From contig JAJTXY010000002.1 of NCBI GenBank assembly GCA_021463865.1, positions 64,219 through 128,218 of the forward strand: a stretch of DNA of 64,000 nucleotides. Reading direction: 5' to 3'. Positions 1-64,000 of the stretch are shown here, piece after piece. The notes beneath the pieces were generated by a model that was not told the origin of the DNA, did no database searches, and saw only the letters and a program-made list of their open reading frames with translations. This stretch comes from Anaerolineae bacterium (GTDB taxonomy: Bacteria; Chloroflexota; Anaerolineae; Aggregatilineales; J027). A program made the translations under genes and the position numbers. Each line of letters starts with the position of its first letter. Position 1 is the stretch's first letter.

Positions 1-13
1 AATCCTTTATGAC

Positions 14-811
14 TCATGACCCAAAATGACTCTCCAGCCAACGAATGGCATAGGCTGACAAATCAGCGGCATCTAACAGGTAGGAATCGGCTTGACCCAC
101 TTGGCCGCGCCGACCTTTGCCTTCGTCTAGATAGGCCATCGCAATCTGTTCAAACGAATAGTCATCATGAACTTCGCCAGTAGCATAATCTTCAATGTCG
201 AGCCATAGCTTCTGACCATTTTGCAGCACGGGGCATTGGTAATAAATGATCTTTTTGTGGCGCAGTTTTGCACAATATTCGGCGTAATGCAGCAACGTGA
301 TGGTATAGAGTGGCGCTCCAAGCATCAAGATCCGCCCGTTGAGTTGTACTAACTTCTCCAATGGTGAACCCGTTCCATACCCATAATTTAGGGGATGGTC
401 TTGAGTAAGCTGGACAGCGAGTTGGCCTAATGCCACCATCGAGGCTTCAGGGTTGGCGCTACGCTGAGTACCGGGCCAAGTCCGCAGGAACTCCACCAAA
501 ACACTGTTTTCGCGTACCGAGCGGGCAATCGCAGCGTCAAACGCGGGGTGCTGTTCGTAGTAGACCTGCCGAACTTCCGGCGATAACTCCCCCACAAAAT
601 CTGGGATGTCCTGCCAACCTGCATACATCATCACCGTACCAGTGGGTGTCAAGGCATCTAAAAGAGCCTGCAAAATAACGTTGGGGCCGCCCATGACGTG
701 GCCTACCGATTTCACTGAGGCGTGCAGCATTACGACCTGTCCGGGGCTTACCCCCAGTGCCTTGAACCCCTCGACCAATTGGGTCTGTGTATAAGGGATA
801 GAGTCACTCAT
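14..811 (-). CDS. aminoglycoside N(3)-acetyltransferase (AAC(3)) family protein
   Basis: ORF 14..865. Full-length AAC(3)-like pattern (LGVSPGQVVMLHASVKSVG, TLLHYAEY). The ATG at 811 fits the family N-terminus. The GTG at 865 has no RBS. Confidence 0.7.
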   Translation of the reverse strand: MSDSIPYTQTQLVEGFKALGVSPGQVVMLHASVKSVGHVMGGPNVILQALLDALTPTGTVMMYAGWQDIPDFVGELSPEVRQVYYEQHPAFDAAIARSVRENSVLVEFLRTWPGTQRSANPEASMVALGQLAVQLTQDHPLNYGYGTGSPLEKLVQLNGRILMLGAPLYTITLLHYAEYCAKLRHKKIIYYQCPVLQNGQKLWLDIEDYATGEVHDDYSFEQIAMAYLDEGKGRRGQVGQADSYLLDAADLSAYAIRWLESHFGS

Positions 812-898
812 TACTTGTTCTAATCCTTCTGCTCTATTCGTTTGTAATAAGGGCACTGAATCCACACTGCGGAATAGGCCGATGGGATTATCCTCCGA

Positions 899-1540
899 TC
901 AGGTAATGCGAAAATCATGGATGTGAGCGGTTTTGAGTCCCTCTGGGAGAATATAATGCGCCCGTCCAACCCGCTCATCTGGCCCGATCCCGATTGCATG
1001 AAAGCCACCAGCAATTGCAGCATCCACACCCGCTTCCGCATCTTCAAACACAAAACAACGAGTGGGCCATAGCCCCAGACGCCCCGCAACCCAAATAAAC
1101 AAATCCGGCGCAGGTTTATGATTAACCACGCAATAACCATCGCCGATTGCGTCAAAAAGGGGTTCAATCCCCAAACGGCGAATGACAGTCATGGCATTTT
1201 TACTAGCAGACCCCAAGCCTAGTCGAATACCTGTAACTTTGGCCTCCGTGAGGAAAGGGAGCACCCCGGGGAGTAGATCACCCGGAGTGATGTTTTCAAG
1301 CAATGCCTGATAGTAGTTGTTTTTGCGGGTTTCCATTTCAACCAATTTGTCTTCTGGAAAAACCCGCCCTTTGAGGAGTAGCTCGAGGCTGCGGCGGCGT
1401 GGCACCCCCCGCAGGGCCTCATTATCTTGGCGGGTAAAGGGGATATTTTCTTCATCCGCCAACTGCTTCCAAGCCTGATAATGATATTCGGCAGTGTCTG
1501 TAATGACCCCATCCAAATCGAAGATGAAACCGAGTTCCAT
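899..1540 (-). CDS. pgmB: beta-phosphoglucomutase (HAD superfamily)
   Basis: HAD motif I FDLDGVITDT and a beta-PGM-like sequence. It lies 1 nt downstream of the GH65 phosphorylase, which is the classical pairing. Confidence 0.85.
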   Translation of the reverse strand: MELGFIFDLDGVITDTAEYHYQAWKQLADEENIPFTRQDNEALRGVPRRRSLELLLKGRVFPEDKLVEMETRKNNYYQALLENITPGDLLPGVLPFLTEAKVTGIRLGLGSASKNAMTVIRRLGIEPLFDAIGDGYCVVNHKPAPDLFIWVAGRLGLWPTRCFVFEDAEAGVDAAIAGGFHAIGIGPDERVGRAHYILPEGLKTAHIHDFRIT

Positions 1541-1541
1541 G

Positions 1542-3698
1542 TTATTCCACCGTGATTGTCATAGGTGTGCCCCGATAGAAAATGCGGAAGGTTACACGCT
1601 TCCAATGCTCCGGCAAATGTGGACGGGTGATCGGGCCGTTCTCGGTCAATTCCAATCCGCACAACCCCTTCACAACCGCCTGCCATACTCCACCACAGCA
1701 GGCCGCATGGATGCCATCACGGACATTCCCTTTATGGTCATCCAGATCAAGGGTGGCAGCATAGATGAAATAGTCGTAGGCTTCTTCATTTAGACCTAAA
1801 TGGGCTGCCACAATCGCGTGCATGGCCGGACTAAGCGACGACCCGTGATCCACCACGCCGGAATATTCATCCCAGTTGCGGCGCAGGAAAACATCATCAC
1901 CTAACTGATTTCCAAGCAGGGCCATCAGCATCACTACATCCGCCTGTTTAATGACTCGTGACACTTGGGTTTTGGTATGACCCAAAATCATGTCCATATT
2001 GGTGGTGCGCGGAGTATAGTCCTCCAAGTTGATGGGTTTGAGTCGTTCAAAGAAGTTCTCAAATTGCTCAAATACACCATTCCGCATTGGAATCCACATT
2101 TTTTCGGTAACCGATTGCCAGTGGTCAAAAAGGGCATCGGACAGACCAAGCTGTTCAACTAATCGGGCTGCATCGGCAGGGTAGTGCTCGTGCAAATACG
2201 CCCAAACACCAAGCGCTTCCTGCAAATGCCAAACCACCATACGGTTCGTAAACACGCTGTTGTCAATATTTTCATGATATTCGTCCGGGCCGATTTGCTG
2301 ACGAAGTTCATAACGATCAAGCGCTTGGTTATATTCGACGCGACTACCCCAAAATTTGGCCGTATCCAGCACGATTTCTGCTCCATACTGCCGGAGCCAA
2401 TCATGATCGTGCGTCCAGTGCCAATAGTGCAGAATGGCATAGGCAATGTCTGTCGAAATATGCTGCTCATGATCCCCTGTCCAAATGCGAATTGGATTAC
2501 CATCCAATCCTGTCACCCAGCGCGGCGTGGTTTCTTCACCTGTATCAGCGCTTTCCCACGGGAACATCGCGCCCTGATAGCCCAATTCAGCCGCTTTGTG
2601 GCGAGCGCCCGGCAGATTGTGATAGCGATACATCAATAAACGCCGTGCCAAATCCGGCTGGGCAAGGGTAAGCGGTGGCAGGATAAATAATTCGGTGTCC
2701 CAAAATACATGCCCCTTATATCCGTGCCCGCTCAGTGTCTTTGCGCCAATACTGACCCGTTCCTCATGTGTTGGGCTGGCGATTAGAAAATGATAGGTAC
2801 AGAAACGCACGGCACGTTGGGCTATTTCGTCGCCTTCAATTTGAATGTCGAAATGCTGCCAATAGACATCCCACGCTTTAACGTGGTCGGCGTATAGGGT
2901 CGCGTAACCAGATTGAACCGCTGAACGGAGTGTACTCACCGCATTAATAACGGGGTCTTGTCCTTCGCGGCTGGTATGAAGCGATGCCAATTTGGTGAGC
3001 ACCACTTTTTGGTTTTGGGACACCTCAAACTTGCCCTGATATCCTTCCGCATCCATTTGGATGGTCGCGTTTATCCCCTCAATTTGCAGGTGGGCGGCCA
3101 TACCAATTTCGTATCCACTTGGCGCGGTCTTCCCATGCACGGTCACAAAGGGCTGGTCTTCTACGGATTTGAGAAAACCCCAATGATTCACGCCTTCGTA
3201 ATGATATGAAGTGCCTTGGAGAGGGGCATTTACCTCAATCGTATGTTCGCCTTCATTCAGCACCTGCACCAAAACCTGCACGCCCATCACATGGGGATTT
3301 GCAAGGCTGGCAAATCGCTCGAAAGCAAGACGTACCGTATCACCATTTGGGGAACGCCACAGCACCCCCCGCCGCAAAACCGCCTCTTTTAAATTCAAGG
3401 TGCGGTCATAGCCGAGGATTTTGCCTTCACTGAGTTGAAACCAAGCGCCGTTCACGGCAATGTGGAGCGACAGCCAATTGGGAAGTGGCACTAATTCTGG
3501 CACAATCTGTTCCGAGGTCTGGTTAAATATACCCGCTGCCAGTGTTAAGGCACTATCATTGGGATACCCCTCCTCAAAACTGCCGCGCACCCCTACCAAG
3601 CCATTGCCGATGGTATAAATCGTTTCTGAATGTAATAATTGACCGGGTTTAAAGGGATATTCGGTCACTTCCCATTGTCTGCGTTCAAAAGACTTCAT
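1542..3698 (-). CDS. GH65 family disaccharide phosphorylase (maltose/trehalose/kojibiose phosphorylase-like)
   Basis: 718-aa ORF with GH65 hallmarks, including the catalytic-acid region IGPDEYHE. ATGA overlap with the upstream LacI gene. Confidence 0.85.
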   Translation of the reverse strand: MKSFERRQWEVTEYPFKPGQLLHSETIYTIGNGLVGVRGSFEEGYPNDSALTLAAGIFNQTSEQIVPELVPLPNWLSLHIAVNGAWFQLSEGKILGYDRTLNLKEAVLRRGVLWRSPNGDTVRLAFERFASLANPHVMGVQVLVQVLNEGEHTIEVNAPLQGTSYHYEGVNHWGFLKSVEDQPFVTVHGKTAPSGYEIGMAAHLQIEGINATIQMDAEGYQGKFEVSQNQKVVLTKLASLHTSREGQDPVINAVSTLRSAVQSGYATLYADHVKAWDVYWQHFDIQIEGDEIAQRAVRFCTYHFLIASPTHEERVSIGAKTLSGHGYKGHVFWDTELFILPPLTLAQPDLARRLLMYRYHNLPGARHKAAELGYQGAMFPWESADTGEETTPRWVTGLDGNPIRIWTGDHEQHISTDIAYAILHYWHWTHDHDWLRQYGAEIVLDTAKFWGSRVEYNQALDRYELRQQIGPDEYHENIDNSVFTNRMVVWHLQEALGVWAYLHEHYPADAARLVEQLGLSDALFDHWQSVTEKMWIPMRNGVFEQFENFFERLKPINLEDYTPRTTNMDMILGHTKTQVSRVIKQADVVMLMALLGNQLGDDVFLRRNWDEYSGVVDHGSSLSPAMHAIVAAHLGLNEEAYDYFIYAATLDLDDHKGNVRDGIHAACCGGVWQAVVKGLCGLELTENGPITRPHLPEHWKRVTFRIFYRGTPMTITVE

Positions 3699-4708
3699 TG
3701 ACCAAAATCTCCAAGACTGCTTGCTCGAACGACAAGCGTGGGTAAAAGTAGATGCTGTTGCGGAACAAACGACTCATCATCAATTTGTTGGATGAGCATC
3801 TCGACCATTAACGCGGCAACATCTTCGATGGGTTGACGCACCGAAGTTAAAGGTGGAGTCAAAAATTCGCCCAGCGGTATATCGTCAAAACCTGTGATCG
3901 CGGCCCGGTAGCCCCGGTCACGTAGCGCCTGCATTGCGCCGAGCGCAATCGTATCGCTCATGGCGACAATTCCGGTTGGGCGCGTTGGTAAATCTAACAA
4001 GACTTGAGCAGCCAGATAGCCATCCGACACACGATGTTCCGCAACCACCACCAATTCCGGATTATAGGGCACACCAGAGTCCGCGAGCGCCGCCACATAG
4101 CCTCGGTAGCGGGCATCTCCAGAGACCGAGCCCTCTGGCTCACGGATTAAAGCGATTCGGCGATGTCCCTGTTCAATAAGATGCTGGGTTGCCATACGAA
4201 TACCATTCATTCCATCTACGTCCACCCAGCACGTTTCTTCATCGAGAAGCGAAGTGCTCTGCCCAAATGCCACAAACGGAAATTTGATCTTGTGCAGGTG
4301 CTGGATGCGCACGTCATAATGTACGGTATGCGACAGTATAAATCCGTCTACCCGCTGGCTCTTGATAAGATCATCGTAAACAGCTAATCCGTTTTCGGCA
4401 GGAGCACGTACCAAAAGCAGATGACGGCCACGCTGTTCGATATAAAACATTGTGTAATGCAAAAACTCTTCTAAGATAGCGTTGACATCACCCGGGCTTG
4501 GCCCAAAGTTCCAAGGATACCCGACGATACGAGCGCGGTTATCACGCAGGCTCTGAGCGCCAATGCGCGGCACATAACCTAAGCGTTCCACCACGTCCAT
4601 AACCTTTTGGCGGGTTTCCTCACTAATGTGGCCTTTATTGTTGAGCACATACGAGACTGTTGTGACCGACACACCAGCTTCGCGTGCTACTTCCCGAATT
4701 GAAATCAT
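3695..4708 (-). CDS. LacI family transcriptional regulator
   Basis: N-terminal HTH MISIREVAREAGVSVTTVSYVLNNKG plus a periplasmic-binding-protein-like sugar domain. The ATG at 4708 overlaps the upstream stop as ATGA. The longer ORF up to 4918 overlaps the upstream gene. Confidence 0.85.
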   Translation of the reverse strand: MISIREVAREAGVSVTTVSYVLNNKGHISEETRQKVMDVVERLGYVPRIGAQSLRDNRARIVGYPWNFGPSPGDVNAILEEFLHYTMFYIEQRGRHLLLVRAPAENGLAVYDDLIKSQRVDGFILSHTVHYDVRIQHLHKIKFPFVAFGQSTSLLDEETCWVDVDGMNGIRMATQHLIEQGHRRIALIREPEGSVSGDARYRGYVAALADSGVPYNPELVVVAEHRVSDGYLAAQVLLDLPTRPTGIVAMSDTIALGAMQALRDRGYRAAITGFDDIPLGEFLTPPLTSVRQPIEDVAALMVEMLIQQIDDESFVPQQHLLLPTLVVRASSLGDFGQ

Positions 4709-5337
4709 GAGTGTTTTTCCTGAGATGATCGAAACTCCGCAAGGCGATTTAAGACAGCCGCCGTGCCTACGGCAGCAACAGTGCTCCATGTCAACAAAAT
4801 CCATAACATGGGGAGCACCGTACTGATAGCGGATAGGAGCATAACGCCTAGCACAACAGCGAATGTAAAAAGTGGGTTCTTGAGGGTCATCACCAATGCG
4901 TTGCGGGTCGCCCCCCAAACAGACGGGTTTTCCATTTCATAATACAATGCCCACGTATACAGCACGACCCCGCCCCATGCGAATGTGCTGCATAACCATG
5001 CAAGTCGCAGACAGTAAACCGCAAAACCCGGCACATCATTATAGGCCAAAAAATTGGAAAATGTGACCCCCACAAACAATACATTCACCATGCCCCACGG
5101 CAAAGCACGCCATAAATTCTCGCAGAATGTTTCCCAAAACAGGCCGAGATCAGCAGTGGTGGGTTCGGTCTGTGTTTCATACGCCATCCGCACCAATGCA
5201 CTGTAAGCAGCAGGGGCAGTGACAATCGGCAGGGACAATAGCAAAAAAGCCAGATTGCCCCAAATATAGGCATAGCCGTTTCGCCGCACACTGTTGATGC
5301 CTTGCAATACCACACGCCACCCCTGCCAAATTGCCAT
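4705..5337 (-). CDS. DUF624/YesL-like integral membrane protein
   Basis: 210-aa multi-TM ORF. It sits in the position typical of YesL-type proteins in sugar ABC operons. Confidence 0.6.
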   Translation of the reverse strand: MAIWQGWRVVLQGINSVRRNGYAYIWGNLAFLLLSLPIVTAPAAYSALVRMAYETQTEPTTADLGLFWETFCENLWRALPWGMVNVLFVGVTFSNFLAYNDVPGFAVYCLRLAWLCSTFAWGGVVLYTWALYYEMENPSVWGATRNALVMTLKNPLFTFAVVLGVMLLSAISTVLPMLWILLTWSTVAAVGTAAVLNRLAEFRSSQEKHS

Positions 5338-5343
5338 GTCGCT

Positions 5344-6327
5344 TTATCCTTTTAGTCCTGTATAGCTGACCCCCTCTACAAAATATCGTTGAAACATAAA
5401 GAAAATCAAGGCTAAGGGCAAGGTGGTAATCACCGAACCCGCCAGAAAAGAGTGCCAGCGGAGTTGCTCACCAAATTCGCCACGCAAGAATGACAACCCC
5501 AAAGGTAGCGTCCACAATTCGCTCTTGGATGAAACCAGCAGCAGTACCTGAAGAAACTCATTCCACATGCCCTGAAAGCTGAAAATCGCTAGGGCAGTCA
5601 TGGCAGGGGTGGAAATGGGCAGAATAAGGCGGAAAAAGATGGTAAAACGACCTGCACCATCTACCATTGCAGCTTCTTCGAGTTCCTTGGGAATAGATTC
5701 AAAAAACTGCTTCATCAAAAACACCCCAAATAGGCTGGCCGAAAATGGAATAATCAGGGCGGGATAGCTGTTGAGCAGACCAATCTCCTTTAGGAGGATA
5801 AAACGTGGCAGCAGCAGCACAATTCCCGGGATCATCAACAGGCTTAACACAAAAAAGAAAATGATGCGATTGCCGGGAAATTTGAGGCGAGCCAGTGAAT
5901 ATCCGGCCAGCGAATCAAACAAAAGGCGTAGGAACATCACCCCCAATGACACAAAAGCAGTATTAAACAACCAGCGCGGTAACTTCTGATCAAAAATTTC
6001 CCGATAGCCGTCGAGTGTTGGGTTAAAAGTAACTTGTTTAGAAGTCTCGTCCGCTGGGAGAACTGTTTTCCGTTCCCGCCCTGTGTCATCAATAATGGTG
6101 GGTTCGCACGTTACATCCATCGGCGGGACAGGCACCAGTGATTGCGGATAGGCTTGGATAGCAGGTAAGCATTTAAACGAATTACTGATCGTAAAAAGAA
6201 ACGGCAGGATTTGTATCAACGCGAAGATGACCAGAACAGTATAACCAATCGTCGGCATGGCGACATTCATCATTCGTCGGGTGCCACTGCGAGCCTGTTG
6301 GGTTTGGGTGGAGGCAATGGTTGTCAT
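5344..6327 (-). CDS. carbohydrate ABC transporter permease (MalG-like)
   Basis: Multi-TM protein with an EAA-loop region (KELEEAAMVDGAG). Adjacent to the second permease. Confidence 0.85.
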   Translation of the reverse strand: MTTIASTQTQQARSGTRRMMNVAMPTIGYTVLVIFALIQILPFLFTISNSFKCLPAIQAYPQSLVPVPPMDVTCEPTIIDDTGRERKTVLPADETSKQVTFNPTLDGYREIFDQKLPRWLFNTAFVSLGVMFLRLLFDSLAGYSLARLKFPGNRIIFFFVLSLLMIPGIVLLLPRFILLKEIGLLNSYPALIIPFSASLFGVFLMKQFFESIPKELEEAAMVDGAGRFTIFFRLILPISTPAMTALAIFSFQGMWNEFLQVLLLVSSKSELWTLPLGLSFLRGEFGEQLRWHSFLAGSVITTLPLALIFFMFQRYFVEGVSYTGLKG

Positions 6328-6340
6328 TTGAAGGTCTCCT

Positions 6341-7438
6341 TTACCAATTGGCTCGTTCGCCGCCGAAAAATCGGCGCTGCACGACGGTGAAGATGAAGAT
6401 AATCACAAATAGAATCATCGCGGTGGCAGTTGCTAACCCCATGTTGGAGCCAGTACCAAACGCATTGCGATACACCAAAACAGCCACCGTTAACGTCGCA
6501 TCACCTCCCCCGATGATATACACTTGGTCAAACACTTGAAAACAACCGATTAGCCCGAGGGTGATGACAAAAAATGTTGTAGGCTTGAGCAAGGGAACTG
6601 TCACTTTACGGAAGATTTGCCAGACATTCGCACCATCAATCGCGGCTGCCTCATATACATAGGACGGGATGTTTTGGAGGGCGGCAAGGAAGATCACCAT
6701 CAGCGTACCAATGGTTGTCCACGTATTGAGGATCATAATCATCAACATCGTCACACTTGGGCCGCTGATCCAATCCCACGTCCGCAACCCATAATGTTTC
6801 TCGCTGGCCCAATCACCCACATCGGCACGGGTGACCCCGAATTGTTTCAGTACCCAATGAAACACACCTGTTGAATCATCTGTCCAGTTGATGGCTTTAT
6901 CGCCATAGGCGGGATACAACAATTCAATAAAGGCGTTCACCAAGCCCCCGCGTGAAAACAGCCAAAGGAACACAATCGAAATCACCACCGAGGATGTGAT
7001 CGAAGGTAGATAGGCAATCGTGCGAAATGTGCCGCGTGCCTTCAGCCATTTCTGATTGACGATAACGGCCAAAATCAGGGCGATAAGCGTTTGAGTCGGC
7101 ACTACCCCAATCACATAATAGGTCGTGTTTTTGACGGCGGTAAAAAATCGGGTTTGACGGCGACCTTCTTGGGTCAACAGTTGTTGATAATTGTCATCGC
7201 CAATGGTTTCAAAGGCATCATCATCTCGGAGGGGGGTAATACCATTCCAGTCGGTGAAACTGATATATACAGCTATGACCAGCGGAATCACCAAAAACAC
7301 GATGAATATAATCAAAGCTGGGGTCAAAAACAGATAACCCGCAACTGTTTCCTCAAACTTGGTGGTGCGCATGGTCGTGACTTTTTGGGGAGGTATGGCG
7401 GGGACAGCCCCGCTGGTAGGGCTTTTTTCTTCAATCAT
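6341..7438 (-). CDS. carbohydrate ABC transporter permease (MalF-like)
   Basis: EAA loop YEAAAIDGAN. I chose the ATG at 7438 (RBS AAAGGG 5 nt upstream) because the ORF's 5' extension to 7507 lies inside the 7488-7526 stem-loop. Confidence 0.8.
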   Translation of the reverse strand: MIEEKSPTSGAVPAIPPQKVTTMRTTKFEETVAGYLFLTPALIIFIVFLVIPLVIAVYISFTDWNGITPLRDDDAFETIGDDNYQQLLTQEGRRQTRFFTAVKNTTYYVIGVVPTQTLIALILAVIVNQKWLKARGTFRTIAYLPSITSSVVISIVFLWLFSRGGLVNAFIELLYPAYGDKAINWTDDSTGVFHWVLKQFGVTRADVGDWASEKHYGLRTWDWISGPSVTMLMIMILNTWTTIGTLMVIFLAALQNIPSYVYEAAAIDGANVWQIFRKVTVPLLKPTTFFVITLGLIGCFQVFDQVYIIGGGDATLTVAVLVYRNAFGTGSNMGLATATAMILFVIIFIFTVVQRRFFGGERANW

Positions 7439-7487
7439 GGGAACCCTTTCTGTCAATAAATCTAGTTGAGGAAGCGCAAAAACAAAA

Positions 7488-7526
7488 GGGAGCATCCCGT
7501 CTGTCAATCACAGATGGAACGCTCCC
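7488..7526 (-). other. intercistronic stem-loop after the substrate-binding protein gene
   Basis: GGGAGC (7488-7493) pairs with GCTCCC (7521-7526), extended by an imperfect inner stem (GTCTGT/ACAGAT). It lies between the SBP stop codon and the permease start. Confidence 0.55.
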
Positions 7527-7539
7527 TAAGAAATAGTCT

Positions 7540-8763
7540 TTATTCGGCGAGAATTTCCTCGGCAATTGCTACTGAGTCTTCCAAAACCTCTTCCGGCAGC
7601 ATATTGCCAGCCATCGCTTCTTTCAGGCCATTGTTGAAGGTATCAATGAAGTCACCAAAACCAACAGGGAATTGCCAACGATGTGCATTGGCCGCACCTG
7701 TGACGAAGGCTTCGAATTCAATGCCACGAGTTTCCAGCCAGACTGCGGCGGCATCTTCACGGGCAGGCATGACACCAAAACCAGCTTCAGCAACCATCGT
7801 CGCACCTTCAGGGCCAGTCAGGAAGTTCGCCAAAGCCCATGATTCTTCAGGGTGATCGTTATCCGCAGCCACACCATAGCACACAGTAAAGGCCATCGTC
7901 GCTTCGCCAGCAGGGCCAGCAGGCAGTTCGACGACACCATACTCAATGTCAGGATAATTCTCTTCGAGGGCACCAATGACCCAGTTGCCTTCCATCGCCA
8001 TGGCAGCGCGTCCAGTACCAAAGGCTTCACCACCCCAGCCTGCATCGAGTTCGGAAGGGGGAGCAGCAATGCCATCTTCCACCATCCCCAAGTAGAGTTC
8101 AAGGGCGGTCATGGCTTCTTCACTGTCAAAGGTTACTTCTGTGCCATCTTCGCTCAACACCGAGCCACCGGCCTGATAGAGGAAGGGTAGCCAGCGCGGC
8201 AGTTCAGGCGGAACCACCAACCCTACAGTGTCACCGCTGGTGAGGGCTTCAGCGGCGGCGGTCAGATCGTCCCATGTCCAATCGTTAGTTGGGTATTCCA
8301 GTCCAGCGGCATCGAACAGGGCTTTGTTGTATTGCAAAGCCATTGTCGAAAAGTCTTTGGGTGGGCAATAAAATGTGTCATCAATGGTGAACACATCCAC
8401 TAGAGAGGGGAAAAAGCCTTCTGGGTCAACGATCATGTCACCCCCAGCGGCGATTACACCAGCGTCCACAAAATCGGGTAGGCGGCTGCTATCCACGTAA
8501 AAGACATTCGGCGCATCACCACTGGCAAATGCTGCTTGGAGGGTGGTGTCATATTCGGGGACAAGCTGTAAATCAACATTAATATTCGGATTGGCCTCTT
8601 CAAAGGCCGCAATCATTTCTTCGAGCGCCGCATTTTCGGCTGGGGAGGATGACCAACCCATCAATTGGATCGTCACGGTATCTTGAGCGCGGCTGGAGGG
8701 AACACGGGCGAAAAATGCGAGAGCGAGGGTTAAGACAAGTACGAGTGCTAGTGAGCGTTTCAT
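7540..8763 (-). CDS. sugar ABC transporter substrate-binding protein
   Basis: Signal peptide MKRSLALVLVLTLALAFF followed by family-1 solute-binding protein sequence. The ATG at 8763 has an AGGAGG RBS 6 nt upstream. Confidence 0.85.
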   Translation of the reverse strand: MKRSLALVLVLTLALAFFARVPSSRAQDTVTIQLMGWSSSPAENAALEEMIAAFEEANPNINVDLQLVPEYDTTLQAAFASGDAPNVFYVDSSRLPDFVDAGVIAAGGDMIVDPEGFFPSLVDVFTIDDTFYCPPKDFSTMALQYNKALFDAAGLEYPTNDWTWDDLTAAAEALTSGDTVGLVVPPELPRWLPFLYQAGGSVLSEDGTEVTFDSEEAMTALELYLGMVEDGIAAPPSELDAGWGGEAFGTGRAAMAMEGNWVIGALEENYPDIEYGVVELPAGPAGEATMAFTVCYGVAADNDHPEESWALANFLTGPEGATMVAEAGFGVMPAREDAAAVWLETRGIEFEAFVTGAANAHRWQFPVGFGDFIDTFNNGLKEAMAGNMLPEEVLEDSVAIAEEILAE

Positions 8764-8806
8764 CAAAAACCTCCTAAAAAATCTCACTTGTTCAAGATGC
8801 TCTAAG

Positions 8807-8832
8807 GTGAAACGATTTACTGAAACGTTTCA
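8807..8832. promoter_or_regulatory. LacI/GalR-type operator(s) upstream of the ABC/GH65 operon
   Basis: Perfect palindrome TGAAACGTTTCA at 8821-8832. A degenerate copy TGAAACGATTTAC lies at 8808-8820. A TTGACA -35-like hexamer (minus strand) is at 8866-8871. Confidence 0.6.
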
Positions 8833-8977
8833 CTAAAATCATATTTTGACGCATCTCCCAAACCTTGTCAAGTAGGTCGCAAAAAGTCGCGTCCGGCTGC
8901 CCTTGCGCGGTTATCCATAAGCGATTGAGAGGTATTTTGTCGAATTGCGGGCAAAACCGCTGGGTGTGTGTTAACTA

Positions 8978-9832
8978 TCAATCATCGTCACTATCCTCAC
9001 CACCCCCGTTGTCATTGCTATTGGTGTTGTCGTTATCGTCGCCTTCATCACTGTCATCATCGTTGTCATTTTCACTGCCATTATCGTTATTGCTTCCACT
9101 GTTATCGTCAAGCGTCGGTGGTGGATTTTGAGGTGGCAACGGCGTCGAGCCGGCAGGGAGCCGTGTCGGTATTAATGAGGTATTGGTAGGAGTAGTGGTA
9201 CGGGTCAAGGTTGCGTGAGGTGTACTCGTGTGGCTGGAAGTTATACTGGGCGTGCGAGAAGCAGTTCTTGTACTTGTCACGGTCAATGTGCGGGTACTAG
9301 ACGTTGTAGCTGTCGGCGTTGAAGAACGCGACGGACTAGCCGTTGGGGAACTGGTGGAAGTACGAGTCAAAGATGCTGTAGTAGTGGCTGTGGGTGTGCC
9401 CGATACCATCGGCGAAAAGGTTGCAGTCGGTGAATCAGTTATGGATGGTTGTGCTGATGGAGTGCCAAACTGAACATCATCATTATCTAGGTCAATAATA
9501 CCCGTAGCGACCAATCCTGCGCCGCTACCAATGATACAGAGGCAGGTCAGCATTAGGGCGGCGGCAATATTTAAGATAGGGGGTAAAGTATAGATTCTTC
9601 GACTTGGGGTGGCATGATACTCGCGCAGCACCTCGGATCGTATGCGGTCTTGCGACTCAGCAATCTCGGCTGAGGGGACTCGTAGCTGCTGGATGCCACG
9701 TGTTATCTCGAGCATAGGTCGCAGTGTATCTGCATAGTTGGGATATTGGCGCAAAACATCCTCAATTGGCTGACCATCGTGGAGACGCTCTACACAATCG
9801 TTGAAGATTTCAGGCATGGGCCAATCAGCCAT
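8978..9832 (-). CDS. putative anti-sigma factor, single-pass membrane protein with a Thr/Ser/Pro-rich region and an Asp/Asn-rich C-terminal tail
   Basis: Overlaps the ECF sigma gene stop by 8 nt. The ATG at 9832 has an AGGAGGA RBS. One TM segment (ILNIAAALMLTCLCIIGSGAGLV). The call rests on position and topology only. Confidence 0.55.
   Translation of the reverse strand: MADWPMPEIFNDCVERLHDGQPIEDVLRQYPNYADTLRPMLEITRGIQQLRVPSAEIAESQDRIRSEVLREYHATPSRRIYTLPPILNIAAALMLTCLCIIGSGAGLVATGIIDLDNDDVQFGTPSAQPSITDSPTATFSPMVSGTPTATTTASLTRTSTSSPTASPSRSSTPTATTSSTRTLTVTSTRTASRTPSITSSHTSTPHATLTRTTTPTNTSLIPTRLPAGSTPLPPQNPPPTLDDNSGSNNDNGSENDNDDDSDEGDDNDNTNSNDNGGGEDSDDD
8981..9109 (-). repeat. low-complexity GAT/GAC/AAT/AAC-rich coding repeat (Asp/Asn/Ser/Gly tail)
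   Basis: Encodes DDNSGSNNDNGSENDNDDDSDEGDDNDNTNSNDNGGGEDSDDD*. It generates shadow ORFs in other frames and on the other strand. Confidence 0.8.
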
Positions 9833-10436
9833 AGGATTCCTCCTTGCGGCCAGCATTTAATAAGCGGCGCATGGATTCGACGGCGCGAAATTGCATCGTT
9901 TTTATCGCCCCTATAGATTTCCCCATGATGTCAGCGGTTTCTTCAAGGCTCAACTGCTGTCCAAACCGCAAGACTAAGACCTCCTGTTGGTCGGCAGTTA
10001 GGCGGCGCATGGCCTCGTGAATAGTTTGGCTGTTCAGATTATGCAGAAAGATGATCTCCGGGTCTTGATCAGAGGGAGCAGCAAACCATTCCTCCAATTC
10101 AATTTCTGGCTGCTGCTTGAGTTTGACATGATGTGTGGCGATAACATTCCGTGCCACTTTAAATAACCATCCACGTAGGCTGTGTCGAGGGGCGTTGGGG
10201 CCGCGCAGGGCTTTTACGAACTTCAAGAATACCTCGCTGGCAAGGTCTTCGGCTTCATGGCGATCATTAACCCGCAGACGGATATATTCATAAATCGGTG
10301 GAAAATAACTTTCATATATCTGCATAACGGCGGCCTCTTGCCCTTGTCGTGCGGCGGTGAGAAGCGCATCTTCTTCTGGAATATCCGGCAGAACCAATAA
10401 GATCATAGGCCCCAACTTTGAACGGTTGATGGTCAA
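9825..10436 (-). CDS. ECF-type RNA polymerase sigma-70 family factor
   Basis: Sigma region 2 and region 4 sequence (LSLEETADIMGKSIGAIKTMQFRAVESMRRLL). Start is uncertain: TTG at 10436 or ATG at 10406. Confidence 0.8.
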   Translation of the reverse strand: MTINRSKLGPMILLVLPDIPEEDALLTAARQGQEAAVMQIYESYFPPIYEYIRLRVNDRHEAEDLASEVFLKFVKALRGPNAPRHSLRGWLFKVARNVIATHHVKLKQQPEIELEEWFAAPSDQDPEIIFLHNLNSQTIHEAMRRLTADQQEVLVLRFGQQLSLEETADIMGKSIGAIKTMQFRAVESMRRLLNAGRKEESYG

Positions 10437-10473
10437 GCACAGTGATTATAACGAGAAGTGCCACAACGGGTAT

Positions 10474-12015
10474 TTATTGTTGGGGCGCAGACAGAACCTC
10501 CCATACATAACAATTGTCATCACGATACACCATCCTAAGGCGCGGGTCAGCATCGGCAATGCGAGCAAAGTTACGGTGGCGGGTGTCACTGATGATATAA
10601 CGTGCCCCAAACTCCCCTTCAATGATCGCGGCAGGGTTTTCAACATCCCCCTGCGTGATGGCAACCCACTGATCCCATAGAGTAGAGTCAAACCGCTGCA
10701 TATAGGTTGGATCGAGTCCTACGAGATAACGATTATGCGTGTTGTGATAATACAGGTACGGGAAATCGTCCCAATCTGTCTGAAAAACTATCGAACCCGC
10801 TGGTGTATTTTCTGCCAGCCATGCCGATCCCCCGGCTAGATAATCGGGGTGGGTCGCATGGCTAATATCATCACGGGCGTTGATTACGGTAGTACGAACC
10901 ATCATGGCCGCAAACAGCACCACTCCTGCTGATGTGACATACCGTAATCCACGAATTTGTGGCAGCAGACTGAAAAAATCGGCGGGTTCGCGTCCCCATG
11001 CTGCCGCTCCACAAAGCAACGCAAACGCCGGGAAGTATTCGATAAATCGGCGTGATTGTAACAGCATGTAGAGCGTTAGGAGTGCAACCAAAAGTAGGGC
11101 GGTAATTATGTGGTCAGATCGGCGACGACTGAGACTTGACCACAATAGCCCCATTGCCAATAGAATAAGCGCCCCTTTAGAGTTATCAAGCAACTGCTCT
11201 GTCGTATAGGGATACCATTCATTGCCCACACGGATGCTGGTTTCAATGTCGGTTTTTGCACCAAGATGTTCACCGATAAAAACAAGGTTATCTGGGAAAT
11301 AGGGATTGATGACCAAGCCCAAGATGATACCAGCGATGCTTAAGGCGACGGGCTGCCATATGATTTCACGTCGTTCCAGCCAGACCGCCAACGCATAAAG
11401 AATCACGACGGCAGGCAGCAGTACAAATCCGTTGTATAACCATACAAACGCAAACCCGAGTGGCAGGATAGCCCGATAATGTCGCTGGAAAAGACAGTGC
11501 AACGTGATGATTAAAACCAACAGAGCCGCACATTGCGTTCGGGTCATGAGCAGGCGATAGATAAAAGGATTGGATACCCCTAGTAATAACAATGCCCACC
11601 CCATTGAATAGCGTACCCCAATGCCGCGCAGCAGTACCCACATCGCCACAAATATCCCTGCACCAATCAGCGCCGTTGCCAATTTCGCCCCGTCCATCCC
11701 ACCATAATGAATCCAAGGGGCGAGGTAGAGATGAAACAGTAAATGGTGATCCACGAAATCGTCTTGATTGAGGATGGTATAGGGTAGGGCCGTGAATTCC
11801 ACTTGCAAACGCTGCTGTTCAATCATTTGGTCAGCGATCCGAGCATGATAATAATCATCATTGCTCACAAAGCCGGGGGTTGCGCCCATCAACCACCACA
11901 AAATCACCAGCGTAGCGGCGAATAACAACACGCCTTGACCGAGACTCACCCATGAGGCGAATCGTAGGTTAACCTTCGAATGAGTAGAAGTAAAGGTTGA
12001 GGCATTCAGACTCAT
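10474..12015 (-). CDS. large polytopic membrane protein, GT-C-fold glycosyltransferase-like (PMT/ArnT/STT3-type), function unproven
   Basis: About 12 TM segments, an acidic DDYYH motif in the first predicted external loop, and a C-terminal soluble domain. The ATG at 12015 has an AAGGAAAG RBS. Confidence 0.5.
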   Translation of the reverse strand: MSLNASTFTSTHSKVNLRFASWVSLGQGVLLFAATLVILWWLMGATPGFVSNDDYYHARIADQMIEQQRLQVEFTALPYTILNQDDFVDHHLLFHLYLAPWIHYGGMDGAKLATALIGAGIFVAMWVLLRGIGVRYSMGWALLLLGVSNPFIYRLLMTRTQCAALLVLIITLHCLFQRHYRAILPLGFAFVWLYNGFVLLPAVVILYALAVWLERREIIWQPVALSIAGIILGLVINPYFPDNLVFIGEHLGAKTDIETSIRVGNEWYPYTTEQLLDNSKGALILLAMGLLWSSLSRRRSDHIITALLLVALLTLYMLLQSRRFIEYFPAFALLCGAAAWGREPADFFSLLPQIRGLRYVTSAGVVLFAAMMVRTTVINARDDISHATHPDYLAGGSAWLAENTPAGSIVFQTDWDDFPYLYYHNTHNRYLVGLDPTYMQRFDSTLWDQWVAITQGDVENPAAIIEGEFGARYIISDTRHRNFARIADADPRLRMVYRDDNCYVWEVLSAPQQ

Positions 12016-12047
12016 GGCTGTACTTTCCTTAGTCAAAAACAAAATTT

Positions 12048-12075
12048 CCCCTCCCCGTGTTTGGCAGAGGAGGGG
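12048..12075. terminator. GC-rich hairpin between the DUF5666-like gene and the membrane protein gene
   Basis: CCCCTCC (12048-12054) pairs with GGAGGGG (12069-12075). T-rich runs lie on both sides. Confidence 0.4.
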
Positions 12076-12102
12076 TTTTATTTGCGGGAGGATGTCTACG
12101 AT

Positions 12103-13194
12103 TTAGTCATCATCGCCACTGTCGTCATCACTGCCATTATCATCGTTATCGTCGTCGCTGCCGTCATCGTCGTTCTGGTTGTGGTCATCATCGCCACCGT
12201 CGTGATTTTCGTTGGAATTTGCGGTGTTCTGATTGCTCTCGTCGTCGTCATCGTTGGAGTTATTGATGTTGCTGTTGCTTTCATTTTCGCTCTCGTCCTC
12301 ATTCTCATTCGAGTTCGAGTTGTTGGCGTTGCTGTCGTCATCATCATCCGAGTTATTGGCATTAGTGTTGACGTTGGAGTTGGTATTGCTGTTATCGCTG
12401 CTATTGTCGTCGCCGTCATCGTCGGGGCGGCTGTCATGCAGTTCGAGTTCACGGGCCACTAGAACGCCATCCACCAAACTCAGATGAACCTTGACCAATG
12501 CGCCCTCCACCAATGTGCCCTTGATTTCAGCCGAGGCTATGTCAATTGTCAGGCCTGATACCACAATCGTATCGCCATCAATAGACGAGAGTGTACCAAC
12601 AATCTCAAATTCACCGGGGTGGCTGTCGTCACTGTTGTCATCGTTACTGTCGTCAGAGTTGTCATCTTGGCTGTTATCGTCAGTGCCGTCCTGCACTTCC
12701 CGCGCTACCCACGATTCTACCCCGGTTGCATCAGTCACCACTGACATATGCACTTTTACAATTGCGCCAACTTCCAAAACGAGGGCATCTTCCAACTCAG
12801 CAGTTGTAATGTCAATTACAAGCCCGCCAATGGTAAGGGAATCCGTATCAAAGGCTTCCACTGGGCCGATGATTTCAACCTCGCCGGGTAAAAGTTCGCT
12901 CTCTTCAACCGATTTCACTTCACGAGCGACAATCAAACCATCAGTTTCAAGCGTCCCTTCAACTTTAACCACTTCTCCGACGGCGAGGGTCGTGTTTAAT
13001 TCGGCGACACTGATGTCAACCACCTGACCGTTGATGGTCAGCGTGGTGGTCGAGAGCGCTTCAATCTCACCCACCAATTCGATTTGTATGACGTCATCGC
13101 CTGACTGAGCGTAGATTTTGGGTAGGCCGATGAGCGTTGCAAGCAAGAATGTTAAGGCCACTACCAATGCAGATCGGATAGCTTTGGATACCAT
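12103..13194 (-). CDS. secreted protein with three DUF5666-like repeats and a 111-aa Asp/Asn/Ser-rich tail
   Basis: Signal peptide MVSKAIRSALVVALTFLLATLIGLPKIYAQ. There are three repeats of about 55 aa (e.g. TLTINGQVVDISVAELNTTLAVGEVVKVEGTLETDGLIVAREV). The ATG at 13194 has a GGAGGA RBS. The domain name is from memory. Confidence 0.6.
   Translation of the reverse strand: MVSKAIRSALVVALTFLLATLIGLPKIYAQSGDDVIQIELVGEIEALSTTTLTINGQVVDISVAELNTTLAVGEVVKVEGTLETDGLIVAREVKSVEESELLPGEVEIIGPVEAFDTDSLTIGGLVIDITTAELEDALVLEVGAIVKVHMSVVTDATGVESWVAREVQDGTDDNSQDDNSDDSNDDNSDDSHPGEFEIVGTLSSIDGDTIVVSGLTIDIASAEIKGTLVEGALVKVHLSLVDGVLVARELELHDSRPDDDGDDNSSDNSNTNSNVNTNANNSDDDDDSNANNSNSNENEDESENESNSNINNSNDDDDESNQNTANSNENHDGGDDDHNQNDDDGSDDDNDDNGSDDDSGDDD
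12106..12438 (-). repeat. low-complexity Asp/Asn/Ser-coding repeat
   Basis: Encodes a 111-aa tail ending in ...GSDDDNDDNGSDDDSGDDD*. All six frames are open across it, which explains ORFs 12057-12487. Confidence 0.8.
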
Positions 13195-13368
13195 GTTATT
13201 CCTCCACAAGTGAGCTAGGGATTTTAGTTCATGCAGCTATACCGACCAGAATTTTGCAAAAAGGTTACGGGTAAATGTAGAAATTTCGAAATTGAGGGGT
13301 TCGTTCATCATGTTACCCCTGTGTACTTTTAGGTTTTGCCGCTGCAATTCGCCTCTTCTAAGAAATAT

Positions 13369-13397
13369 TTGACAAAAATTTTGAAGTGAGTTATTCT
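13369..13397 (+). promoter_or_regulatory. sigma-70-like promoter of the LacI regulator gene
   Basis: TTGACA (13369-13374), a 17-nt spacer, then TATTCT (13392-13397). The operator lies immediately downstream. Confidence 0.55.
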
Positions 13398-13401
13398 TTA
13401 T

Positions 13402-13417
13402 TTGAGAGCGCTCTCAA
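13402..13417. promoter_or_regulatory. LacI-type operator O1 (TTGAGAGCGCTCTCAA)
   Basis: Perfect 16-bp palindrome overlapping the predicted transcription start of the LacI gene. Confidence 0.7.
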
Positions 13418-13440
13418 GTAGAAATGAGCGATCACAAAAT

Positions 13441-14505
13441 ATGAAAAAATTGACTTTAGAAGAAGTTGGAAAGCTAGCTGGAGTTTCGAGGGCCACTGTT
13501 TCACGAGTTGTGAATGGGTATCCACACATACGCCCCGAAATTCGTGAACGGGTTCAGAGGGTGATTGATGAAACAGGGTATCGCCCAAACCTCCTAGCAC
13601 GCTCATTGGCCTCAGATCGTTCTAACATCATCGGTCTTGTTATCCCAAGCGGCGCACAGGCCGTCTTCACCGACCCCTATTTCCCCTGTCTAACTCAAGG
13701 TATCGCACGTGGTGTCAACAGCAATAACCTAACCCTTGCCCTGTTTATGGTGCATTCCGAGCAGGAAGAAGAACGTACCATTTTGAGTATCTTAGGTACG
13801 GGTTTGGTGGATGGCCTGATTGTAACCAGCGACAATAAGGGTGATGTTTTTATCCCCGAATTGCTAAAACACGATATGCCGTTCGTCCAAATCGGCAGGT
13901 CGCTCTATAGCAACCAAGTCTATCGTGTAGATACAGACAATGTTACGGGCAGCTACCTTGCCACCAAGCATCTTCTTTCATTGGGGTATCAACGCATCGC
14001 CACCATCGCCACCAACCGTAATTGCTCCGGTGATGATCGTTTTACAGGTTATGCCAATGCTTTTGCCGAATACGGAAGGACTATTGATCGCCGACTGGTC
14101 GCCTATGGAGACTACGGGCTTGAAAGTGGCTATCACGCGATGAGGCAGTTGATTCCACAGCGCCCAGATGCTGTCTTTGTTACGTCCGACACAATGGCTT
14201 TGGGGGCACTTCGGGCCTTGCAAGAAGCCCAACTGCGTGTACCAGATGACATAGCCATCGTCGGCTACGATGATTTGCCCCCGGCGGTGCAAGCCAATCC
14301 ACAACTTACGACCATCCGCCAACCAATCGAGCAAACTGGATTTTTGGCGGTAGCAACCCTAGTCAAAATTCTATCCGGCGAACCGCCCGAATCGCATGAA
14401 ATTGTTTTACCTGTTGAATTAGTGGTTCGTGCCAGTTGTGGTGCCGTCCGAACGAATGCTGTAGTGGCATCGGCACAAAAAGCCGATTATCGAGTCAATC
14501 CGTAG
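13441..14505 (+). CDS. LacI family transcriptional regulator
   Basis: HTH MKKLTLEEVGKLAGVSRATVSRVVNG plus a sugar-binding domain. ATG at 13441. Confidence 0.85.
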   Translation: MKKLTLEEVGKLAGVSRATVSRVVNGYPHIRPEIRERVQRVIDETGYRPNLLARSLASDRSNIIGLVIPSGAQAVFTDPYFPCLTQGIARGVNSNNLTLALFMVHSEQEEERTILSILGTGLVDGLIVTSDNKGDVFIPELLKHDMPFVQIGRSLYSNQVYRVDTDNVTGSYLATKHLLSLGYQRIATIATNRNCSGDDRFTGYANAFAEYGRTIDRRLVAYGDYGLESGYHAMRQLIPQRPDAVFVTSDTMALGALRALQEAQLRVPDDIAIVGYDDLPPAVQANPQLTTIRQPIEQTGFLAVATLVKILSGEPPESHEIVLPVELVVRASCGAVRTNAVVASAQKADYRVNP

Positions 14506-14524
14506 AGAAATTTTTTCTCTCTTA

Positions 14525-14540
14525 TTGAGAGCGCTTTCAA
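14525..14540. promoter_or_regulatory. LacI-type operator O2 (TTGAGAGCGCTTTCAA, 1 mismatch)
   Basis: 15/16 match to the O1/O3 palindrome. It lies 20 nt after the LacI stop codon. Confidence 0.6.
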
Positions 14541-14637
14541 ATACGCGCTTAGGTTCATGAGTTTAGAGTAAATCAAATAGTTGCAGGAGGTGTAAATGAT
14601 TTAAGCAGTGACATAGTGGGATTTTTTTAGAGTGCTA

Positions 14638-14653
14638 TTGAGAGCGCTCTCAA
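14638..14653. promoter_or_regulatory. LacI-type operator O3 (TTGAGAGCGCTCTCAA)
   Basis: Perfect copy of O1, 39 nt upstream of the substrate-binding protein start codon. Confidence 0.7.
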
Positions 14654-14691
14654 GTTGATAGTGTATCAGAGTCTTTAGGAGAAAAAATACC

Positions 14692-16104
14692 ATGCGTAAG
14701 TTTCGCTTCTTAGCGATAGTCCTTTTAGTTGCTCTTGTTGCTGTAGTTCTACCATCATCCGACAAGCCGGTTGTCAAAGCCCAAGATAAGGTTCAAATCC
14801 GTTGGTATGTCGGCTTGGGTGCTGGAACGGATGCCCCACTCATTGAAGCACAAAATAAGCTCGTTGAAGAATACAATGCCTCTCAAGATAAAATCGAACT
14901 CGTAATTGAAATCGTCCCGAATGCCCAAGCCTATGACGTACTTAGCACGCAAATTGCGGCGGGTAATGCGCCGGATATTGTTGGCCCAATGGGTATTCGT
15001 GGTCGCGCTTCTTTCCCGGGCGTTTGGATGGACCTTACGTCACTCATCGAGAAGAACAGCTATGACCTCAGTGACTTTGACCCGGCACTGGTTGATTTCT
15101 ATAAAGTCGAGGGTGAAGGTCAACTAGGGATTCCGTTTGCTGTATTCCCCTCGTTTTTGATTTACAACACGGCTCTGTTTGATGAAGCGGGCATTCCCTA
15201 TCCACCCAAAGCCTATGGCGAACCCTATGTGGATGCGGATGGCGTGGAACATGAATGGAACATGGACACTCTGCGCGACATCGCTATGTTCCTGACTGTA
15301 GATGCAAACGGTAGTGACGCCACGATGGAAGAATTCGATCCCGAAAACATTGTCCAATTCGGTTATGGCAATCAATTCACCGATGTACGTGGCCGTGACA
15401 CTCTGTTTGGTTCCGGCAACTTTGTAGACGCCGATGGCAACGCGGTCATTCCTGAGAATTGGCGTGAAGCGGAACATTGGTATCACAAAGCCATGTGGGA
15501 AGATTACTTCTACCCCAATGGTGTCTATGGCAACAGCGAATTGCTCGGCGGCTCCGGCGGGAACTGGTTTGGCACGGGCAATATTGCGATGATTACCATT
15601 CACACTTGGTTTTTGGGCTGGGGTACGGATGGTTTGGAAGGCAATTGGGATTTCGCACCTGTGCCATCCTATGAAGGCGTGACCACCGCCAAACTCCATG
15701 CCGACACCTTTGGCATCATGAACACTACTGCCCACCCCGACGAAGCATTTGAAGTGCTTTCTTACCTCTTAGGTGACCGCGCCGAAGATCTGACCACCCT
15801 TTACAATGGGATGCCTGCTCGTCTGAGTTTGCAAGAAACCTACATCGAACACTATATTGCCCAACTAACCGAAACTTATCCAGACACGGACTTTGCAAGC
15901 AAGAATTGGCCCGTTGTACCTGCAGGTCTGGCCTATCCTGACAACCCCAACCACGAAGAAGGAATGCCCAGTTTCCTAGAAGCCAGTGACCGTTATACCT
16001 CCTATACGCAAGAGGCGGATAACAACGCAGACTTTGATGTGGACGCTGGTTTGGATGCTTTACAAGCAGATCTACAGGCGATTTTTGACGCCCGCGCCGA
16101 ATAG
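14692..16104 (+). CDS. ABC transporter substrate-binding protein (oligosaccharide)
   Basis: Signal peptide MRKFRFLAIVLLVALVAVVL followed by family-1 solute-binding protein sequence. Confidence 0.85.
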   Translation: MRKFRFLAIVLLVALVAVVLPSSDKPVVKAQDKVQIRWYVGLGAGTDAPLIEAQNKLVEEYNASQDKIELVIEIVPNAQAYDVLSTQIAAGNAPDIVGPMGIRGRASFPGVWMDLTSLIEKNSYDLSDFDPALVDFYKVEGEGQLGIPFAVFPSFLIYNTALFDEAGIPYPPKAYGEPYVDADGVEHEWNMDTLRDIAMFLTVDANGSDATMEEFDPENIVQFGYGNQFTDVRGRDTLFGSGNFVDADGNAVIPENWREAEHWYHKAMWEDYFYPNGVYGNSELLGGSGGNWFGTGNIAMITIHTWFLGWGTDGLEGNWDFAPVPSYEGVTTAKLHADTFGIMNTTAHPDEAFEVLSYLLGDRAEDLTTLYNGMPARLSLQETYIEHYIAQLTETYPDTDFASKNWPVVPAGLAYPDNPNHEEGMPSFLEASDRYTSYTQEADNNADFDVDAGLDALQADLQAIFDARAE

Positions 16105-16208
16105 TTATCTCATCCCAAACCCCTCTCTAAACTGGGCAGGTTTGGAAAGGGGTTCTCTCCTAACTCCATGTGGGCTAGGGGGGAGATAAACCTCTCTTCA
16201 AAAGGTAA

Positions 16209-16241
16209 GGCAGATTCTGACGAATTTGGTCAGAGTCTGCC
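16209..16241 (+). other. intercistronic stem-loop after the substrate-binding protein gene
   Basis: GGCAGATTCTGAC / GTCAGAGTCTGCC. 13-bp stem with 1 mismatch and a 7-nt loop. No T-run follows. Confidence 0.6.
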
Positions 16242-16283
16242 ACAACCTTCATGCCAATTGCCAAATAGAAAGGATTTAGGACG

Positions 16284-17279
16284 ATGGGCGTCTCTCTAAA
16301 ATGGACACGTGTGGTACGGGCACAACCCCGATCAAGATTTCAGATGGGATTGAGAAGCATGTCGCCAGCGCAGCGCCGTGAAGCACGCTGGGGGTTAATC
16401 TTCATTAGCCCATGGTTAATTGGGTTTACGCTTTTTTACTTAATGCCAATGATCGCCTCGCTTATTTTTTCGACGTATGATTTTAAACTTTCAGCACCCG
16501 AAGATGCTCGTTTTGTTGGATTGGATAATTGGAATCGTATGTTGTTCCATGATTCCAATGTATGGGAAGGTCTGCGCATCACATTTACTTTCGGGACCGT
16601 CTCTTTGTTAATTGGCATGACTTCGGCGTTTCTGTTGGCCGTCTTGCTCAATTCCAAACATTTGCTGGCCCGTAATGTATTTCGCACTTTGTTTTATGCT
16701 CCAACGATGGTGCCGCTGATTGCAGCGATTGTCATTTGGTCGCGGGTTCTGAATCCTCAAACGGGTTGGTTAAATAAAATCATCGAGTCGTTTGGCATCA
16801 ATGCTGTAGGGGTTGATGGCCTGCGATGGTTGGATGACCCCAATTTAGTCTATTTCGCCTATACCTTTATCGGATTATGGGGTATTGGGAATGCGGTACT
16901 GATTAATCTAGCGGGGTTACAAGGTGTCCCAACGGAGCTTTATGAAGCCGCTGAGATTGATGGGGCGGGATGGGGTCGCCGACTATGGAAAATCACCATT
17001 CCAATGGTCAGTCCGATTATTTTCTACAACCTCATCTTGAATGTACTTGGCCTCCTACAATATTTCATTGTGCCTTGGGTCTTAAATCAAGGTAATGGCT
17101 ATCCTGAAGGTTCCACCCGTTTTTACATGGTCTACTTTTATAAACAGGCTTTTACCTTCCAAAACATGGGCTATGGCGCGGCACTGGCATGGATGCTGTT
17201 CATTGTCGCTTTGATTATCACAATGTTCCTGTTTACAACAGGGCGTTCGTGGGTCTATTACTCAAGTGAGGAGCGCTAA
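16284..17279 (+). CDS. carbohydrate ABC transporter permease
   Basis: EAA loop YEAAEIDGAGW in a multi-TM protein. Start is uncertain (16284, 16344 or 16359). Confidence 0.8.
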   Translation: MGVSLKWTRVVRAQPRSRFQMGLRSMSPAQRREARWGLIFISPWLIGFTLFYLMPMIASLIFSTYDFKLSAPEDARFVGLDNWNRMLFHDSNVWEGLRITFTFGTVSLLIGMTSAFLLAVLLNSKHLLARNVFRTLFYAPTMVPLIAAIVIWSRVLNPQTGWLNKIIESFGINAVGVDGLRWLDDPNLVYFAYTFIGLWGIGNAVLINLAGLQGVPTELYEAAEIDGAGWGRRLWKITIPMVSPIIFYNLILNVLGLLQYFIVPWVLNQGNGYPEGSTRFYMVYFYKQAFTFQNMGYGAALAWMLFIVALIITMFLFTTGRSWVYYSSEER

Positions 17280-17282
17280 ATC

Positions 17283-18362
17283 ATGGCAAAACGTTCGGGT
17301 ATAGAAAAACCTCTGTCGTCCTATCAGGCGGCTCGTAAACGCCGCAATCTGCTGATCCAAATGGGTATTACCCTGTTTGCTTTGGTCGTGTTGTCCATCT
17401 ACACCATGCCACTTGGTTATGGCGTCATGACCTCGCTCAAAACCAAAGATCAAGCCTCTGACCCCCAAGGCCCTGTTATCCCTTCCGAAGCCTTACAGTA
17501 TGAATATGAAGGCGAAAAATACGATGTCGTTTATGTCCCAACCGATGACGGCGTGCAAAAATGGGCTTTAATCAAACCAACGCGAAGAGTCAGCCAATTT
17601 ATTGACATCAACAACCCCGAGGCAGGCATTATTGAATGGGAAGGCAATTGGCGGGCACTTGAACCCGTTTTTGAGACATCGTTCCAATGGGGCAACTATA
17701 AAGAAGCGTGGGAAACCATCGAATTTCTCAAATTGCTAAAAAACACCTTCATTTATGCCTTTGTAACGATGATCGGGACACTGGTGGCCTCGGCGCTGGT
17801 GGCCTATGGTTTCGCTAGGTTCAAATTCCCCTTCCGCAATGCGTTGTTTATGGTCATGATCTCGACTATCATCCTGCCCCCAGCGGTGACCTTAGTGCCG
17901 ACCTATGCCTTTTTTGTCAAAGTGCTGAACTGGGGCGGCTCATGGTTGCCGCTGATTGTGCCGCAGATGTTTGGCAATGCGTATAATGTGTTTTTGCTGC
18001 GCCAATATTTTATGACTATCCCGCGCGAATTGGACGACGCCGCGAAGATTGACGGGGCTGGCCCCATGCGGACATTTATCTCCGTCATTTTGCCACAGGC
18101 CGTTCCTGCGCTGACCGCTGTCTCTCTTTTCCATTTCTTCTTTGCATGGAATGACTTCTTTGGCCCTCTCATCTATTTGGCGGGCAGCCGCGACCTACGC
18201 CCCATCACTGTCGGCCTAACCGAATTTAACGGCTTGTATCGCACAGAACCCCAGCTTATCTTGGCCGCCGCGACTATTTCAATGATTCTGCCGTTGACCA
18301 TCTTCTTCATTGCCCAACGGGTGTTTATTCAAGGGATTGTTATCACGGGTGTTGATAAATAA
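17283..18362 (+). CDS. carbohydrate ABC transporter permease
   Basis: EAA loop LDDAAKIDGAGP and a long first external loop. Confidence 0.85.
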   Translation: MAKRSGIEKPLSSYQAARKRRNLLIQMGITLFALVVLSIYTMPLGYGVMTSLKTKDQASDPQGPVIPSEALQYEYEGEKYDVVYVPTDDGVQKWALIKPTRRVSQFIDINNPEAGIIEWEGNWRALEPVFETSFQWGNYKEAWETIEFLKLLKNTFIYAFVTMIGTLVASALVAYGFARFKFPFRNALFMVMISTIILPPAVTLVPTYAFFVKVLNWGGSWLPLIVPQMFGNAYNVFLLRQYFMTIPRELDDAAKIDGAGPMRTFISVILPQAVPALTAVSLFHFFFAWNDFFGPLIYLAGSRDLRPITVGLTEFNGLYRTEPQLILAAATISMILPLTIFFIAQRVFIQGIVITGVDK

Positions 18363-18389
18363 TTCTTCCCAACATTGTAAGGAGTTTGT

Positions 18390-20192
18390 ATGTCTTCTCA
18401 GCCAACCGTGAGCTTGACCACTGCTGCTAAGGAACGCGCCGCCACTTTGCTTGCTCAGATGACGCTACCCGAAAAAATTGGTCAGATGACCCAAGTTGAA
18501 AAAAATAGCCTGACACCTGCCGAGGTCGCCGAATTCTATATCGGGTCGGTACTCAGCGGGGGTGGGGGCAACCCTAATCCAAATGATGTGGTGCATTGGG
18601 CCAAAATGGTACGTGGTTTCCAAGAGGCAGCCTTGCAAACTCGGTTGGCAATTCCACTTCTTTATGGGGCAGACGCGGTGCATGGGCACAACAATGTCAA
18701 AGGCGCTGTCATCTTTCCGCATAATGTCGGTTTAGGCGCGACCCGCGACGCTGACCTATTGGAGCGCATTGGGCAAATCACTGCGACAGAGACCCTAGCA
18801 ACCAGCGTACACTGGACATTTGCCCCGGCGGTATCCGTCCCACAGGATATTCGATGGGGGCGCATCTATGAGGGTTTCAGCGAAGACACCGATGTAGTAA
18901 TTGAACTGGCGACGGCCTTGATACGTGGCCTACAAAAGCCAAATATCGAAGGGTTATGGGTGCTGCCGTCGGTCAAGCATTTTGTGGCAGATGGTGGTGC
19001 CAAATGGAATTCAACCAAGCCAATCGAATGGATGCCGGGGAGTAATTGGCAGGCCGCAACCTCCTTCTACAAAATTGATCAGGGGGACGCCCGCATGGAT
19101 GAGACAACCTTGCGACAGGTTCACCTGCGCCCCTACGTAGCGGCGATTGCTGAAGGGGCACTCAATATCATGGTATCGCTTTCGTCGTGGCAGGGCCTCA
19201 AGATGCACGCCCAACGTTATCTGCTGACGGATGTACTCAAAAATGAACTCGGCTTTGAAGGCTTCTTAGTTTCCGACTGGATGGCGATTCAGCAGTTAAA
19301 TGCCGATTTCTATACTTGTGTCGTTCAGTCCATCAACGCTGGATTAGATATGGTGATGGTGCCTTTTGAATATCAGCGCTTCATCACCACCTTGACCGAA
19401 GCAGTTGAAAAAGGCGATGTTTCACAAGAGCGTATTGACGATGCTGTAACACGAATTTTGCGGGCCAAATTTGAGTTGGGTCTATTTGAAAATCCCAGCG
19501 TGGATGATACCTATCTGCCCAAAGTGGGGTGTGCCGAACACCGCGCCGTCGCTCGTGAAGCAGTCCGTAAATCAGCCGTCCTGCTGAAAAATGAGGGGAA
19601 TGTCCTGCCGCTATCTAAGAATTTGACCGAAGTCATCATTGCAGGCGCAGCAGCGACGGATTTAGGAATGCATTGCGGTGGCTGGACAATCGAATGGCAG
19701 GGGGCGCATGGAGAACTCACATTGGGAACGACCATCTACAAAGCGATCCAAGAACAAATTGGCTCTACCTCGGAGATTATCTTTACCGACAGTGGGGATT
19801 TAGCCGCTGATCTCAAAGCCGAAGTGGGCATCGTGGTGATTGGCGAATATCCCTATGCCGAAGGGTTTGGTGACCGACCCGATCTATCCCTTACCCCCGA
19901 ACAAATCGCTTTGATTGAAAAAGTGCGTCCTCGCTGCCAAAAACTCGTGCTCATCCTGCTTTCAGGGCGACCCTTGATTATCACACCCCAACTGCCGTTA
20001 GCGGACGCAGTGGTGGCGGCATGGCTGCCGGGTACGGAAGGGGCAGGCATTACAGATGTGATTTTTGGTGATTATCCCTTCACAGGGAAATTGGCCTATA
20101 CGTGGCCGCGCACGATGGCCCAACTCGACCAAAAATCGGCGGGACAGCCCATCACCGACCCGCTGTTTCCTTTTGGTTTTGGCCTAACATAA
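18390..20192 (+). CDS. GH3 family beta-glucosidase / exo-beta-glucanase
   Basis: GH3 N- and C-terminal domains. Nucleophile region GFLVSDW. Confidence 0.85.
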   Translation: MSSQPTVSLTTAAKERAATLLAQMTLPEKIGQMTQVEKNSLTPAEVAEFYIGSVLSGGGGNPNPNDVVHWAKMVRGFQEAALQTRLAIPLLYGADAVHGHNNVKGAVIFPHNVGLGATRDADLLERIGQITATETLATSVHWTFAPAVSVPQDIRWGRIYEGFSEDTDVVIELATALIRGLQKPNIEGLWVLPSVKHFVADGGAKWNSTKPIEWMPGSNWQAATSFYKIDQGDARMDETTLRQVHLRPYVAAIAEGALNIMVSLSSWQGLKMHAQRYLLTDVLKNELGFEGFLVSDWMAIQQLNADFYTCVVQSINAGLDMVMVPFEYQRFITTLTEAVEKGDVSQERIDDAVTRILRAKFELGLFENPSVDDTYLPKVGCAEHRAVAREAVRKSAVLLKNEGNVLPLSKNLTEVIIAGAAATDLGMHCGGWTIEWQGAHGELTLGTTIYKAIQEQIGSTSEIIFTDSGDLAADLKAEVGIVVIGEYPYAEGFGDRPDLSLTPEQIALIEKVRPRCQKLVLILLSGRPLIITPQLPLADAVVAAWLPGTEGAGITDVIFGDYPFTGKLAYTWPRTMAQLDQKSAGQPITDPLFPFGFGLT

Positions 20193-20213
20193 GTAAAGGA
20201 AAATCTCATAAAA

Positions 20214-22334
20214 ATGAAACGAATATGGTCAGTAATTTTGATAACCAGCCTGCTTCTTGCAGTGCTCAATTTTGCCCACCTGCCAACAGCTAGTTACGGA
20301 CAGGGGGATGGAAATCTCGCCCCCGATGGCGTTTTTGGTGAAACCTATTACGCGCCATTTCCGGTGAATATTGAACTGGATGGCAAATTCGAAGATTGGG
20401 ATGGTGTGCCGCTCGTTTATCTGGAACGTGGGGTTGGTGGGCCTGCTGTCAACTTTGGGGCTGCCGCTGACGATGAATTTTTGTATCTGTATGGCGACAT
20501 CATTGATAGCAACATTATCAGCGGTGAGCACGGCGAAAACTACTGGAACGAAGATTCCATCGAATTTTATCTGAACGGCACAGGTGATTTGAGCCTGCGC
20601 GGTTATACCGATGGGGTGGTGCAAATCACCATTCCCGCCCTCAACCGCGATTTGCCCCCTGAAGAAGCCATTATCGCCGGGGTACGTGGGACATCCGCCG
20701 AAGCCAAAATCTTTGTTGTAACCACCGAAAAGGGTTGGGCCGTCGAAGTGGCTATCCCGCTGAAGAGTAGCATTTGGGAAATTACCCCCAAACATGAAGC
20801 CGAAATTGGTTTTCAGGTACACCTGAATGCCGCGTCGGAATTGAACCGCGATAGCAAGCTGATTTGGTCGGTATTTGATACCAGCGACCAGTCCTACCAG
20901 AACCCTAGCCTATTCGGCAAGCTCATCTTTTATGAGGCTGCCGCCCAACCCGTCGCCTCCGGGGTTTATCAATTTATGTCCGCGCTGGACAACAACGGCA
21001 CACTGGATGATTTTGAGAACGGTATCTGGCTTGATTACGACGATTCTGACCAACCCATTGGCCTTGTCCCCGGCGAGAATTCGGCCTTAGCGATTCGTCA
21101 AGTGTTGCCAAACACTGCACTTGCCCTGCCCGACCAAGAAGAAGTAACCAATGTTCTCGCCGTGCAATACGAAGCAAGTGGCGGAATGCAGCATCACTTC
21201 ACCGATGGCTTCGATGCAATTCAACTCGATTGGTCGGCCTACAACGCCGTTGGCTTTTGGATGTCCGGCGCAACGAATGGCGCTGTCGAATTGATGGCAG
21301 GTGACCCCAATGATACATGGGTCTATCCATTTGGAAATACTGCCGAGGGTTGGCAATATATTATTGTGCCGTTCAATCTGTTCCAAAATTCAGCGGGGAT
21401 TTCATTACCACTAACCACAATTGGTGGATATGGTTTTGAATTCACCTCTGCTGACGAAACCAGCACGGCTTATGTGGATGATGTCAAGCTGTTTATGGTC
21501 GAGAACACCAGCGCCGCGAGTTATCTCAGCCAACAACCAAGTGCGGCCTTTGTCATTGATGAGAGCATCAATTGGGAATCGCGGGAATGGACACTGGTCT
21601 GGTCAGATGAATTTGAAGGTGAAGCCAACACTCCCATTAATGCCGATAACTGGACATGCGAAATCGGCGGCCACGGTTGGGGCAATGGCGAAATGGAGTA
21701 TTACACTGATCGCGTAGAAAATGTCTCACTGGATGGTTCTGGCAACCTTGCGATTGTCGCTCGTGCCGAAAACCCCGGTGATTACACCTGCCACTATGGA
21801 CGCTGTGCCTTTACCTCCGCCCGTTGCATTACCGCCGATAAGGTCGAGTTTACCTATGGTCGGGTTGAAGCGCGATTGAAAATCCCCTATGGGCAGGGTA
21901 TTTGGCCCGCTTTCTGGATGCTCGGCGCGAATTTTAGCGAGGTCGGTTGGCCCAATTCTGGTGAAATTGACATTATGGAAAATGTCGGTTACGAACCCCG
22001 CACCGTTCATGGCACCATACATGGACCGGGCTATTCGGGAGCAAGTGGGATTGGTGGCGGGTACAGTTTGGATGAAGATTTCTCGGCTGATTTCCACGTC
22101 TATGCCATTGAATGGGACGCCAATGTCATTCGCTGGTACGTAGACGGCAATCTCTATAATTCGGTTTCATTAAATGACCTGTGGAACCGCGAATGGGTGT
22201 TTGACCACGATTTCTTCCTGCTGCTCAATGTCGCAGTGGGTGGCGGATGGCCCGGTTACCCAGATACAACCACTGAATTCCCCCAGACCATGCTAGTAGA
22301 TTATGTACGTGTCTATCAGCTTGCGTCTAATTGA
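20214..22334 (+). CDS. secreted multidomain GH16 endo-beta-1,3-glucanase (laminarinase-like) with N-terminal carbohydrate-binding-like domains
   Basis: Signal peptide, a CBM9-like N-terminal region and a second beta-sandwich-like region. The C-terminal GH16 domain has the catalytic motif GEIDIMEN. Confidence 0.85.
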   Translation: MKRIWSVILITSLLLAVLNFAHLPTASYGQGDGNLAPDGVFGETYYAPFPVNIELDGKFEDWDGVPLVYLERGVGGPAVNFGAAADDEFLYLYGDIIDSNIISGEHGENYWNEDSIEFYLNGTGDLSLRGYTDGVVQITIPALNRDLPPEEAIIAGVRGTSAEAKIFVVTTEKGWAVEVAIPLKSSIWEITPKHEAEIGFQVHLNAASELNRDSKLIWSVFDTSDQSYQNPSLFGKLIFYEAAAQPVASGVYQFMSALDNNGTLDDFENGIWLDYDDSDQPIGLVPGENSALAIRQVLPNTALALPDQEEVTNVLAVQYEASGGMQHHFTDGFDAIQLDWSAYNAVGFWMSGATNGAVELMAGDPNDTWVYPFGNTAEGWQYIIVPFNLFQNSAGISLPLTTIGGYGFEFTSADETSTAYVDDVKLFMVENTSAASYLSQQPSAAFVIDESINWESREWTLVWSDEFEGEANTPINADNWTCEIGGHGWGNGEMEYYTDRVENVSLDGSGNLAIVARAENPGDYTCHYGRCAFTSARCITADKVEFTYGRVEARLKIPYGQGIWPAFWMLGANFSEVGWPNSGEIDIMENVGYEPRTVHGTIHGPGYSGASGIGGGYSLDEDFSADFHVYAIEWDANVIRWYVDGNLYNSVSLNDLWNREWVFDHDFFLLLNVAVGGGWPGYPDTTTEFPQTMLVDYVRVYQLASN

Positions 22335-22354
22335 TCGAGAATGTCCTTTCTATA

Positions 22355-22388
22355 AAATCTGCTCCGGTTAGTGGGGCAGATTTTTCTT
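22355..22388 (+). terminator. Rho-independent terminator of the beta-glucan operon
   Basis: AAATCTGCTCC / GGGGCAGATTT. 11-bp stem including one G-U pair, 7-nt loop, followed by TTTTTCTT. Confidence 0.7.
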
Positions 22389-22644
22389 CCCAAGACTTTC
22401 GACCATACCCAAATTTGCAAAATATAAATTCAATTTCGCACGCCCGATAGCAATTGACAAAGCTATCTGATTTGCCATGAACCAAACAGGCTTGATTAAC
22501 CTGATTCAGATAAATATAAACGCAGATCGTTTGACGACCCTAATCGAAAGAGCACTGGGCAAAGATTATGCAGCCTACGCCGAACCAGAGGATGCTTTTG
22601 CTAAGGCGAATTACGAGTAAACACTGCGGGGGTAATGTGAAACG

Positions 22645-22692
22645 AAATGGGTTGTGTACAGACATTTGATGTTTGCCCGGCACAACCCATTT
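22645..22692. terminator. 12-bp perfect hairpin downstream of the alpha-2-macroglobulin gene
   Basis: AAATGGGTTGTG (22645-22656) pairs with CACAACCCATTT (22681-22692). 24-nt loop. Confidence 0.45.
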
Positions 22693-22714
22693 TGACTAAC
22701 ACTGAAATCCCGCT

Positions 22715-24862
22715 TTACGGCTCAATCGTAAAGAGCATCCCAGCGCTACGACCATAGACCTCCGGGAAATAGAATTCCTGCCCAGTGGCCGGAATCACAT
22801 TAAACTGCCCCGGTAGGCCAAGACGCAGCCGATATACGTAAGTATAAGTTCCCGGCCCAAGATATGTCGCGTACAAGACCACTTTTTCATCACGCAATTC
22901 GGTATGCGAGAAATACCACCATCCCCAGTCGGCGCGGTCAGCTATTTCGAGATGGGGACGCTGACCGACAATACTCGTGGTCAACAGATGCGGGTCAACC
23001 GCTTCTGCACCAGCCGGAATGGGGTCTTCAATCACCACGTAATTGAGTGAACGCAGGGCTGTAATCGTCAGCATGACTACCACCTCATCGCCCACTTTGG
23101 CGCTGGTAATGGGTTGACGGGCAGGGTCATCCGCAAGGTAATATTGGCGCTCGATGGAGATACCCCGCGACGCTGGCTCAATTCCGGGCACATCCAAAAA
23201 CGTCGTCAGGTGGAGGGTGTAATACAGATTGCCCGGCCCTTCGCCATGCGTAATGACGACTTGATTGGCCTCATCCCACAATAATTCCTCGATCTCAACT
23301 CGCAGGCGCTGCGATTCGCGCACCGTATCGGGTGTCACTCGAGTATCTTCGGGCAGCAGTGCTTCGCCATTAAGATCAACGCCAAAAGCATAGTTGGCCT
23401 CAAGTTCGCGTGTCAGCAGCATCCAATCGGTGAGGGACATCACTGACCATGCGGTTTCTTGGGTCGTCTCCCATGCGTCGGCTTGACGTGCCGTCATCAA
23501 CCAACGTACCGCCCCCGGCAGTAGATCATTGGTGACATCATAATGCGCCAATGCCATCAACACCAAAGCCGTCGTGCGAGTATCGGTTGTCCAGTTGTAA
23601 TAATCAGGCCGATCTTCCCAATGAATCCCAGTCGCGCTCGCACTGCCCGCAAACGTGGCGGCACTCATGAAATCGCTCTTCAGCGTTTCAAGGCGCGGGT
23701 CGTTGGGGTCATTTGCCATCATGCTCATCATCAGAAACGCCTGTGCATCCAGATTTAGGCGGTGACGCTGCTCGTACATCAAGGTTAGACGCGCCGCATA
23801 GGTCGCCGAATCTAGGCCACTGGCGTAAGCGCTGCGATTCAGGGCATAGAGGATAAAAGCCCGTTGATTGAGTTTCCAATCCTGTAAATTATCGAGTCCA
23901 CCACTCCCTTCTTGCTGGGCGATATACCCGTACAAAAAGTCGCCGGCCCGTTCAATGACACTGGTATCAACGGCGGCAAAACCACTGTTACGCGCCTCAC
24001 TCAAACCAATGAGGGCATAGGCCGTCGTTAGGGGATTGGACGCATCGCCGGGGAACCAACCCCAACCACCATCGGAATGTTGAAGCGCATAAAGTCGCTG
24101 CAATCCAAAGATGACCTGCTGATTGAGATTTTGCTTCAGTTCCGGGTTCGATTGATTGAGTTCTGCGAGCGCCCGCATGGTCATGATATTGGGCAGAAAA
24201 CGACTGACCGTCTGCTCAATACATTGGTGCGGATAGTTTTGCAGATAGTTCAAACCGTCTAGCATCGGGCCTGCTAATGTATGATCAAGCCGGATGCGCA
24301 GACTGCCCCGTTCGGTGTCGGCTTGTTCAGGAAGTTCAATGGTTTCAGTAACCCGCCGCGCCTCTGGCCCATCCAAAACCCCCGCTGTGCCTACGGTTTC
24401 ATGGGCCACATATCGGTAGACGGGCAATAGGCGTTCATCACCTTGACCAAGTAGCGGTTTGCTACCATCGGTATAGGAACCATCTTCATTCCGAACAGTG
24501 AAGGTCGCATCAATATTTGAAACATCCAACACGACAATCGGCCAATCCACCCGCTGCCGCCCTTGTGCCGGAATGCTGACGGTCTGGATGAGGGTGACAT
24601 CATTTAACACCGTGAATCCTGTGCCAATCAATTCCACCTGCACGGTTTGCTCGCGTGGGGTGTTGTTGTTGACAATTGCGCCGATGCTGAGTTCATCGCC
24701 CACGACAAAAAAGCGCGGGGTAACGGGTCGAATCAGCAGGGGTTTGGTGCTGATAAAATCCGCTGTCGACTGCCCAACTAACATTGGCCCATCGGTGCCA
24801 GTTGTAATAGCACGGGCATCAATATGCCATGTGGTCAAATTATCGGGCAGGGTAATGCTCAC
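22715..24862 (-). CDS. alpha-2-macroglobulin family protein, C-terminal fragment (thioester domain); 3' part of a frameshifted gene
   Basis: Contains LPDNLTTWH, the thioester motif CIEQ (24212-24223), and the terpenoid-cyclase-like and receptor-binding-like C-terminus. The ORF's nominal 'M' is an internal GTG. Confidence 0.8.
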   Translation of the reverse strand: MSITLPDNLTTWHIDARAITTGTDGPMLVGQSTADFISTKPLLIRPVTPRFFVVGDELSIGAIVNNNTPREQTVQVELIGTGFTVLNDVTLIQTVSIPAQGRQRVDWPIVVLDVSNIDATFTVRNEDGSYTDGSKPLLGQGDERLLPVYRYVAHETVGTAGVLDGPEARRVTETIELPEQADTERGSLRIRLDHTLAGPMLDGLNYLQNYPHQCIEQTVSRFLPNIMTMRALAELNQSNPELKQNLNQQVIFGLQRLYALQHSDGGWGWFPGDASNPLTTAYALIGLSEARNSGFAAVDTSVIERAGDFLYGYIAQQEGSGGLDNLQDWKLNQRAFILYALNRSAYASGLDSATYAARLTLMYEQRHRLNLDAQAFLMMSMMANDPNDPRLETLKSDFMSAATFAGSASATGIHWEDRPDYYNWTTDTRTTALVLMALAHYDVTNDLLPGAVRWLMTARQADAWETTQETAWSVMSLTDWMLLTRELEANYAFGVDLNGEALLPEDTRVTPDTVRESQRLRVEIEELLWDEANQVVITHGEGPGNLYYTLHLTTFLDVPGIEPASRGISIERQYYLADDPARQPITSAKVGDEVVVMLTITALRSLNYVVIEDPIPAGAEAVDPHLLTTSIVGQRPHLEIADRADWGWWYFSHTELRDEKVVLYATYLGPGTYTYVYRLRLGLPGQFNVIPATGQEFYFPEVYGRSAGMLFTIEP

Positions 24863-24888
24863 TTGGGCCTCGCCATTGTCATCTGTAG

Positions 24889-27800
24889 CTACACTGGGTT
24901 CCCAGAGGGGGTATCTACAAAATCTTGCCGGATTTCGATAATCCCCGGATACCCACCGCCGCCGCCACCGCCGCCTTTGCGCCCATTGGTGACATATTGA
25001 ACGTAATCATCGGCAGAGATCGTTAAGGTAGAGGCCGTCATAATCCCCAAGCCGCGCCGACTATAAAAATATTCCAAGAGGGGTGGGCTATTGGGGGACA
25101 TAAGCCCTAGAACCGACAAATCCGTGACGCCAATCCCCACTTCGGCGCTCACCGGATTACCTGCCCAATCGCGGGTTTTTACATCAAGGGTGACGGTATC
25201 TCCCGGCCCGACGGTTTCAACACCCTCTGGCATAACGGGTGTGACTTCGACATCCATCACCAACCGCTCAGTATCAATCGTCAAAGGAATCATGCCAAAG
25301 CGGAACTGCGCGTAAGTCGTATGCTCGTCAATGCCCTTAACCAACATCACCGAAACATAGATATTGGGGGCATAGAGGTCTTCAATAGGCAGTTGATATA
25401 CATAGGAATTGGTGGTCATATGGATAATTTCGGTGCGCAAAAAGCTGTCGCGTTCCACCGTGACCAACGCGAGTGTTTCACCTTGAAATGGACTTGGTAT
25501 CAGGATTTGCGCCGTGTCACCGGGGCGATACGTATCGGCATCCGCAATCAAGGTGACACGATTATCATTACGCTGCCGCCATGAAACATATTCTGGGCTG
25601 GACACCCACATAAATCCACTGCTCAGGATTTCGTTACCTGCATCATCGCGCGAAGTGGCATACAGTTTATATGTCCCCCCGCGTGGCGGTACGTACTCGA
25701 CTTGACCCTTGCCATCGGCATCCAATGTTACTGAACCGCTGGCGACTTCGATCTCTTCCAAATCCCATGTCCACGCCATGCGTCCGTCGGTGTCTTTTTC
25801 CAACACACTTGTCCAGCGGCGCTCGACAATGCGGTATTCTACAACCTGATTCGGCACGGCTTGGCTGTCCCAATCCACTGCGATCATGTTGAAACGCGAG
25901 GTCTTGCCTGCCTGACTCAAATAGCTGTCCGGCGCAACGCCTACATAAACCTTGCCTTGATGCACCACCACCCGCACACGCCCCGCGACGGGCTGATTGC
26001 TTTCATCGGTGACGGTGGCCTCAATGGTATAAACTTGACTGCCGGGGTGATTGGCGGCTCCGGCGGGCAGACGGACGACAAAACGGCCTTCCGCGTCCGT
26101 TACACCTTCATCCTCCGATACTTTTTCAGCCCATACCCCAGAAGTCGTCTCGATGTAGTTCTCGGTATCGAGGCGGTCATAATCAAAATCTTGGAATGTC
26201 CAGCGCCCACGCCCCTGATAGTTAAAGTAATAGTCTTGGCCCAGTGCTACCCATTTAATTTGGGCATTGCTGACCGCGCCCCCAAAAAAGTATCGGGCAT
26301 CAATGGTTACATCTACCATCTCGCCCATCAAAACTTCATCGGCGGCTGGCACTGCCCGGACTTCATATTCTGGTGCGTGGTACTCGGCTACATCAAAGGT
26401 TAAACCCGGTAGATTCCAATAGTAACCCGTGTAGCGATTGTAATATTCCTGATAGCTGGGTAGGGCAACGGCAATGCGATAGTTACCACGACTGGCTTCG
26501 TCGTCCAACGTAAACTCGCCCGAAAACGACCCCTGCGGATTGACCTCAATGCGCTCTTCATAGATTTTCTGATTCGACGCATCATAGATTTCAATTGGTA
26601 CGGTTCGGTGCCCCGGCATGACGCTGTACAAAACATCGTTTTGTTTACGCAGGATACCCCGGAAATAGACGGTCTGACCCGGACGGTAGATAGGGCGATC
26701 ACTGTAGAGATACAGGCGTTGGTCACTCGGTTGATAATCCATTTGGATGTTAAAATCGCCGGGTTGGATACCGTAGATGAGACGGTTTGAGACAAAGCCA
26801 AAATGCTCAGGCGTTTGCACCACTGCATATAGGGTGCCATAGGTATCCAGTTTGGGTAGATCAACGATCACAAGACCGTTTTCATCGGTGCGCCCAAAAG
26901 CAACCACGCTGAATTTGTTGTCGTAAAATTTCACCAACAAATTGGGTTCAGGATTCCCCGTTTGCATGTTCGTAACCCAAGCAAGGGCTTCATGTTGACT
27001 GTACTTAAACGTGATATTGACTGTCGCTACAATCATCACATGGGCATTGGGTGGATAGCCGCGTTTATTGGATTGGGGCGAATTGACGTATAGCAGATAC
27101 GCCCCCGGTTCAAGGGCTTTATATTCGCCGTTTTCAATTAAAGGAACATCTGAGAGTGGCTCAACGAAATACGCGGATAGACTACCCTCTGGAATCCAGC
27201 CTTCAGTCTCATCCTCAAAGTTCTTGACCTTCCACCACAGATACCCCTCGGCACATAGCGGGCCATCTTGCACCCAGAAGGTCGTACCTGCCGGGTATTG
27301 GGTTACGGTATCGCTTGAAAAACTGGCTTCGGCATGAACCGGCAACGGACGAAGGTCATCGGCGGTCACACGGGCTTCAATATCCACAGTCAAACGCCGT
27401 GCAGCCACTCCCTGACAGGCGACATCTTCCAGACCGCGATCAACTTCTTCGGGTGAAATCAACACCATCCGGTCACGTGACACATTCAACGGGGAGGCCA
27501 CCGGGACCTGCCATGAGCGCAACCGTTGACCGGCGCGGTTATCCTGATTGGGTTGATTATTGCTGCGTGCCACCCCTGCCAGTGAGGGTAAATCTAGCCG
27601 ATAAAGTTGTAATTCAATGGTATTAATGTTGCGATGTGAGACAAACAAGCGTGTAGTGGGGTCATACGCATTGTACACCGCCATCATGCCGGGAACATTC
27701 AGCCTGAGCGACGGTTCATAGGCCCGTGTCGCAAAATTGATTTCGGTGGGTGTGGTGATTTCATTGCCGTACACATCCCGCATCCCCGGTTCTAGGGTAA

Positions 27801-29136
27801 TGGCGTAATTGACATTGGGCAGGCTTCGGAAAATCACAAAATAGGCATTCCGCCATTCTTCATAATACCCACCAATTTCACCTTCCGGCGCAGGGTCTAT
27901 CTTGATCTTATCGGCGATGCTGTCGGCATCCATTGGGGCATTAAAAAAGATGCTGAAACTGCCACCGGGGTCAACATTGCGTTCTCCATCGGCGGGATAC
28001 GTCCGATAATAATCAGGATAGGGTACGGTGCGTAAGGGCCGCAAATAGTCATTATTCAGTTCCGCACCCGTCATAGATCGCAGAACGGCATCATCCCCAA
28101 CCAGCAAATAAATCGAGTCTAGATCGAGGGTATCAAGCGTGCGGAGTCGAACCGTCCGACGATCCATTGACCATGAATATCCCATGCGTACCCTGTCCCC
28201 ATCCCAAGACTCAATATATAGGCCGTTTTGTGTAACTGGATTCATGGGCTGGGTAAAGCTCAATTCGAGAATGGGTTTCAGGGGTATATCAAATGGGGCA
28301 AAAAGTTCTCGCTCGGCAATCAATCGGTCAGCCGCATCATTCTCTTCTTCGGTATGACGCACACGCGGCGCATTCAACACACGGGCATTGGCAAATGTGG
28401 GTTTGACGGTGGAAAAGCTAAACTGATAATCCTCTTCCAATACCGCGTCGGTGGGGGTTTTGAGTCCGGCGTCAATTGTAACGGTATAGGTCGTTCCGCC
28501 AATAAATCCCTGTTCGGGCTTGAACGTATAGATCGAAGTATTGAGCCATTCGCCTGTCCCAGTCGTTTCTGGTTCGATGTGTATCGGGTTAACCAGATCA
28601 GCCTGATAGCCAATGCTGGAAAGGGGTACAACTGGACGGTTAAAGATCACCGTAACGACAGTATCTGTGGAAACATTGGTAGCCCCGTTTCCCGGTAGGA
28701 CTTCCGATATTTGCAGAGAATTCGTGGTGAATAAATGAAGCCGATAAGCAGACTCCATTGGGATATGTTGTGTATCCTCGGCAAATACGCTGAAGATCAG
28801 GTCGCTGTCGGTTGGATACCCTTCGAGTGGAGGGGAAAACCTGAGAATACGCCCCCCGTCCACCCATTCCCATACGCCACCTTCCACAGCGGGATCAACA
28901 CTAAAGAGGCCGCCACTTTCCACATTCATGGGACGGTCAAAGGTAAACTCGACTGAACGTTGGAGGCCTAGCTCTTCGCCATTTTCCGGCGATGTTTCAA
29001 TAATCTTTGGTGCAATGTTTCCAGACTGATTGGGTGGAGAGGCCTGTGGAGAATTCGGTCTAATGAGGGCAAAAATAGCAGTGCAGATTATCAGCGCCAA
29101 TGGTAGAGATACCAAAACACGCCTGTGCTTCAACAT
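24889..29136 (-). CDS. alpha-2-macroglobulin family protein, N-terminal fragment (membrane anchor, Ig-like/MG domains, SH3-like insert)
   Basis: The ATG at 29136 has a GAGGGGAG RBS. TM/signal anchor MLKHRRVLVSLPLALIICTAIFALI. It ends ...RQDFVDTPSGNPV* just where A2M proteins continue F-x-D/E-T-x-x-W. Confidence 0.8.
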   Translation of the reverse strand: MLKHRRVLVSLPLALIICTAIFALIRPNSPQASPPNQSGNIAPKIIETSPENGEELGLQRSVEFTFDRPMNVESGGLFSVDPAVEGGVWEWVDGGRILRFSPPLEGYPTDSDLIFSVFAEDTQHIPMESAYRLHLFTTNSLQISEVLPGNGATNVSTDTVVTVIFNRPVVPLSSIGYQADLVNPIHIEPETTGTGEWLNTSIYTFKPEQGFIGGTTYTVTIDAGLKTPTDAVLEEDYQFSFSTVKPTFANARVLNAPRVRHTEEENDAADRLIAERELFAPFDIPLKPILELSFTQPMNPVTQNGLYIESWDGDRVRMGYSWSMDRRTVRLRTLDTLDLDSIYLLVGDDAVLRSMTGAELNNDYLRPLRTVPYPDYYRTYPADGERNVDPGGSFSIFFNAPMDADSIADKIKIDPAPEGEIGGYYEEWRNAYFVIFRSLPNVNYAITLEPGMRDVYGNEITTPTEINFATRAYEPSLRLNVPGMMAVYNAYDPTTRLFVSHRNINTIELQLYRLDLPSLAGVARSNNQPNQDNRAGQRLRSWQVPVASPLNVSRDRMVLISPEEVDRGLEDVACQGVAARRLTVDIEARVTADDLRPLPVHAEASFSSDTVTQYPAGTTFWVQDGPLCAEGYLWWKVKNFEDETEGWIPEGSLSAYFVEPLSDVPLIENGEYKALEPGAYLLYVNSPQSNKRGYPPNAHVMIVATVNITFKYSQHEALAWVTNMQTGNPEPNLLVKFYDNKFSVVAFGRTDENGLVIVDLPKLDTYGTLYAVVQTPEHFGFVSNRLIYGIQPGDFNIQMDYQPSDQRLYLYSDRPIYRPGQTVYFRGILRKQNDVLYSVMPGHRTVPIEIYDASNQKIYEERIEVNPQGSFSGEFTLDDEASRGNYRIAVALPSYQEYYNRYTGYYWNLPGLTFDVAEYHAPEYEVRAVPAADEVLMGEMVDVTIDARYFFGGAVSNAQIKWVALGQDYYFNYQGRGRWTFQDFDYDRLDTENYIETTSGVWAEKVSEDEGVTDAEGRFVVRLPAGAANHPGSQVYTIEATVTDESNQPVAGRVRVVVHQGKVYVGVAPDSYLSQAGKTSRFNMIAVDWDSQAVPNQVVEYRIVERRWTSVLEKDTDGRMAWTWDLEEIEVASGSVTLDADGKGQVEYVPPRGGTYKLYATSRDDAGNEILSSGFMWVSSPEYVSWRQRNDNRVTLIADADTYRPGDTAQILIPSPFQGETLALVTVERDSFLRTEIIHMTTNSYVYQLPIEDLYAPNIYVSVMLVKGIDEHTTYAQFRFGMIPLTIDTERLVMDVEVTPVMPEGVETVGPGDTVTLDVKTRDWAGNPVSAEVGIGVTDLSVLGLMSPNSPPLLEYFYSRRGLGIMTASTLTISADDYVQYVTNGRKGGGGGGGGYPGIIEIRQDFVDTPSGNPV

Positions 29137-29347
29137 TTGAAATCTCCCCTCGTCAAAATTACTTTTCACGAGGTTATAACATGGGGCTGATGCTTCTGTT
29201 GAACGCGCAGGCCACGTCTATTCAATTGCTACCCCATGCCCGTCTTCCAAAAAGCTGACAAATAGCTGACGTGGTTAATTTACGCTAGGTGGTCATTGAA
29301 TTAATTGTTTCATGCGGAAAAACTGAAGGGGTTTTTTTGTGCCGATC

Positions 29348-30742
29348 TTATTGGCTTAATATTGTTTTTGCCTCTTTTATCACCTCGACCAAATCAAGAT
29401 TTTGGCCTTGCTGGGTGATTTGCATATACTCGTCGGTTTCTAATTCTCGGCAAATGGACTCAAATAAGCGACGATTGAGATGGATGGCATACCGATGCAG
29501 AACGCCCGTCCATCGTGCCGCTTGTTCATATTCTTGACCGTGCCAGAAAAAATGAACCACGATAAGCAGCGTTTTTGCCAAATAGGGTTCAATCCCAAGC
29601 TGAAGAGCAAGTTCAATAGCCTCCATTATGGCTTGGCGGGCTGGTTCATACCGATTTTGTAGAAGGTCTAAGTATGCCATATATCCTCGCGTAAGGCAGA
29701 CATAGTAAGGGGTCTTTCTTTGGCGGGCCAATTCAAGGGCTTCTCGATAAGACTTGGTCGCTGCCTCAAAGTTACCGCAGTATGTATAAATATTGCCCAG
29801 ATCAATCATCCCGCTCACCACCAAGTTTTTCATATTGATCGAGTCGGCAATTTGGATACCCTCTTGATAATGGCTAATGGCAGAATCCAGCTTATCCTGT
29901 TCGACTTCACACATCGCCAAACTAAGCAAGGCAGCGGGCAGCATTCGCATAAATCCAACATTACGGCATATTTGCACGGATCGTTCGGCTTGCTGTTCAG
30001 CAGTGACAAAATCTTGCAGGGAGACAAGACTGTTGCTAAGGGTCAGCAGAGCGACGCTCAACTCTCCCTCGCGGCCTGTTCCCTCTACGATTGCCAAATA
30101 TTTGGCAAAATAATCGTATGCCAACTGATAGTCGCCGCGAAAATGGGCCACTCGGCCAATCCCCTGATAAACACGACCAATTTCGGCGGTTGCTTGGCAT
30201 TTTTCAAATAGAACGAGCGCCCTATTTAGCAAATCTTCCGATTCATCGAACTTGCCTAGTTGTTGGGCAACCGACGCCAATGTATAGTAAGCTCGCCCCA
30301 TACTTAAGACATCTTTGGCCCGTTGACCTAAAATCAATAGTTGGTTGGCAAGCTGTGTGGCTTGTTCGGCTCGAGCCGAATAAAAATGGGCCTGTGCAAG
30401 ATGATGTAATATAGTACACTGAGCCTCAGCATTTCCGACCAGAATCGCCGCATCAAGTGCCTGTTGCAGCCATGTTACTCGTTCGGATGGCGTTTGGCGC
30501 ACTCTCAAAATATCAATTCCCGCAATCGAAAACTCTACGCATAACTGAGCCTTGTCTAGCTCATCCGCCGCACTAGCCGACCATGCCTGCCATTGACGGA
30601 TTTGACTCCAGTCCTGCTCAATCTGGTTATACCAATAGGTGCGGTTGCCATGTCCACGCCGAAAGGCCGTATTTGCCTGTTGCAGACGAGTCACATAATG
30701 TTGAGCCAGCCGATATTGAACGGTACCGCCAGAAGATGCCAT
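29348..30742 (-). CDS. tetratricopeptide (TPR) repeat protein, sensor-like partner of the upstream NB-ARC protein
   Basis: 464 aa of TPR-like helical repeats. Its start ATG overlaps the upstream stop as TAATG. Confidence 0.75.
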   Translation of the reverse strand: MASSGGTVQYRLAQHYVTRLQQANTAFRRGHGNRTYWYNQIEQDWSQIRQWQAWSASAADELDKAQLCVEFSIAGIDILRVRQTPSERVTWLQQALDAAILVGNAEAQCTILHHLAQAHFYSARAEQATQLANQLLILGQRAKDVLSMGRAYYTLASVAQQLGKFDESEDLLNRALVLFEKCQATAEIGRVYQGIGRVAHFRGDYQLAYDYFAKYLAIVEGTGREGELSVALLTLSNSLVSLQDFVTAEQQAERSVQICRNVGFMRMLPAALLSLAMCEVEQDKLDSAISHYQEGIQIADSINMKNLVVSGMIDLGNIYTYCGNFEAATKSYREALELARQRKTPYYVCLTRGYMAYLDLLQNRYEPARQAIMEAIELALQLGIEPYLAKTLLIVVHFFWHGQEYEQAARWTGVLHRYAIHLNRRLFESICRELETDEYMQITQQGQNLDLVEVIKEAKTILSQ

Positions 30743-32565
30743 TAGTTCATCACCTCATCCAAAAGCGAACGTGCGTGTAAGACCAAGAGGGCGTGCATTT
30801 GGAAGCGTCCCCCACCAACGGGTTCTAAGAGACCACGATTGACCAGTAATCTTGCAATCGGTTTCGGGTCGTCTACCTCCCATACGACGGCCATCGCAGG
30901 CAGATCAAATGTCGCAGGTTTAGCAACAAATAATCCCAAATATGCGAAATACTGCCGGGTTAAGGCATCGAGCGAATCCGTACTGCGTTTGAGAAGTGCA
31001 GTAATTGTCAGCGAGGTATCGGACTTGACGCCCAACATATCACTGGGTGCTTGGGCGGTCAGCAAGCTGGCACCCTCTCGCAAATCAGCCAATAATTCAG
31101 TCACCCCCCAGCCCAATCGAGCCTCGCTTTGTAACAGACGGCCTGCCACATGGATCGCCAACGGCAGACCTTCGAGGTCACGCACCAATTGCGTGGCTTC
31201 ATCAAGTTGATTTGCAACAGTGTCAGGAGTGAACTTTGCCAATAGTTCCAGTGCGGCATGTTCGGTCAAGACGGGTAGGCGATAAATATCGGTGGCCGTC
31301 GGAGCAAGAGCAGTCGCCACGTCATTTAAACGACTCGTCATCACCAAAGTACAGTTTTTTCCCCCGACCCGAAACGGTTGGGCATGATCCGCCTGCCACA
31401 CATCATCCACAATCAGCAGCATTCGTTTGTCACGCAGCAGCGCCGTCAATTGGGCACTAATTTCCTCGACGGTGCGGGCTTGGCCGGGTTCATTCAACCG
31501 CAATGCTTCTGCCCAAGCTCCAATCTCACTGGCGATACTGGGGTTTTCACCCAATGAGGCCCATAAGACACCATCAGGATAATGCTGGCTGAGTTCCACA
31601 TCGTGGGCCAGTGTTGCCACAAGGGTGCTTTTGCCGACACCCGGCCAGCCTTGAATAACGGTGATTGGACGTGCTTCCGGACTACCCACGCCAAGCCGTT
31701 GCTTAATCGCATGGAGCGCAGCATCACGTCCCACCAAAAGCGATGGCAGGGGCGGCATCACCCCCGAAATCGGCGCACTAATCGAGTCGGTAGACGATAC
31801 CAGCGTGGGATTTCCCTGTTGAATGGCCTCAAAAAGTCGGGTGGTCTCGCTTTCAGGAGGGGTAGCAAGTTCACTATCCAAAATTTCCACACACTGGCGA
31901 TATTGGCGTAACGCTTCTGATCGCTGACCATTCGCAGCATATAAACGCATCAAGTGGCGATGAGCAGGCTCATGTAGGGTATCAACTGCCAACCACTGGA
32001 TGGCATGGCGAATCGCTTGTTCATACTGATCCAAGTCAGCATAATAGTGGGCCAAGCGGCGTTGGACATCAGCATATTCACGCCGCAGCCATTCGCGTTG
32101 GGCTAACTGCCAGTTCTCAAATTCCAAATCATCCGGCAGGTTGAACCCAATCAAAAAATCATCGCTATAGAGTGTTGCAGCTTGTTGATAAAAATCTACA
32201 CAATCTTTACAAATGCTATCCGAACTGTGCGGATGGGCGCTATTCGCTACTAGTAGTTTTTGGAAAGCGATCACATCAACCCATACCACTTCTCGTTTGA
32301 GGCCAATGGTCATACGATCTGCTTGAATCCATTCTATCTCCACCGCCTTGGTTAGCGACCTTAGGGCACTTCGCAAAGCTGACCGCGCATGATCCTCGTC
32401 TTGATCGGGCCACAATAAACTGGCGATAACCTCGCGGCTCTGCATTTGTTCGGACAATGCGAGATAGGCGATAAGGGCCACGGCCTTGCGGCGTTCAACT
32501 TTGACAGATGTGCCTTGAAATTCGATGCGTGGGGTTCCTAACAGATACACCCGCAAGTCACTCAT
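30742..32565 (-). CDS. SARP-family regulator: OmpR-type winged helix + BTAD + NB-ARC (STAND) ATPase
   Basis: N-terminus MSDLRVYLLGTPRIEFQG...RRKAVALIAYLAL and a BTAD helical region. P-loop GWPGVGKST, Walker B LLIVDDVW, and a GLPLAI motif. Confidence 0.85.
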   Translation of the reverse strand: MSDLRVYLLGTPRIEFQGTSVKVERRKAVALIAYLALSEQMQSREVIASLLWPDQDEDHARSALRSALRSLTKAVEIEWIQADRMTIGLKREVVWVDVIAFQKLLVANSAHPHSSDSICKDCVDFYQQAATLYSDDFLIGFNLPDDLEFENWQLAQREWLRREYADVQRRLAHYYADLDQYEQAIRHAIQWLAVDTLHEPAHRHLMRLYAANGQRSEALRQYRQCVEILDSELATPPESETTRLFEAIQQGNPTLVSSTDSISAPISGVMPPLPSLLVGRDAALHAIKQRLGVGSPEARPITVIQGWPGVGKSTLVATLAHDVELSQHYPDGVLWASLGENPSIASEIGAWAEALRLNEPGQARTVEEISAQLTALLRDKRMLLIVDDVWQADHAQPFRVGGKNCTLVMTSRLNDVATALAPTATDIYRLPVLTEHAALELLAKFTPDTVANQLDEATQLVRDLEGLPLAIHVAGRLLQSEARLGWGVTELLADLREGASLLTAQAPSDMLGVKSDTSLTITALLKRSTDSLDALTRQYFAYLGLFVAKPATFDLPAMAVVWEVDDPKPIARLLVNRGLLEPVGGGRFQMHALLVLHARSLLDEVMN

Positions 32566-32578
32566 TGGTCTCGTCCCC

Positions 32579-32623
32579 CTGTCACGATTCTGTCACCAAG
32601 CTGTCGCGCAGCTTCCCTATACT
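32579..32623 (+). promoter_or_regulatory. candidate SARP-dependent promoter: CTGTCAC-N4-CTGTCAC-N4-CTGTCGC-N10-TATACT
   Basis: Heptamers at 32579-32585, 32590-32596 and 32601-32607 with an 11-bp period. The -10-like TATACT is at 32618-32623. Confidence 0.5.
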
Positions 32624-32821
32624 GACCGTCAATCAAGCAATGCTTGAGCTGTGTGCCAGTCAGCAATGTTTCCACCCATTGTAGTGGAATTTGCAGCACG
32701 GCGTTTCCTAGCAACTAGATTGCACATGGCAATGACCCTGTAATCGTTGGACAGCCGTACTGGATAGGCTCCATTGCTGACAATGCCACATTTCGTTGGA
32801 TCAAAGGGTTGGGAGAATATC

Positions 32822-35383
32822 ATGCGAATAGCAACAAATGAGTCTCGTGCAGTGCGGACATCTGTCATTTTACTGGCAGTAGTCGCCATCTTGTTTTTTC
32901 TAATTGGCTGGCCGGCCCATTCGCAGGAGCAGTCAAGTCAACGGATTGAGTCGGACAATGCGTTGGTCACTCGTGAAGGCAACTGGTCATCCCAAGCAGC
33001 CGCAGCAGCCAGCGACGGAACCTATCTCTATTCGAGTGGGGCCGAAGGGGATGTGCTGGAATTGGAGTTTGTTGGCACGACATTGGAAGTCATCTATATC
33101 GCTGGGCCAGCCTTGGGTACATTGGCCCTCGAGGTGGATGGCACAGTGCTGCGAACAGTCATCACGAGGGCTGACCAAACCGCCTATGGACAAAGCACTA
33201 TCATCAACTATCTGAGTAATGAACCCCATATGCTCCGAGTCTATGCCCAAGAGGGCGGCATCGTGGCGGTAGATGCTTTTGTCATCTCCATTGAAGACGC
33301 CACCGATAGCACTACGAGCGGCGCACCCGACGAGGAAGGCGGGATTTTTGCCAGCACCTGTACCCCGGTGAATGCCATTCATCGTGTCAGCCTCAACTAT
33401 CAAAATGAGCAGGTGTCCGGTGCATTTACCAATAGTGACTCGGCTCTATCGGAAGATGGGCGTTTTGTCGCCTTCGAATCTGCTTCATCGGAATTGGTAG
33501 CAGGCGATACCAATGGCCTGATTGACATTTTTGTGTATGACCGCCAAACCTGCCAAATAAGCCGGGTGTCTGTTGCCAATGATGGTACAGAGGCAACCTT
33601 GTCATCAGCTAATCCGGATATTTCAGCCGATGGGCGCTATGTCGTATTCGAGACAAACGCTGAGTTGGTTAGTGCAGATTCCAATGGTGTCAGCGATATC
33701 TACATGTATGACCAAGAGACTTTTGAGATCACTCGTATCTCGCGGGCTAACCTTGCCTTTCCTCAGGCGAATGGAGCTTCACATAACCCGACAATTTCTG
33801 GCGATGGGACACGCATTGCCTTCGAGTCTACCGCAACTAATCTTGTGACGGGTGATACCAATGGCGAATCAGATATTTTCCTGCGTGATCTCACCGCCGG
33901 TACGACAACGCGAGTCTCACTGACCAATGCAGGCAATGAAGCGACAGGGGGTGGCTCGTTCATGCCAGATATTGCCTCAGCGGGAGATCATGTCGCGTTT
34001 GAATCCGAGGCGACCAATCTGGTGGCAAATGATAACAACGGTGAACGTGATATTTTTGCACGAGCACTGACGGCGGGCACTACTATCCGTGTGTCCATAC
34101 CATCCGGTGGGGGCCAAGCCAATGGCAATTCATGGGATCCGGCGATCTCGTCCAATGGTACGATCATCGCATTTGAATCGGACGCGACGAACATGGTGGC
34201 AGGCGATACCAATAATTTCCGGGATGTGTTTGTGCGTACCACCAGCGGTACTCCCACTACCTCACTGGTTTCAGTCTCGACAGCCGGGGTACTAGGCGCA
34301 CTCCCATCAGCTAACCCTGCGATTGCGAATGGCGGGCGTCAAATCGTCTTTGAATCCGATTCCCCCTTAGCCACTGAAGACACCAATGGTTGGACAGACA
34401 TCTATGTGCGTGACCGCGTTGCCAATACGACAACCCTCGTTTCGATAGCACGGGATGGAACACTGGGGGATGACAATACCAGCTACCCAGCTATTTCGGG
34501 CAATGGCAATTATGTGAGCTTTGAATCAGAAGCAACCAATCTGATTGCGGGGGATACGAACGATGATCCTGATATTTATGTTGCGCCGCGTTTCCCCACA
34601 CCTGCCGACAATCTCGCGGTGTTCAGCCCCAATTTCCAAATTGTTGGACTAGTAGATGGGTTGGGTGACCCACCTGCGGCAGATGACTATACATTCTATT
34701 CAGCCTACGCGCCTACCACTGGTGGGCAGTGGGTCATGGGTGATTGGGACAGTGATGGCCTAGAAACCCCCGGGGTCTACAGTAATGGCGCGTTCTTCTT
34801 CACCAATGAACCGGGTGAGACAGAGGATTGGGAACTGCTGTGGATTGGTGTAACCGGGTCGCCCGTCACTGGACGACTGGATGCAGCCATCACCAATGAC
34901 TGTATTGGAGTCGTCGAAGGGGCTGACTTTCCACCCTACGGAATGGCCTTTGTTCTCTACTACACCTGCGACCTATCGGGTAATCTCCTGCCTACCATCG
35001 GTTTCCAATGGCTGAGTGTCCTGTTGCCCGACTCGGCAGGCTTTATCGGCACGCATCAGTTCTCCGCAGGCGATTTTGATGGGGACGGTGTGGCAACGAT
35101 TGCGTGTCGGCGCGGAACTTCGATTACATGGACTAACGATGCAGCCACGACAGGCGCTGGAGGCTTCCCGTTAGGGCAATATATCGGCGCACCGGGCATT
35201 AGTGATGAAGGCTCTTTTGTGGCGGGCGATTGGGATGGTGATACTATCGCATCATTTGGGCTGTATTATCAAGATGGCGAATTCTACTATCGCCACGATC
35301 TCGATTTCAACTCAGGGGTGTATTTCAATCAGTCGCTTGGGGTGCCGTTGGCAGGCGTAACACAGGTCTCAGCTTGGCGATAG
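32822..35383 (+). CDS. secreted/anchored protein: N-terminal beta-sandwich-like region, seven PD40 (TolB-type) beta-propeller repeats, C-terminal FG-GAP/VCBS-like repeats
   Basis: The ATG at 32822 has a GGGAGAA RBS. TM/signal TSVILLAVVAILFFLIGW. Seven repeats fit the pattern DGxxVAFES.A.NLV.GDTNG..DI(F/Y).(R/Y)D. Three GDWD(S/G)DG-like repeats are present. Confidence 0.7.
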   Translation: MRIATNESRAVRTSVILLAVVAILFFLIGWPAHSQEQSSQRIESDNALVTREGNWSSQAAAAASDGTYLYSSGAEGDVLELEFVGTTLEVIYIAGPALGTLALEVDGTVLRTVITRADQTAYGQSTIINYLSNEPHMLRVYAQEGGIVAVDAFVISIEDATDSTTSGAPDEEGGIFASTCTPVNAIHRVSLNYQNEQVSGAFTNSDSALSEDGRFVAFESASSELVAGDTNGLIDIFVYDRQTCQISRVSVANDGTEATLSSANPDISADGRYVVFETNAELVSADSNGVSDIYMYDQETFEITRISRANLAFPQANGASHNPTISGDGTRIAFESTATNLVTGDTNGESDIFLRDLTAGTTTRVSLTNAGNEATGGGSFMPDIASAGDHVAFESEATNLVANDNNGERDIFARALTAGTTIRVSIPSGGGQANGNSWDPAISSNGTIIAFESDATNMVAGDTNNFRDVFVRTTSGTPTTSLVSVSTAGVLGALPSANPAIANGGRQIVFESDSPLATEDTNGWTDIYVRDRVANTTTLVSIARDGTLGDDNTSYPAISGNGNYVSFESEATNLIAGDTNDDPDIYVAPRFPTPADNLAVFSPNFQIVGLVDGLGDPPAADDYTFYSAYAPTTGGQWVMGDWDSDGLETPGVYSNGAFFFTNEPGETEDWELLWIGVTGSPVTGRLDAAITNDCIGVVEGADFPPYGMAFVLYYTCDLSGNLLPTIGFQWLSVLLPDSAGFIGTHQFSAGDFDGDGVATIACRRGTSITWTNDAATTGAGGFPLGQYIGAPGISDEGSFVAGDWDGDTIASFGLYYQDGEFYYRHDLDFNSGVYFNQSLGVPLAGVTQVSAWR

Positions 35384-35415
35384 GGCATACCAATCAACAT
35401 CCCTTGCTTTCTACA

Positions 35416-35448
35416 AAGGTCGGGTTACAAAGCCCGGCCTTTTTGTTT
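35416..35448 (+). terminator. Rho-independent terminator of the propeller gene
   Basis: AAGGTCGGG / CCCGGCCTT. 9-bp stem with one G-U pair and an 8-nt loop, followed by TTTTGTTT. Confidence 0.7.
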
Positions 35449-35450
35449 AG

Positions 35451-35495
35451 GCGTCATACAGTTGTCACGTTTCTGTCGCGCCGTTTTTTTATACT
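35451..35495 (+). promoter_or_regulatory. second copy of the heptamer/-10 module: (GCGTCAT)-N4-TTGTCAC-N4-CTGTCGC-N10-TATACT
   Basis: Heptamers at 35451, 35462 and 35473 with an 11-bp period. TATACT is at 35490-35495. 21/27 identity to 32601-32627. Confidence 0.45.
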
Positions 35496-35501
35496 AACCT
35501 C

Positions 35502-35583
35502 TGTCTTGATCACCTTGCACTTGTATTGTCTCAACCCTCCTCATCCGCTCCCACTTTTTGTAGGGGTTGAGACATACCTTTTT
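35502..35583 (+). ncRNA. candidate small RNA (orphan unit of about 80 nt between the module promoter and a hairpin + T-run)
   Basis: No credible ORF or RBS. TGTCTCAACCC (35527-35537) pairs with GGGTTGAGACA (35564-35574). The loop is C-rich (CCCUCCUCAUCCGCUCCCAC), followed by TACCTTTTTG. Confidence 0.3.
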
Positions 35584-35588
35584 GAGAA

Positions 35589-36470
35589 TTAGCCCAATTC
35601 CCTATTCCGGGTTTGGCTCATTAGATGGATATAACCATCTTCCAGACTTGGCTCAGTGGATACGGCGTTCGGGAAAGCTCCTGCATCCCCGATCACCCGA
35701 TACTGCGTCCCTTGCGCCAATTGAAGTGTGGAGACCACTTTTAGACCGTGATTCGGGCGTTCTCCATCCGTCACAATGTTCCAGACCTGTCCACGTGTTT
35801 TTTGGATTAACTCATTGGGCGCACCCCGAAACAGCACAGTTCCGTTATACATGATAGCCAAATCACGGCAACTTTGGCTGATATCTTCAATGATATGGGT
35901 TGAAAGAATCACCGTCGCATTTTCTGCCAGTTCCGAAAACAGGTTTCGCAGCCGTACTCGTTCTTCAGGATCAAGTCCTGCCGTTGGTTCATCCACAATA
36001 ATAAGCCGAGGATTGCCGATGAGGGCCTGCGCGATGCCGATACGCCGTTTCATGCCGCCAGAATAGGCCTTTAGTCTGCGGTCTGCTACCTCGGTCAAAT
36101 GCACCTTTTCTAAGGCTTCCTGTACCTGCCGCCTGCGCTGCTGGCGATTGGTAACGCCCTTCAAAATAGCGACATAATCTAAAAACTCGGCGCCCATCAA
36201 ATGCGGATAGAGGCCAAGTTCTTGTGGCAGATACCCTAATATAGCTTTGGCGGCTTGTTTACCTTTTAGGGTGTGCATATCGTGTCCGTTGACCTCGACG
36301 CGGCCAGTCGTCCAATGCAGCAATCCGGCGATGATTCTCATGAGACTGGTTTTGCCCGCGCCATTTGGCCCAACCAATCCAAACATCCCAGTCCCGATTT
36401 CAAGCGAAATATCATTCAGTGCCGTGACATCACCTTTATAGATTTTGGTGAGATGTTCAATTTTAATCAT
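35589..36470 (-). CDS. ABC transporter ATP-binding protein
   Basis: Walker A GPNGAGKTS, signature YSGGMKRR, Walker B LIIVDEPTAGLD. Start is the ATG at 36470 (MIKIEHLTKIY). The longer ORF overlaps the upstream gene. Confidence 0.9.
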   Translation of the reverse strand: MIKIEHLTKIYKGDVTALNDISLEIGTGMFGLVGPNGAGKTSLMRIIAGLLHWTTGRVEVNGHDMHTLKGKQAAKAILGYLPQELGLYPHLMGAEFLDYVAILKGVTNRQQRRRQVQEALEKVHLTEVADRRLKAYSGGMKRRIGIAQALIGNPRLIIVDEPTAGLDPEERVRLRNLFSELAENATVILSTHIIEDISQSCRDLAIMYNGTVLFRGAPNELIQKTRGQVWNIVTDGERPNHGLKVVSTLQLAQGTQYRVIGDAGAFPNAVSTEPSLEDGYIHLMSQTRNRELG

Positions 36471-36481
36471 GGTTTTCGCTC

Positions 36482-37297
36482 CTAATGCTGTTCCTTCCAA
36501 CGCATCCAGCCCCACATTACTACCCCTATCAAGGCAAGCTCGCCTATACCGACGACTGCTGCAATAACCGCATCCGTGAGCGCTCCTGTTTGGTTGACCC
36601 GAATATAGTAGGCAAAAATCGGCCAACGCAGCGGACTGATGAAATCCCAAAGGTCAGCGCTTTCCTTTATGTTGCTGTCCATCCCCAGAAAATTCGGCAG
36701 GATAAACATACAACCAATGGTTAGCAGGACGGCCCGTAGACGATTAGGTTGAGTAGCCGTGAGCAAGACCCCCATTCCCCCATTAAGCACTGTCAAGATG
36801 CCCAAACCCAGTATCCACATGCTGATATAGGGTAGGGGCTTATAACTTCCCAGAAAAAACCACCATAGCACACCCGTAATCACCATTAGGACAAAATTTC
36901 CCCATAACACCGCCGCCCATACCCCCATAACCTTCCCCCACAAATAAGTGCTGCGTGACACCGGAAGGCTACGGAACAGCTCTGAGACCCCACTCTGCCG
37001 ATCAAGCGGAATGGTATCGGCGACACCAATGGGCAAAATAAATCCGAGGGTTACTGCGCCGACAAACCACGTGGAAAAAATAGCAAACCACGTGTTCAAC
37101 TCAGCATCTGATAGCCCTGTCTCACTCTTGACTGGCCCATACACATTCTTCTCAAAGTCTTCGGTATGTTGGAGTAAACTGGTAATCACGATGAGCGCAA
37201 AAAGGGCATTCATCAATATCTTCAATGCACGCCGTCGCCAGTGCATTTTCAACTCGTACCAAACCATGCCGCGCAGTTGATATGTAACCCTGTTCAT
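36482..37297 (-). CDS. ABC-2-type-like transporter membrane protein
   Basis: 271-aa protein with about 6 TM segments, immediately upstream of the ATPase. ATGA overlap with the preceding gene. Confidence 0.55.
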   Translation of the reverse strand: MNRVTYQLRGMVWYELKMHWRRRALKILMNALFALIVITSLLQHTEDFEKNVYGPVKSETGLSDAELNTWFAIFSTWFVGAVTLGFILPIGVADTIPLDRQSGVSELFRSLPVSRSTYLWGKVMGVWAAVLWGNFVLMVITGVLWWFFLGSYKPLPYISMWILGLGILTVLNGGMGVLLTATQPNRLRAVLLTIGCMFILPNFLGMDSNIKESADLWDFISPLRWPIFAYYIRVNQTGALTDAVIAAVVGIGELALIGVVMWGWMRWKEQH

Positions 37298-38115
37298 AGC
37301 CCCTCCACTATTTTTGAAATAGCGCTACGGGTGCGGCCTTTGGAAGTAGCCCCCAGTAGGACAACTTCTTCATCGCGTAGATAAGCCCCTCCCCGACTGA
37401 TCAAGAAAAATCCGATTAAGGACACAAGGGCACGATTCACCCAATAATCCTCCCAGCCCAAATCTTGCGGCAGCAAATAGGGGTTCATTGACCAGAGATA
37501 AGGCTGAATAGTATCCAATGGTGAAATGACAGGCATACCGGGTAATAGCAGAGGGCCAAAAAACAGCCCAACAAACCACACCAGTGCTGCGATTGCCACC
37601 CCGAAGGCCAGTACCCGCGATTTGAGGGTTGTATATGTCCCCACGCCCATCAGCAAAAGCGTGGGGGGTATCCAACGAATCAGGGCCAGACCAAGCGTCC
37701 GGTCATCGAAAAAGAAAAAACTGATGAGAACGCCAACCAATGCGGCAACGACTTGAAATATGAAAGCAAGGCCCAAGCGTTCGGCCAACACCCAGACAAT
37801 CGGACGGGGATAGGTCAACAGGATTTCAAGCACGTTTTCATCTGTTGGGGAAAACAAAACAGCAGCTTGAATACCCATGACCAGCGGAATAACGATTTCG
37901 ACCACTCGGCCTTTATCCTCCCCTAGTCCAAAATCGCCACTTGCTGAGAACAGCATCAGGAAGAAGCCCAGACTAACCAATAATCCCCACATTCCTACCA
38001 TGCGGAAGGTCATCCGCAGAGTAAATTGAGTCCGGTATCGAATGAGGGTTTGAAAAGCGTGCCATCCATTCCAAGAGACAAGGGCAGCCAATCCACCTAC
38101 AATGAAGTAAATCAT
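37294..38115 (-). CDS. polytopic membrane protein (ABC-2-like permease candidate)
   Basis: 273-aa multi-TM ORF with 4-nt overlaps on both sides. Confidence 0.5.
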   Translation of the reverse strand: MIYFIVGGLAALVSWNGWHAFQTLIRYRTQFTLRMTFRMVGMWGLLVSLGFFLMLFSASGDFGLGEDKGRVVEIVIPLVMGIQAAVLFSPTDENVLEILLTYPRPIVWVLAERLGLAFIFQVVAALVGVLISFFFFDDRTLGLALIRWIPPTLLLMGVGTYTTLKSRVLAFGVAIAALVWFVGLFFGPLLLPGMPVISPLDTIQPYLWSMNPYLLPQDLGWEDYWVNRALVSLIGFFLISRGGAYLRDEEVVLLGATSKGRTRSAISKIVEGL

Positions 38116-38957
38116 GCCGTTGTCCTTAACTCCCGGTCAGATTTCTCAAGGAACAGAAATGTCGTCAATAGAGCCAAGACGGTTGCTATCAAGAGAAAGG
38201 GGCGGGTACTTTCATCACGCAGGCCGGGCAGCGACAGCGCATAAACAAGCGTATGGTCAGGGGTCGCTTGAGTGAGAAAAACGTGCAGACTCCACATGAG
38301 CAAGGATGCTGCGATGCTGAACGCTGTACTACGTAAGACGATGCTCATCAAAAACGCAACCGACGACAAGAAGGTCATGGGTAGGAGCCAAGCCAAAATC
38401 AGTGGGCCAAGTGAGATTTCAGCCCTTGCAATGGCTAAGATAACACTGCCGACCAGAGTCATAAGGAGATTGAAGCTAAAAACCAGCATCAGACGGGCCA
38501 GCAAAATTCGAAGGATACCCGTTGGGGTGGCGTCCTCAATTTCAAGCTGGATTTCGTATTCCGCATCATAAAGCAAACCCACCCCCACCGCCGCCATAAT
38601 TGGGGCAAGGATCACCAGCGGGGCAAAAACATCGGTGTCAGGTTGGTAGAATACCAAAGTGACAAAGGTGCCGATCAAGATGACCAAAGCGGAGGCTGCC
38701 CATAATTCTTTACGAATGATGCGCAGTTGACCCTGCAAAATAAGCCAAAGCCAACGCAAATTGGGCCGTTGATTCCCACTAATAGTCAATCCTTCAGTTG
38801 AGAGCCGAGTGAGCAGTGCTTGAATTTCAGCATTGGATGTTGTGGGGTTAGGCCATTGTCTAAGTGCTTGGATAGGACCTATGAGCGCATCCGCTGCCTC
38901 ATCAGAACTTGTATCTTCGATTAACATATCCTGCAAACGCTTAGGATCGTCTATCAT
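38112..38957 (-). CDS. polytopic membrane protein with an N-terminal domain of about 85 aa predicted cytoplasmic (possible anti-sigma function)
   Basis: Directly follows the ECF sigma gene and overlaps it by 4 nt. No zinc-binding anti-sigma motif is recognisable. Confidence 0.45.
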   Translation of the reverse strand: MIDDPKRLQDMLIEDTSSDEAADALIGPIQALRQWPNPTTSNAEIQALLTRLSTEGLTISGNQRPNLRWLWLILQGQLRIIRKELWAASALVILIGTFVTLVFYQPDTDVFAPLVILAPIMAAVGVGLLYDAEYEIQLEIEDATPTGILRILLARLMLVFSFNLLMTLVGSVILAIARAEISLGPLILAWLLPMTFLSSVAFLMSIVLRSTAFSIAASLLMWSLHVFLTQATPDHTLVYALSLPGLRDESTRPFLLIATVLALLTTFLFLEKSDRELRTTA

Positions 38958-39502
38958 GTTGATTCCTCGATTAACTCGCGTAGACGCCGGAGGCCTATAC
39001 TTAACCTTGATTTGACCGTGCCCTCTGGAATCTTTAGGCTTTCCGCGATCTGGGCCAGCGGTATTTCCTCGTAATAGCGCAAGAGAATGACTTCGCGCTG
39101 ATGCAAGGGCAGTTTGGCAAGGGCTTGGATGACATGTTGGGTTTCTTCATTTGTCACCAACTGCGTTTCTGGCAAGGGACCAACATCCATTAGGTTATGC
39201 CAGTCCATTTCCGATGCGGTAATCGTATGGCGAGTGTCGGCCTGTTCAAAATGCTGGCGGACGAGATTGGTCGCAATCGCATAAAGCCATGCTTTAAAAG
39301 GGCGCGGGTATTGATATTGATGGATGTTCCGAAGTGCCCTCAGAAACGTTTCTTGTGCCATGTCCTCACTCAATAGCAAATTTCCGTTGGTCATACGATA
39401 GAGATAGCCTTTTAATGGGCTATAATGCCGCTCCACCAATAGTGCCAAATTGGGAATACACCCTTGTTGAATTCCTTGTGCCAGTGCTTCGTCGGTTTGC
39501 AA
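38954..39502 (-). CDS. ECF-type RNA polymerase sigma-70 family factor
   Basis: Region 2 and region 4 (IPLAQIAESLKIPEGTVKSRLSIGLRRLRELI). TTG start at 39502 with an AGGAG RBS. Confidence 0.8.
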   Translation of the reverse strand: MQTDEALAQGIQQGCIPNLALLVERHYSPLKGYLYRMTNGNLLLSEDMAQETFLRALRNIHQYQYPRPFKAWLYAIATNLVRQHFEQADTRHTITASEMDWHNLMDVGPLPETQLVTNEETQHVIQALAKLPLHQREVILLRYYEEIPLAQIAESLKIPEGTVKSRLSIGLRRLRELIEEST

Positions 39503-39750
39503 TCCCGATTTACTCCTATGCAGCGGCCTATCAACACCCTAATATCGGATTGAACTCAAAACGTTCACGCTTCAAGAAAACAATTGATAAATCATACGAG
39601 TTTAACAGTGTGCGTTTGATATTCGCAGGCAATGAGCGATTTGAAGAAGCACCACCTCAAGATAAAAACACAAGCATGACTGTGCCCGTGTTTTTAAGGA
39701 TGTTTCTGATGTCGAGCGGGGTTAGCGGTTTTCAGCGACTATGGGTATTT

Positions 39751-42297
39751 TTATAAGCGCGGGTCTACGGGTTCGCTTTCAAGGGCAAGTACCCCAAAGA
39801 CACCCTCATGTACACGGCGTAGCGGTTCTTTTTGGACAAACCGTTCCAGCGACTCAATACTCAGGGCAAATTCGCGGGCGGCCAAAGACCGCTTGCCTTT
39901 CAGACCACGACTACGCAGACGGACAATCTGCTCAGGGGCGGTGTACTCTGGCCCATAGATAATCCGCAGATATTCGCGTCCGCGTACCTTCATCGCAGGC
40001 TGAAGAATCCCATAGCGACCTTTGACAATAAAATCTAGCGGTTTGACAACCATACCCTCGCCGCCTTGTTGGGTCATTTCCTCCCACCAATGTACCCCTT
40101 CGGCTTGACTATCGGGATTCGTAACATCCACGATTTTATAGGCGGTTGGATACAGCACGGTTTCGCCAACCGGATGCAGCTTGCCGATCATTTCCATATG
40201 CCAGAGATGAGATTTATCGGCATGGGTAGACCGTTCACTGGCTAACAAATGAAAAGGCGCTAGTTTCAGATCATCAATGGAGGTCACATCCCAACAATAG
40301 CGCCGGTAGGCCTCAATATAGTGATTGACCATTGCCGCGCGCGGTTGGAAATGACCCAATAACTGAGCCGCATCGGTCAGACGGGCGGATGTCATTTCAA
40401 GAGCGGCGATAGTCTCACGCATCGCATTGCCTGCTGCCGACCCCACCGCTGCATACTGGCGCTGCAATAATTCCTGTGCTTTGGCTGACCAAGGCATCAA
40501 TTCGCAGTCGAGGGCCAGCCAGTCAGTATTGAGTTCATCCCACCAACCTGCTTCTCCAATGGCATCGCGTACCCGACTCAAAAATTCGGTTTCTAGTAGG
40601 CCGTCATCAAAGAAACGGCGTCCAGTACGGGTATAACATACTCCAAAACCCTCACCGATCACACCAAAACGCCGACGGGCCGCATCTTCATCCCGACAAA
40701 CAATCACTACAGCCCGTGACCCCATATGTTTTTCTTCGCAGATCACCTGTGGCACGCCATTGTCGCGGTAATAGGCAAAGGCCTCCAGCGGATGTTCTAG
40801 TAAATCAGGCAGTTGCGTTGTTTCCGTTGGTGACATAGTGGGTGGCAAATAAATCAGCCATTTCGGATTGACTGCAAAACGACTCATGACCTCCAACGCC
40901 GCAATCGCATTTTCCTCCCGAATGGTGATATGTTTCATCAAACGTGTATTGATAAGCCGCTTACCGATAACATCCTCAATATCCAGCACATCATCGTACT
41001 GCTGTTGAGAGGTCAGTGCCGGGGCGCTTTCGGTTAGGAAGGGTCGCACCGGTTCAGAATAGGTGTGCCGTGCCGGAACCGACACCACTTCTTTTTCGGG
41101 ATAACGTAAGGCTGTTAATGCCCCGCCGAATACACAGCCCGTATCAATATTGATGGTTCGGTTTAACCATTCCGCTTGCGGCACAGGCGTATGCCCATAC
41201 ACGACGGTTGCCGAGCCGCGATATTCAGCCGCCCAATTATGACGCACTGGCAGGCCGAACTCGTCGGTCTCGCCAGTCGTTTCGCCATACAGGGCAAATT
41301 CACGGACAGTGCCCGAAGCGCGTCCAGCATAATTTTCTTTCATACCCGCATGGGCCACCACCAAACGCCCTCCATCCAGTACATAATGGCTAATGAGGCC
41401 CTCGACAAAATCCGCTACCTGTTTTTTGAATTCAGGGGTCTCGTTTTCCAATTGCGCCAACGATTCAGCAAGGCCATGTTTGATTTGCACATCTCGCCCG
41501 CGCAGTTTTCGCATGAGTTTAATGTCATGATTACCGGGGACACAGATCGCCGTGCCTGTCTCAACCATGCCCATCACCAAGCGAAGAACATCCGGGATTT
41601 TTGGCCCACGATCTACCAAGTCACCCAAAAAGATGGCTTTGCGGCCTTCCGAGGGTGTCACTTGTGTACCATTAACGGCATAACCCATGTTTTCCAGTAA
41701 CGTCACGAGTTCATCAAAGCAACCATGCACATCGCCGATGATATCAAATGGGCCATGTTCATGTTTCAGATTATTATGTAAGGGCTGGCGCGTAATCTGG
41801 ACAGCGGCGATTTCTTCCTCAGATTTCAAGATATAGACCTGCCGAAAACCCTCCTTTTCCAATAGGCGGAGGGAACGTCTTAGCTCTTGGCGCTGACGTT
41901 TAATGACCTGCGACCCAAAATTTCGATCCGCCCGTTTCTGGTTGCGTTCGATGCAGATGCGTTCCGGTACGTCCAAAACAATCGCTGTCAGCAAAGCATG
42001 ATGTTCACGGGCCAGTTTAATCAGGGGCTTACGGGCATCAGGCTGCACGCTGGTCGCATCAATGACTGTCAATTTCATATTGGCGAGGCGTTTACCTGCG
42101 ATGAAATGAACCACTTCAAAGGCATCTTTGGTGGCGTCTTGGCTATTTTCATCATCCGAGACCAACCCCCGGCAAAAATCCGAGGAGATGATTTCGGTTG
42201 GCAAAAAGTGCGTCCGTGCAAAAGTAGATTTACCGCTGCCAGAGACGCCAATCAATACAACAAGTGAGAACTCAGGAAGGGTAATATTTAAGGTCAT
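39751..42297 (-). CDS. pnkp: polynucleotide kinase-phosphatase with C-terminal ligase-like adenylyltransferase domain (bacterial Pnkp)
   Basis: Kinase P-loop GVSGSGKST. Metallophosphoesterase motifs GDVHGC, GDLVDRG and GNHD. A ligase-like C-terminal domain (EEKHMGSR). 848 aa. Confidence 0.85.
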   Translation of the reverse strand: MTLNITLPEFSLVVLIGVSGSGKSTFARTHFLPTEIISSDFCRGLVSDDENSQDATKDAFEVVHFIAGKRLANMKLTVIDATSVQPDARKPLIKLAREHHALLTAIVLDVPERICIERNQKRADRNFGSQVIKRQRQELRRSLRLLEKEGFRQVYILKSEEEIAAVQITRQPLHNNLKHEHGPFDIIGDVHGCFDELVTLLENMGYAVNGTQVTPSEGRKAIFLGDLVDRGPKIPDVLRLVMGMVETGTAICVPGNHDIKLMRKLRGRDVQIKHGLAESLAQLENETPEFKKQVADFVEGLISHYVLDGGRLVVAHAGMKENYAGRASGTVREFALYGETTGETDEFGLPVRHNWAAEYRGSATVVYGHTPVPQAEWLNRTINIDTGCVFGGALTALRYPEKEVVSVPARHTYSEPVRPFLTESAPALTSQQQYDDVLDIEDVIGKRLINTRLMKHITIREENAIAALEVMSRFAVNPKWLIYLPPTMSPTETTQLPDLLEHPLEAFAYYRDNGVPQVICEEKHMGSRAVVIVCRDEDAARRRFGVIGEGFGVCYTRTGRRFFDDGLLETEFLSRVRDAIGEAGWWDELNTDWLALDCELMPWSAKAQELLQRQYAAVGSAAGNAMRETIAALEMTSARLTDAAQLLGHFQPRAAMVNHYIEAYRRYCWDVTSIDDLKLAPFHLLASERSTHADKSHLWHMEMIGKLHPVGETVLYPTAYKIVDVTNPDSQAEGVHWWEEMTQQGGEGMVVKPLDFIVKGRYGILQPAMKVRGREYLRIIYGPEYTAPEQIVRLRSRGLKGKRSLAAREFALSIESLERFVQKEPLRRVHEGVFGVLALESEPVDPRL

Positions 42298-42298
42298 T

Positions 42299-43705
42299 TC
42301 ACACGTTTTCTGTTGCCACTATATCAAAAATCGCCATCTGACTAGGTGAGCCAACCTGCAAATCTTCTGGCCCAATGGGTAAAAACCGCACCTGATAGCC
42401 GAATCGTTCCGCAATACCACTGGCCCATGTCTGAAACTCGGCACGTGTCCATTCAAAGCGATGGTCACGATGGCGAAATCTACCAGCAGGAAGGCTTTCC
42501 CACATCACGTTATATTCCGCATTGGGTGTTGTGATGACAGCCATTGTGGGATGAGCGAATTCAAATAACACCCGCTCAAACGCCGCCAAACGGGGAGGGT
42601 CGAGATGCTCAATGACTTCAACCACTGCCGCCGCATCAAAGCCTTTTAGTCGCGCATCTCGATACATCAATGACCCCTGTGCGATTTGAATACGTTCGCG
42701 TTGTTTGGGTGGCAAACGATCTAGGCGTAGTTTTTCGCTGGCGATTTCCAACGCATGAATAGACACATCTATGCCTAAAATGGACGTGAATTGCGGTTCT
42801 TGCAGCAGCATGGATAACAATCGCCCCTCACCGCAACCCAAATCAAGAACACGTTGTGCCCCGCTGTTTTTGAGAACCGACAACACTGCTCCCAATCGCT
42901 GTTGATGCAGGCTCACCCGTTCCTCAATTTTCGCCTCTTCCGCGTCGTGTTCGTCGCTTTCTTCGTCAATGCGGGGTGAATCTTCGACCAGTCTAGCGAG
43001 GGCTTCACGTTTGAGGCTATGTTGATGCTTCAAGTAACGGGCCGTGATTAATTCTTTAGCCGGATGGGAAGCGAGCCACCCTTCGCCATGCCGCAGCAGT
43101 TTTTCTACTTCATCGCTGCCGACATAATAATGTTTTTCATCATCCAGCACTGGAATCAGCACATAAAGATGCGAAAGCAGGTCAGTCAAACGAATGGTAT
43201 GGCACAGCGTCACCGTATAATAAGTGCTCTCGCCCCATGCTGGAAAAGTTTCGTCTAGCAGATAGCACTCGATGGTAACAGCATAGCCCAATGGCTCAAA
43301 TAGTTTTCGCAGCATGGCCTCACCACCTCGGCAGGGAAGTGCCGTAAATTTTGCTTCCAATGGAATGGCGGTTTGCGCCAATTCAGGCCGTGTTTTGCAA
43401 ATACCCGATAATGCCGTCCCGTACACCTGTGAAATGGCGACGCTCATAAATGAGGACGCGACATACGGGCGATCATTGACATACGGTTCTAGCGCAAATG
43501 TACTCATCCCACGTCCACGTACCAGTCCTACCGGATTGATGTCTAATAGCAAGGCGGCGGTACATCGTTCCGGTTTCGCTTCCGGATAGAACACATGGGC
43601 CTGTCCAAAATTAAGTTCAAACGATTGAACACGATCCGGGTGTTTGTATAACAAATAGCCAAGATCGGTGGCAGGGGAGTGGGTTGTGGTAATGGTTAGC
43701 AGCAT
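42299..43705 (-). CDS. hen1: 3'-terminal RNA ribose 2'-O-methyltransferase Hen1
   Basis: N-terminus MLLTITTTHSPATDLGYLLYKHPDR. C-terminal SAM methyltransferase motif VLDLGCGEG. It ends 1 nt before the pnkp start. Confidence 0.85.
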   Translation of the reverse strand: MLLTITTTHSPATDLGYLLYKHPDRVQSFELNFGQAHVFYPEAKPERCTAALLLDINPVGLVRGRGMSTFALEPYVNDRPYVASSFMSVAISQVYGTALSGICKTRPELAQTAIPLEAKFTALPCRGGEAMLRKLFEPLGYAVTIECYLLDETFPAWGESTYYTVTLCHTIRLTDLLSHLYVLIPVLDDEKHYYVGSDEVEKLLRHGEGWLASHPAKELITARYLKHQHSLKREALARLVEDSPRIDEESDEHDAEEAKIEERVSLHQQRLGAVLSVLKNSGAQRVLDLGCGEGRLLSMLLQEPQFTSILGIDVSIHALEIASEKLRLDRLPPKQRERIQIAQGSLMYRDARLKGFDAAAVVEVIEHLDPPRLAAFERVLFEFAHPTMAVITTPNAEYNVMWESLPAGRFRHRDHRFEWTRAEFQTWASGIAERFGYQVRFLPIGPEDLQVGSPSQMAIFDIVATENV

Positions 43706-43865
43706 CGTTTTGGTTTCTTGTTGGTCATTTTCCACTTATCATAAAAGACTAAATTCAAAATGTTAAGGGTCAAGATTCATATTTACATATTTTAAAACAT
43801 TTTAAGAGGCCACAATAGTCCAAGTAAAGTTTAGATAGATTAAAGAGAGGGCTTGGCTCAAATAG

Positions 43866-43903
43866 GTAAATAAAAACCAGCCACCTGTTGAAGATGACTG
43901 GTT
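43866..43903 (-). terminator. Rho-independent terminator of the tRNA gene
   Basis: On the minus strand: AACCAGTCA / TGGCTGGTT hairpin (43875-43903) followed by TTTTTATTT. Confidence 0.6.
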
Positions 43904-43920
43904 GGTCAATTTGCGGCTAG

Positions 43921-43993
43921 TGGGCCTAGAGGGATTCGAACCCCCAACCAAGCGATTATGAGTCGCCTGCTCTAACCGTTGAGCTACAGGCCC
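43921..43993 (-). tRNA. tRNA with CAU anticodon (Met by anticodon; the anticodon arm resembles lysidine-dependent tRNA-Ile2)
   Basis: 73-nt cloverleaf: GGGCCTG-TA-GCTC-AACGGTTA-GAGC-A-GGCGA-CTCATAA-TCGCT-TGGTT-GGGGG-TTCGAAT-CCCTC-TAGGCCC-A. No encoded CCA. Confidence 0.9.
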
Positions 43994-44047
43994 ATCACAA
44001 CTAAAAGTATACTGGACTCTCTTTTAATTGCAAAGCCAGAATTTATG

Positions 44048-45466
44048 TTATTGTGATGGGATGGGCGGGATACGCCATTCAACAAAGCGCCCCAATTGAC
44101 CATTGGCATCTATGCCAGCGACAGCAACCGTTTCGTAGAGGGACATGGACTCCCACGTAAAGCTGCTTTCGGAGGTAGTAAAAATCTGGTTATAGATGGA
44201 CGATCCCGGAAACCGCAGGGCCACTGCATAGGCCGTCGCACCGGGAACGGGTGTCCACTCCAAGTGCCATGTGCTGGTATCAAGGCGATAATCTTGAGGT
44301 GCATTAGGGCCATCCGCCAACACCAATAGGGTCGCTAAGGCCAGTTTGGTGATACGTCCCATATAAGCTGCATCTACATCATCAGCACGATCACGTGCAT
44401 TGTGCTGGCGGCTTGGGTCATCCCGATATTCAATCATACGGATAGCCGAAATACCCTCGGCATTAAAGCTCATATGGTCGCCCCAACGCCCAGAGCGGTC
44501 AATGGTCTCCTCAACCGTCACATTCAGTTCGCCCTGCATATAGGCCCGCGATACTAATTCCATCAGTCGGGCAAGTTCGCGGGAGCCAGATTCGGCAGGC
44601 GGCTCAGAAAACACACGCATCTGATTATCATATCGTTCACCATTTGGGCCGGTGGGGCTTCCCACCATATCCATTGTCAGCGCAGCCTTGATATCTAGAT
44701 TATTGTCTTTAAGGTATTTTACGAATCCTGTACTGCCGAAACGCTGTTCAAATTCTTCAGCGGCAAATAATACGAAGATCACGGTGGCGCGATGATAGCC
44801 TTGAGCCATGATGCGGGCTAATTCCAAGACCACCGATACACCAGACCCATTGTCATTGGCACCGGGTTGGAATGGCTCGGCGCTTAAGGGGGCACTGCTG
44901 CTGATGGTGTCATAATGGGCACCGACCACAATCACGCCTGCCGAGGCATCAACGCCGGGTAGGATCATAAAAATATTGTCATTGGATACACTGATGCCCC
45001 CATAGCTGATAGACAGCGCTTGTGTCCAGACATCAATGTGTTTGTCCGGATTTGCGGCTTTAATTTCCTCAAAACGGGCTTTCAGGTATAGCGCAGCGGC
45101 ATAAATTCCTCTATCGGGAGCGGGGGTCCCAAACGAATGGCGATTTTGAAAGTTCTCCATTGCCAAAACCGTATTCATCATGCGGTTGTTATCTATATAA
45201 AGCATCCAATTGGTCACCGAATTATTGACAGGCACGTCCTCTTCTACTCCACCCGGTAATTCGGGTAAGACGGGAGGCGCTTGAATCGTCACAGGTCTAT
45301 CTGCGCCAAGTGTTGGTTGAATGGTAGTCGTAGACATAGGCTGACGCGGGGCTAATGTCGGTGGGTCTTCTTCAGTCAGGGAGCAGGCCAACATACTGCT
45401 GATAAGCATTGCCAACACCAGCAATAATGCCAGTGATTTATACAGATGAGATGGGTTTTGTTTCAT
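44048..45466 (-). CDS. M28 family zinc aminopeptidase, probable lipoprotein
   Basis: Lipobox-like LISSMLAC. Metal-ligand motifs GAHYDT, GANDNGSG and AAEE. Confidence 0.8.
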   Translation of the reverse strand: MKQNPSHLYKSLALLLVLAMLISSMLACSLTEEDPPTLAPRQPMSTTTIQPTLGADRPVTIQAPPVLPELPGGVEEDVPVNNSVTNWMLYIDNNRMMNTVLAMENFQNRHSFGTPAPDRGIYAAALYLKARFEEIKAANPDKHIDVWTQALSISYGGISVSNDNIFMILPGVDASAGVIVVGAHYDTISSSAPLSAEPFQPGANDNGSGVSVVLELARIMAQGYHRATVIFVLFAAEEFEQRFGSTGFVKYLKDNNLDIKAALTMDMVGSPTGPNGERYDNQMRVFSEPPAESGSRELARLMELVSRAYMQGELNVTVEETIDRSGRWGDHMSFNAEGISAIRMIEYRDDPSRQHNARDRADDVDAAYMGRITKLALATLLVLADGPNAPQDYRLDTSTWHLEWTPVPGATAYAVALRFPGSSIYNQIFTTSESSFTWESMSLYETVAVAGIDANGQLGRFVEWRIPPIPSQ

Positions 45467-45579
45467 ACTATTTGAGACCGAACTACTTTAGATGGCCGAG
45501 ATTGTAGCATGGATTTGAGTTAAACAAGCGTCCGATTTTATGACGGTTGGGTGACTGTTGCCTCTTGGCAATTCGAGTA

Positions 45580-45608
45580 TTCACACCGCACGGGCTTTCC
45601 GCTACAAT
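45580..45608 (+). promoter_or_regulatory. sigma-70-like promoter of rpmG
   Basis: TTCACA (45580-45585), a 17-nt spacer, then TACAAT (45603-45608). Confidence 0.5.
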
Positions 45609-45644
45609 GTGTACCAGAAAACGCATTTGGAGGCATACAAAGTC

Positions 45645-45809
45645 ATGGCAAAAAAAAAGAGAGACCGTAGCTGGGTTCGCTTGGTCAGCACCGAAAGCAA
45701 TCACGTTTACTACACTGAGAAAAATAAACGTAACGACACAGGCCGCATGGAAATCAAAAAATATGATCCCACCCTGCGCCGCCATGTGCTCTATCGTGAA
45801 AGCAAGTAG
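45645..45809 (+). CDS. rpmG: 50S ribosomal protein L33
   Basis: MAKKKRDRSWVRLVSTESNHVYYTEKNKRNDTGRMEIKKYDPTLRRHVLYRESK. GGAGG RBS upstream of the ATG at 45645. Confidence 0.9.
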   Translation: MAKKKRDRSWVRLVSTESNHVYYTEKNKRNDTGRMEIKKYDPTLRRHVLYRESK

Positions 45810-45849
45810 CCCCAGCGAGTGTAGAAGGGCGGCTTTGCAGCTAAGAATC

Positions 45850-47430
45850 TTACTGGGTCGCCCCCTCTAGCACTTTCATCGCAGCATTATGCCCCGGAAT
45901 CCCACTCACCGCACCACCACGCTGCGCCCCTGATCCACAAATCAGAATGTTTTCGTAAGCCGTCTCTACACCCCATTTCCCAACCCACGCGCTCCCATTT
46001 TCGGCAAAAGGCCACGATAGCGCCGTGTGGAAAATGTTTCCGGTAGGCAGTTTTAATTCGTTTTCCAAATCAAGTGGGCTTTTCGCTTCGATACAGGGTT
46101 GGCCGTTTGCATCCATCGCCAAGCATTCCTCTAATGGCTCATCCAAATAACGATTAATCCCCTGCACATATTTCCGCATGATGATTTCGCGCAGTTCGGC
46201 GTTATTGGTTTCATTAAACAGCCGATAGGGAATATCCAAGCCAAATAGGGTAAGAGTTTGATATCCCTGTAATTCTGGCGATAAGATCGAGGGGTCGGTC
46301 AGCGAGTGGCAATACATTTCACCAGATACCCGTTCAGGAAGCTGGCCCATTGCAGCAACCCGATGGTGTTCCTTCATCTCCTCATAGCCCTCATCAATAT
46401 GAAAAGTCCCGGTGAAAGCATCCTTTTGGGAATATTGGGTCGCTTTCAATTGAGGTAGGCGTTTCAGCAGCATGTTGATTTTGAATACTGCCCCTTCATC
46501 AGCATCTTCAATCGGCAGAGGCGTCGGCAACAATTGATTGAGCACCTGTGGGGCAGCATTCACCAGCACATATCGCCCCTGCACCGATTGAGGTTTACCA
46601 TCGTGGGTATAATGCACAACAGCATGAGACGTATCTGGTTCGATTGCTTCAACTGGGGCAGAAGTCAGGATTTTGGCACCATTCGCTTGGGCTACCCGTG
46701 CTAATTCAGAAGTCAACGCCCCCATTCCCCCAACGGGCACGGTCCATTCACCTGTTTCATTGCCGATAAGGTGATACAAGAAAGTCCGGTTTTGCAGCAG
46801 CGTCGGGTCATGGGGATCAGTGGATACACCAATCTTGCCGTCAGTGAAAATCACCCCACGCACAAGGTCATGCTGCACATTTTTTTCAATGCCGATACCC
46901 AATGGTTGCTCAATGAATATTTCCCAAGCCGCCTTTAGTTCATCGGTTTGACATTGCGCTTTCATGCTGTCACGGCTGACCATTGGGGATAACAAAGTAG
47001 GCCAGATAATGCTAGCCAATTGCCCCATCAAACGATAAAAGCGGCTGTACCCGATAAAATCAGCAGGGCGGATACCGAAATTGGCGAAAGACTGCTCCGT
47101 AATTGCCAGTGACTCGTTGCTCACCAACAGGGCCTTATGTTGTCCATTTTCCACCGCCGGGGTAAATGATCCGACTGAGCGACGGCGGGTTGAAAAATTG
47201 AGCCTCAAATCCTGCATAATCTTTTGGGGCAGAAGGCTCACTAAGTAGGCATATTGGGATAATCGAGCATTCATACCAGCAAAAACTTGGGCTGAGATCG
47301 CTGCGCCACCAACTATAAATTTACGTTCCAGCACCAATACCGATTTGCCTGCCCCAGCAAGATAGGCCGCCGCAACAAGGCCGTTATGTCCAGCGCCCAC
47401 AATCACGACATCATACCTAGTCTGTCTCAT
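45850..47430 (-). CDS. FAD-dependent oxidoreductase, phytoene-desaturase (CrtI)-like family
   Basis: Dinucleotide-binding motif DVVIVGAGHNGLVAAAYLA...LERKFIVGG. Confidence 0.7.
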   Translation of the reverse strand: MRQTRYDVVIVGAGHNGLVAAAYLAGAGKSVLVLERKFIVGGAAISAQVFAGMNARLSQYAYLVSLLPQKIMQDLRLNFSTRRRSVGSFTPAVENGQHKALLVSNESLAITEQSFANFGIRPADFIGYSRFYRLMGQLASIIWPTLLSPMVSRDSMKAQCQTDELKAAWEIFIEQPLGIGIEKNVQHDLVRGVIFTDGKIGVSTDPHDPTLLQNRTFLYHLIGNETGEWTVPVGGMGALTSELARVAQANGAKILTSAPVEAIEPDTSHAVVHYTHDGKPQSVQGRYVLVNAAPQVLNQLLPTPLPIEDADEGAVFKINMLLKRLPQLKATQYSQKDAFTGTFHIDEGYEEMKEHHRVAAMGQLPERVSGEMYCHSLTDPSILSPELQGYQTLTLFGLDIPYRLFNETNNAELREIIMRKYVQGINRYLDEPLEECLAMDANGQPCIEAKSPLDLENELKLPTGNIFHTALSWPFAENGSAWVGKWGVETAYENILICGSGAQRGGAVSGIPGHNAAMKVLEGATQ

Positions 47431-48629
47431 GCATTTGCCCCTTCCTGTGCAATCATAGGAATATGATGGGGTAGTTGGTTAGCCCAATAGACTAGGCCAA
47501 CCATGACCATGCTAATCACCCCGATAATCCCATAAGCGATACGAATGCTGCTGATGTCCGCCACAACCCCAAGTACCTGTGGCCCCAAGAAAATTGCCAA
47601 GCCGGCGATAAATGAAATCCGCCCGCTGGCCCTATCGGTTTCCTGTGGTGTGACCATGCCAAGTGCAGTGGAAAGCGACAACGGAAAGCCATTCGCAACA
47701 CCCAAGCCTGCGATAAATAGACCCATCACACTGATGGCTGGCGTTGGAGCCAACCATAACGGTATAAATCCGATCACGACCAGACAATAGGCCATTAGTA
47801 ACAAGTGTTTGACTTCGATAGAACGCGACAGGCGACTGCCAATGGCCCGACCAATCACCATTGCCAAAAAGAAGACGGTTATCATGGTAGAAGCGGTAGT
47901 AGCCTTCAAACCCGCATTTTTCTCAAGGAAATCCGCTCCCCAAAAAATGAGTCCCCATTCGATGACTGCACCAAAGAAAATCACACCCAAATAGGCCCAA
48001 AAAGTAGTAGGTAGCGGCTGATGATGGCGTGTTTCCTGTTTAATCACCTGCTGCGTTGGGGGAATTGCTACATCTCGCCACCACCACACTGCAAATCCCC
48101 ATGTAATCAAGCCAACCACTAGTGCCATACGCCAACCAAGACCAATATCCTCGAAAGTGCCCACTGCCAAAGGCGCTAATACAGCGGAAGCACTGGCCGC
48201 GATATTCGATTCAGTAATCGCAATGGCCCGTTTTTCGCCATGATGATCGCTCAAAGTTGCCTGAATCGTCACCAGCAACCAACCAGAAGTAACCCCTATA
48301 AACAAGGTGCTGCCAATTGTCAAAACGGGATGATGCACCAGTAGAAAAATGATCGTAAAGACGATACTTGCGCCGCCACCGCCCCAAAAAACCCAACGCC
48401 GTCCGTACCGACGCGACAAGCGATCCGTCGTTAATCCCGAGACAACGATACCAATGGCAAATGCACTCAAATGCATTCCAGCGACACTATAGCTGAGATT
48501 GAGTTCGTCGCGTAGAAATGGGATAAATGGGCCGCGTGTGGAAACCATGTAGGAGAAAAAGGCCAGCATAAAATAGGCCAACCACGTAAACCGATCGCGT
48601 ACAAACGTGGCAGAAGATTCCGCTTGCAT
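47427..48629 (-). CDS. MFS transporter
   Basis: 400 aa with about 12 TM segments. 4-nt overlap with the downstream oxidoreductase. Confidence 0.8.
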   Translation of the reverse strand: MQAESSATFVRDRFTWLAYFMLAFFSYMVSTRGPFIPFLRDELNLSYSVAGMHLSAFAIGIVVSGLTTDRLSRRYGRRWVFWGGGGASIVFTIIFLLVHHPVLTIGSTLFIGVTSGWLLVTIQATLSDHHGEKRAIAITESNIAASASAVLAPLAVGTFEDIGLGWRMALVVGLITWGFAVWWWRDVAIPPTQQVIKQETRHHQPLPTTFWAYLGVIFFGAVIEWGLIFWGADFLEKNAGLKATTASTMITVFFLAMVIGRAIGSRLSRSIEVKHLLLMAYCLVVIGFIPLWLAPTPAISVMGLFIAGLGVANGFPLSLSTALGMVTPQETDRASGRISFIAGLAIFLGPQVLGVVADISSIRIAYGIIGVISMVMVGLVYWANQLPHHIPMIAQEGANA

Positions 48630-48750
48630 ATTGTCTCGTTTCAGAAATACCGCTAAGAAAAACCCATGCGAAGTTTCATTATAGCTTGACAGTACAAGAG
48701 GCGGGAAGAATAATCCTCCTCAAATACTTAGACGATTTGGAGATAATTCT

Positions 48751-49875
48751 ATGACATCCCCTCTGCGTATTGGTTTGATTGGTTGCGGTGCAATTGGTCA
48801 AATCATGCACATTCCCTATTTAGTAGACGATGATGAAAAGTTTGAACTGGTGGCGCTCTCCGATGCCTACGCCCCTGTATTGGAGGCTGTTGCGGATCGC
48901 TACCACATTGCCAGTCGTTACACCGATTGGCGTCAAATGCTGGCTAAGGAAGACATCGAAGCCGTTATCATCTGCCACAGTGGGTCGCACCGTGACACTG
49001 TATTTGCCGCGTTGGATGCAGGTAAACATATCTTTGTGGAAAAGCCCATCACATGGAATCTGCGCGAAGCCAGAGAGGTTGCGGCACGGGTGGCCCGATC
49101 AGATCGGGTCGTGCAGGTGGCATATCACAAGCGCTACGACCCCGCTTTCCATTATGCCCGTGAGCAAGTTCAGCAAATGCGGGATATTGGTATGGTACGG
49201 GTCACGGTTTTCCATCCCCCCAATGAAATGGGCCTTTCGCCGTTTCGCATCCGGCGCGGTAATGGCTTGATTGATGAGGGGCATCAGCCTGTCATGAGTT
49301 TTGCAGAACAGGCCACCGCCCAATTGGGATGGTTTGCGGGTGGAGACCTAGCTCCATTAGTAGATGAAGCACTTGGGCTGCGCAAAGATGACCCCACCTT
49401 GCGCCTCGGTTATGGCATCATCGTCGTCAGCATGATCCATCAGGTCTATACCATGCACGGCTTTTTAGGAGCACCCGCCCGTGTCCTCAGCACTGACATT
49501 TGGCGGAAGGGGTTGTCTATACACTCGATTGTCGAATATCCGAATGATGTCCGCTGCACCTTTGATTGGCATTTTTTGGGGCATATCAAAGATTATCGTG
49601 AAGAATATGCCTTTTATGGCAACTATGACCGCGTAACCTTCCAATTGCCATCGCCCTATTTGAAAAATGCTCCAAGCCCAGTGATTGTACAGGGTGGGGA
49701 TGAGGAATTGGCATGGGAAAAGCGCGTGATTGTGTCCTATGATGAGGCATTCAGGAATGAGCTTTTGGCATTTTATGAAAATGTCCGGCACAACCGCCAA
49801 CCCGCGACGGCTGTGCCAGAAGCAGTCCAACATATGGAATTGATTCAGCAGATGATTGATGCCGCACGGGTCTAG
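48751..49875 (+). CDS. Gfo/Idh/MocA family oxidoreductase
   Basis: N-terminal Rossmann motif IGLIGCGAIG and the family's C-terminal domain. Confidence 0.8.
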   Translation: MTSPLRIGLIGCGAIGQIMHIPYLVDDDEKFELVALSDAYAPVLEAVADRYHIASRYTDWRQMLAKEDIEAVIICHSGSHRDTVFAALDAGKHIFVEKPITWNLREAREVAARVARSDRVVQVAYHKRYDPAFHYAREQVQQMRDIGMVRVTVFHPPNEMGLSPFRIRRGNGLIDEGHQPVMSFAEQATAQLGWFAGGDLAPLVDEALGLRKDDPTLRLGYGIIVVSMIHQVYTMHGFLGAPARVLSTDIWRKGLSIHSIVEYPNDVRCTFDWHFLGHIKDYREEYAFYGNYDRVTFQLPSPYLKNAPSPVIVQGGDEELAWEKRVIVSYDEAFRNELLAFYENVRHNRQPATAVPEAVQHMELIQQMIDAARV

Positions 49876-50222
49876 GTGAGATTTTCAGTAGATTCAGACT
49901 GGCGGTTTTTGCGGAGAACTGGAATAAGTTCATAGCCCAACCAGCCCACTGCAACTACCGCCATACCCACTCCCATATACGGCAAGGCATCGGCTCGCTG
50001 GTCACGCAATTCATCACGCTCGACAGTGGCTTTAAACAACTCATAGCCCTCATTGAAGTTGTTTACTTCGACCTCTTGACCGGAATCAATCAATTTTTCG
50101 GCTTCATTGTCACGCAGTTTTAGCTCGGCATCCACGTATTGATAAACGCCGTAACCGCCGATGGTAAAACCCAGCAGAATAATAATAACGAGAATACCAC
50201 TAGCAATTCTCTTTGAAGGCAT
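49872..50222 (-). CDS. hypothetical two-TM membrane protein
   Basis: The ATG at 50222 has an AAAGGAAAAG RBS. Two TM segments flank a charged coiled-coil-like loop. No family recognised. Confidence 0.45.
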   Translation of the reverse strand: MPSKRIASGILVIIILLGFTIGGYGVYQYVDAELKLRDNEAEKLIDSGQEVEVNNFNEGYELFKATVERDELRDQRADALPYMGVGMAVVAVGWLGYELIPVLRKNRQSESTENLT

Positions 50223-50233
50223 TATCTTTTCCT

Positions 50234-50692
50234 TTAAAGTGGCTTCCAAATGTTTTCTCTTCGCACAAATTTTTCTTCAAATTCGACATATTGAACTTCG
50301 ATTGCCAAATCTAATTCATCATCTTCATCCACGTAGAAAATACCCGGATATAATTCGATACCCCTTCCCATACTGCCGTGATCATCTTTTTCAATAACCT
50401 CCGCGTTACAATTAAAACATCTTTTTGCAACGGTCAGTTTGTAGTGCCCGCCACAAGAACATGTTTTCAATTGCGCTTCGATCTTCTCTATCAATGCTTT
50501 ATAGTCATTTGATCTTTCTTTAGATCGCAGTTGATTTTGAATTACATTCACAACGGTATCATAAAAACTCACCTCAACGCGGCGCGGACAACTGACACAG
50601 TAGAATACCCATTCATCACACATGGGTGAGCGATCTAGTCGCCAAAGTTGAAAACCACAGTGAGGGCAATCAAAAACCTCAGTCATGTTCAA
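50234..50692 (-). CDS. hypothetical cysteine-rich (double zinc-ribbon-like) protein
   Basis: CPHC...CVSC and CSCG...CFNC pairs. TTG start with an AAGAGG RBS. About 36-39% GC by hand count. No family recognised. Confidence 0.45.
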   Translation of the reverse strand: MNMTEVFDCPHCGFQLWRLDRSPMCDEWVFYCVSCPRRVEVSFYDTVVNVIQNQLRSKERSNDYKALIEKIEAQLKTCSCGGHYKLTVAKRCFNCNAEVIEKDDHGSMGRGIELYPGIFYVDEDDELDLAIEVQYVEFEEKFVRRENIWKPL

Positions 50693-50703
50693 AATCTAGC
50701 CTC

Positions 50704-51381
50704 TTAGCGTACATAATCTACTACCAATACACGGGTTTTGGCAGGCAGGCTTGCCTTATCCAAAGCCACCTCATAATGGCTGGCGAAATCTATATCCGCG
50801 CCGTCGAAATACTCCAAGAAACGCTCAATCCAATAGATGTTGCGGAGTTTATAGGTCAGGGTGCGGAAGTGCATCGGCACAACCAAACGCGGCTGTATGT
50901 GGTCAATCACCCTTTTTAGTTCATCCAACTCAATGGTCGGATGTCCACCAGCAAGAGCAAGGAACACATCCACTCCTTCAAAAAACCGGAGTTGTTTTTC
51001 GGAGAAGGCGTTGCCCACATCCCCAATATGCCCGATTTCAATGCCATCCACCTGAAACCGATACATGCCGTTTTGGTCGGGGTCATGTTCTCGATGATCG
51101 AGAGCTTCCATTGCCTCAATTGCCTGAAATGTGATTCCTTTAACTATCCGCGAACCGCCTTGCTGTGCGACCTCCAACGCATTGACAATCGTGGGCTGTC
51201 CGGGAATCAAATCACCCCGACAGTGAAAACGATCATTGTTGGATGACGTAATCACAATATCGGCTTCATCACGTACTGGCGCATACCCTGATGTTTCCGG
51301 CGTATAGGGGTCAGTGATGATTTTGATCCCATCATTGGTGGTAATCAAAAAACTGGCGTGCCCATACCATTTAAGCCTCAT
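50704..51381 (-). CDS. MBL-fold metallo-hydrolase (UPF0173-like)
   Basis: MRLKWYGHASFLITT... pattern typical of the small MBL-fold hydrolase family. Confidence 0.7.
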   Translation of the reverse strand: MRLKWYGHASFLITTNDGIKIITDPYTPETSGYAPVRDEADIVITSSNNDRFHCRGDLIPGQPTIVNALEVAQQGGSRIVKGITFQAIEAMEALDHREHDPDQNGMYRFQVDGIEIGHIGDVGNAFSEKQLRFFEGVDVFLALAGGHPTIELDELKRVIDHIQPRLVVPMHFRTLTYKLRNIYWIERFLEYFDGADIDFASHYEVALDKASLPAKTRVLVVDYVR

Positions 51382-52289
51382 GGCTTAATGCCCCGCAGCG
51401 TGGATAGAACATCCAGCGTCATCCCAATCACGTCAGGGTTGGGCAAGCCAAGCACTTCTAGCATGAAATAATCCACACCGCCCTTAATAAATGCTCCCAT
51501 TTGCTCAATGACCTGCATCGGTGTCCCCACAAAAGCATTATTCTTTGTCCATTTACCTCCACCAAGCACCTGTGCTTCGGCCTCGGTTTTGCCGACTGCC
51601 AAGCGTCCAAACCATGTTAGGCGGATGGATTTCGGGTCCCGCCCAATCGTTTCACAGTGCCCATGTAACACCTTCACACGGTCAAAATAAGCAGCATACC
51701 CCGCATCCGGCATATTCCACATTTCCGCATATTTCGCGGCGAGCAGGGTGGTTTTGTTGCCCCCGCCGCCGACCACAATGGGAATCATGGGATTTGGTTT
51801 GGGTTCACAATAAGCATCTACTAGATGATAATGCTTGCCCTGATAATTGACCTTGCCCGGTTGCGTCCATAGGCGTTTAAAAATCTCAAGCGTATCCTCT
51901 AATTGCTCAACCCGCACGCCAGCCGAAGGGAAGGGATAGTCATAGGCGCGGTATTCATCCTCTTTCCAACCTGCCCCAATCGCCATAATCAACCGTCCAC
52001 CCGTCAGGGCTTGCAGGGTAGAAGCCATCTTTGCCAATAATGCCGGATTACGATAGCTTTGACCCAACACAATTGGACCAATTTCGAATTGAGGCCAACG
52101 CGCCGCCGCAAAACTAAGCACCGTCCATGCTTCATAGGTCGGGTCATCATCCCAGAAAAAATGATCGGTCATCCACAGGCTTCTAAAAAAACCATCAAAA
52201 TGGGGCAAACTGGCATCCAAATCCGACAGCCAACGCGAAATCTGACCTTTGGGCGGGCCAGCCAACATGCTGAGTCCAAAATCTATCAT
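51378..52289 (-). CDS. LLM-class (luciferase-like) flavin/F420-dependent oxidoreductase
   Basis: Luciferase-like monooxygenase family sequence. 4-nt overlap with the downstream gene. Confidence 0.7.
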   Translation of the reverse strand: MIDFGLSMLAGPPKGQISRWLSDLDASLPHFDGFFRSLWMTDHFFWDDDPTYEAWTVLSFAAARWPQFEIGPIVLGQSYRNPALLAKMASTLQALTGGRLIMAIGAGWKEDEYRAYDYPFPSAGVRVEQLEDTLEIFKRLWTQPGKVNYQGKHYHLVDAYCEPKPNPMIPIVVGGGGNKTTLLAAKYAEMWNMPDAGYAAYFDRVKVLHGHCETIGRDPKSIRLTWFGRLAVGKTEAEAQVLGGGKWTKNNAFVGTPMQVIEQMGAFIKGGVDYFMLEVLGLPNPDVIGMTLDVLSTLRGIKP

Positions 52290-52418
52290 TTACCCCTACC
52301 TATTTTTATTTCACAAAATGCTTGAATAAGTTCAATCAAATTTCTATTTCAAACAGGGCTGGCCTACCGTGAAAGCAGGCCACCGCAAAACATGAGACTG
52401 AATCAACAATCAGCCAAG

Positions 52419-53159
52419 TTAGCCTTCATGCGGCATAATAACTTCCAGCGGCTTATGATTACCAAAAATCAGCTTGGGACTGTTGCCCGGTGCGGCCCAA
52501 TTGACCCCGTTGACAATCACCTGCAACACCTCCCGCTGATAATAAGTTGGATAGGTTTCATGACCGGGGCGGAAATAGAAAATTTTGCCCCGCCCGCGCT
52601 GATAACAACACCCACTGCGGAAAATCTCACCCCCTTGAAACCAACTGACCAATACCAGTTCATCCGGCTGTGGGATGTCGAAAAATTCCCCATACATTTC
52701 TTCGCGGGGGATTTCAAAATATTCACCGAGGCCCTCGGCAATGGGATGATGCGGCGCGACGACCCAAATCCGCTCGCGCTCATCGGCCTCACGCCATTTC
52801 AAATCGCAGGTCGTACCCATCAATTTACGGAAAATTTTGGAATGATGACCAGAATGTAGAACGACTAGTCCCATCCCATCGAGTACCCGTTTCTGGACAC
52901 GCTCGACAATCTCATCACTGACTTCTTTGTGCGCGATGTGTCCCCACCACGTCAGCACATCGGTTTCCGCTAAGGCCGCTTCGGTTAATCCATGTTCGGG
53001 GTCATCAATCGTAGCGGTTTTGACCGAAAAGCCTGCTTCACGTAAGGGCTTGGCGATGGCATCGTGCAAGCCATTGGGATACATCGCCTGCACTTTCGGG
53101 TTTTTCTTTTCGTGACGGCCCTCGTTCCAAACCAAAACACGTATTGGATTTGACATCAT
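52419..53159 (-). CDS. ThuA domain-containing protein
   Basis: ThuA-like sequence (IRVLVWNEG...WWGH...). Paired with a Gfo/Idh/MocA oxidoreductase, as is common for this family. Confidence 0.7.
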
Positions 53160-53174
53160 ATTTAGATTTCTCCC

Positions 53175-54182
53175 TTATTTCGTTTTTACCGGAGCGCCAC
53201 CCTGCGCTGCCGAGGCTTGAACCGCATCCCACAATCGTGACATTCGCAAACCAATTTCCGGCGGGGCGGGGTTCGGAATTTTGCCGTCTCGTACCGCCAA
53301 GAACTGCTCCCATACCCCCATTGAAGCAGGCACGGGAACGTCTTCAAATTTATCGCTGCCCTGTTTTTGCAGCAGCAGACGTTCGCCCCATTGACCCGTC
53401 CGTACAATGCCTTTGGTACAAAATACAAAAATTTCAGAAGCACAAGAGGGGATAGTTTCACCACAAGCGGCAATTGTCACCATCGCACCAGATTTTAGCT
53501 TACCCATAACCGTAGCGCGGGTATCCACTGGGCGGTTATTGTTATCCAGCCAAGCCGCCACTTCAGTGAAATCTTCGCCAGCAATATCGGTGATGGTATT
53601 GAGCATATGCGCCCCGGTGTCAAATAGAAAACCACCGCCAGCAAGGGGTGGGTCTTGTCGCCAAGTGCCTATGGTGTTTGGCCCCCAATTCTGCCAGACT
53701 GTGCCGCTGATAGTCAGAATTTCGCCGAGTTCACCGGATCGCAGCATTTTGTCCAGCGTGCGAATCTGAGGGGATAGACTGCCTTGAAAAGCTACTACCA
53801 ATAACCGCCCGGTGCGATTCCGAATTTCAATCAGGCTTTCGGCTTCTTCGGCATTCATGACCATTGGTTTTTCTAACAGCACATCAATCCCCGCTTCCAT
53901 GCACAATTTCGTCTGGTCATGATGATAGGCGTGCGGGGTAATGATAAAGGCCGCGTCTAATTTGCCACGATATTCCGTAACCAGATCGGCTAAATTGGGA
54001 ATATTTGGAGGAGCTTTGACACCAGCCGCTTTAAACAGTTTCGCCGTTGCTTCATAGGCCTCTTGGGAGGGATCAGAAACTACTACAATTTCGGTGGTAC
54101 CCTTCATCTTCATCATTTGTTTGATGTGACTGCGGGCCATACCACCGACCCCAATCATCACCGTCCGTACAATAGCGCTCAT
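53175..54182 (-). CDS. Gfo/Idh/MocA family oxidoreductase
   Basis: Rossmann N-terminus VMIGVGGMARSH and the family's C-terminal domain. Confidence 0.8.
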   Translation of the reverse strand: MSAIVRTVMIGVGGMARSHIKQMMKMKGTTEIVVVSDPSQEAYEATAKLFKAAGVKAPPNIPNLADLVTEYRGKLDAAFIITPHAYHHDQTKLCMEAGIDVLLEKPMVMNAEEAESLIEIRNRTGRLLVVAFQGSLSPQIRTLDKMLRSGELGEILTISGTVWQNWGPNTIGTWRQDPPLAGGGFLFDTGAHMLNTITDIAGEDFTEVAAWLDNNNRPVDTRATVMGKLKSGAMVTIAACGETIPSCASEIFVFCTKGIVRTGQWGERLLLQKQGSDKFEDVPVPASMGVWEQFLAVRDGKIPNPAPPEIGLRMSRLWDAVQASAAQGGAPVKTK

Positions 54183-54187
54183 AGAAT

Positions 54188-55387
54188 TTAACGAATCTCC
54201 TCGACGGCCCAGTGGTCGCCCATTGCCCGTCGGCCTTTCGCCAAACCTTCCCCTTCAGAGATTTGATAAATCAGATCGGGTCGTTTCATCATTGCAGGGC
54301 GCAGGTCTACCCCTAATCCCGGCCCTTCTGGAATAGCTAAATGCCCATCTACGACCTTCGGGGCCAATTCGCTGATGATGGGGAAATAGGTCTGATAAAA
54401 GGCTCGCACGGATTCTACAAAATAAAGATTGGGAATGTGTGCACCGAGGTGCATACAGGCCGCGTGACAAATCGGGCCAGCGACGTTATGTAGCACCAGT
54501 GGTACGCCAAACGCCTCTGCTATATTAGCGATTTTCCGGGTCTCCGCAATGCCACCATTCCACACCGGATCGGTCATGACAATTTGGGAGACATGCTTTT
54601 CCAGCCACTCGCGCAACTGCCAGCGTGTCATCAATAATTCTGAGCCAATCACCGGAATGGAAGTGCGGCGAGAAAATTCACGGATTTCATCAGGATAGAC
54701 CGCCGACATCACGTCTTCCAAAAAGAGGATGTTATACGGCTCAAGCGCACGGGCGATACGTTCCATACTGACCCGATTCCAGCGGAAATGACATTCGATG
54801 CCGATTTCCATATCTGTTCCCACCGTATCCCGAATTTGGCGAACGGGGGTTAAGCCTTTTTCGACATCGGCAAGGCTGATATATTGCCCGAACGATGGTT
54901 CGCTAAATTGATCGAAAGGCCAGATTTTCATGGCTTTAATACCGTCGGCCAGCAAACTTTTCGCCAGTGCTCCGGCGTCCTCATGCCATGCCGCGTAATC
55001 TTGGATTGGGCCAAAGCCGATACAGGTGTTATAGGTCGGGACTTTTTGGCGGGTTTTGCCGCCGAGTAAATGGTAGAGGGGGGCGTTGTAATGTTTGCCC
55101 ATGATATCCCACAGCGCGACCTCGATAGCAGAAAGCGCCCGTGTTTCTGCCCCGGCATACCCGTGATACATGAGGTTGTCCATGACAAAACGCCACAGGC
55201 CCTCAATATCCAGTGCATCCTGACCGAGTACCAGCGGCGCGACTGTGCCATGCAATGCTCCTTTTGCACCGGGGATTTTATCTACCGTTTCGCCTAGTCC
55301 GATGAGACCGGAGTCGGTGTGGACACGCACCACCATCAAACGGGGATATTCAGCCCACTGTAAGGATTCGATTGCAATAATTTTCAT
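54188..55387 (-). CDS. enolase-superfamily acid-sugar dehydratase (mandelate racemase/muconate lactonizing enzyme family)
   Basis: MR/MLE N- and C-terminal domain pattern. The substrate cannot be assigned from sequence alone. Confidence 0.75.
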
Positions 55388-55839
55388 GATTTCCTAATTT
55401 CAAAGATCAGTTCTATCACTTTTCGATAATCAATTGTTTCGTTGTAATACCCACATAGGGAATTCCATAATTCCGGATGCGGCTGGGTGTCAAAATGTCG
55501 GGTGGCAACTTCGCGCAGGGCCTCCATCAACCCAAGATTTTCTTCCTCTTTAAGTGCTGCCACCGCAAAGCTACTCGAACGGCTAATCCCCGCCCCACAT
55601 GCTACCAAGACAATTTTGCCGAGTGCCTTTTGGGAACGAACAAATTCGATACCTTGAGCCATCAGATCTGTTGGAATCGGTTCGCCGTCCTCGACAGGCA
55701 GATACAACGCGGTAATGTTTGGCTTCTCGACCAACTCCGCCAATTGGAGCATCGCCCCGATGTTGCGTGATTGTAAATAGTCCAAATCACGGGTATCGCG
55801 GTATTTGCCAATATAGAGCCAAGAGCGAATTCGATCCAT
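55384..55839 (-). CDS. dual-specificity (Cys-X5-Arg) phosphatase family protein
   Basis: Active-site loop [11 protein letters not shown] (CX5R-S). 151 aa. 4-nt overlap with the dehydratase gene. Confidence 0.65.
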
Positions 55840-55840
55840 A

Positions 55841-56740
55841 TCAGACTACTTTCACAGTATTGATAAGCGTCCCTATGCCCTCAATCTCGATTTGCACCAC
55901 ATCGCCTGCCTGCAAGGTAAATTCGCCGGGAGGGACGACCCCTGTTCCCGTCAACAGCACCACGCCTTCGGGATAGGTATTGCTACGCCCCAGATAATCC
56001 ACCAATTCAGGAATGGTGCGTTTAATACGCGAGGTATGCACCGCACCTTCAAACATAGTTTCGCCACTCCGACGGATATGAATATGAATTGAGGTATCGG
56101 GCCAATCCGTGCTTGCTTTGAGCAGAATTCCCGGCCCAATCGCACACGAAGCAGTATAGACTTTGGCTTGCGGCAAATACAGGGGGTTTTCGCCCTCAAT
56201 ATCGCGGCTGCTCATGTCATTGCCAACTGTAAACCCAACCACTTCCATTGCCGGATTGATGACAAGACCCAACTCCGGTTCTGGTACTGACCATGTAGCG
56301 TCGCTGCGGATGCCCACTCCTGCATGAACCCCGACTACCCATCGTCCCCGAGCTTTAAAAAATAATTCGGGACGCTCGGCGCGATAGACACGGGCATACA
56401 CGTCCCCACCATCCTGTGATTCTTCTTGGCGGGCGACCTTGCTACGCTCATACGTCACCCCGGCAGCCCATACATCTTGTTCATCCACTGGAGCTAACCA
56501 ATGCGGGGTGTTTTTGGCGGGGGCATTCTCAAAAATGGCGGCAGGGAAGGTTAACAAACTAGCCCGACCCGCTTGCAGGATTTCTTCTATGGCAGCTTCA
56601 GGACGGCCCATACTCGACTTGAGCCATGCGGTCAGGGTTGGGTATTCGCTGTGGACATCATGCACTTTTTCATCAAAGCGTACCCCCAATCGTGAGCCAT
56701 AATTGGGATGGAAGTAGCGAACAAGTAACGGATTGCTCAT
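55841..56740 (-). CDS. fumarylacetoacetate hydrolase (FAH) family protein
   Basis: FAH-fold C-terminal domain. Start is uncertain: ATG at 56740 or GTG at 56767. Confidence 0.75.
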   Translation of the reverse strand: MSNPLLVRYFHPNYGSRLGVRFDEKVHDVHSEYPTLTAWLKSSMGRPEAAIEEILQAGRASLLTFPAAIFENAPAKNTPHWLAPVDEQDVWAAGVTYERSKVARQEESQDGGDVYARVYRAERPELFFKARGRWVVGVHAGVGIRSDATWSVPEPELGLVINPAMEVVGFTVGNDMSSRDIEGENPLYLPQAKVYTASCAIGPGILLKASTDWPDTSIHIHIRRSGETMFEGAVHTSRIKRTIPELVDYLGRSNTYPEGVVLLTGTGVVPPGEFTLQAGDVVQIEIEGIGTLINTVKVV

Positions 56741-56808
56741 CAAGTTTTTTCGCTTTCTTTGGGGCACGGAATCAAGGCAACCGTGCTGAATATAGGTTAA
56801 GGAATGGT

Positions 56809-57588
56809 CTAATCTTGTGGTTGTTCACCTTTGGAGGCTAATCCACCATCCACTTCATAGTTCGAGCCTGTCACAAAACTCGCTTCATCCGATGCCAAAA
56901 ACACAAACACACTAGCGACCTCTCCAATCGTGCCAACTCGTCCAATGGGGTGCATGGCATCAAACTGCTGGCGTAAATATTCAGGTCGAGACTGTGCCGC
57001 CAAAAAATCATGCAACATTGGGGAATCAATTGTGCCGGGCGAAACCGAATTGACCCGAATCCCCAAGCGGGCATAATCGGTGGACATGGCACGGGTTAGG
57101 GCGATTAATGCGCCTTTGGTGGCGGAATATACCGCGATCCCCGGCAGGCCCCGAATCCCGGTCACGCTTGCCATATGAATAATACTGCCCTGTCCCATCG
57201 CCAGCATATCAGGAATAACAGCACGGTTGCATAGATACGCCCCACGCAAATTCACCGCGATACAACGATCAAAATCGTCGGGGTGCAGTTCATGAATTCG
57301 ACCCGAAGGCATGACGGCAGCATTATTGACCAACACATTAATCGGGCCAAAATATTCCCTGAGCCGAGACACAGCCTGATTCACACTCTGTTCGTTGGTG
57401 ACATCGGCACTGAGGGCAATGGCCTGACCGCCTGAGGCCAGAATTTCATCCACCACTCTTTGACAGGCACTTTCATGTAAATCCAGTACACCAACTTTCG
57501 CCCCCTCTTTGGCAAAACGCACCGCAATACCATGCCCGATACCGCGTGCCGCCCCTGTCACAAGCGCTATTTTATTTTGTAACCGCAT
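56809..57588 (-). CDS. SDR family oxidoreductase
   Basis: TGAARGIG cofactor motif and YSATK catalytic motif. Confidence 0.85.
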
Positions 57589-57600
57589 AAAAATTTCCTT

Positions 57601-58713
57601 TTAAGTAGAAATTGAATTCACCTCAATCCAGCAGCCTTCTTGATGGCTCTTGATAGCTGCTGCCAGAATCCGCTGAATTTTCGCTCCCACCTGAAAATCG
57701 GGCATAGGCTGTTTATTTTCGACGATGGCCGTGATGAATCCGCGTGTCATATTGTCCTGCTGGCGAAAAATATCCCGATAGGTGTTATGTACGGTATCAC
57801 GCCGCGCCCCGGCCCAAATGCGTTCGGGAATTTCCAGCGGCTTGACTTGTCCTTCTCCGACCCGTGCGCCTGATACGGTCTGTATCGTTGCCCAATCCGT
57901 ATAACTATAGAGTGTGCCACCAGAGCCGTGAAATTCCATGTGGTGGGTCTGTCCAAAAGGGGTATCCTCATAACAAACCGCACTGACCTGAATGACCCCG
58001 CTGGCTCCATTTTCAAATTGCAGGGTGACAATCGCCCCATCGTCGCCCACTTGATAGGGCTTGCCCTCCGAGTCAGCGGATACACGCTCCACCAGATGAG
58101 TCAAATGGCAGCTTACGCTTTTAACATCACCATAGAGCATTTGGGCAATGTAAAAAAAGTGAGTGCCGAGATCGCCGACCACCCCGGCTCCTGCTTTACC
58201 CAAATCAAAGCGCCATTGATACTCCCCATTGCGGGCATAACCCGTATAGTAGCGCATATTGAGGTGATAGGGGCGCCCAATGTAACCATCGTCTATTAGT
58301 TCTTTCAAAAAGCGGCTGGTCGGCATAAACCCATAGGTAAACGGTACAAGCGTCTTGAGATGATGTGCCATCGCAAAATCGGCCATCTCTTTGGCTTGGG
58401 CATAGGTCATTGCCAACGGTTTTTCGCACAGCACATGCAACCCTGCCTGCATCGCTTCCATCGCAATCGGATAATGAGCGTCGTTCGATGTAGAAATCAC
58501 CACTGCATCCAAGCGCCGATCTTCAATCATGTCATGATAATCGGCATACACATAGGGGATATGCCAGCGTTCGGCCATATGTTTGGCCTTGTTCACATCA
58601 CGTCCACAAATCGCGTCAATCTTGGCATGGGGGTGATGTGCCAGTGCTGGCAGGTGCATGGAATCCGCCCACCAACTCGTTCCGACAATGCCCACATCTA
58701 CGGGGTCTATCAT
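57601..58713 (-). CDS. Gfo/Idh/MocA family oxidoreductase
   Basis: Start is the ATG at 58713 (MIDPVDVGIVGTSWW). The longer ORF overlaps the upstream SDR gene. Confidence 0.8.
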   Translation of the reverse strand: MIDPVDVGIVGTSWWADSMHLPALAHHPHAKIDAICGRDVNKAKHMAERWHIPYVYADYHDMIEDRRLDAVVISTSNDAHYPIAMEAMQAGLHVLCEKPLAMTYAQAKEMADFAMAHHLKTLVPFTYGFMPTSRFLKELIDDGYIGRPYHLNMRYYTGYARNGEYQWRFDLGKAGAGVVGDLGTHFFYIAQMLYGDVKSVSCHLTHLVERVSADSEGKPYQVGDDGAIVTLQFENGASGVIQVSAVCYEDTPFGQTHHMEFHGSGGTLYSYTDWATIQTVSGARVGEGQVKPLEIPERIWAGARRDTVHNTYRDIFRQQDNMTRGFITAIVENKQPMPDFQVGAKIQRILAAAIKSHQEGCWIEVNSIST

Positions 58714-58717
58714 GGTT

Positions 58718-59515
58718 TTACTCCGTTTTGCGTTCAACAAAATCCAGCGATGGCGACGGGCTAATTGCCGTCCAACCGCCGTCCACAATTAAGGTCTGTC
58801 CGGTAACTTGAGAAGCAGCAGGCGATAAGAAAAACAGGGCTGCATTGGCAATATCCAATGGGAAAGCCGGACGCTGGGTCGGTATAACTCGTCCCCATAC
58901 GATCTCGTAATTAGGGTCATCCACCAGATTGCGCGGGGTAACGGTTGCCCCCGGCGCAATAGCGTTAACGGTAATGCCATAGGGGGATAACTCAACGACC
59001 AGATTTTTTGCCAGCATTTCAAGGGCAGCTTTCGTCATGGCATAGGCAGCAATATAGGGGATGGCTTGATGGCCCGTGACGGACGACATAAACAATATCC
59101 GTCCGCCATGACCCGCCTCCCGCATATGTCGAGCGGCTGCTTGGGCAAGGAAAAATGAGCCGCGCAGATTCACTCCTAAAACTCGATCTAGATTTTCAGG
59201 TGGGTAGTCAAAAAAATCGCCCCAAATGGTTAATCCTGCATTTGCCACAGCCATATCTAAACGACCAAATTGACGGACGGCTTCGGTTACAAGGCCGCGT
59301 GTTTGTTCCACATTGGCAACATCACCACCCATGCCTATACAAACACCACCTTCCACTGCGATGGTTTGGGCGGCATCTTGAGCTAGAATGGCATCCACAT
59401 CATTTAATAATACCTTTGCCCCGCGCAGCACCAATTGATGGGCGATTTCATAGCCGATACCCACACCAGCACCTGTCACAATGGCGACCTGCCCCTCAAA
59501 AATTTTTTCACTCAT
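58718..59515 (-). CDS. SDR family oxidoreductase
   Basis: TGAGVGIG cofactor motif and YAMTK catalytic motif. Confidence 0.85.
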   Translation of the reverse strand: MSEKIFEGQVAIVTGAGVGIGYEIAHQLVLRGAKVLLNDVDAILAQDAAQTIAVEGGVCIGMGGDVANVEQTRGLVTEAVRQFGRLDMAVANAGLTIWGDFFDYPPENLDRVLGVNLRGSFFLAQAAARHMREAGHGGRILFMSSVTGHQAIPYIAAYAMTKAALEMLAKNLVVELSPYGITVNAIAPGATVTPRNLVDDPNYEIVWGRVIPTQRPAFPLDIANAALFFLSPAASQVTGQTLIVDGGWTAISPSPSLDFVERKTE

Positions 59516-59591
59516 AAACTTTTGCTCCTAAAAGGTATCGCAGGTTATTATACTGAGGAGTTTAACGCTTCAAAAATTAGGGAAAAATCTT

Positions 59592-60398
59592 ATGCGATGG
59601 GTTCGTTTTGACACTGAAAAAGGCGCACATTTTGGTTTATTAGAAAATCAGAGCGTTCTTTCGACCTCGCTTTCATGGTTGGAGATTTTGGCGGGTCATA
59701 CGCCTAACCCCAAAGTTGAGTATGCGCTGGGTGCATTTCCCTTACTTGCACCCATTGAACGCCCCGGCAAAATCCTTGCCATTGGCCTCAATTACATGGA
59801 TCACTGCCGCGAAACCAATACCGAACCCCCCAAACGGCCTCTAATTTTCACTAAATTTACCACTGCCATCACTGGCCCCAACACCCCAATTCAGTGGGCC
59901 TCTGCTTTAACCGAACAGGTAGACTATGAAGCTGAACTCGCGGTGGTCATCGGCAAAAGGGCTAGGCACGTCTCCGAAACCGAGGCGCTCGATTATGTAT
60001 TTGGCTACACCTGCGCCAATGATGTCAGCGCTCGTGATTTGCAATTTGGCGATGGACAGTGGATTCGGGGTAAGAGTCTCGACACGTTTTGTCCGATTGG
60101 GCCAGTGTTAGTCACCAAAGATGAAATTCCCGACCCACAGGCATTGGCGATTCGCTGTATTCTAAATGGTGAACATGTCCAAGAAAGCAATACCAGCGAG
60201 ATGATTTTTGGGGTAGCCCATCTGATTTCATTTGCTTCGCAGGCCTTTACGCTCGAACCCGGCGACATCATCTTGACAGGCACGCCACACGGCACAGGTG
60301 CTTTCCGCAATCCTAAGCTATTTATGAAACAGGGGGATCGGGTCGCAGTAGAAATTGATGGTATCGGCAGATTGGAAAATACGTGCGAAGTCCTATGA
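59592..60398 (+). CDS. FAH family protein (2-keto-3-deoxy-pentonate dehydratase XylX-like candidate)
   Basis: FAH-fold sequence. It is first in an operon with an IlvD/Edd dehydratase and an aldehyde dehydrogenase. Confidence 0.75.
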
Positions 60399-62422
60399 CC
60401 GAACCCATCTTGCCCTCCCTAGACGATATTTTAGGCACATCGCAGTCTGTCCAAAATACACGCATTTATGGTCAAGGTGCAGAAGGTAAACTGCCCTTAA
60501 CCGAAGAAATGCTGCGGAATGAACCCAGTGGCAATCTATTTGGCATGACCCTCAATGTCGGCATGGGTTGGAATCCGGCGGATGTGGGCCGCACCCCCTA
60601 TTTGATTTTGAGTACGCTGGGTGGCCTGCGCAGTGAAGATGGCCGCCCGATTGCGCTAGGGTATCACACCGGACATTGGGAACTGGATGCGCTGGTGAGG
60701 GCCGCTGCCGAAACGTTGCGCGAAAATGGGGCACTGCCGTTCTCCGGTTATGTCAGCGACCCCTGCGACGGACGTTCACAGGGGACTCCGGGTATGATGG
60801 ACAGCCTCCCCTATCGCAATGACGCGGCGATGGTCATGCGGCGTTTGATCCGTTCCTTACCCACCCGTGCCGGAGTATTGGGTGTGGCGACCTGTGATAA
60901 GGGCCTACCTGCGATGATGATGGCTTTGGCAGGCTGTCATAATCTGCCGGGGGTCATTGTGCCGGGGGGCGTAACACTACCAACTGCCGAGGCCGAAGAC
61001 GCAGGCACAATTCAAACCATCGGGGCACGCTTCGCACACGGCATGATTAGTGTAGATTACGCGGCAGAGATGGGCTGTCGGGCCTGTGGGTCACCGGGGG
61101 GAGGCTGTCAATTTTTGGGGACGGCGGCGACTTCACAGGTCGTCGCAGAGGCGTTTGGGATGACGTTGCCCCACAGCGGCCTTGTGCCGTCCGGTGAACC
61201 TGCGTGGTTGGATATGGCGCGACGTTCGGCGTTAGCCCTATTGAGACTTGCCACCAACCAGATTTCACTTGGGCATGTTTTAACCCCCGCCGCGTTGGAA
61301 AATGCGATGCTGGTACACGCCGCGTTTGGGGGTTCGACCAATTTGCTGCTGCATATTCCCGCGATTGCTCATGCCGCCGGATTGACTCAACCCACTGTTG
61401 AAGATTGGACACATGTCAACCGCCGCACGCCGCGCTTGGTGGATGCCCTGCCGAATGGCCCGCGCAATCACCCAACCGTGCAGGTGTATATGGCAGGGGG
61501 TGTGCCGGAAGTCATGCTGCACTTACGCGCTATGGGCCTACTCAATCTAGACGTATTGACCGTCACAGGTGAAAAACTATCTACTGTCCTCGATTGGTGG
61601 GAACACAGCGAACGCCGGCAAACCGTGCGGAAAATTCTGGGGGCAGGCAATCAAATCAACCCTGATCTTGTGATTATGAATCCTGATACGGCCCGCCGTG
61701 AGGGATTAGGCAGCACCGTCGTTTTCCCAACAGGCAATATCGCGCCACAGGGAGCAGTCATCAAAGCGACTTCAATTGACCACTCGGTGATTGGGCCGGA
61801 TAATACCTATCGGCATCGTGGCCCTGCGCGTGTTTTTACCTCGGAACGGGCTGCCGTCCGTGCCATTAAAGGCCAAACCGATAACCCTGTCCAAGCAGGT
61901 GATATTGTAGTGATGATTGGCATCGGGCCATCCGGGACGGGCATGGAAGAAACCTATCAAGTCACCTCCGCCCTGAAGTTTATTCCTTGGGGTAAGACCG
62001 TTTCGGTGTTGACCGATGCGCGATTTTCTGGCGTTTCTACCGGGGCGTGTATTGGACACATTGGGCCAGAAGCCTTGTCGGGTGGGCCGATTGGGAAATT
62101 GCGCGACGGGGACATCCTCGAAATTGTGATTGACCGGGAAAATCTCACCGGGCAGATTGATTTGGTTGGTAGCGACGGGCAAGATTTATCACCCCAGCAG
62201 GCTACTGAATTACTCGCCAAGCGTGACCCCCATCCCGATTTACATCCCCATGCACTATTGCCGGACGATACCCGTCTGTGGGCCGCATTGCAGGAAACCA
62301 GCGGGGGGACGTGGCGCGGCTGCATTTATGATACGGATCGCATTATTGAAGTTTTGAAAGCCGGGATGCAGGCCTTAAGCCAAAATCCCGCCCAATCTGA
62401 AGGAGTCACCTATGCCGATTAG
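60395..62422 (+). CDS. IlvD/Edd family sugar-acid dehydratase (xylonate/arabinonate dehydratase-like)
   Basis: Fe-S ligand region [16 protein letters not shown] long form of about 675 aa, typical of pentonate dehydratases. ATGA overlap with the upstream gene. Confidence 0.8.
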
Positions 62423-63995
62423 TGGGCATCATTTTATTGCTGGCACACCCAGCGCCGAGGGGCATCAGACCTTTACCAGCGTCAATCCGCGCACCAAAAC
62501 CCCCGGCGATGTTCGATTTTTTAATGCCACCCCCTCTGAAATTGACCGTGCCGTAAGCACCGCAGCCGAAGCGTTCAAAATCACACGCAACTATTCCGCC
62601 AGCCGCCTTGCTGAATTTCTGGAACGGGTCGCCGCCGAAATTGAGACACTCGGCGACGAATGGCTCAATACCGCCGATATGGAAACCGGGCTTGGCTTGA
62701 CCCGCCTGACCGGAGAACGCGCCCGCACCAACGGACAACTCCGGGCCTTTGCCAATTTGCTAAAGGAAGGATCATACGTCGAAGCGATAATTGACACCGC
62801 GACGGCGGATCGGCCTGATATTCGGCGGATGTTATTTCCGATTGGGCCTGTGGCCGTGTTTGCCGCCAGCAATTTCCCCTTTGCCTTTTCAGTTGCGGGT
62901 GGGGATACGACTTCGGCTTTTGCAGCAGGTTGTCCCGTCATTGTTAAAGCCCACCCCGGCCATCCCGCCACCTCTGAATTGGCCGCCCTTGCGATAAATC
63001 GAGCCATTATTGCTTGTGGATTTCCGGCGGGCTTTTTCTCGTTGTTACAGGGCGATACCGTCGAGGTCGGGCAAACTCTGATTCAGCACCCCTTACTCGA
63101 AGCGGTAGGGTTTACGGGGTCGCTGCGGGCTGGACGGGCCATTTTTGATACAGCGGCGGCTCGCCCAAAACCGATTCCCATTTATGCTGAGATGGGCAGT
63201 GTAAACCCGGTGGTAATTTTGCCGGGGGCAATTGCGGCACGCATGGAGACGATAGCAGAGGGTTTGGTGACATCCGTCACGTTGGGAACAGGTCAATTTT
63301 GCACTAACCCCGGCCTTGTTTTGGTGATAGATAGCACTGAAACGCGGCAGTTCATCGAATTGGTCGAATCCAAAATGGAATCACGTGCCCCCGGTGTCCT
63401 GTTGAATGCCAGCATTGAGCGGGGATTGGTCAAAGCTGTTACGGATACAACCCGCCATGCTGCTGTGCAAACGTTGACTGGAGCCACCACTGTCCAAGCA
63501 GAGGGTTACTGTTATCCCAACACTGTGCTTATAACCCATTCGCAGGATTTCCGCGCCGACCCCACCCTGCAAAATGAGCATTTTGGCCCGGTGACGATGT
63601 TTGTTATCTGCGAAAATGCAGTGGATTTGATGAATACCATCCCCACATTACATGGTAATTTGACGGCGACGATTCATGCTGAAGCGGGTGAAATGGACGA
63701 GGCACGCGAGATTTTTGATTTACTACGCGAAAAGGCTGGACGGCTTATTTTGAACGGTTTTCCGACAGGTGTGGCAGTCGTTCATAGTATGCAGCATGGT
63801 GGGCCATATCCTGCCACAACCGCTCCGGCAACCACATCCGTCGGCATGACTGCCATCAAACGGTTTTTGCGTCCGGTGGCCTTTCAAAATCTGCCGGATG
63901 GCCTGCTGCCTGATGCGCTAAAAAACACCAATCCGTTGAATATCTGGCGGATAGTGGATAACCAGCAGAGCAAAGCGCCCCTCATCAAAACCTAA
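62412..63995 (+). CDS. aldehyde dehydrogenase family protein (alpha-ketoglutaric semialdehyde dehydrogenase-like)
   Basis: Catalytic Cys region GQFCTNPG and Glu region [19 protein letters not shown]. Confidence 0.8.
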
Positions 63996-64000
63996 CGATT

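Follow-up and report, generated by a model that had tools for sequence, protein, structure and literature searches.

To judge from its sequence, a 64-kb stretch of DNA (hereafter the window; G+C about 50%) from a member of the Anaerolineae (Chloroflexota), and not from a Streptomyces, contains a real and conserved operator-promoter of the SARP type, made up of three direct repeats phased at 11 bp and a TATACT hexamer, beside the gene of a regulator that combines a SARP domain with an NB-ARC ATPase. We hold it to be likely, at a probability of roughly 0.8, that this element joins a SARP-type operator to an activator-dependent promoter, which is predicted to fire toward a divergent gene for a secreted PD40-repeat protein. 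SARP activators are regulators of antibiotic synthesis in actinomycetes, and our literature search found no SARP binding sites described outside these organisms. The SARP mechanism itself is ordinary.

A phased repeat array upstream of a −10 hexamer

The element, hereafter the box, has the following parts:

32579-32589, plus strand: repeat unit 1, CTGTCACGATT, with the heptamer CTGTCAC at 32579-32585
32590-32600, plus strand: repeat unit 2, CTGTCACCAAG, with the heptamer CTGTCAC at 32590-32596
32601-32611, plus strand: repeat unit 3, CTGTCGCGCAG, with the heptamer CTGTCGC at 32601-32607
32579-32611, plus strand: predicted operator of three 11-bp direct-repeat units, from sequence, rarity, conservation in orthologues and PWM score
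32618-32623, plus strand: −10 hexamer TATACT, which begins 17 nt past the start of unit 3

The original prediction, of three heptamers phased at 11 bp with 4-nt spacers and followed 10 bp on by TATACT, was reproduced coordinate by coordinate in the sequence: the spacers are GATT and CAAG, and the gap between the third heptamer and the hexamer spans the 10 nt from 32608 to 32617. Within each 11-nt unit the conserved part comprises 8 nt (CTGTCACG, CTGTCACC and CTGTCGCG), with the last 3 free. This is the sole instance in the window of a 7-mer recurring three times at period 11 with at most one mismatch, while in 400 sequences of 64 kb simulated with a first-order Markov model such triples averaged 0.015 at period 11 and 0.043 when periods of 10-12 were allowed. 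Scored with a PWM trained on 27 other genomes only, with the window's own genome left out, the site at 32579 reaches 41.9 bits; the maximum in 30 shuffled windows was 12.7.

A scan of 32300-33000 for sigma-70 promoters and terminators returned no complete promoter and no terminator, and the −35 position upstream of TATACT is occupied by ACCAAG, that is, by no −35 element. Taken together, these two results suggest that transcription from the hexamer needs an activator. A search of 32500-32900 against Rfam gave no match.

The geometry is that of characterized SARP sites, which are direct repeats with a period of 11 or 22 bp whose 3' member lies within a few bp of the −10; those of PimR, DnrI and ActII-ORF4 consist of three heptamers with 4-nt spacers. 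In the complex of AfsR and RNA polymerase on the afsS promoter, two protomers lie side by side on two 11-bp repeats from −40 to −19, the downstream repeat spanning −29 to −19, and make contact with bp 1-8 of each repeat but not with its final 3 bp (PMC10936776). The −35 element of afsS is at −38 to −33, with a spacer of 20 bp (PMC11301090), from which it follows that the afsS −10 starts at −12, 17 nt from where the downstream repeat begins (a value derived by combining PMC10936776 with PMC11301090). The earlier claim of a SARP-type arrangement, with a repeat in place of the −35 element, fits both this 17-nt distance and a TAnnnT that is fixed in most phased members of the family described below. 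The gap itself had been likened to that of about 8 bp in Streptomyces, and here the geometry stands, the difference from the 10 bp in the window being one of repeat register only.

The regulator, its relatives and the repeat word

The genes read leftward from the box, and the signal that joins them to it, are as follows:

30742-32565, minus strand: regulator of 607 aa, an OmpR-type wHTH and BTAD (the SARP domain) followed by an NB-ARC ATPase, from Pfam, profile and NCBIfam
29348-30742, minus strand: TPR protein of 464 aa, from Pfam TPR families, whose start overlaps the stop of the regulator (ATGA)
32574-32579, minus strand: Shine-Dalgarno sequence GGGGGA of the regulator, 8 nt from its ATG (32565) and abutting unit 1

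Pfam recognizes BTAD (5.7e-21) and NB-ARC (3.1e-24) in the regulator, as the earlier description of the neighbor as a SARP/NB-ARC gene had it, and Trans_reg_C did not reach E 1e-3. Against the NCBIfam AfsR model, the regulator covers positions 28-610 and the TPR ORF positions 716-883; the SARP, NOD and TPR domains are thus collinear with those of AfsR, but divided over two overlapping ORFs. Their scores of 92 and 50 bits are far under the equivalog cut-off of 1430 bits and, along with the coverage of the model, they point to a split AfsR-like regulator and not to AfsR itself. By this domain arrangement, the TPR protein represents the sensor portion of an AfsR-like regulator, encoded separately. 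A profile built from 57 N-termini of the family matches the AfsR chains 8hvr, 8k60 and 8jke (profile positions 4-253) and EmbR (2fez); a profile of the wHTH alone matches EmbR weakly (E 0.0046), and the single N-terminal sequence of 252 aa retrieved a designed TPR as its only match in the PDB. That the module lies upstream of the regulator's ATG and touches its ribosome-binding site, as had been proposed, is plain from the contact of GGGGGA with unit 1, and a purine-rich stretch occupies the same place in other members of the family.

Orthologues of the regulator with 97, 96 and 95% identity were found in three Anaerolineae/Chloroflexota reactor MAGs (L001-L003), and more distant ones at 67% (L004) and 55% (L005). 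A profile scan added about 60 further full-length relatives of about 600 aa with 50-68% identity, which come from Chloroflexota MAGs, nearly all of them Anaerolineae, and of which several per genome are common. The box of L001-L003 is identical to that of the window. That of L004, which also has the overlapping regulator/TPR pair, reads TTGTCAC-GGTG-TTGTCAC-GGAG-CTGTCGC-GTTTGCTACC-TATACT: the cores, the hexamer and all lengths are kept, while both spacers and the 10-nt gap have changed in sequence. Loss of the phasing in related genomes, which the original prediction had named as evidence against itself, was accordingly not what we saw, since phasing and TATACT persist at 95-97%, at 67% and at lower identity over changed spacers.

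Across the family, the strict module (three 8-nt units at period 11, with TAnnnT at 17 nt) is present in 42 of 66 upstream regions, mostly with 12-13 nt between unit 1 and the ATG of the regulator. When the hexamer was not preselected, a phased triple was recovered in 38 of 63 regions, and TAnnnT then stood exactly 17 nt past the start of unit 3 in 33 of these 38, whereas the other offsets had 0-8 such cases each. Position by position, the family hexamer shows T.95, A.97, T.87, A.74, C.50 and T.95, and 7 nt after it an A (.82) follows a pyrimidine (.82), a pair typical of transcription starts. Which gene is divergent to the regulator depends on the locus, the products including class-V aminotransferases, secreted hydrolases, PD40 proteins, a PPC-domain protein and an Orn/DAP decarboxylase. 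This indicates that the module moves together with the regulator and drives any gene on its far side.

The repeats themselves differ between members, and so does the recognition helix, which we located by alignment to helix 3 of EmbR. The pairings are:

Helix AR-S-ALRSTL-R-xLT (includes the regulator of the window): word GTCACG / GTCGCG
Helix AR-A/N-ALRSTL-P-xLT: word GT(A/T)GCG or GCTGCG
Helix A(R/H/Y)-A-ALRSTL-(H/Y/S): word GTGA(C/T)G
Helix GR-T-SLRSSL-H-NLTS: word (A/G)TCACG

Taken as raw pairings irrespective of kinship, the word co-varies with the helix in these sequences, as is predicted for a cognate pair of regulator and operator. Even paralogues in one genome differ in both, such as L010 with GTCACG and L068 with ATGATG in MAG_03.

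This co-variation bears directly on an alternative in which the box acts in the manner of a PHO box and is bound not by a SARP but by a phosphorylated response regulator of the PhoB/OmpR family, with the repeats again replacing the −35 element. The resemblance is real: the E. coli PHO box is composed of two 11-nt units, each of 7 conserved and 4 less conserved nt, and the best-conserved motif in it, CTGTCAT, is identical to CTGTCAC at 6 of 7 positions (PMC4415409). Tandem 11-nt units of this 7+4 kind in place of a −35 element, by which a PHO box is recognized, are present at 32579; the DNA-binding domains of SARPs and PhoB share a fold; and AfsR and PhoP have a common site at afsS (PMC10972967). 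Further, in one GC-rich member of the Chloroflexia (L115), phased CCGTCAC repeats lie directly upstream of a gene for an OmpR-type response regulator, though this case stems from a scan with many chance matches in GC-rich genomes. Nevertheless, the box adjoins the family regulator in most loci, and the change of the word with the helix of that regulator, even among paralogues, argues against a single global regulator of the PhoB type. The downstream genes are a mixture of class-V aminotransferases, secreted hydrolases, PD40 proteins and a P460 protein, and not pst or pho genes, none of which was seen among the window ORFs scanned. We therefore regard a PHO-box-like site as very improbable, and the preferred reading remains an operator of the SARP protein encoded next to it.

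Direction of transcription and candidate targets

The features to the right of the box are:

32630-32631, plus strand: predicted transcription start, C-A, placed by the family Y-A signal, which in the window is shifted by 1 nt
32822-35383, plus strand: secreted PD40 beta-propeller-repeat protein of 853 aa, the probable target, with the Shine-Dalgarno sequence GGGAG 7 nt before the ATG
35419-35449, plus strand: terminator-like hairpin and T-run after the PD40 gene, GGTCGGG-loop-CCCGGCC then TTTTTGTTT, kept in L001-L003
35451-35495, plus strand: second box, GCGTCATACAG TTGTCACGTTT CTGTCGCGCCG TTTTTT TATACT
35502-35583, plus strand: candidate short transcript of ~80 nt, proposed from conservation, a hairpin and a T5 run

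Any TAnnnT is also an xAnnnT on the complementary strand, displaced by one base, so that the direction of transcription cannot be read from the hexamer by itself. Its first T has a frequency of.95 on the strand that points away from the regulator versus.68 on the opposite strand, and this, together with the Y-A start signal and the regulator-remote boxes, argues for rightward transcription. Among the regulator-remote boxes listed that have a hexamer, each precedes a gene on the same strand, with leaders, where examined, of 30-90 nt, mostly 30-60 nt with a visible ribosome-binding site. They include a box before the gene of a cytochrome P460/cupredoxin protein (L041, −3553) and two before the gene of a conserved small protein (L055, −4553, and L049, +3642), while others (L109, L133, L145 and L162) are found on contigs different from those that carry the family regulators of their genomes; in a pattern scan across genomes, chance matches in GC-rich genomes dominate the matches listed. 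The proposal that the module points to the PD40 gene, which is the nearest gene 3' of the promoter on the plus strand, is thus in keeping with both the strand signals and the remote boxes.

The implied leader of about 190 nt, also proposed earlier, corresponds to the distance from the predicted start at 32630 to the ATG at 32822. It is far longer than the leaders at other boxes, such that the promoter could serve something else within it, and the segment 32630-32830 is not unusually structured (z −0.89). Contigs assembled from RNA runs, which are shallow, undirected and from related strains, cross the box from the coding region of the regulator to 32696 or 32757. This is not expected from a clean start at 32630 alone and may reflect either carry-over of DNA, some of the contigs from RNA runs being clearly DNA-like in their length of 100 kb, or a long leader of the regulator mRNA.

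As for the product of the presumptive target, earlier described as a secreted PD40/FG-GAP protein, its PD40 repeats and signal-peptide-like N-terminus held up, while the FG-GAP assignment did not, there being no Pfam match at E<=1e-3; motifs of the GDWDxDG type are visible in the C-terminal third. Elsewhere in the window are a split alpha-2-macroglobulin, glycoside hydrolases, an ABC exporter and a Pnkp-Hen1 RNA-repair pair. The window holds no biosynthetic or antibiotic cluster, and PADLOC returned no meaningful match to a defense system in it.

Directly 3' of the terminator-like hairpin of the PD40 gene is the second box, which was absent from the earlier sequence-only description. Its unit 1 (GCGTCATACAG) is weak, and a 6-nt gap separates its repeats from TATACT at 35490-35495. 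It scores 39.0 bits by the PWM, as against 1.9 for the next best site in the window and the shuffled maximum of 12.7; in L001-L003 units 2 and 3 and the −10 are kept, whereas unit 1 decays. The ~80 nt that follow are better conserved in L001-L003 than their flanks and contain a hairpin at 35523-35577 (−20.7 kcal/mol, z −2.9), after which come TTTTT at 35579-35583 and, just beyond the end of the segment, the stop codon (35589) of a convergent ABC ATPase gene. One of the assembled contigs from the RNA runs, again shallow and undirected, ends at 35568. A search of 35400-35650 against Rfam gave sub-threshold matches only. We rejected a peptide-coding reading of this transcript on account of compensating 1-nt indels in L002 and L003. 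These features lend modest support to 35502-35583 as a candidate small RNA driven by the regulator.

Put together, the SARP domain of the 607-aa regulator would bind the box as side-by-side protomers, one per 11-bp unit, along one face of the helix, with the two promoter-proximal units taking the place of the −35 element. The bound regulator would then recruit sigma-A RNA polymerase to TATACT, with transcription predicted to begin near 32630/32631 and to run rightward into the secreted PD40 gene. By analogy with AfsR, the activity of the regulator is probably gated by its NB-ARC ATPase together with the separate TPR protein. The same regulator very likely drives the second promoter at 35451-35495, yielding a short terminated transcript. 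Moreover, as the box is 13 nt from the ATG of the regulator, the mRNA of the latter has to be transcribed across it, and occupancy of the box probably reduces expression of the regulator as a result, which makes negative feedback a plausible and reasonable expectation. The promoter for that mRNA was sought by eye on the minus strand, where CAGAAT, CAGTAT and TACAAT (32683-32678) were noted, none with a convincing −35 element or kept in L004.

A more ambitious joint reading, which we put forward tentatively and consider doubtful as a whole, combines a bidirectional switch, a small non-coding RNA as one target and a specificity code in the helix. The switch would be compact and common to the family, built from the box, the shared AT-rich hexamer and the start codon of the regulator. 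In the off state, polymerase on the opposite-strand hexamer, which would be the TGnTAGTAT of many members, or on an upstream promoter would transcribe the regulator over the empty box; in the on state, the regulator on the box would turn polymerase to the target promoter and block its own transcription, with negative feedback as the outcome. The non-coding RNA at 35502-35583 would be one of the targets, as a functional parallel to AfsR/afsS, and helix residues 62 and 69 would form a readable code for positions 3-5 of the repeat, by which SARP regulons of uncultured Chloroflexota might be predicted from sequence.

Much of the same evidence weighs on a narrower alternative, by which the box is only an operator or roadblock for autorepression, with TATACT either being the regulator's own −10 (CAGTAT on the other strand) or irrelevant, and with no rightward activation. 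It draws on the fixed distance of 12-13 nt between box and regulator ATG across the family, on the RNA contigs that cross the box and on the divergent gene being different between loci. The opposite-strand hexamer also has its A2 and T6 by construction, T1 in 68% and a preceding TGnT in ~40%. However, in the window it is CAGTAT without the TG, its T1 frequency of.68 compares with.95 on the plus strand, and the Y-A start signal is conserved 7 nt downstream on the plus strand. Modules of box and −10 also stand far from regulators before same-strand genes, the second box of the window included, and the geometry is that of an activation complex and not of a repressor site. We accordingly consider autorepression as the sole function very improbable. 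A further alternative operates at the level of RNA, whereby the 5' UTR of the regulator would present three GUGACAG/GCGACAG motifs for protein binding or translational control. In its favor, the repeats directly adjoin the Shine-Dalgarno sequence and are necessarily part of the regulator mRNA, but the 11-nt phasing, the fixed distance to TAnnnT, the co-variation with a DNA-reading helix and the remote promoters are properties of DNA, and no Rfam family matches 32500-32900, making this reading hardly credible. Finally, a chance occurrence without function, to which the 20 copies of CTGTCRC in the window (11.4 expected) might lend color, can be dismissed as next to impossible in view of the 0.015 phased triples expected per window and the persistence of the module, over changing spacers, in dozens of divergent genomes.

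Significance and comparison with known systems

An activator-dependent promoter of the SARP type, as favored here, would mean that the full SARP promoter grammar, with its 11-bp phasing, its 8+3 units and its 17 nt to the −10, is in use in Anaerolineae of wastewater and anammox-type reactors. There it is predicted to control secreted proteins, and possibly a small RNA, instead of antibiotic clusters. The dozens of natural regulator/operator pairs with different words constitute a data set on how the winged helix of SARPs reads DNA, and the family makes regulon prediction possible in organisms that cannot be cultured. For the window, the analysis places one regulator, two promoters and their likely targets on otherwise unannotated intergenic DNA.

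Among known systems, EmbR of M. tuberculosis (2FEZ) shares the wHTH and BTAD fold, and its helix-turn-helix region is where the family profile aligns. It differs in having an FHA domain and neither NB-ARC nor TPR, and the comparison is one at the protein level. The PHO box of E. coli PhoB likewise has direct-repeat units of 11 nt (7+4) that are read by a tandem OmpR/PhoB-type winged helix. In contrast to the present case, where the word tracks a neighboring STAND-type regulator, PhoB is a phosphorylated response regulator with a global regulon.

Closer parallels are found among the SARPs proper, viz., PimR (a SARP-LAL acting on pimM), DnrI and ActII-ORF4, whose genes are often adjacent to and divergent from their targets. 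These regulators differ in that they control biosynthetic clusters and in that no fixed spacing of the site to the start codon of the regulator is reported for them; the PimR site, moreover, is upstream of the −35 element and not in its place.

The nearest counterpart is AfsR with the afsS promoter in S. coelicolor (8HVR, 8K60, 8JKE). The two differ in the number of repeats, two there and three here, and in the word, which is CGTT(T/C)ATCG there and CTGTCACG here. The TPR part is here a separate and translationally coupled protein, the host is a member of the Chloroflexota with ~50% GC, the box abuts the ribosome-binding site of the regulator itself, and no antibiotic cluster is nearby. Against these differences, they have in common the 11-bp repeats with the first 8 bp conserved here and contacted there, a downstream repeat 17 nt before the −10 that replaces a poor −35 element, and the order of the SARP, NOD/NB-ARC ATPase and TPR domains. 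They would also share a small downstream unit among their targets, afsS there and the candidate ~80-nt transcript here.

The box on both strands and its second copy

Beyond the box upstream of the regulator gene, that is, three 11-bp-phased repeats followed by a -10 hexamer, the window holds another such element directly 3' of the terminator of the divergent PD40 gene:

35451-35583: second SARP-type box with TATACT, together with its downstream segment

The conserved segment of about 80 nt on the 3' side of this second box ends in a hairpin followed by T5 and adjoins the stop codon of a convergent ABC ATPase gene; we consider it a candidate small RNA driven by the regulator. The hexamer can also be read on its other strand. 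In many members of the family of regulator relatives, the hexamer and the bases after it read TATACT-A-n-CA (counterpart in the window, 32618-32627), the reverse complement of which, TGnTAGTAT, is an extended -10-like element facing the regulator gene. This element could act as an overlapping divergent promoter; the window's own opposite-strand hexamer is CAGTAT, without the TG.

The predicted PD40 leader

Two features fall within the predicted leader of the PD40 gene:

32659-32668 and 32772-32781: perfect 10-nt inverted repeat, arms GTCAGCAATG and CATTGCTGAC
32666-32743: 25-codon ORF, MFPPIVVEFAARRFLATRLHMAMTL

The arms of the repeat are 103 nt apart, and both lie within blocks that are invariant across the three closest orthologous loci (L001-L003), with variable sequence between them. 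Taken whole, the leader is not exceptionally stable. The ORF retains its frame and length in the same three loci, although its central part has accumulated many substitutions. It has no visible Shine-Dalgarno sequence before it and may be a chance occurrence.

Gene neighborhoods in the window and in related loci

The window also encodes the following on its minus strand:

22715-24862 and 24889-29169, minus: bacterial alpha-2-macroglobulin, split in two adjacent ORFs
39751-43735, minus: RNA-repair gene pair, Pnkp (kinase-phosphatase-ligase) and Hen1 methyltransferase

The two alpha-2-macroglobulin ORFs are separated by 27 nt, with the N-terminal MG domains and the bait region on one and A2M/TED/MG10 on the other.

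In loci from other genomes, the box is associated with various genes. In one subgroup, the first gene 3' of it is a conserved small ORF of 60-80 aa with a hydrophobic tail:

L094 (+89), L148 (+77), L150, L153 (+74), L154 (+41): M.PF.PWQDTI.LLSG.RP.RTPRPGE.F...

Another small protein, M.PD.PEI..A.Y....RM.EAEK.RL, is encoded 3' of boxes in L049 and, at two places, in L055. Divergently from the regulator, six loci encode a protein of about 500 aa with the class-V aminotransferase fold (Pfam-confirmed for L013, L028 and L034; assigned by N-terminal similarity for L021, L060 and L065), and L016 encodes a SufS-like enzyme, which the L024 product appears to resemble, judging from its N-terminus. The window has no homologue of these divergent genes.

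Possibly disrupted regulators and a possible Pho-like site

In the 55% orthologue L005/L052 (MAG F11_13), positions 6001-6010 place an in-frame TAG at codon 3 (MS*IHFF...), and L060 has a stop or frameshift inside its first 260 codons. Either gene may be a pseudogene or may reflect an error of assembly; the box is retained upstream of both.

A further set of phased repeats comes from a GC-rich Chloroflexia MAG:

L115, 2814-2858: phased repeats CCGTCGCC/CCGTCACC/CCGTCACG with TAGCAT

These lie 12 nt upstream of a gene for an OmpR-type response regulator. They may have matched the scanned pattern by chance, or may form a true autoregulated site resembling the PHO box, the 11-nt direct repeats bound by PhoB.

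Follow-up and report, generated by a model that had tools for sequence, protein, structure and literature searches.

A SARP-box promoter and hairpin without a gene in an Anaerolineae genome are probably the orphaned promoter and 5' leader of a deleted beta-propeller paralog

Background

The presence of a promoter followed by a hairpin and a run of T residues, with no gene behind them, raises the question as to whether such a locus encodes a small RNA. In the 64-kb stretch of DNA analysed here (the window) this arrangement lies on the + strand at 35451-35583, between a beta-propeller gene and a convergent ECF-sigma/ABC operon, and an earlier note made from the sequence read it as a small RNA dependent on the SARP-type regulator encoded nearby. 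In promoters of this class the direct repeats are spaced by 11 or 22 bp, the 3' one keeping a constant, short distance to the -10 element, and the afs box spans positions -40 to -19 (PMC10936776). We looked at the promoter, the predicted RNA and the equivalent loci of related genomes in order to ask what the element is and where it came from.

Results

The regulator is encoded on the minus strand (30742-32565) as an AfsR-like large SARP protein of 607 aa with an OmpR-type DNA-binding domain, a BTAD domain (Pfam, 5.7e-21) and an NB-ARC domain (Pfam, 3.1e-24), and its residues 4-602, which include the N-terminal DNA-binding domain, align to the AfsR structures 8k60 and 8jke (phmmer, E = 2e-20). 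A TPR partner ORF of 464 aa with matches to Pfam TPR_12 and TPR_MalT is found on the same strand at 29348-30742, its start overlapping the stop of the regulator ORF. As the same split between regulator and TPR ORFs is seen in L003, L131, L132 and L133 it looks like a natural two-gene arrangement and not a frameshift. Also on the minus strand is an alpha-2-macroglobulin-like gene (22715-29169), present in the window as two ORFs (715 and 1426 aa) separated by a gap at 24863-24888 and in L131-L133 as one unbroken gene of 2140 aa; the interruption could mark a pseudogene or be programmed.

On the + strand the heptamers CTGTCAC, CTGTCAC and CTGTCGC, repeated with an 11-bp period and followed by N10 and TATACT, make up module 1 (32579-32623), the promoter of the propeller-1 gene, which is identical at 45 of 45 positions between the window and the relative CFX5. 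Propeller-1 (32822-35383, + strand) encodes an 853-aa PD40/Tricorn_N beta-propeller protein and is preceded by a conserved leader of about 190 nt (32624-32821). The window and CFX5 share 96.5% identity over this leader, which three further lineages conserve to a similar degree, against a difference of about 30% at four-fold sites. A long structure is predicted for it, Rfam gives no match, and it could be a cis-regulatory RNA. The gene is closed by a canonical intrinsic terminator at 35415-35449 (+ strand; stem 35415-35442 and T-run, -17.8 kcal/mol), as the earlier note had reported, with 0-3 differences per 35 nt across six lineages and a homologous terminator in L005.

Directly behind this terminator module 2 (35451-35499) reads, in order, gcGTCAT (35451-35457), N4, TTGTCAC (35462-35468), N4, CTGTCGC (35473-35479), N10 and TATACT (35490-35495). 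The box proper occupies 22 bp of the + strand (35462-35483) and consists of the 11-nt direct repeats TTGTCACgttt and CTGTCGCgccg, the downstream one ending at 35483 with 6 nt between it and the -10 hexamer, and this hexamer continues into a conserved nACC (aACC in the window; 35490-35499, + strand) so that TATACTnACC is common to module 1, module 2 and L005. With a transcription start at 35502, assumed as 7 nt past TATACT, the box falls at exactly -40 to -19. No -35 hexamer accompanies it, in that no sigma-70-type -35/-10 pair was called at module 1 or module 2. CTGTCRC-N10-TATACT occurs at exactly two sites in the 64-kb window, both on the + strand and corresponding to the two modules, and a looser two-repeat scan of the window recovered only the same sites. 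Recounted by hand, 35473-35499 of module 2 match 32601-32627 of module 1 at 21 of 27 positions, the figure originally given, and the coordinates, N10 gap, TATACTnACC stretch and lack of a -35 that had been described for module 2 all hold on rechecking. The heptamer series described with them stands in part: two good heptamers keep the 11-bp period, but the most upstream, gcGTCAT (35451-35457, + strand), is degenerate and not conserved, reading CCCTAT in CFX5 and lying in a stretch (35451-35461) with 0-5 differences per 11 nt between lineages. It is probably not a working repeat, which leaves module 2 with two.

Because the regulator can be aligned with AfsR over its full length and relatives carry the same architecture before genes, module 2 is classed here as a genuine AfsR/SARP-type promoter, predicted to be activator-dependent and to function without a -35. 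The second copy of a regulator-dependent promoter on which the small RNA proposal was built is real; it is conserved in six lineages and its cognate SARP regulator adjoins.

Transcription from 35502, an inferred start, would yield a leader RNA of about 77-82 nt (35502-35583, + strand) made up of a 21-nt single-stranded 5' tail, a hairpin and a U-run. The tail contains the motif CCTTGCAC (35513-35520, + strand), which is identical in the window, in MAG_03 (L103) and in both leaders of L005, and which reads TCTTGCAC in four other lineages. The hairpin (35523-35578, + strand) was first described as an 11-bp stem pairing 35527-35537 with 35564-35574 ahead of a T-run; this core is present and extends to a 14-bp stem with one bulge around a C-rich loop of 26 nt (35538-35563), with a minimum free energy of -20.7 kcal/mol and a z-score of -3.0. 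A single C separates it from UUUUU, the T-run (35579-35583, + strand) having five T in the window and six in the orphan lineages B and D described below.

Every version of the leader hairpin gives a similar fold, the z-scores ranging from -3.0 to -4.3. When the window and L005 types were aligned with RNAalifold the stem was kept and 3 of 12 pairs were changed on both sides yet still paired, although the comparison involves only two independent sequence types. These compensatory changes (U-A to C-G once and A-U to G-C twice, relative to L005) provide the covariation in orthologous loci that the earlier note had suggested looking for, and the G-U pairs of the L005 stem can form on + strand RNA only. 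The anti-Shine-Dalgarno-like CCUCC pointed out in the loop did not hold up across relatives, being private to the window with CUUCU in five sister lineages.

The absence of a credible ORF or RBS downstream was borne out. The only open frame over the leader (35374-35592) enters from the propeller stop and is affected by 1-nt indels in lineages B and D, and a small ORF of 28 codons from TTG at 35506 to TAG at 35592 was rejected as it has no RBS, its frame enters from upstream and it is hit by the 1-nt indels of B and D. An Rfam search returned no family at the gathering score; the sole sub-threshold match, isrK (20.9 bits vs 50, E = 0.15), fell on the propeller terminator in minus-strand orientation and was discarded. 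A covariance model of the leader (R1), built from 8 homologs and run over the window and 28 loci, matched only its training sequences and so gave no further copies in these loci, and by the same search the propeller-1 leader is not homologous to that of module 2. Pattern scans of JGI metagenomes with the module plus CCTTGCAC and with the 5' stem arm gave 0 matches each.

In other genomes the same architecture stands before genes. L003 is syntenic; its TPR and BTAD-NB-ARC genes diverge from the targets, and each of its five modules (three nTGTGAC repeats, N10 and TAnnnT) immediately precedes a gene. The genes concerned are an 85-aa ORF, a P460/cupredoxin protein, two tandem propellers and a kinase/response-regulator operon. 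L005, a contig from a more distant relative, has two TGTCAC modules, each before an 850-aa propeller gene in a tandem array, and L006 has two GGTGAC modules before two more propellers. The order in L005 is particularly informative for the window, as a terminator (GGTCGGGTT..GCCCGGCC and a T-run) is followed by two heptamers, TATACTgACC, CCTTGCAC, a hairpin with a C-rich loop and ACCTT..TTTTT, and then immediately by CAGGAG and the ATG of an 850-aa propeller. The two L005 leaders occupy 2367-2502 and 7941-8076, between promoter and RBS of the propeller gene, and from these comparisons the hairpin and T-run of the window are predicted to form a conserved, structured leader at the 5' end of propeller paralog mRNAs. 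Except in the orphan state, every module observed has a gene behind it. The module search in related genomes that the earlier note had advised thus places the architecture before genes in L003, L005, L006 and lineages C, E and F; the note had also held that its reading would fall if orthologous intergenic regions had no module, and in six lineages the core promoter is conserved there.

The boxes vary with the regulator/propeller set, being TGTCRC in the window and L005, TGTGAC in L003 (8183-15520) and GGTGAC in L006 (4690-4740 and 7490-7540), with the same 11-bp period and the same N10 spacer before the -10 throughout. This pattern suggests that regulator and box may have diversified together. 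Propeller homologs in L127-L130 have no such module; the genes for these proteins of about 850 aa (47-49% identity) come immediately after those of large Ser/Thr-kinase STAND proteins (nSTAND1/WD40 or AAA_16/TPR), and the propeller family seems to be generally coupled to STAND/NLR-like signalling proteins. In a contig pattern scan most of the matches listed were unrelated look-alike tandem repeats. Among them, TGTCAC-N5-TGTCAC-N10-TATACT is found before apparent ABC-transporter ATPase starts (MEILKIENLTKVYG...) in many Firmicutes MAGs, including L014, L019, L024, L079, L095 and L124. These are probable OmpR-family response-regulator sites, in which case the architecture represents a general winged-helix activator layout and is not specific to SARPs.

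The locus was then compared in six lineages, which are colinear with about 90% DNA identity; the 90% cluster of the propeller includes several species-level variants. Three have the element in an orphan state, namely A (the window), B (L131) and D (L027, CFX5), and three are gene-bearing, namely C (L103, MAG_03), E (L132) and F (L133). After an identical promoter and hairpin C, E and F continue with AGGGAttgtgatttcttATG, a vestigial RBS and ATG with a broken frame, which aligns with CAGGAGcgtgacctATG of L005. They next carry a propeller remnant ending ..GNIGVQVAIWR*, matching the propeller C-terminus, then an intact PD40 paralog of 718-720 aa with its own AAGGAG, and then the convergent ABC gene. 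The segment absent from A, B and D measures 2,483 bp in C and about 2.4-2.5 kb in E and F. A, B and D have a common junction, ACC(T)TTTTTGAGAATTAGCCC, at 35584-35593, where blastn alignment breaks between 1387/3871 of the reverse complement of L103 and 35583/35594 of the window, and the convergent ABC ATPase gene (35589-36470, minus strand; 293 aa as called), the last of the ECF-sigma/ABC operon, adjoins it.

On this comparison the window, L131 and L027 appear to share one deletion of about 2.5 kb that removed a propeller paralog and fused the leader to the 3' end of the ABC gene. As C, E and F carry the paralog behind the same leader and A, B and D are without the segment, module 2 and the hairpin are best read as the promoter and leader of the lost paralog. 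The remnant between the leader and the 718-aa gene is a third-paralog pseudogene, comprising the C-terminal 40-60 codons or so up to ..VAIWR* (L103 6404-6600, minus strand; L132 7790-7925; L133 7790-7975) and shorter in L132; its presence in C, E and F implies that the ancestor had at least three tandem propeller paralogs.

The deletion state disagrees with the tree of the flanking genes, in which the split ABD|CEF is backed by 2 sites and ABC|DEF by 25, and the propeller paralog is accordingly described here as a presence/absence polymorphism in a recombining complex. Between window positions 34784-36493 and L027, L103 and L131-L133 the sequence is a recombination mosaic, with some 100-nt blocks at 0-2 differences in lineages otherwise about 10% diverged. 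Divergence of such mosaic flanks cannot date the deletion.

Among the six lineages four-fold sites diverge by 0.24-0.34 and the spacer at 35384-35414 shows 3-21 differences per 31-37 positions. By comparison, in all 15 lineage pairs the core promoter (35462-35495) has 0-2 differences per 34 nt and the stem arms have 0 per 30 nt, the entire element (35462-35583) differing at 2-8 of 122 positions. Variable columns number 10 of 122 in the element vs 246 of 424 four-fold sites (58%; p = 7e-25), a conservation that is expected where the element serves a gene. Pooled private changes of the orphan lineages amount to 4/366 vs 57/1272 at four-fold sites (p = 0.0015), a contrast confounded by recombination. 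Those of the window by itself (3/122 vs 18/424, p = 0.59) are indistinguishable from neutral, and they fall in the spacer, at the base after the -10 and in the loop, where the change creates CCUCC. Although 58% of four-fold sites are variable, only 3-6% are private to one lineage. Decay would be expected of a pure relic, and the intact stem and core promoter and the low pooled private changes in three orphan lineages hint at a retained function; another way for the orphan element to stay intact would be gene conversion from gene-bearing alleles.

Discussion

We consider it quite likely that module 2 and its hairpin are the orphaned promoter and 5' leader of a deleted beta-propeller paralog and not a purpose-built small RNA gene. 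In the sequence of events we propose, an AfsR/SARP-box promoter with two 11-nt direct repeats at about -40 to -19 followed by TATACT would have driven the structured leader of a tandem propeller paralog, that is a single-stranded tail, a 14-bp hairpin and a U-run, until one deletion of about 2.5 kb took everything from the vestigial RBS onward, including the 718-720-aa paralog, and joined the leader to the 3' end of the ABC gene. Given an active neighbouring regulator, RNA polymerase would still start near 35502 and would either stop at the hairpin and U-run, releasing a leader RNA of about 77-82 nt, or continue into the ABC gene in antisense. The predicted product of the orphan locus is probably a short transcript of the leader alone, and the antisense direction of any read-through to the 3' end of the convergent gene follows from position, as had been pointed out. 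What stands of the regulator-dependent small RNA first proposed is the promoter copy and, in the window, a downstream region holding only a hairpin and T-run; by origin the element is the leader of a paralog kept in C, E, F and L005. A dedicated stand-alone small RNA unit is contradicted by 3 of 6 lineages and by L005, in which the element is the leader of a gene. On the hairpin as an efficient + strand terminator the observations point both ways, with a 14-bp stem followed by a C and U5 in its favour and against it the 26-nt loop and a position within the 5' UTR in C, E, F and L005; in gene-bearing alleles, as part of the 5' UTR, it would not terminate transcription both efficiently and constitutively.

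Whether the orphan has since gained a use is a separate matter. That promoter and leader have been kept by selection as a regulator-controlled non-coding RNA, either trans-acting or restraining the ECF-sigma/ABC operon in antisense, is an idea we hold only tentatively. The trans-acting version, an exapted SARP-dependent leader RNA of about 80 nt that was retained after the deletion and pairs with other mRNAs or binds a protein, we regard as unlikely. It would fit with the undamaged promoter core and stem of all three orphan lineages, with pooled private changes below the neutral rate, with a hairpin that ends 1 nt before U5-U6 and a predicted fold that leaves the 21-nt 5' tail free, and with the longer T-run of B and D. 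However CCUCC, the seed put forward, is present only in the window among the six lineages; the window's own private changes (3/122) match the four-fold rate (18/424, p = 0.59), the window and 28 loci searched contain no further copy and Rfam no match, and the same sequence is equally conserved as a 5' UTR, so its conservation needs no small RNA role.

It is more doubtful still that the element is an antisense or transcriptional-interference device, in which read-through past a weak hairpin lowers expression of the ECF-sigma/ABC operon upon activation of the regulator. The T-run and the ABC stop codon lie only 5 nt apart, a 26-nt loop with five U makes a poor terminator, and the hairpin must be passable because the paralog is downstream of it in C, E and F; yet B and D have lengthened the T-run, which favours termination, and since the paralog of gene-bearing alleles already faced the ABC gene in convergent orientation, the conservation needs nothing new. 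We think it highly improbable that the locus is untranscribed, with the hairpin serving only to terminate the minus-strand ABC operon and the repeats left as a silent or decoy binding site. The hairpin does begin 15 nt past the ABC stop codon and, all its pairs being Watson-Crick, would form on minus-strand RNA too, but the minus strand has no U-run after it (AAUACAAGUG), the stem is equally invariant in C, E and F, where it is about 2.5 kb from the ABC gene, and the conserved -10 and repeats are left unexplained.

The orphaned leader and its regulator can be set against several known systems. As in the AfsR/SARP promoters of Streptomyces (the afs box of afsS, actII-ORF4 and DnrI targets) the repeats of module 2 have an 11-bp period and overlap the -35 position, the 3' repeat is at a fixed short distance from the -10, and a regulator with an OmpR-type DNA-binding domain, BTAD, NB-ARC and TPR is encoded next door. 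The host, in contrast, belongs to the Chloroflexota (Anaerolineae-like) and is not an actinomycete, and its box is a predicted one; the repeat core, TGTCRC, differs from the sequence of the afs box, the TPR part has an ORF of its own, and the predicted targets are secreted PD40 beta-propeller proteins in place of the antibiotic clusters of the Streptomyces SARPs.

SreA and SreB of Listeria are riboswitch-derived small RNAs that arise from 5' UTRs and attenuators. The window resembles such RNAs in that a promoter, a leader hairpin and a U-run can release a short RNA without a downstream gene; it differs in that the downstream gene has been physically deleted and in that its RNA is predicted from sequence. 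In common with orphan promoters and pseudogene remnants in tandem paralog arrays it has intact relatives, a defined junction and a remnant of another paralog in C, E and F, but unlike such relics its functional parts show no decay in three orphan lineages.

Conclusions

AfsR-type (NLR-like) regulators with readable cognate boxes appear to occur outside the actinomycetes, where in Chloroflexota they would control families of PD40 beta-propellers. For small RNA prediction the locus is a warning that what remains of a deleted gene can take the form of a promoter, a hairpin and a T-run with no ORF. With three lineages each way, the natural presence/absence polymorphism offers a ready comparison for the gain of function by orphaned leaders, and if such a gain is true here it would represent a bacterial small RNA born from the 5' UTR of a deleted gene and wired to an NLR-like, AfsR-type regulator.
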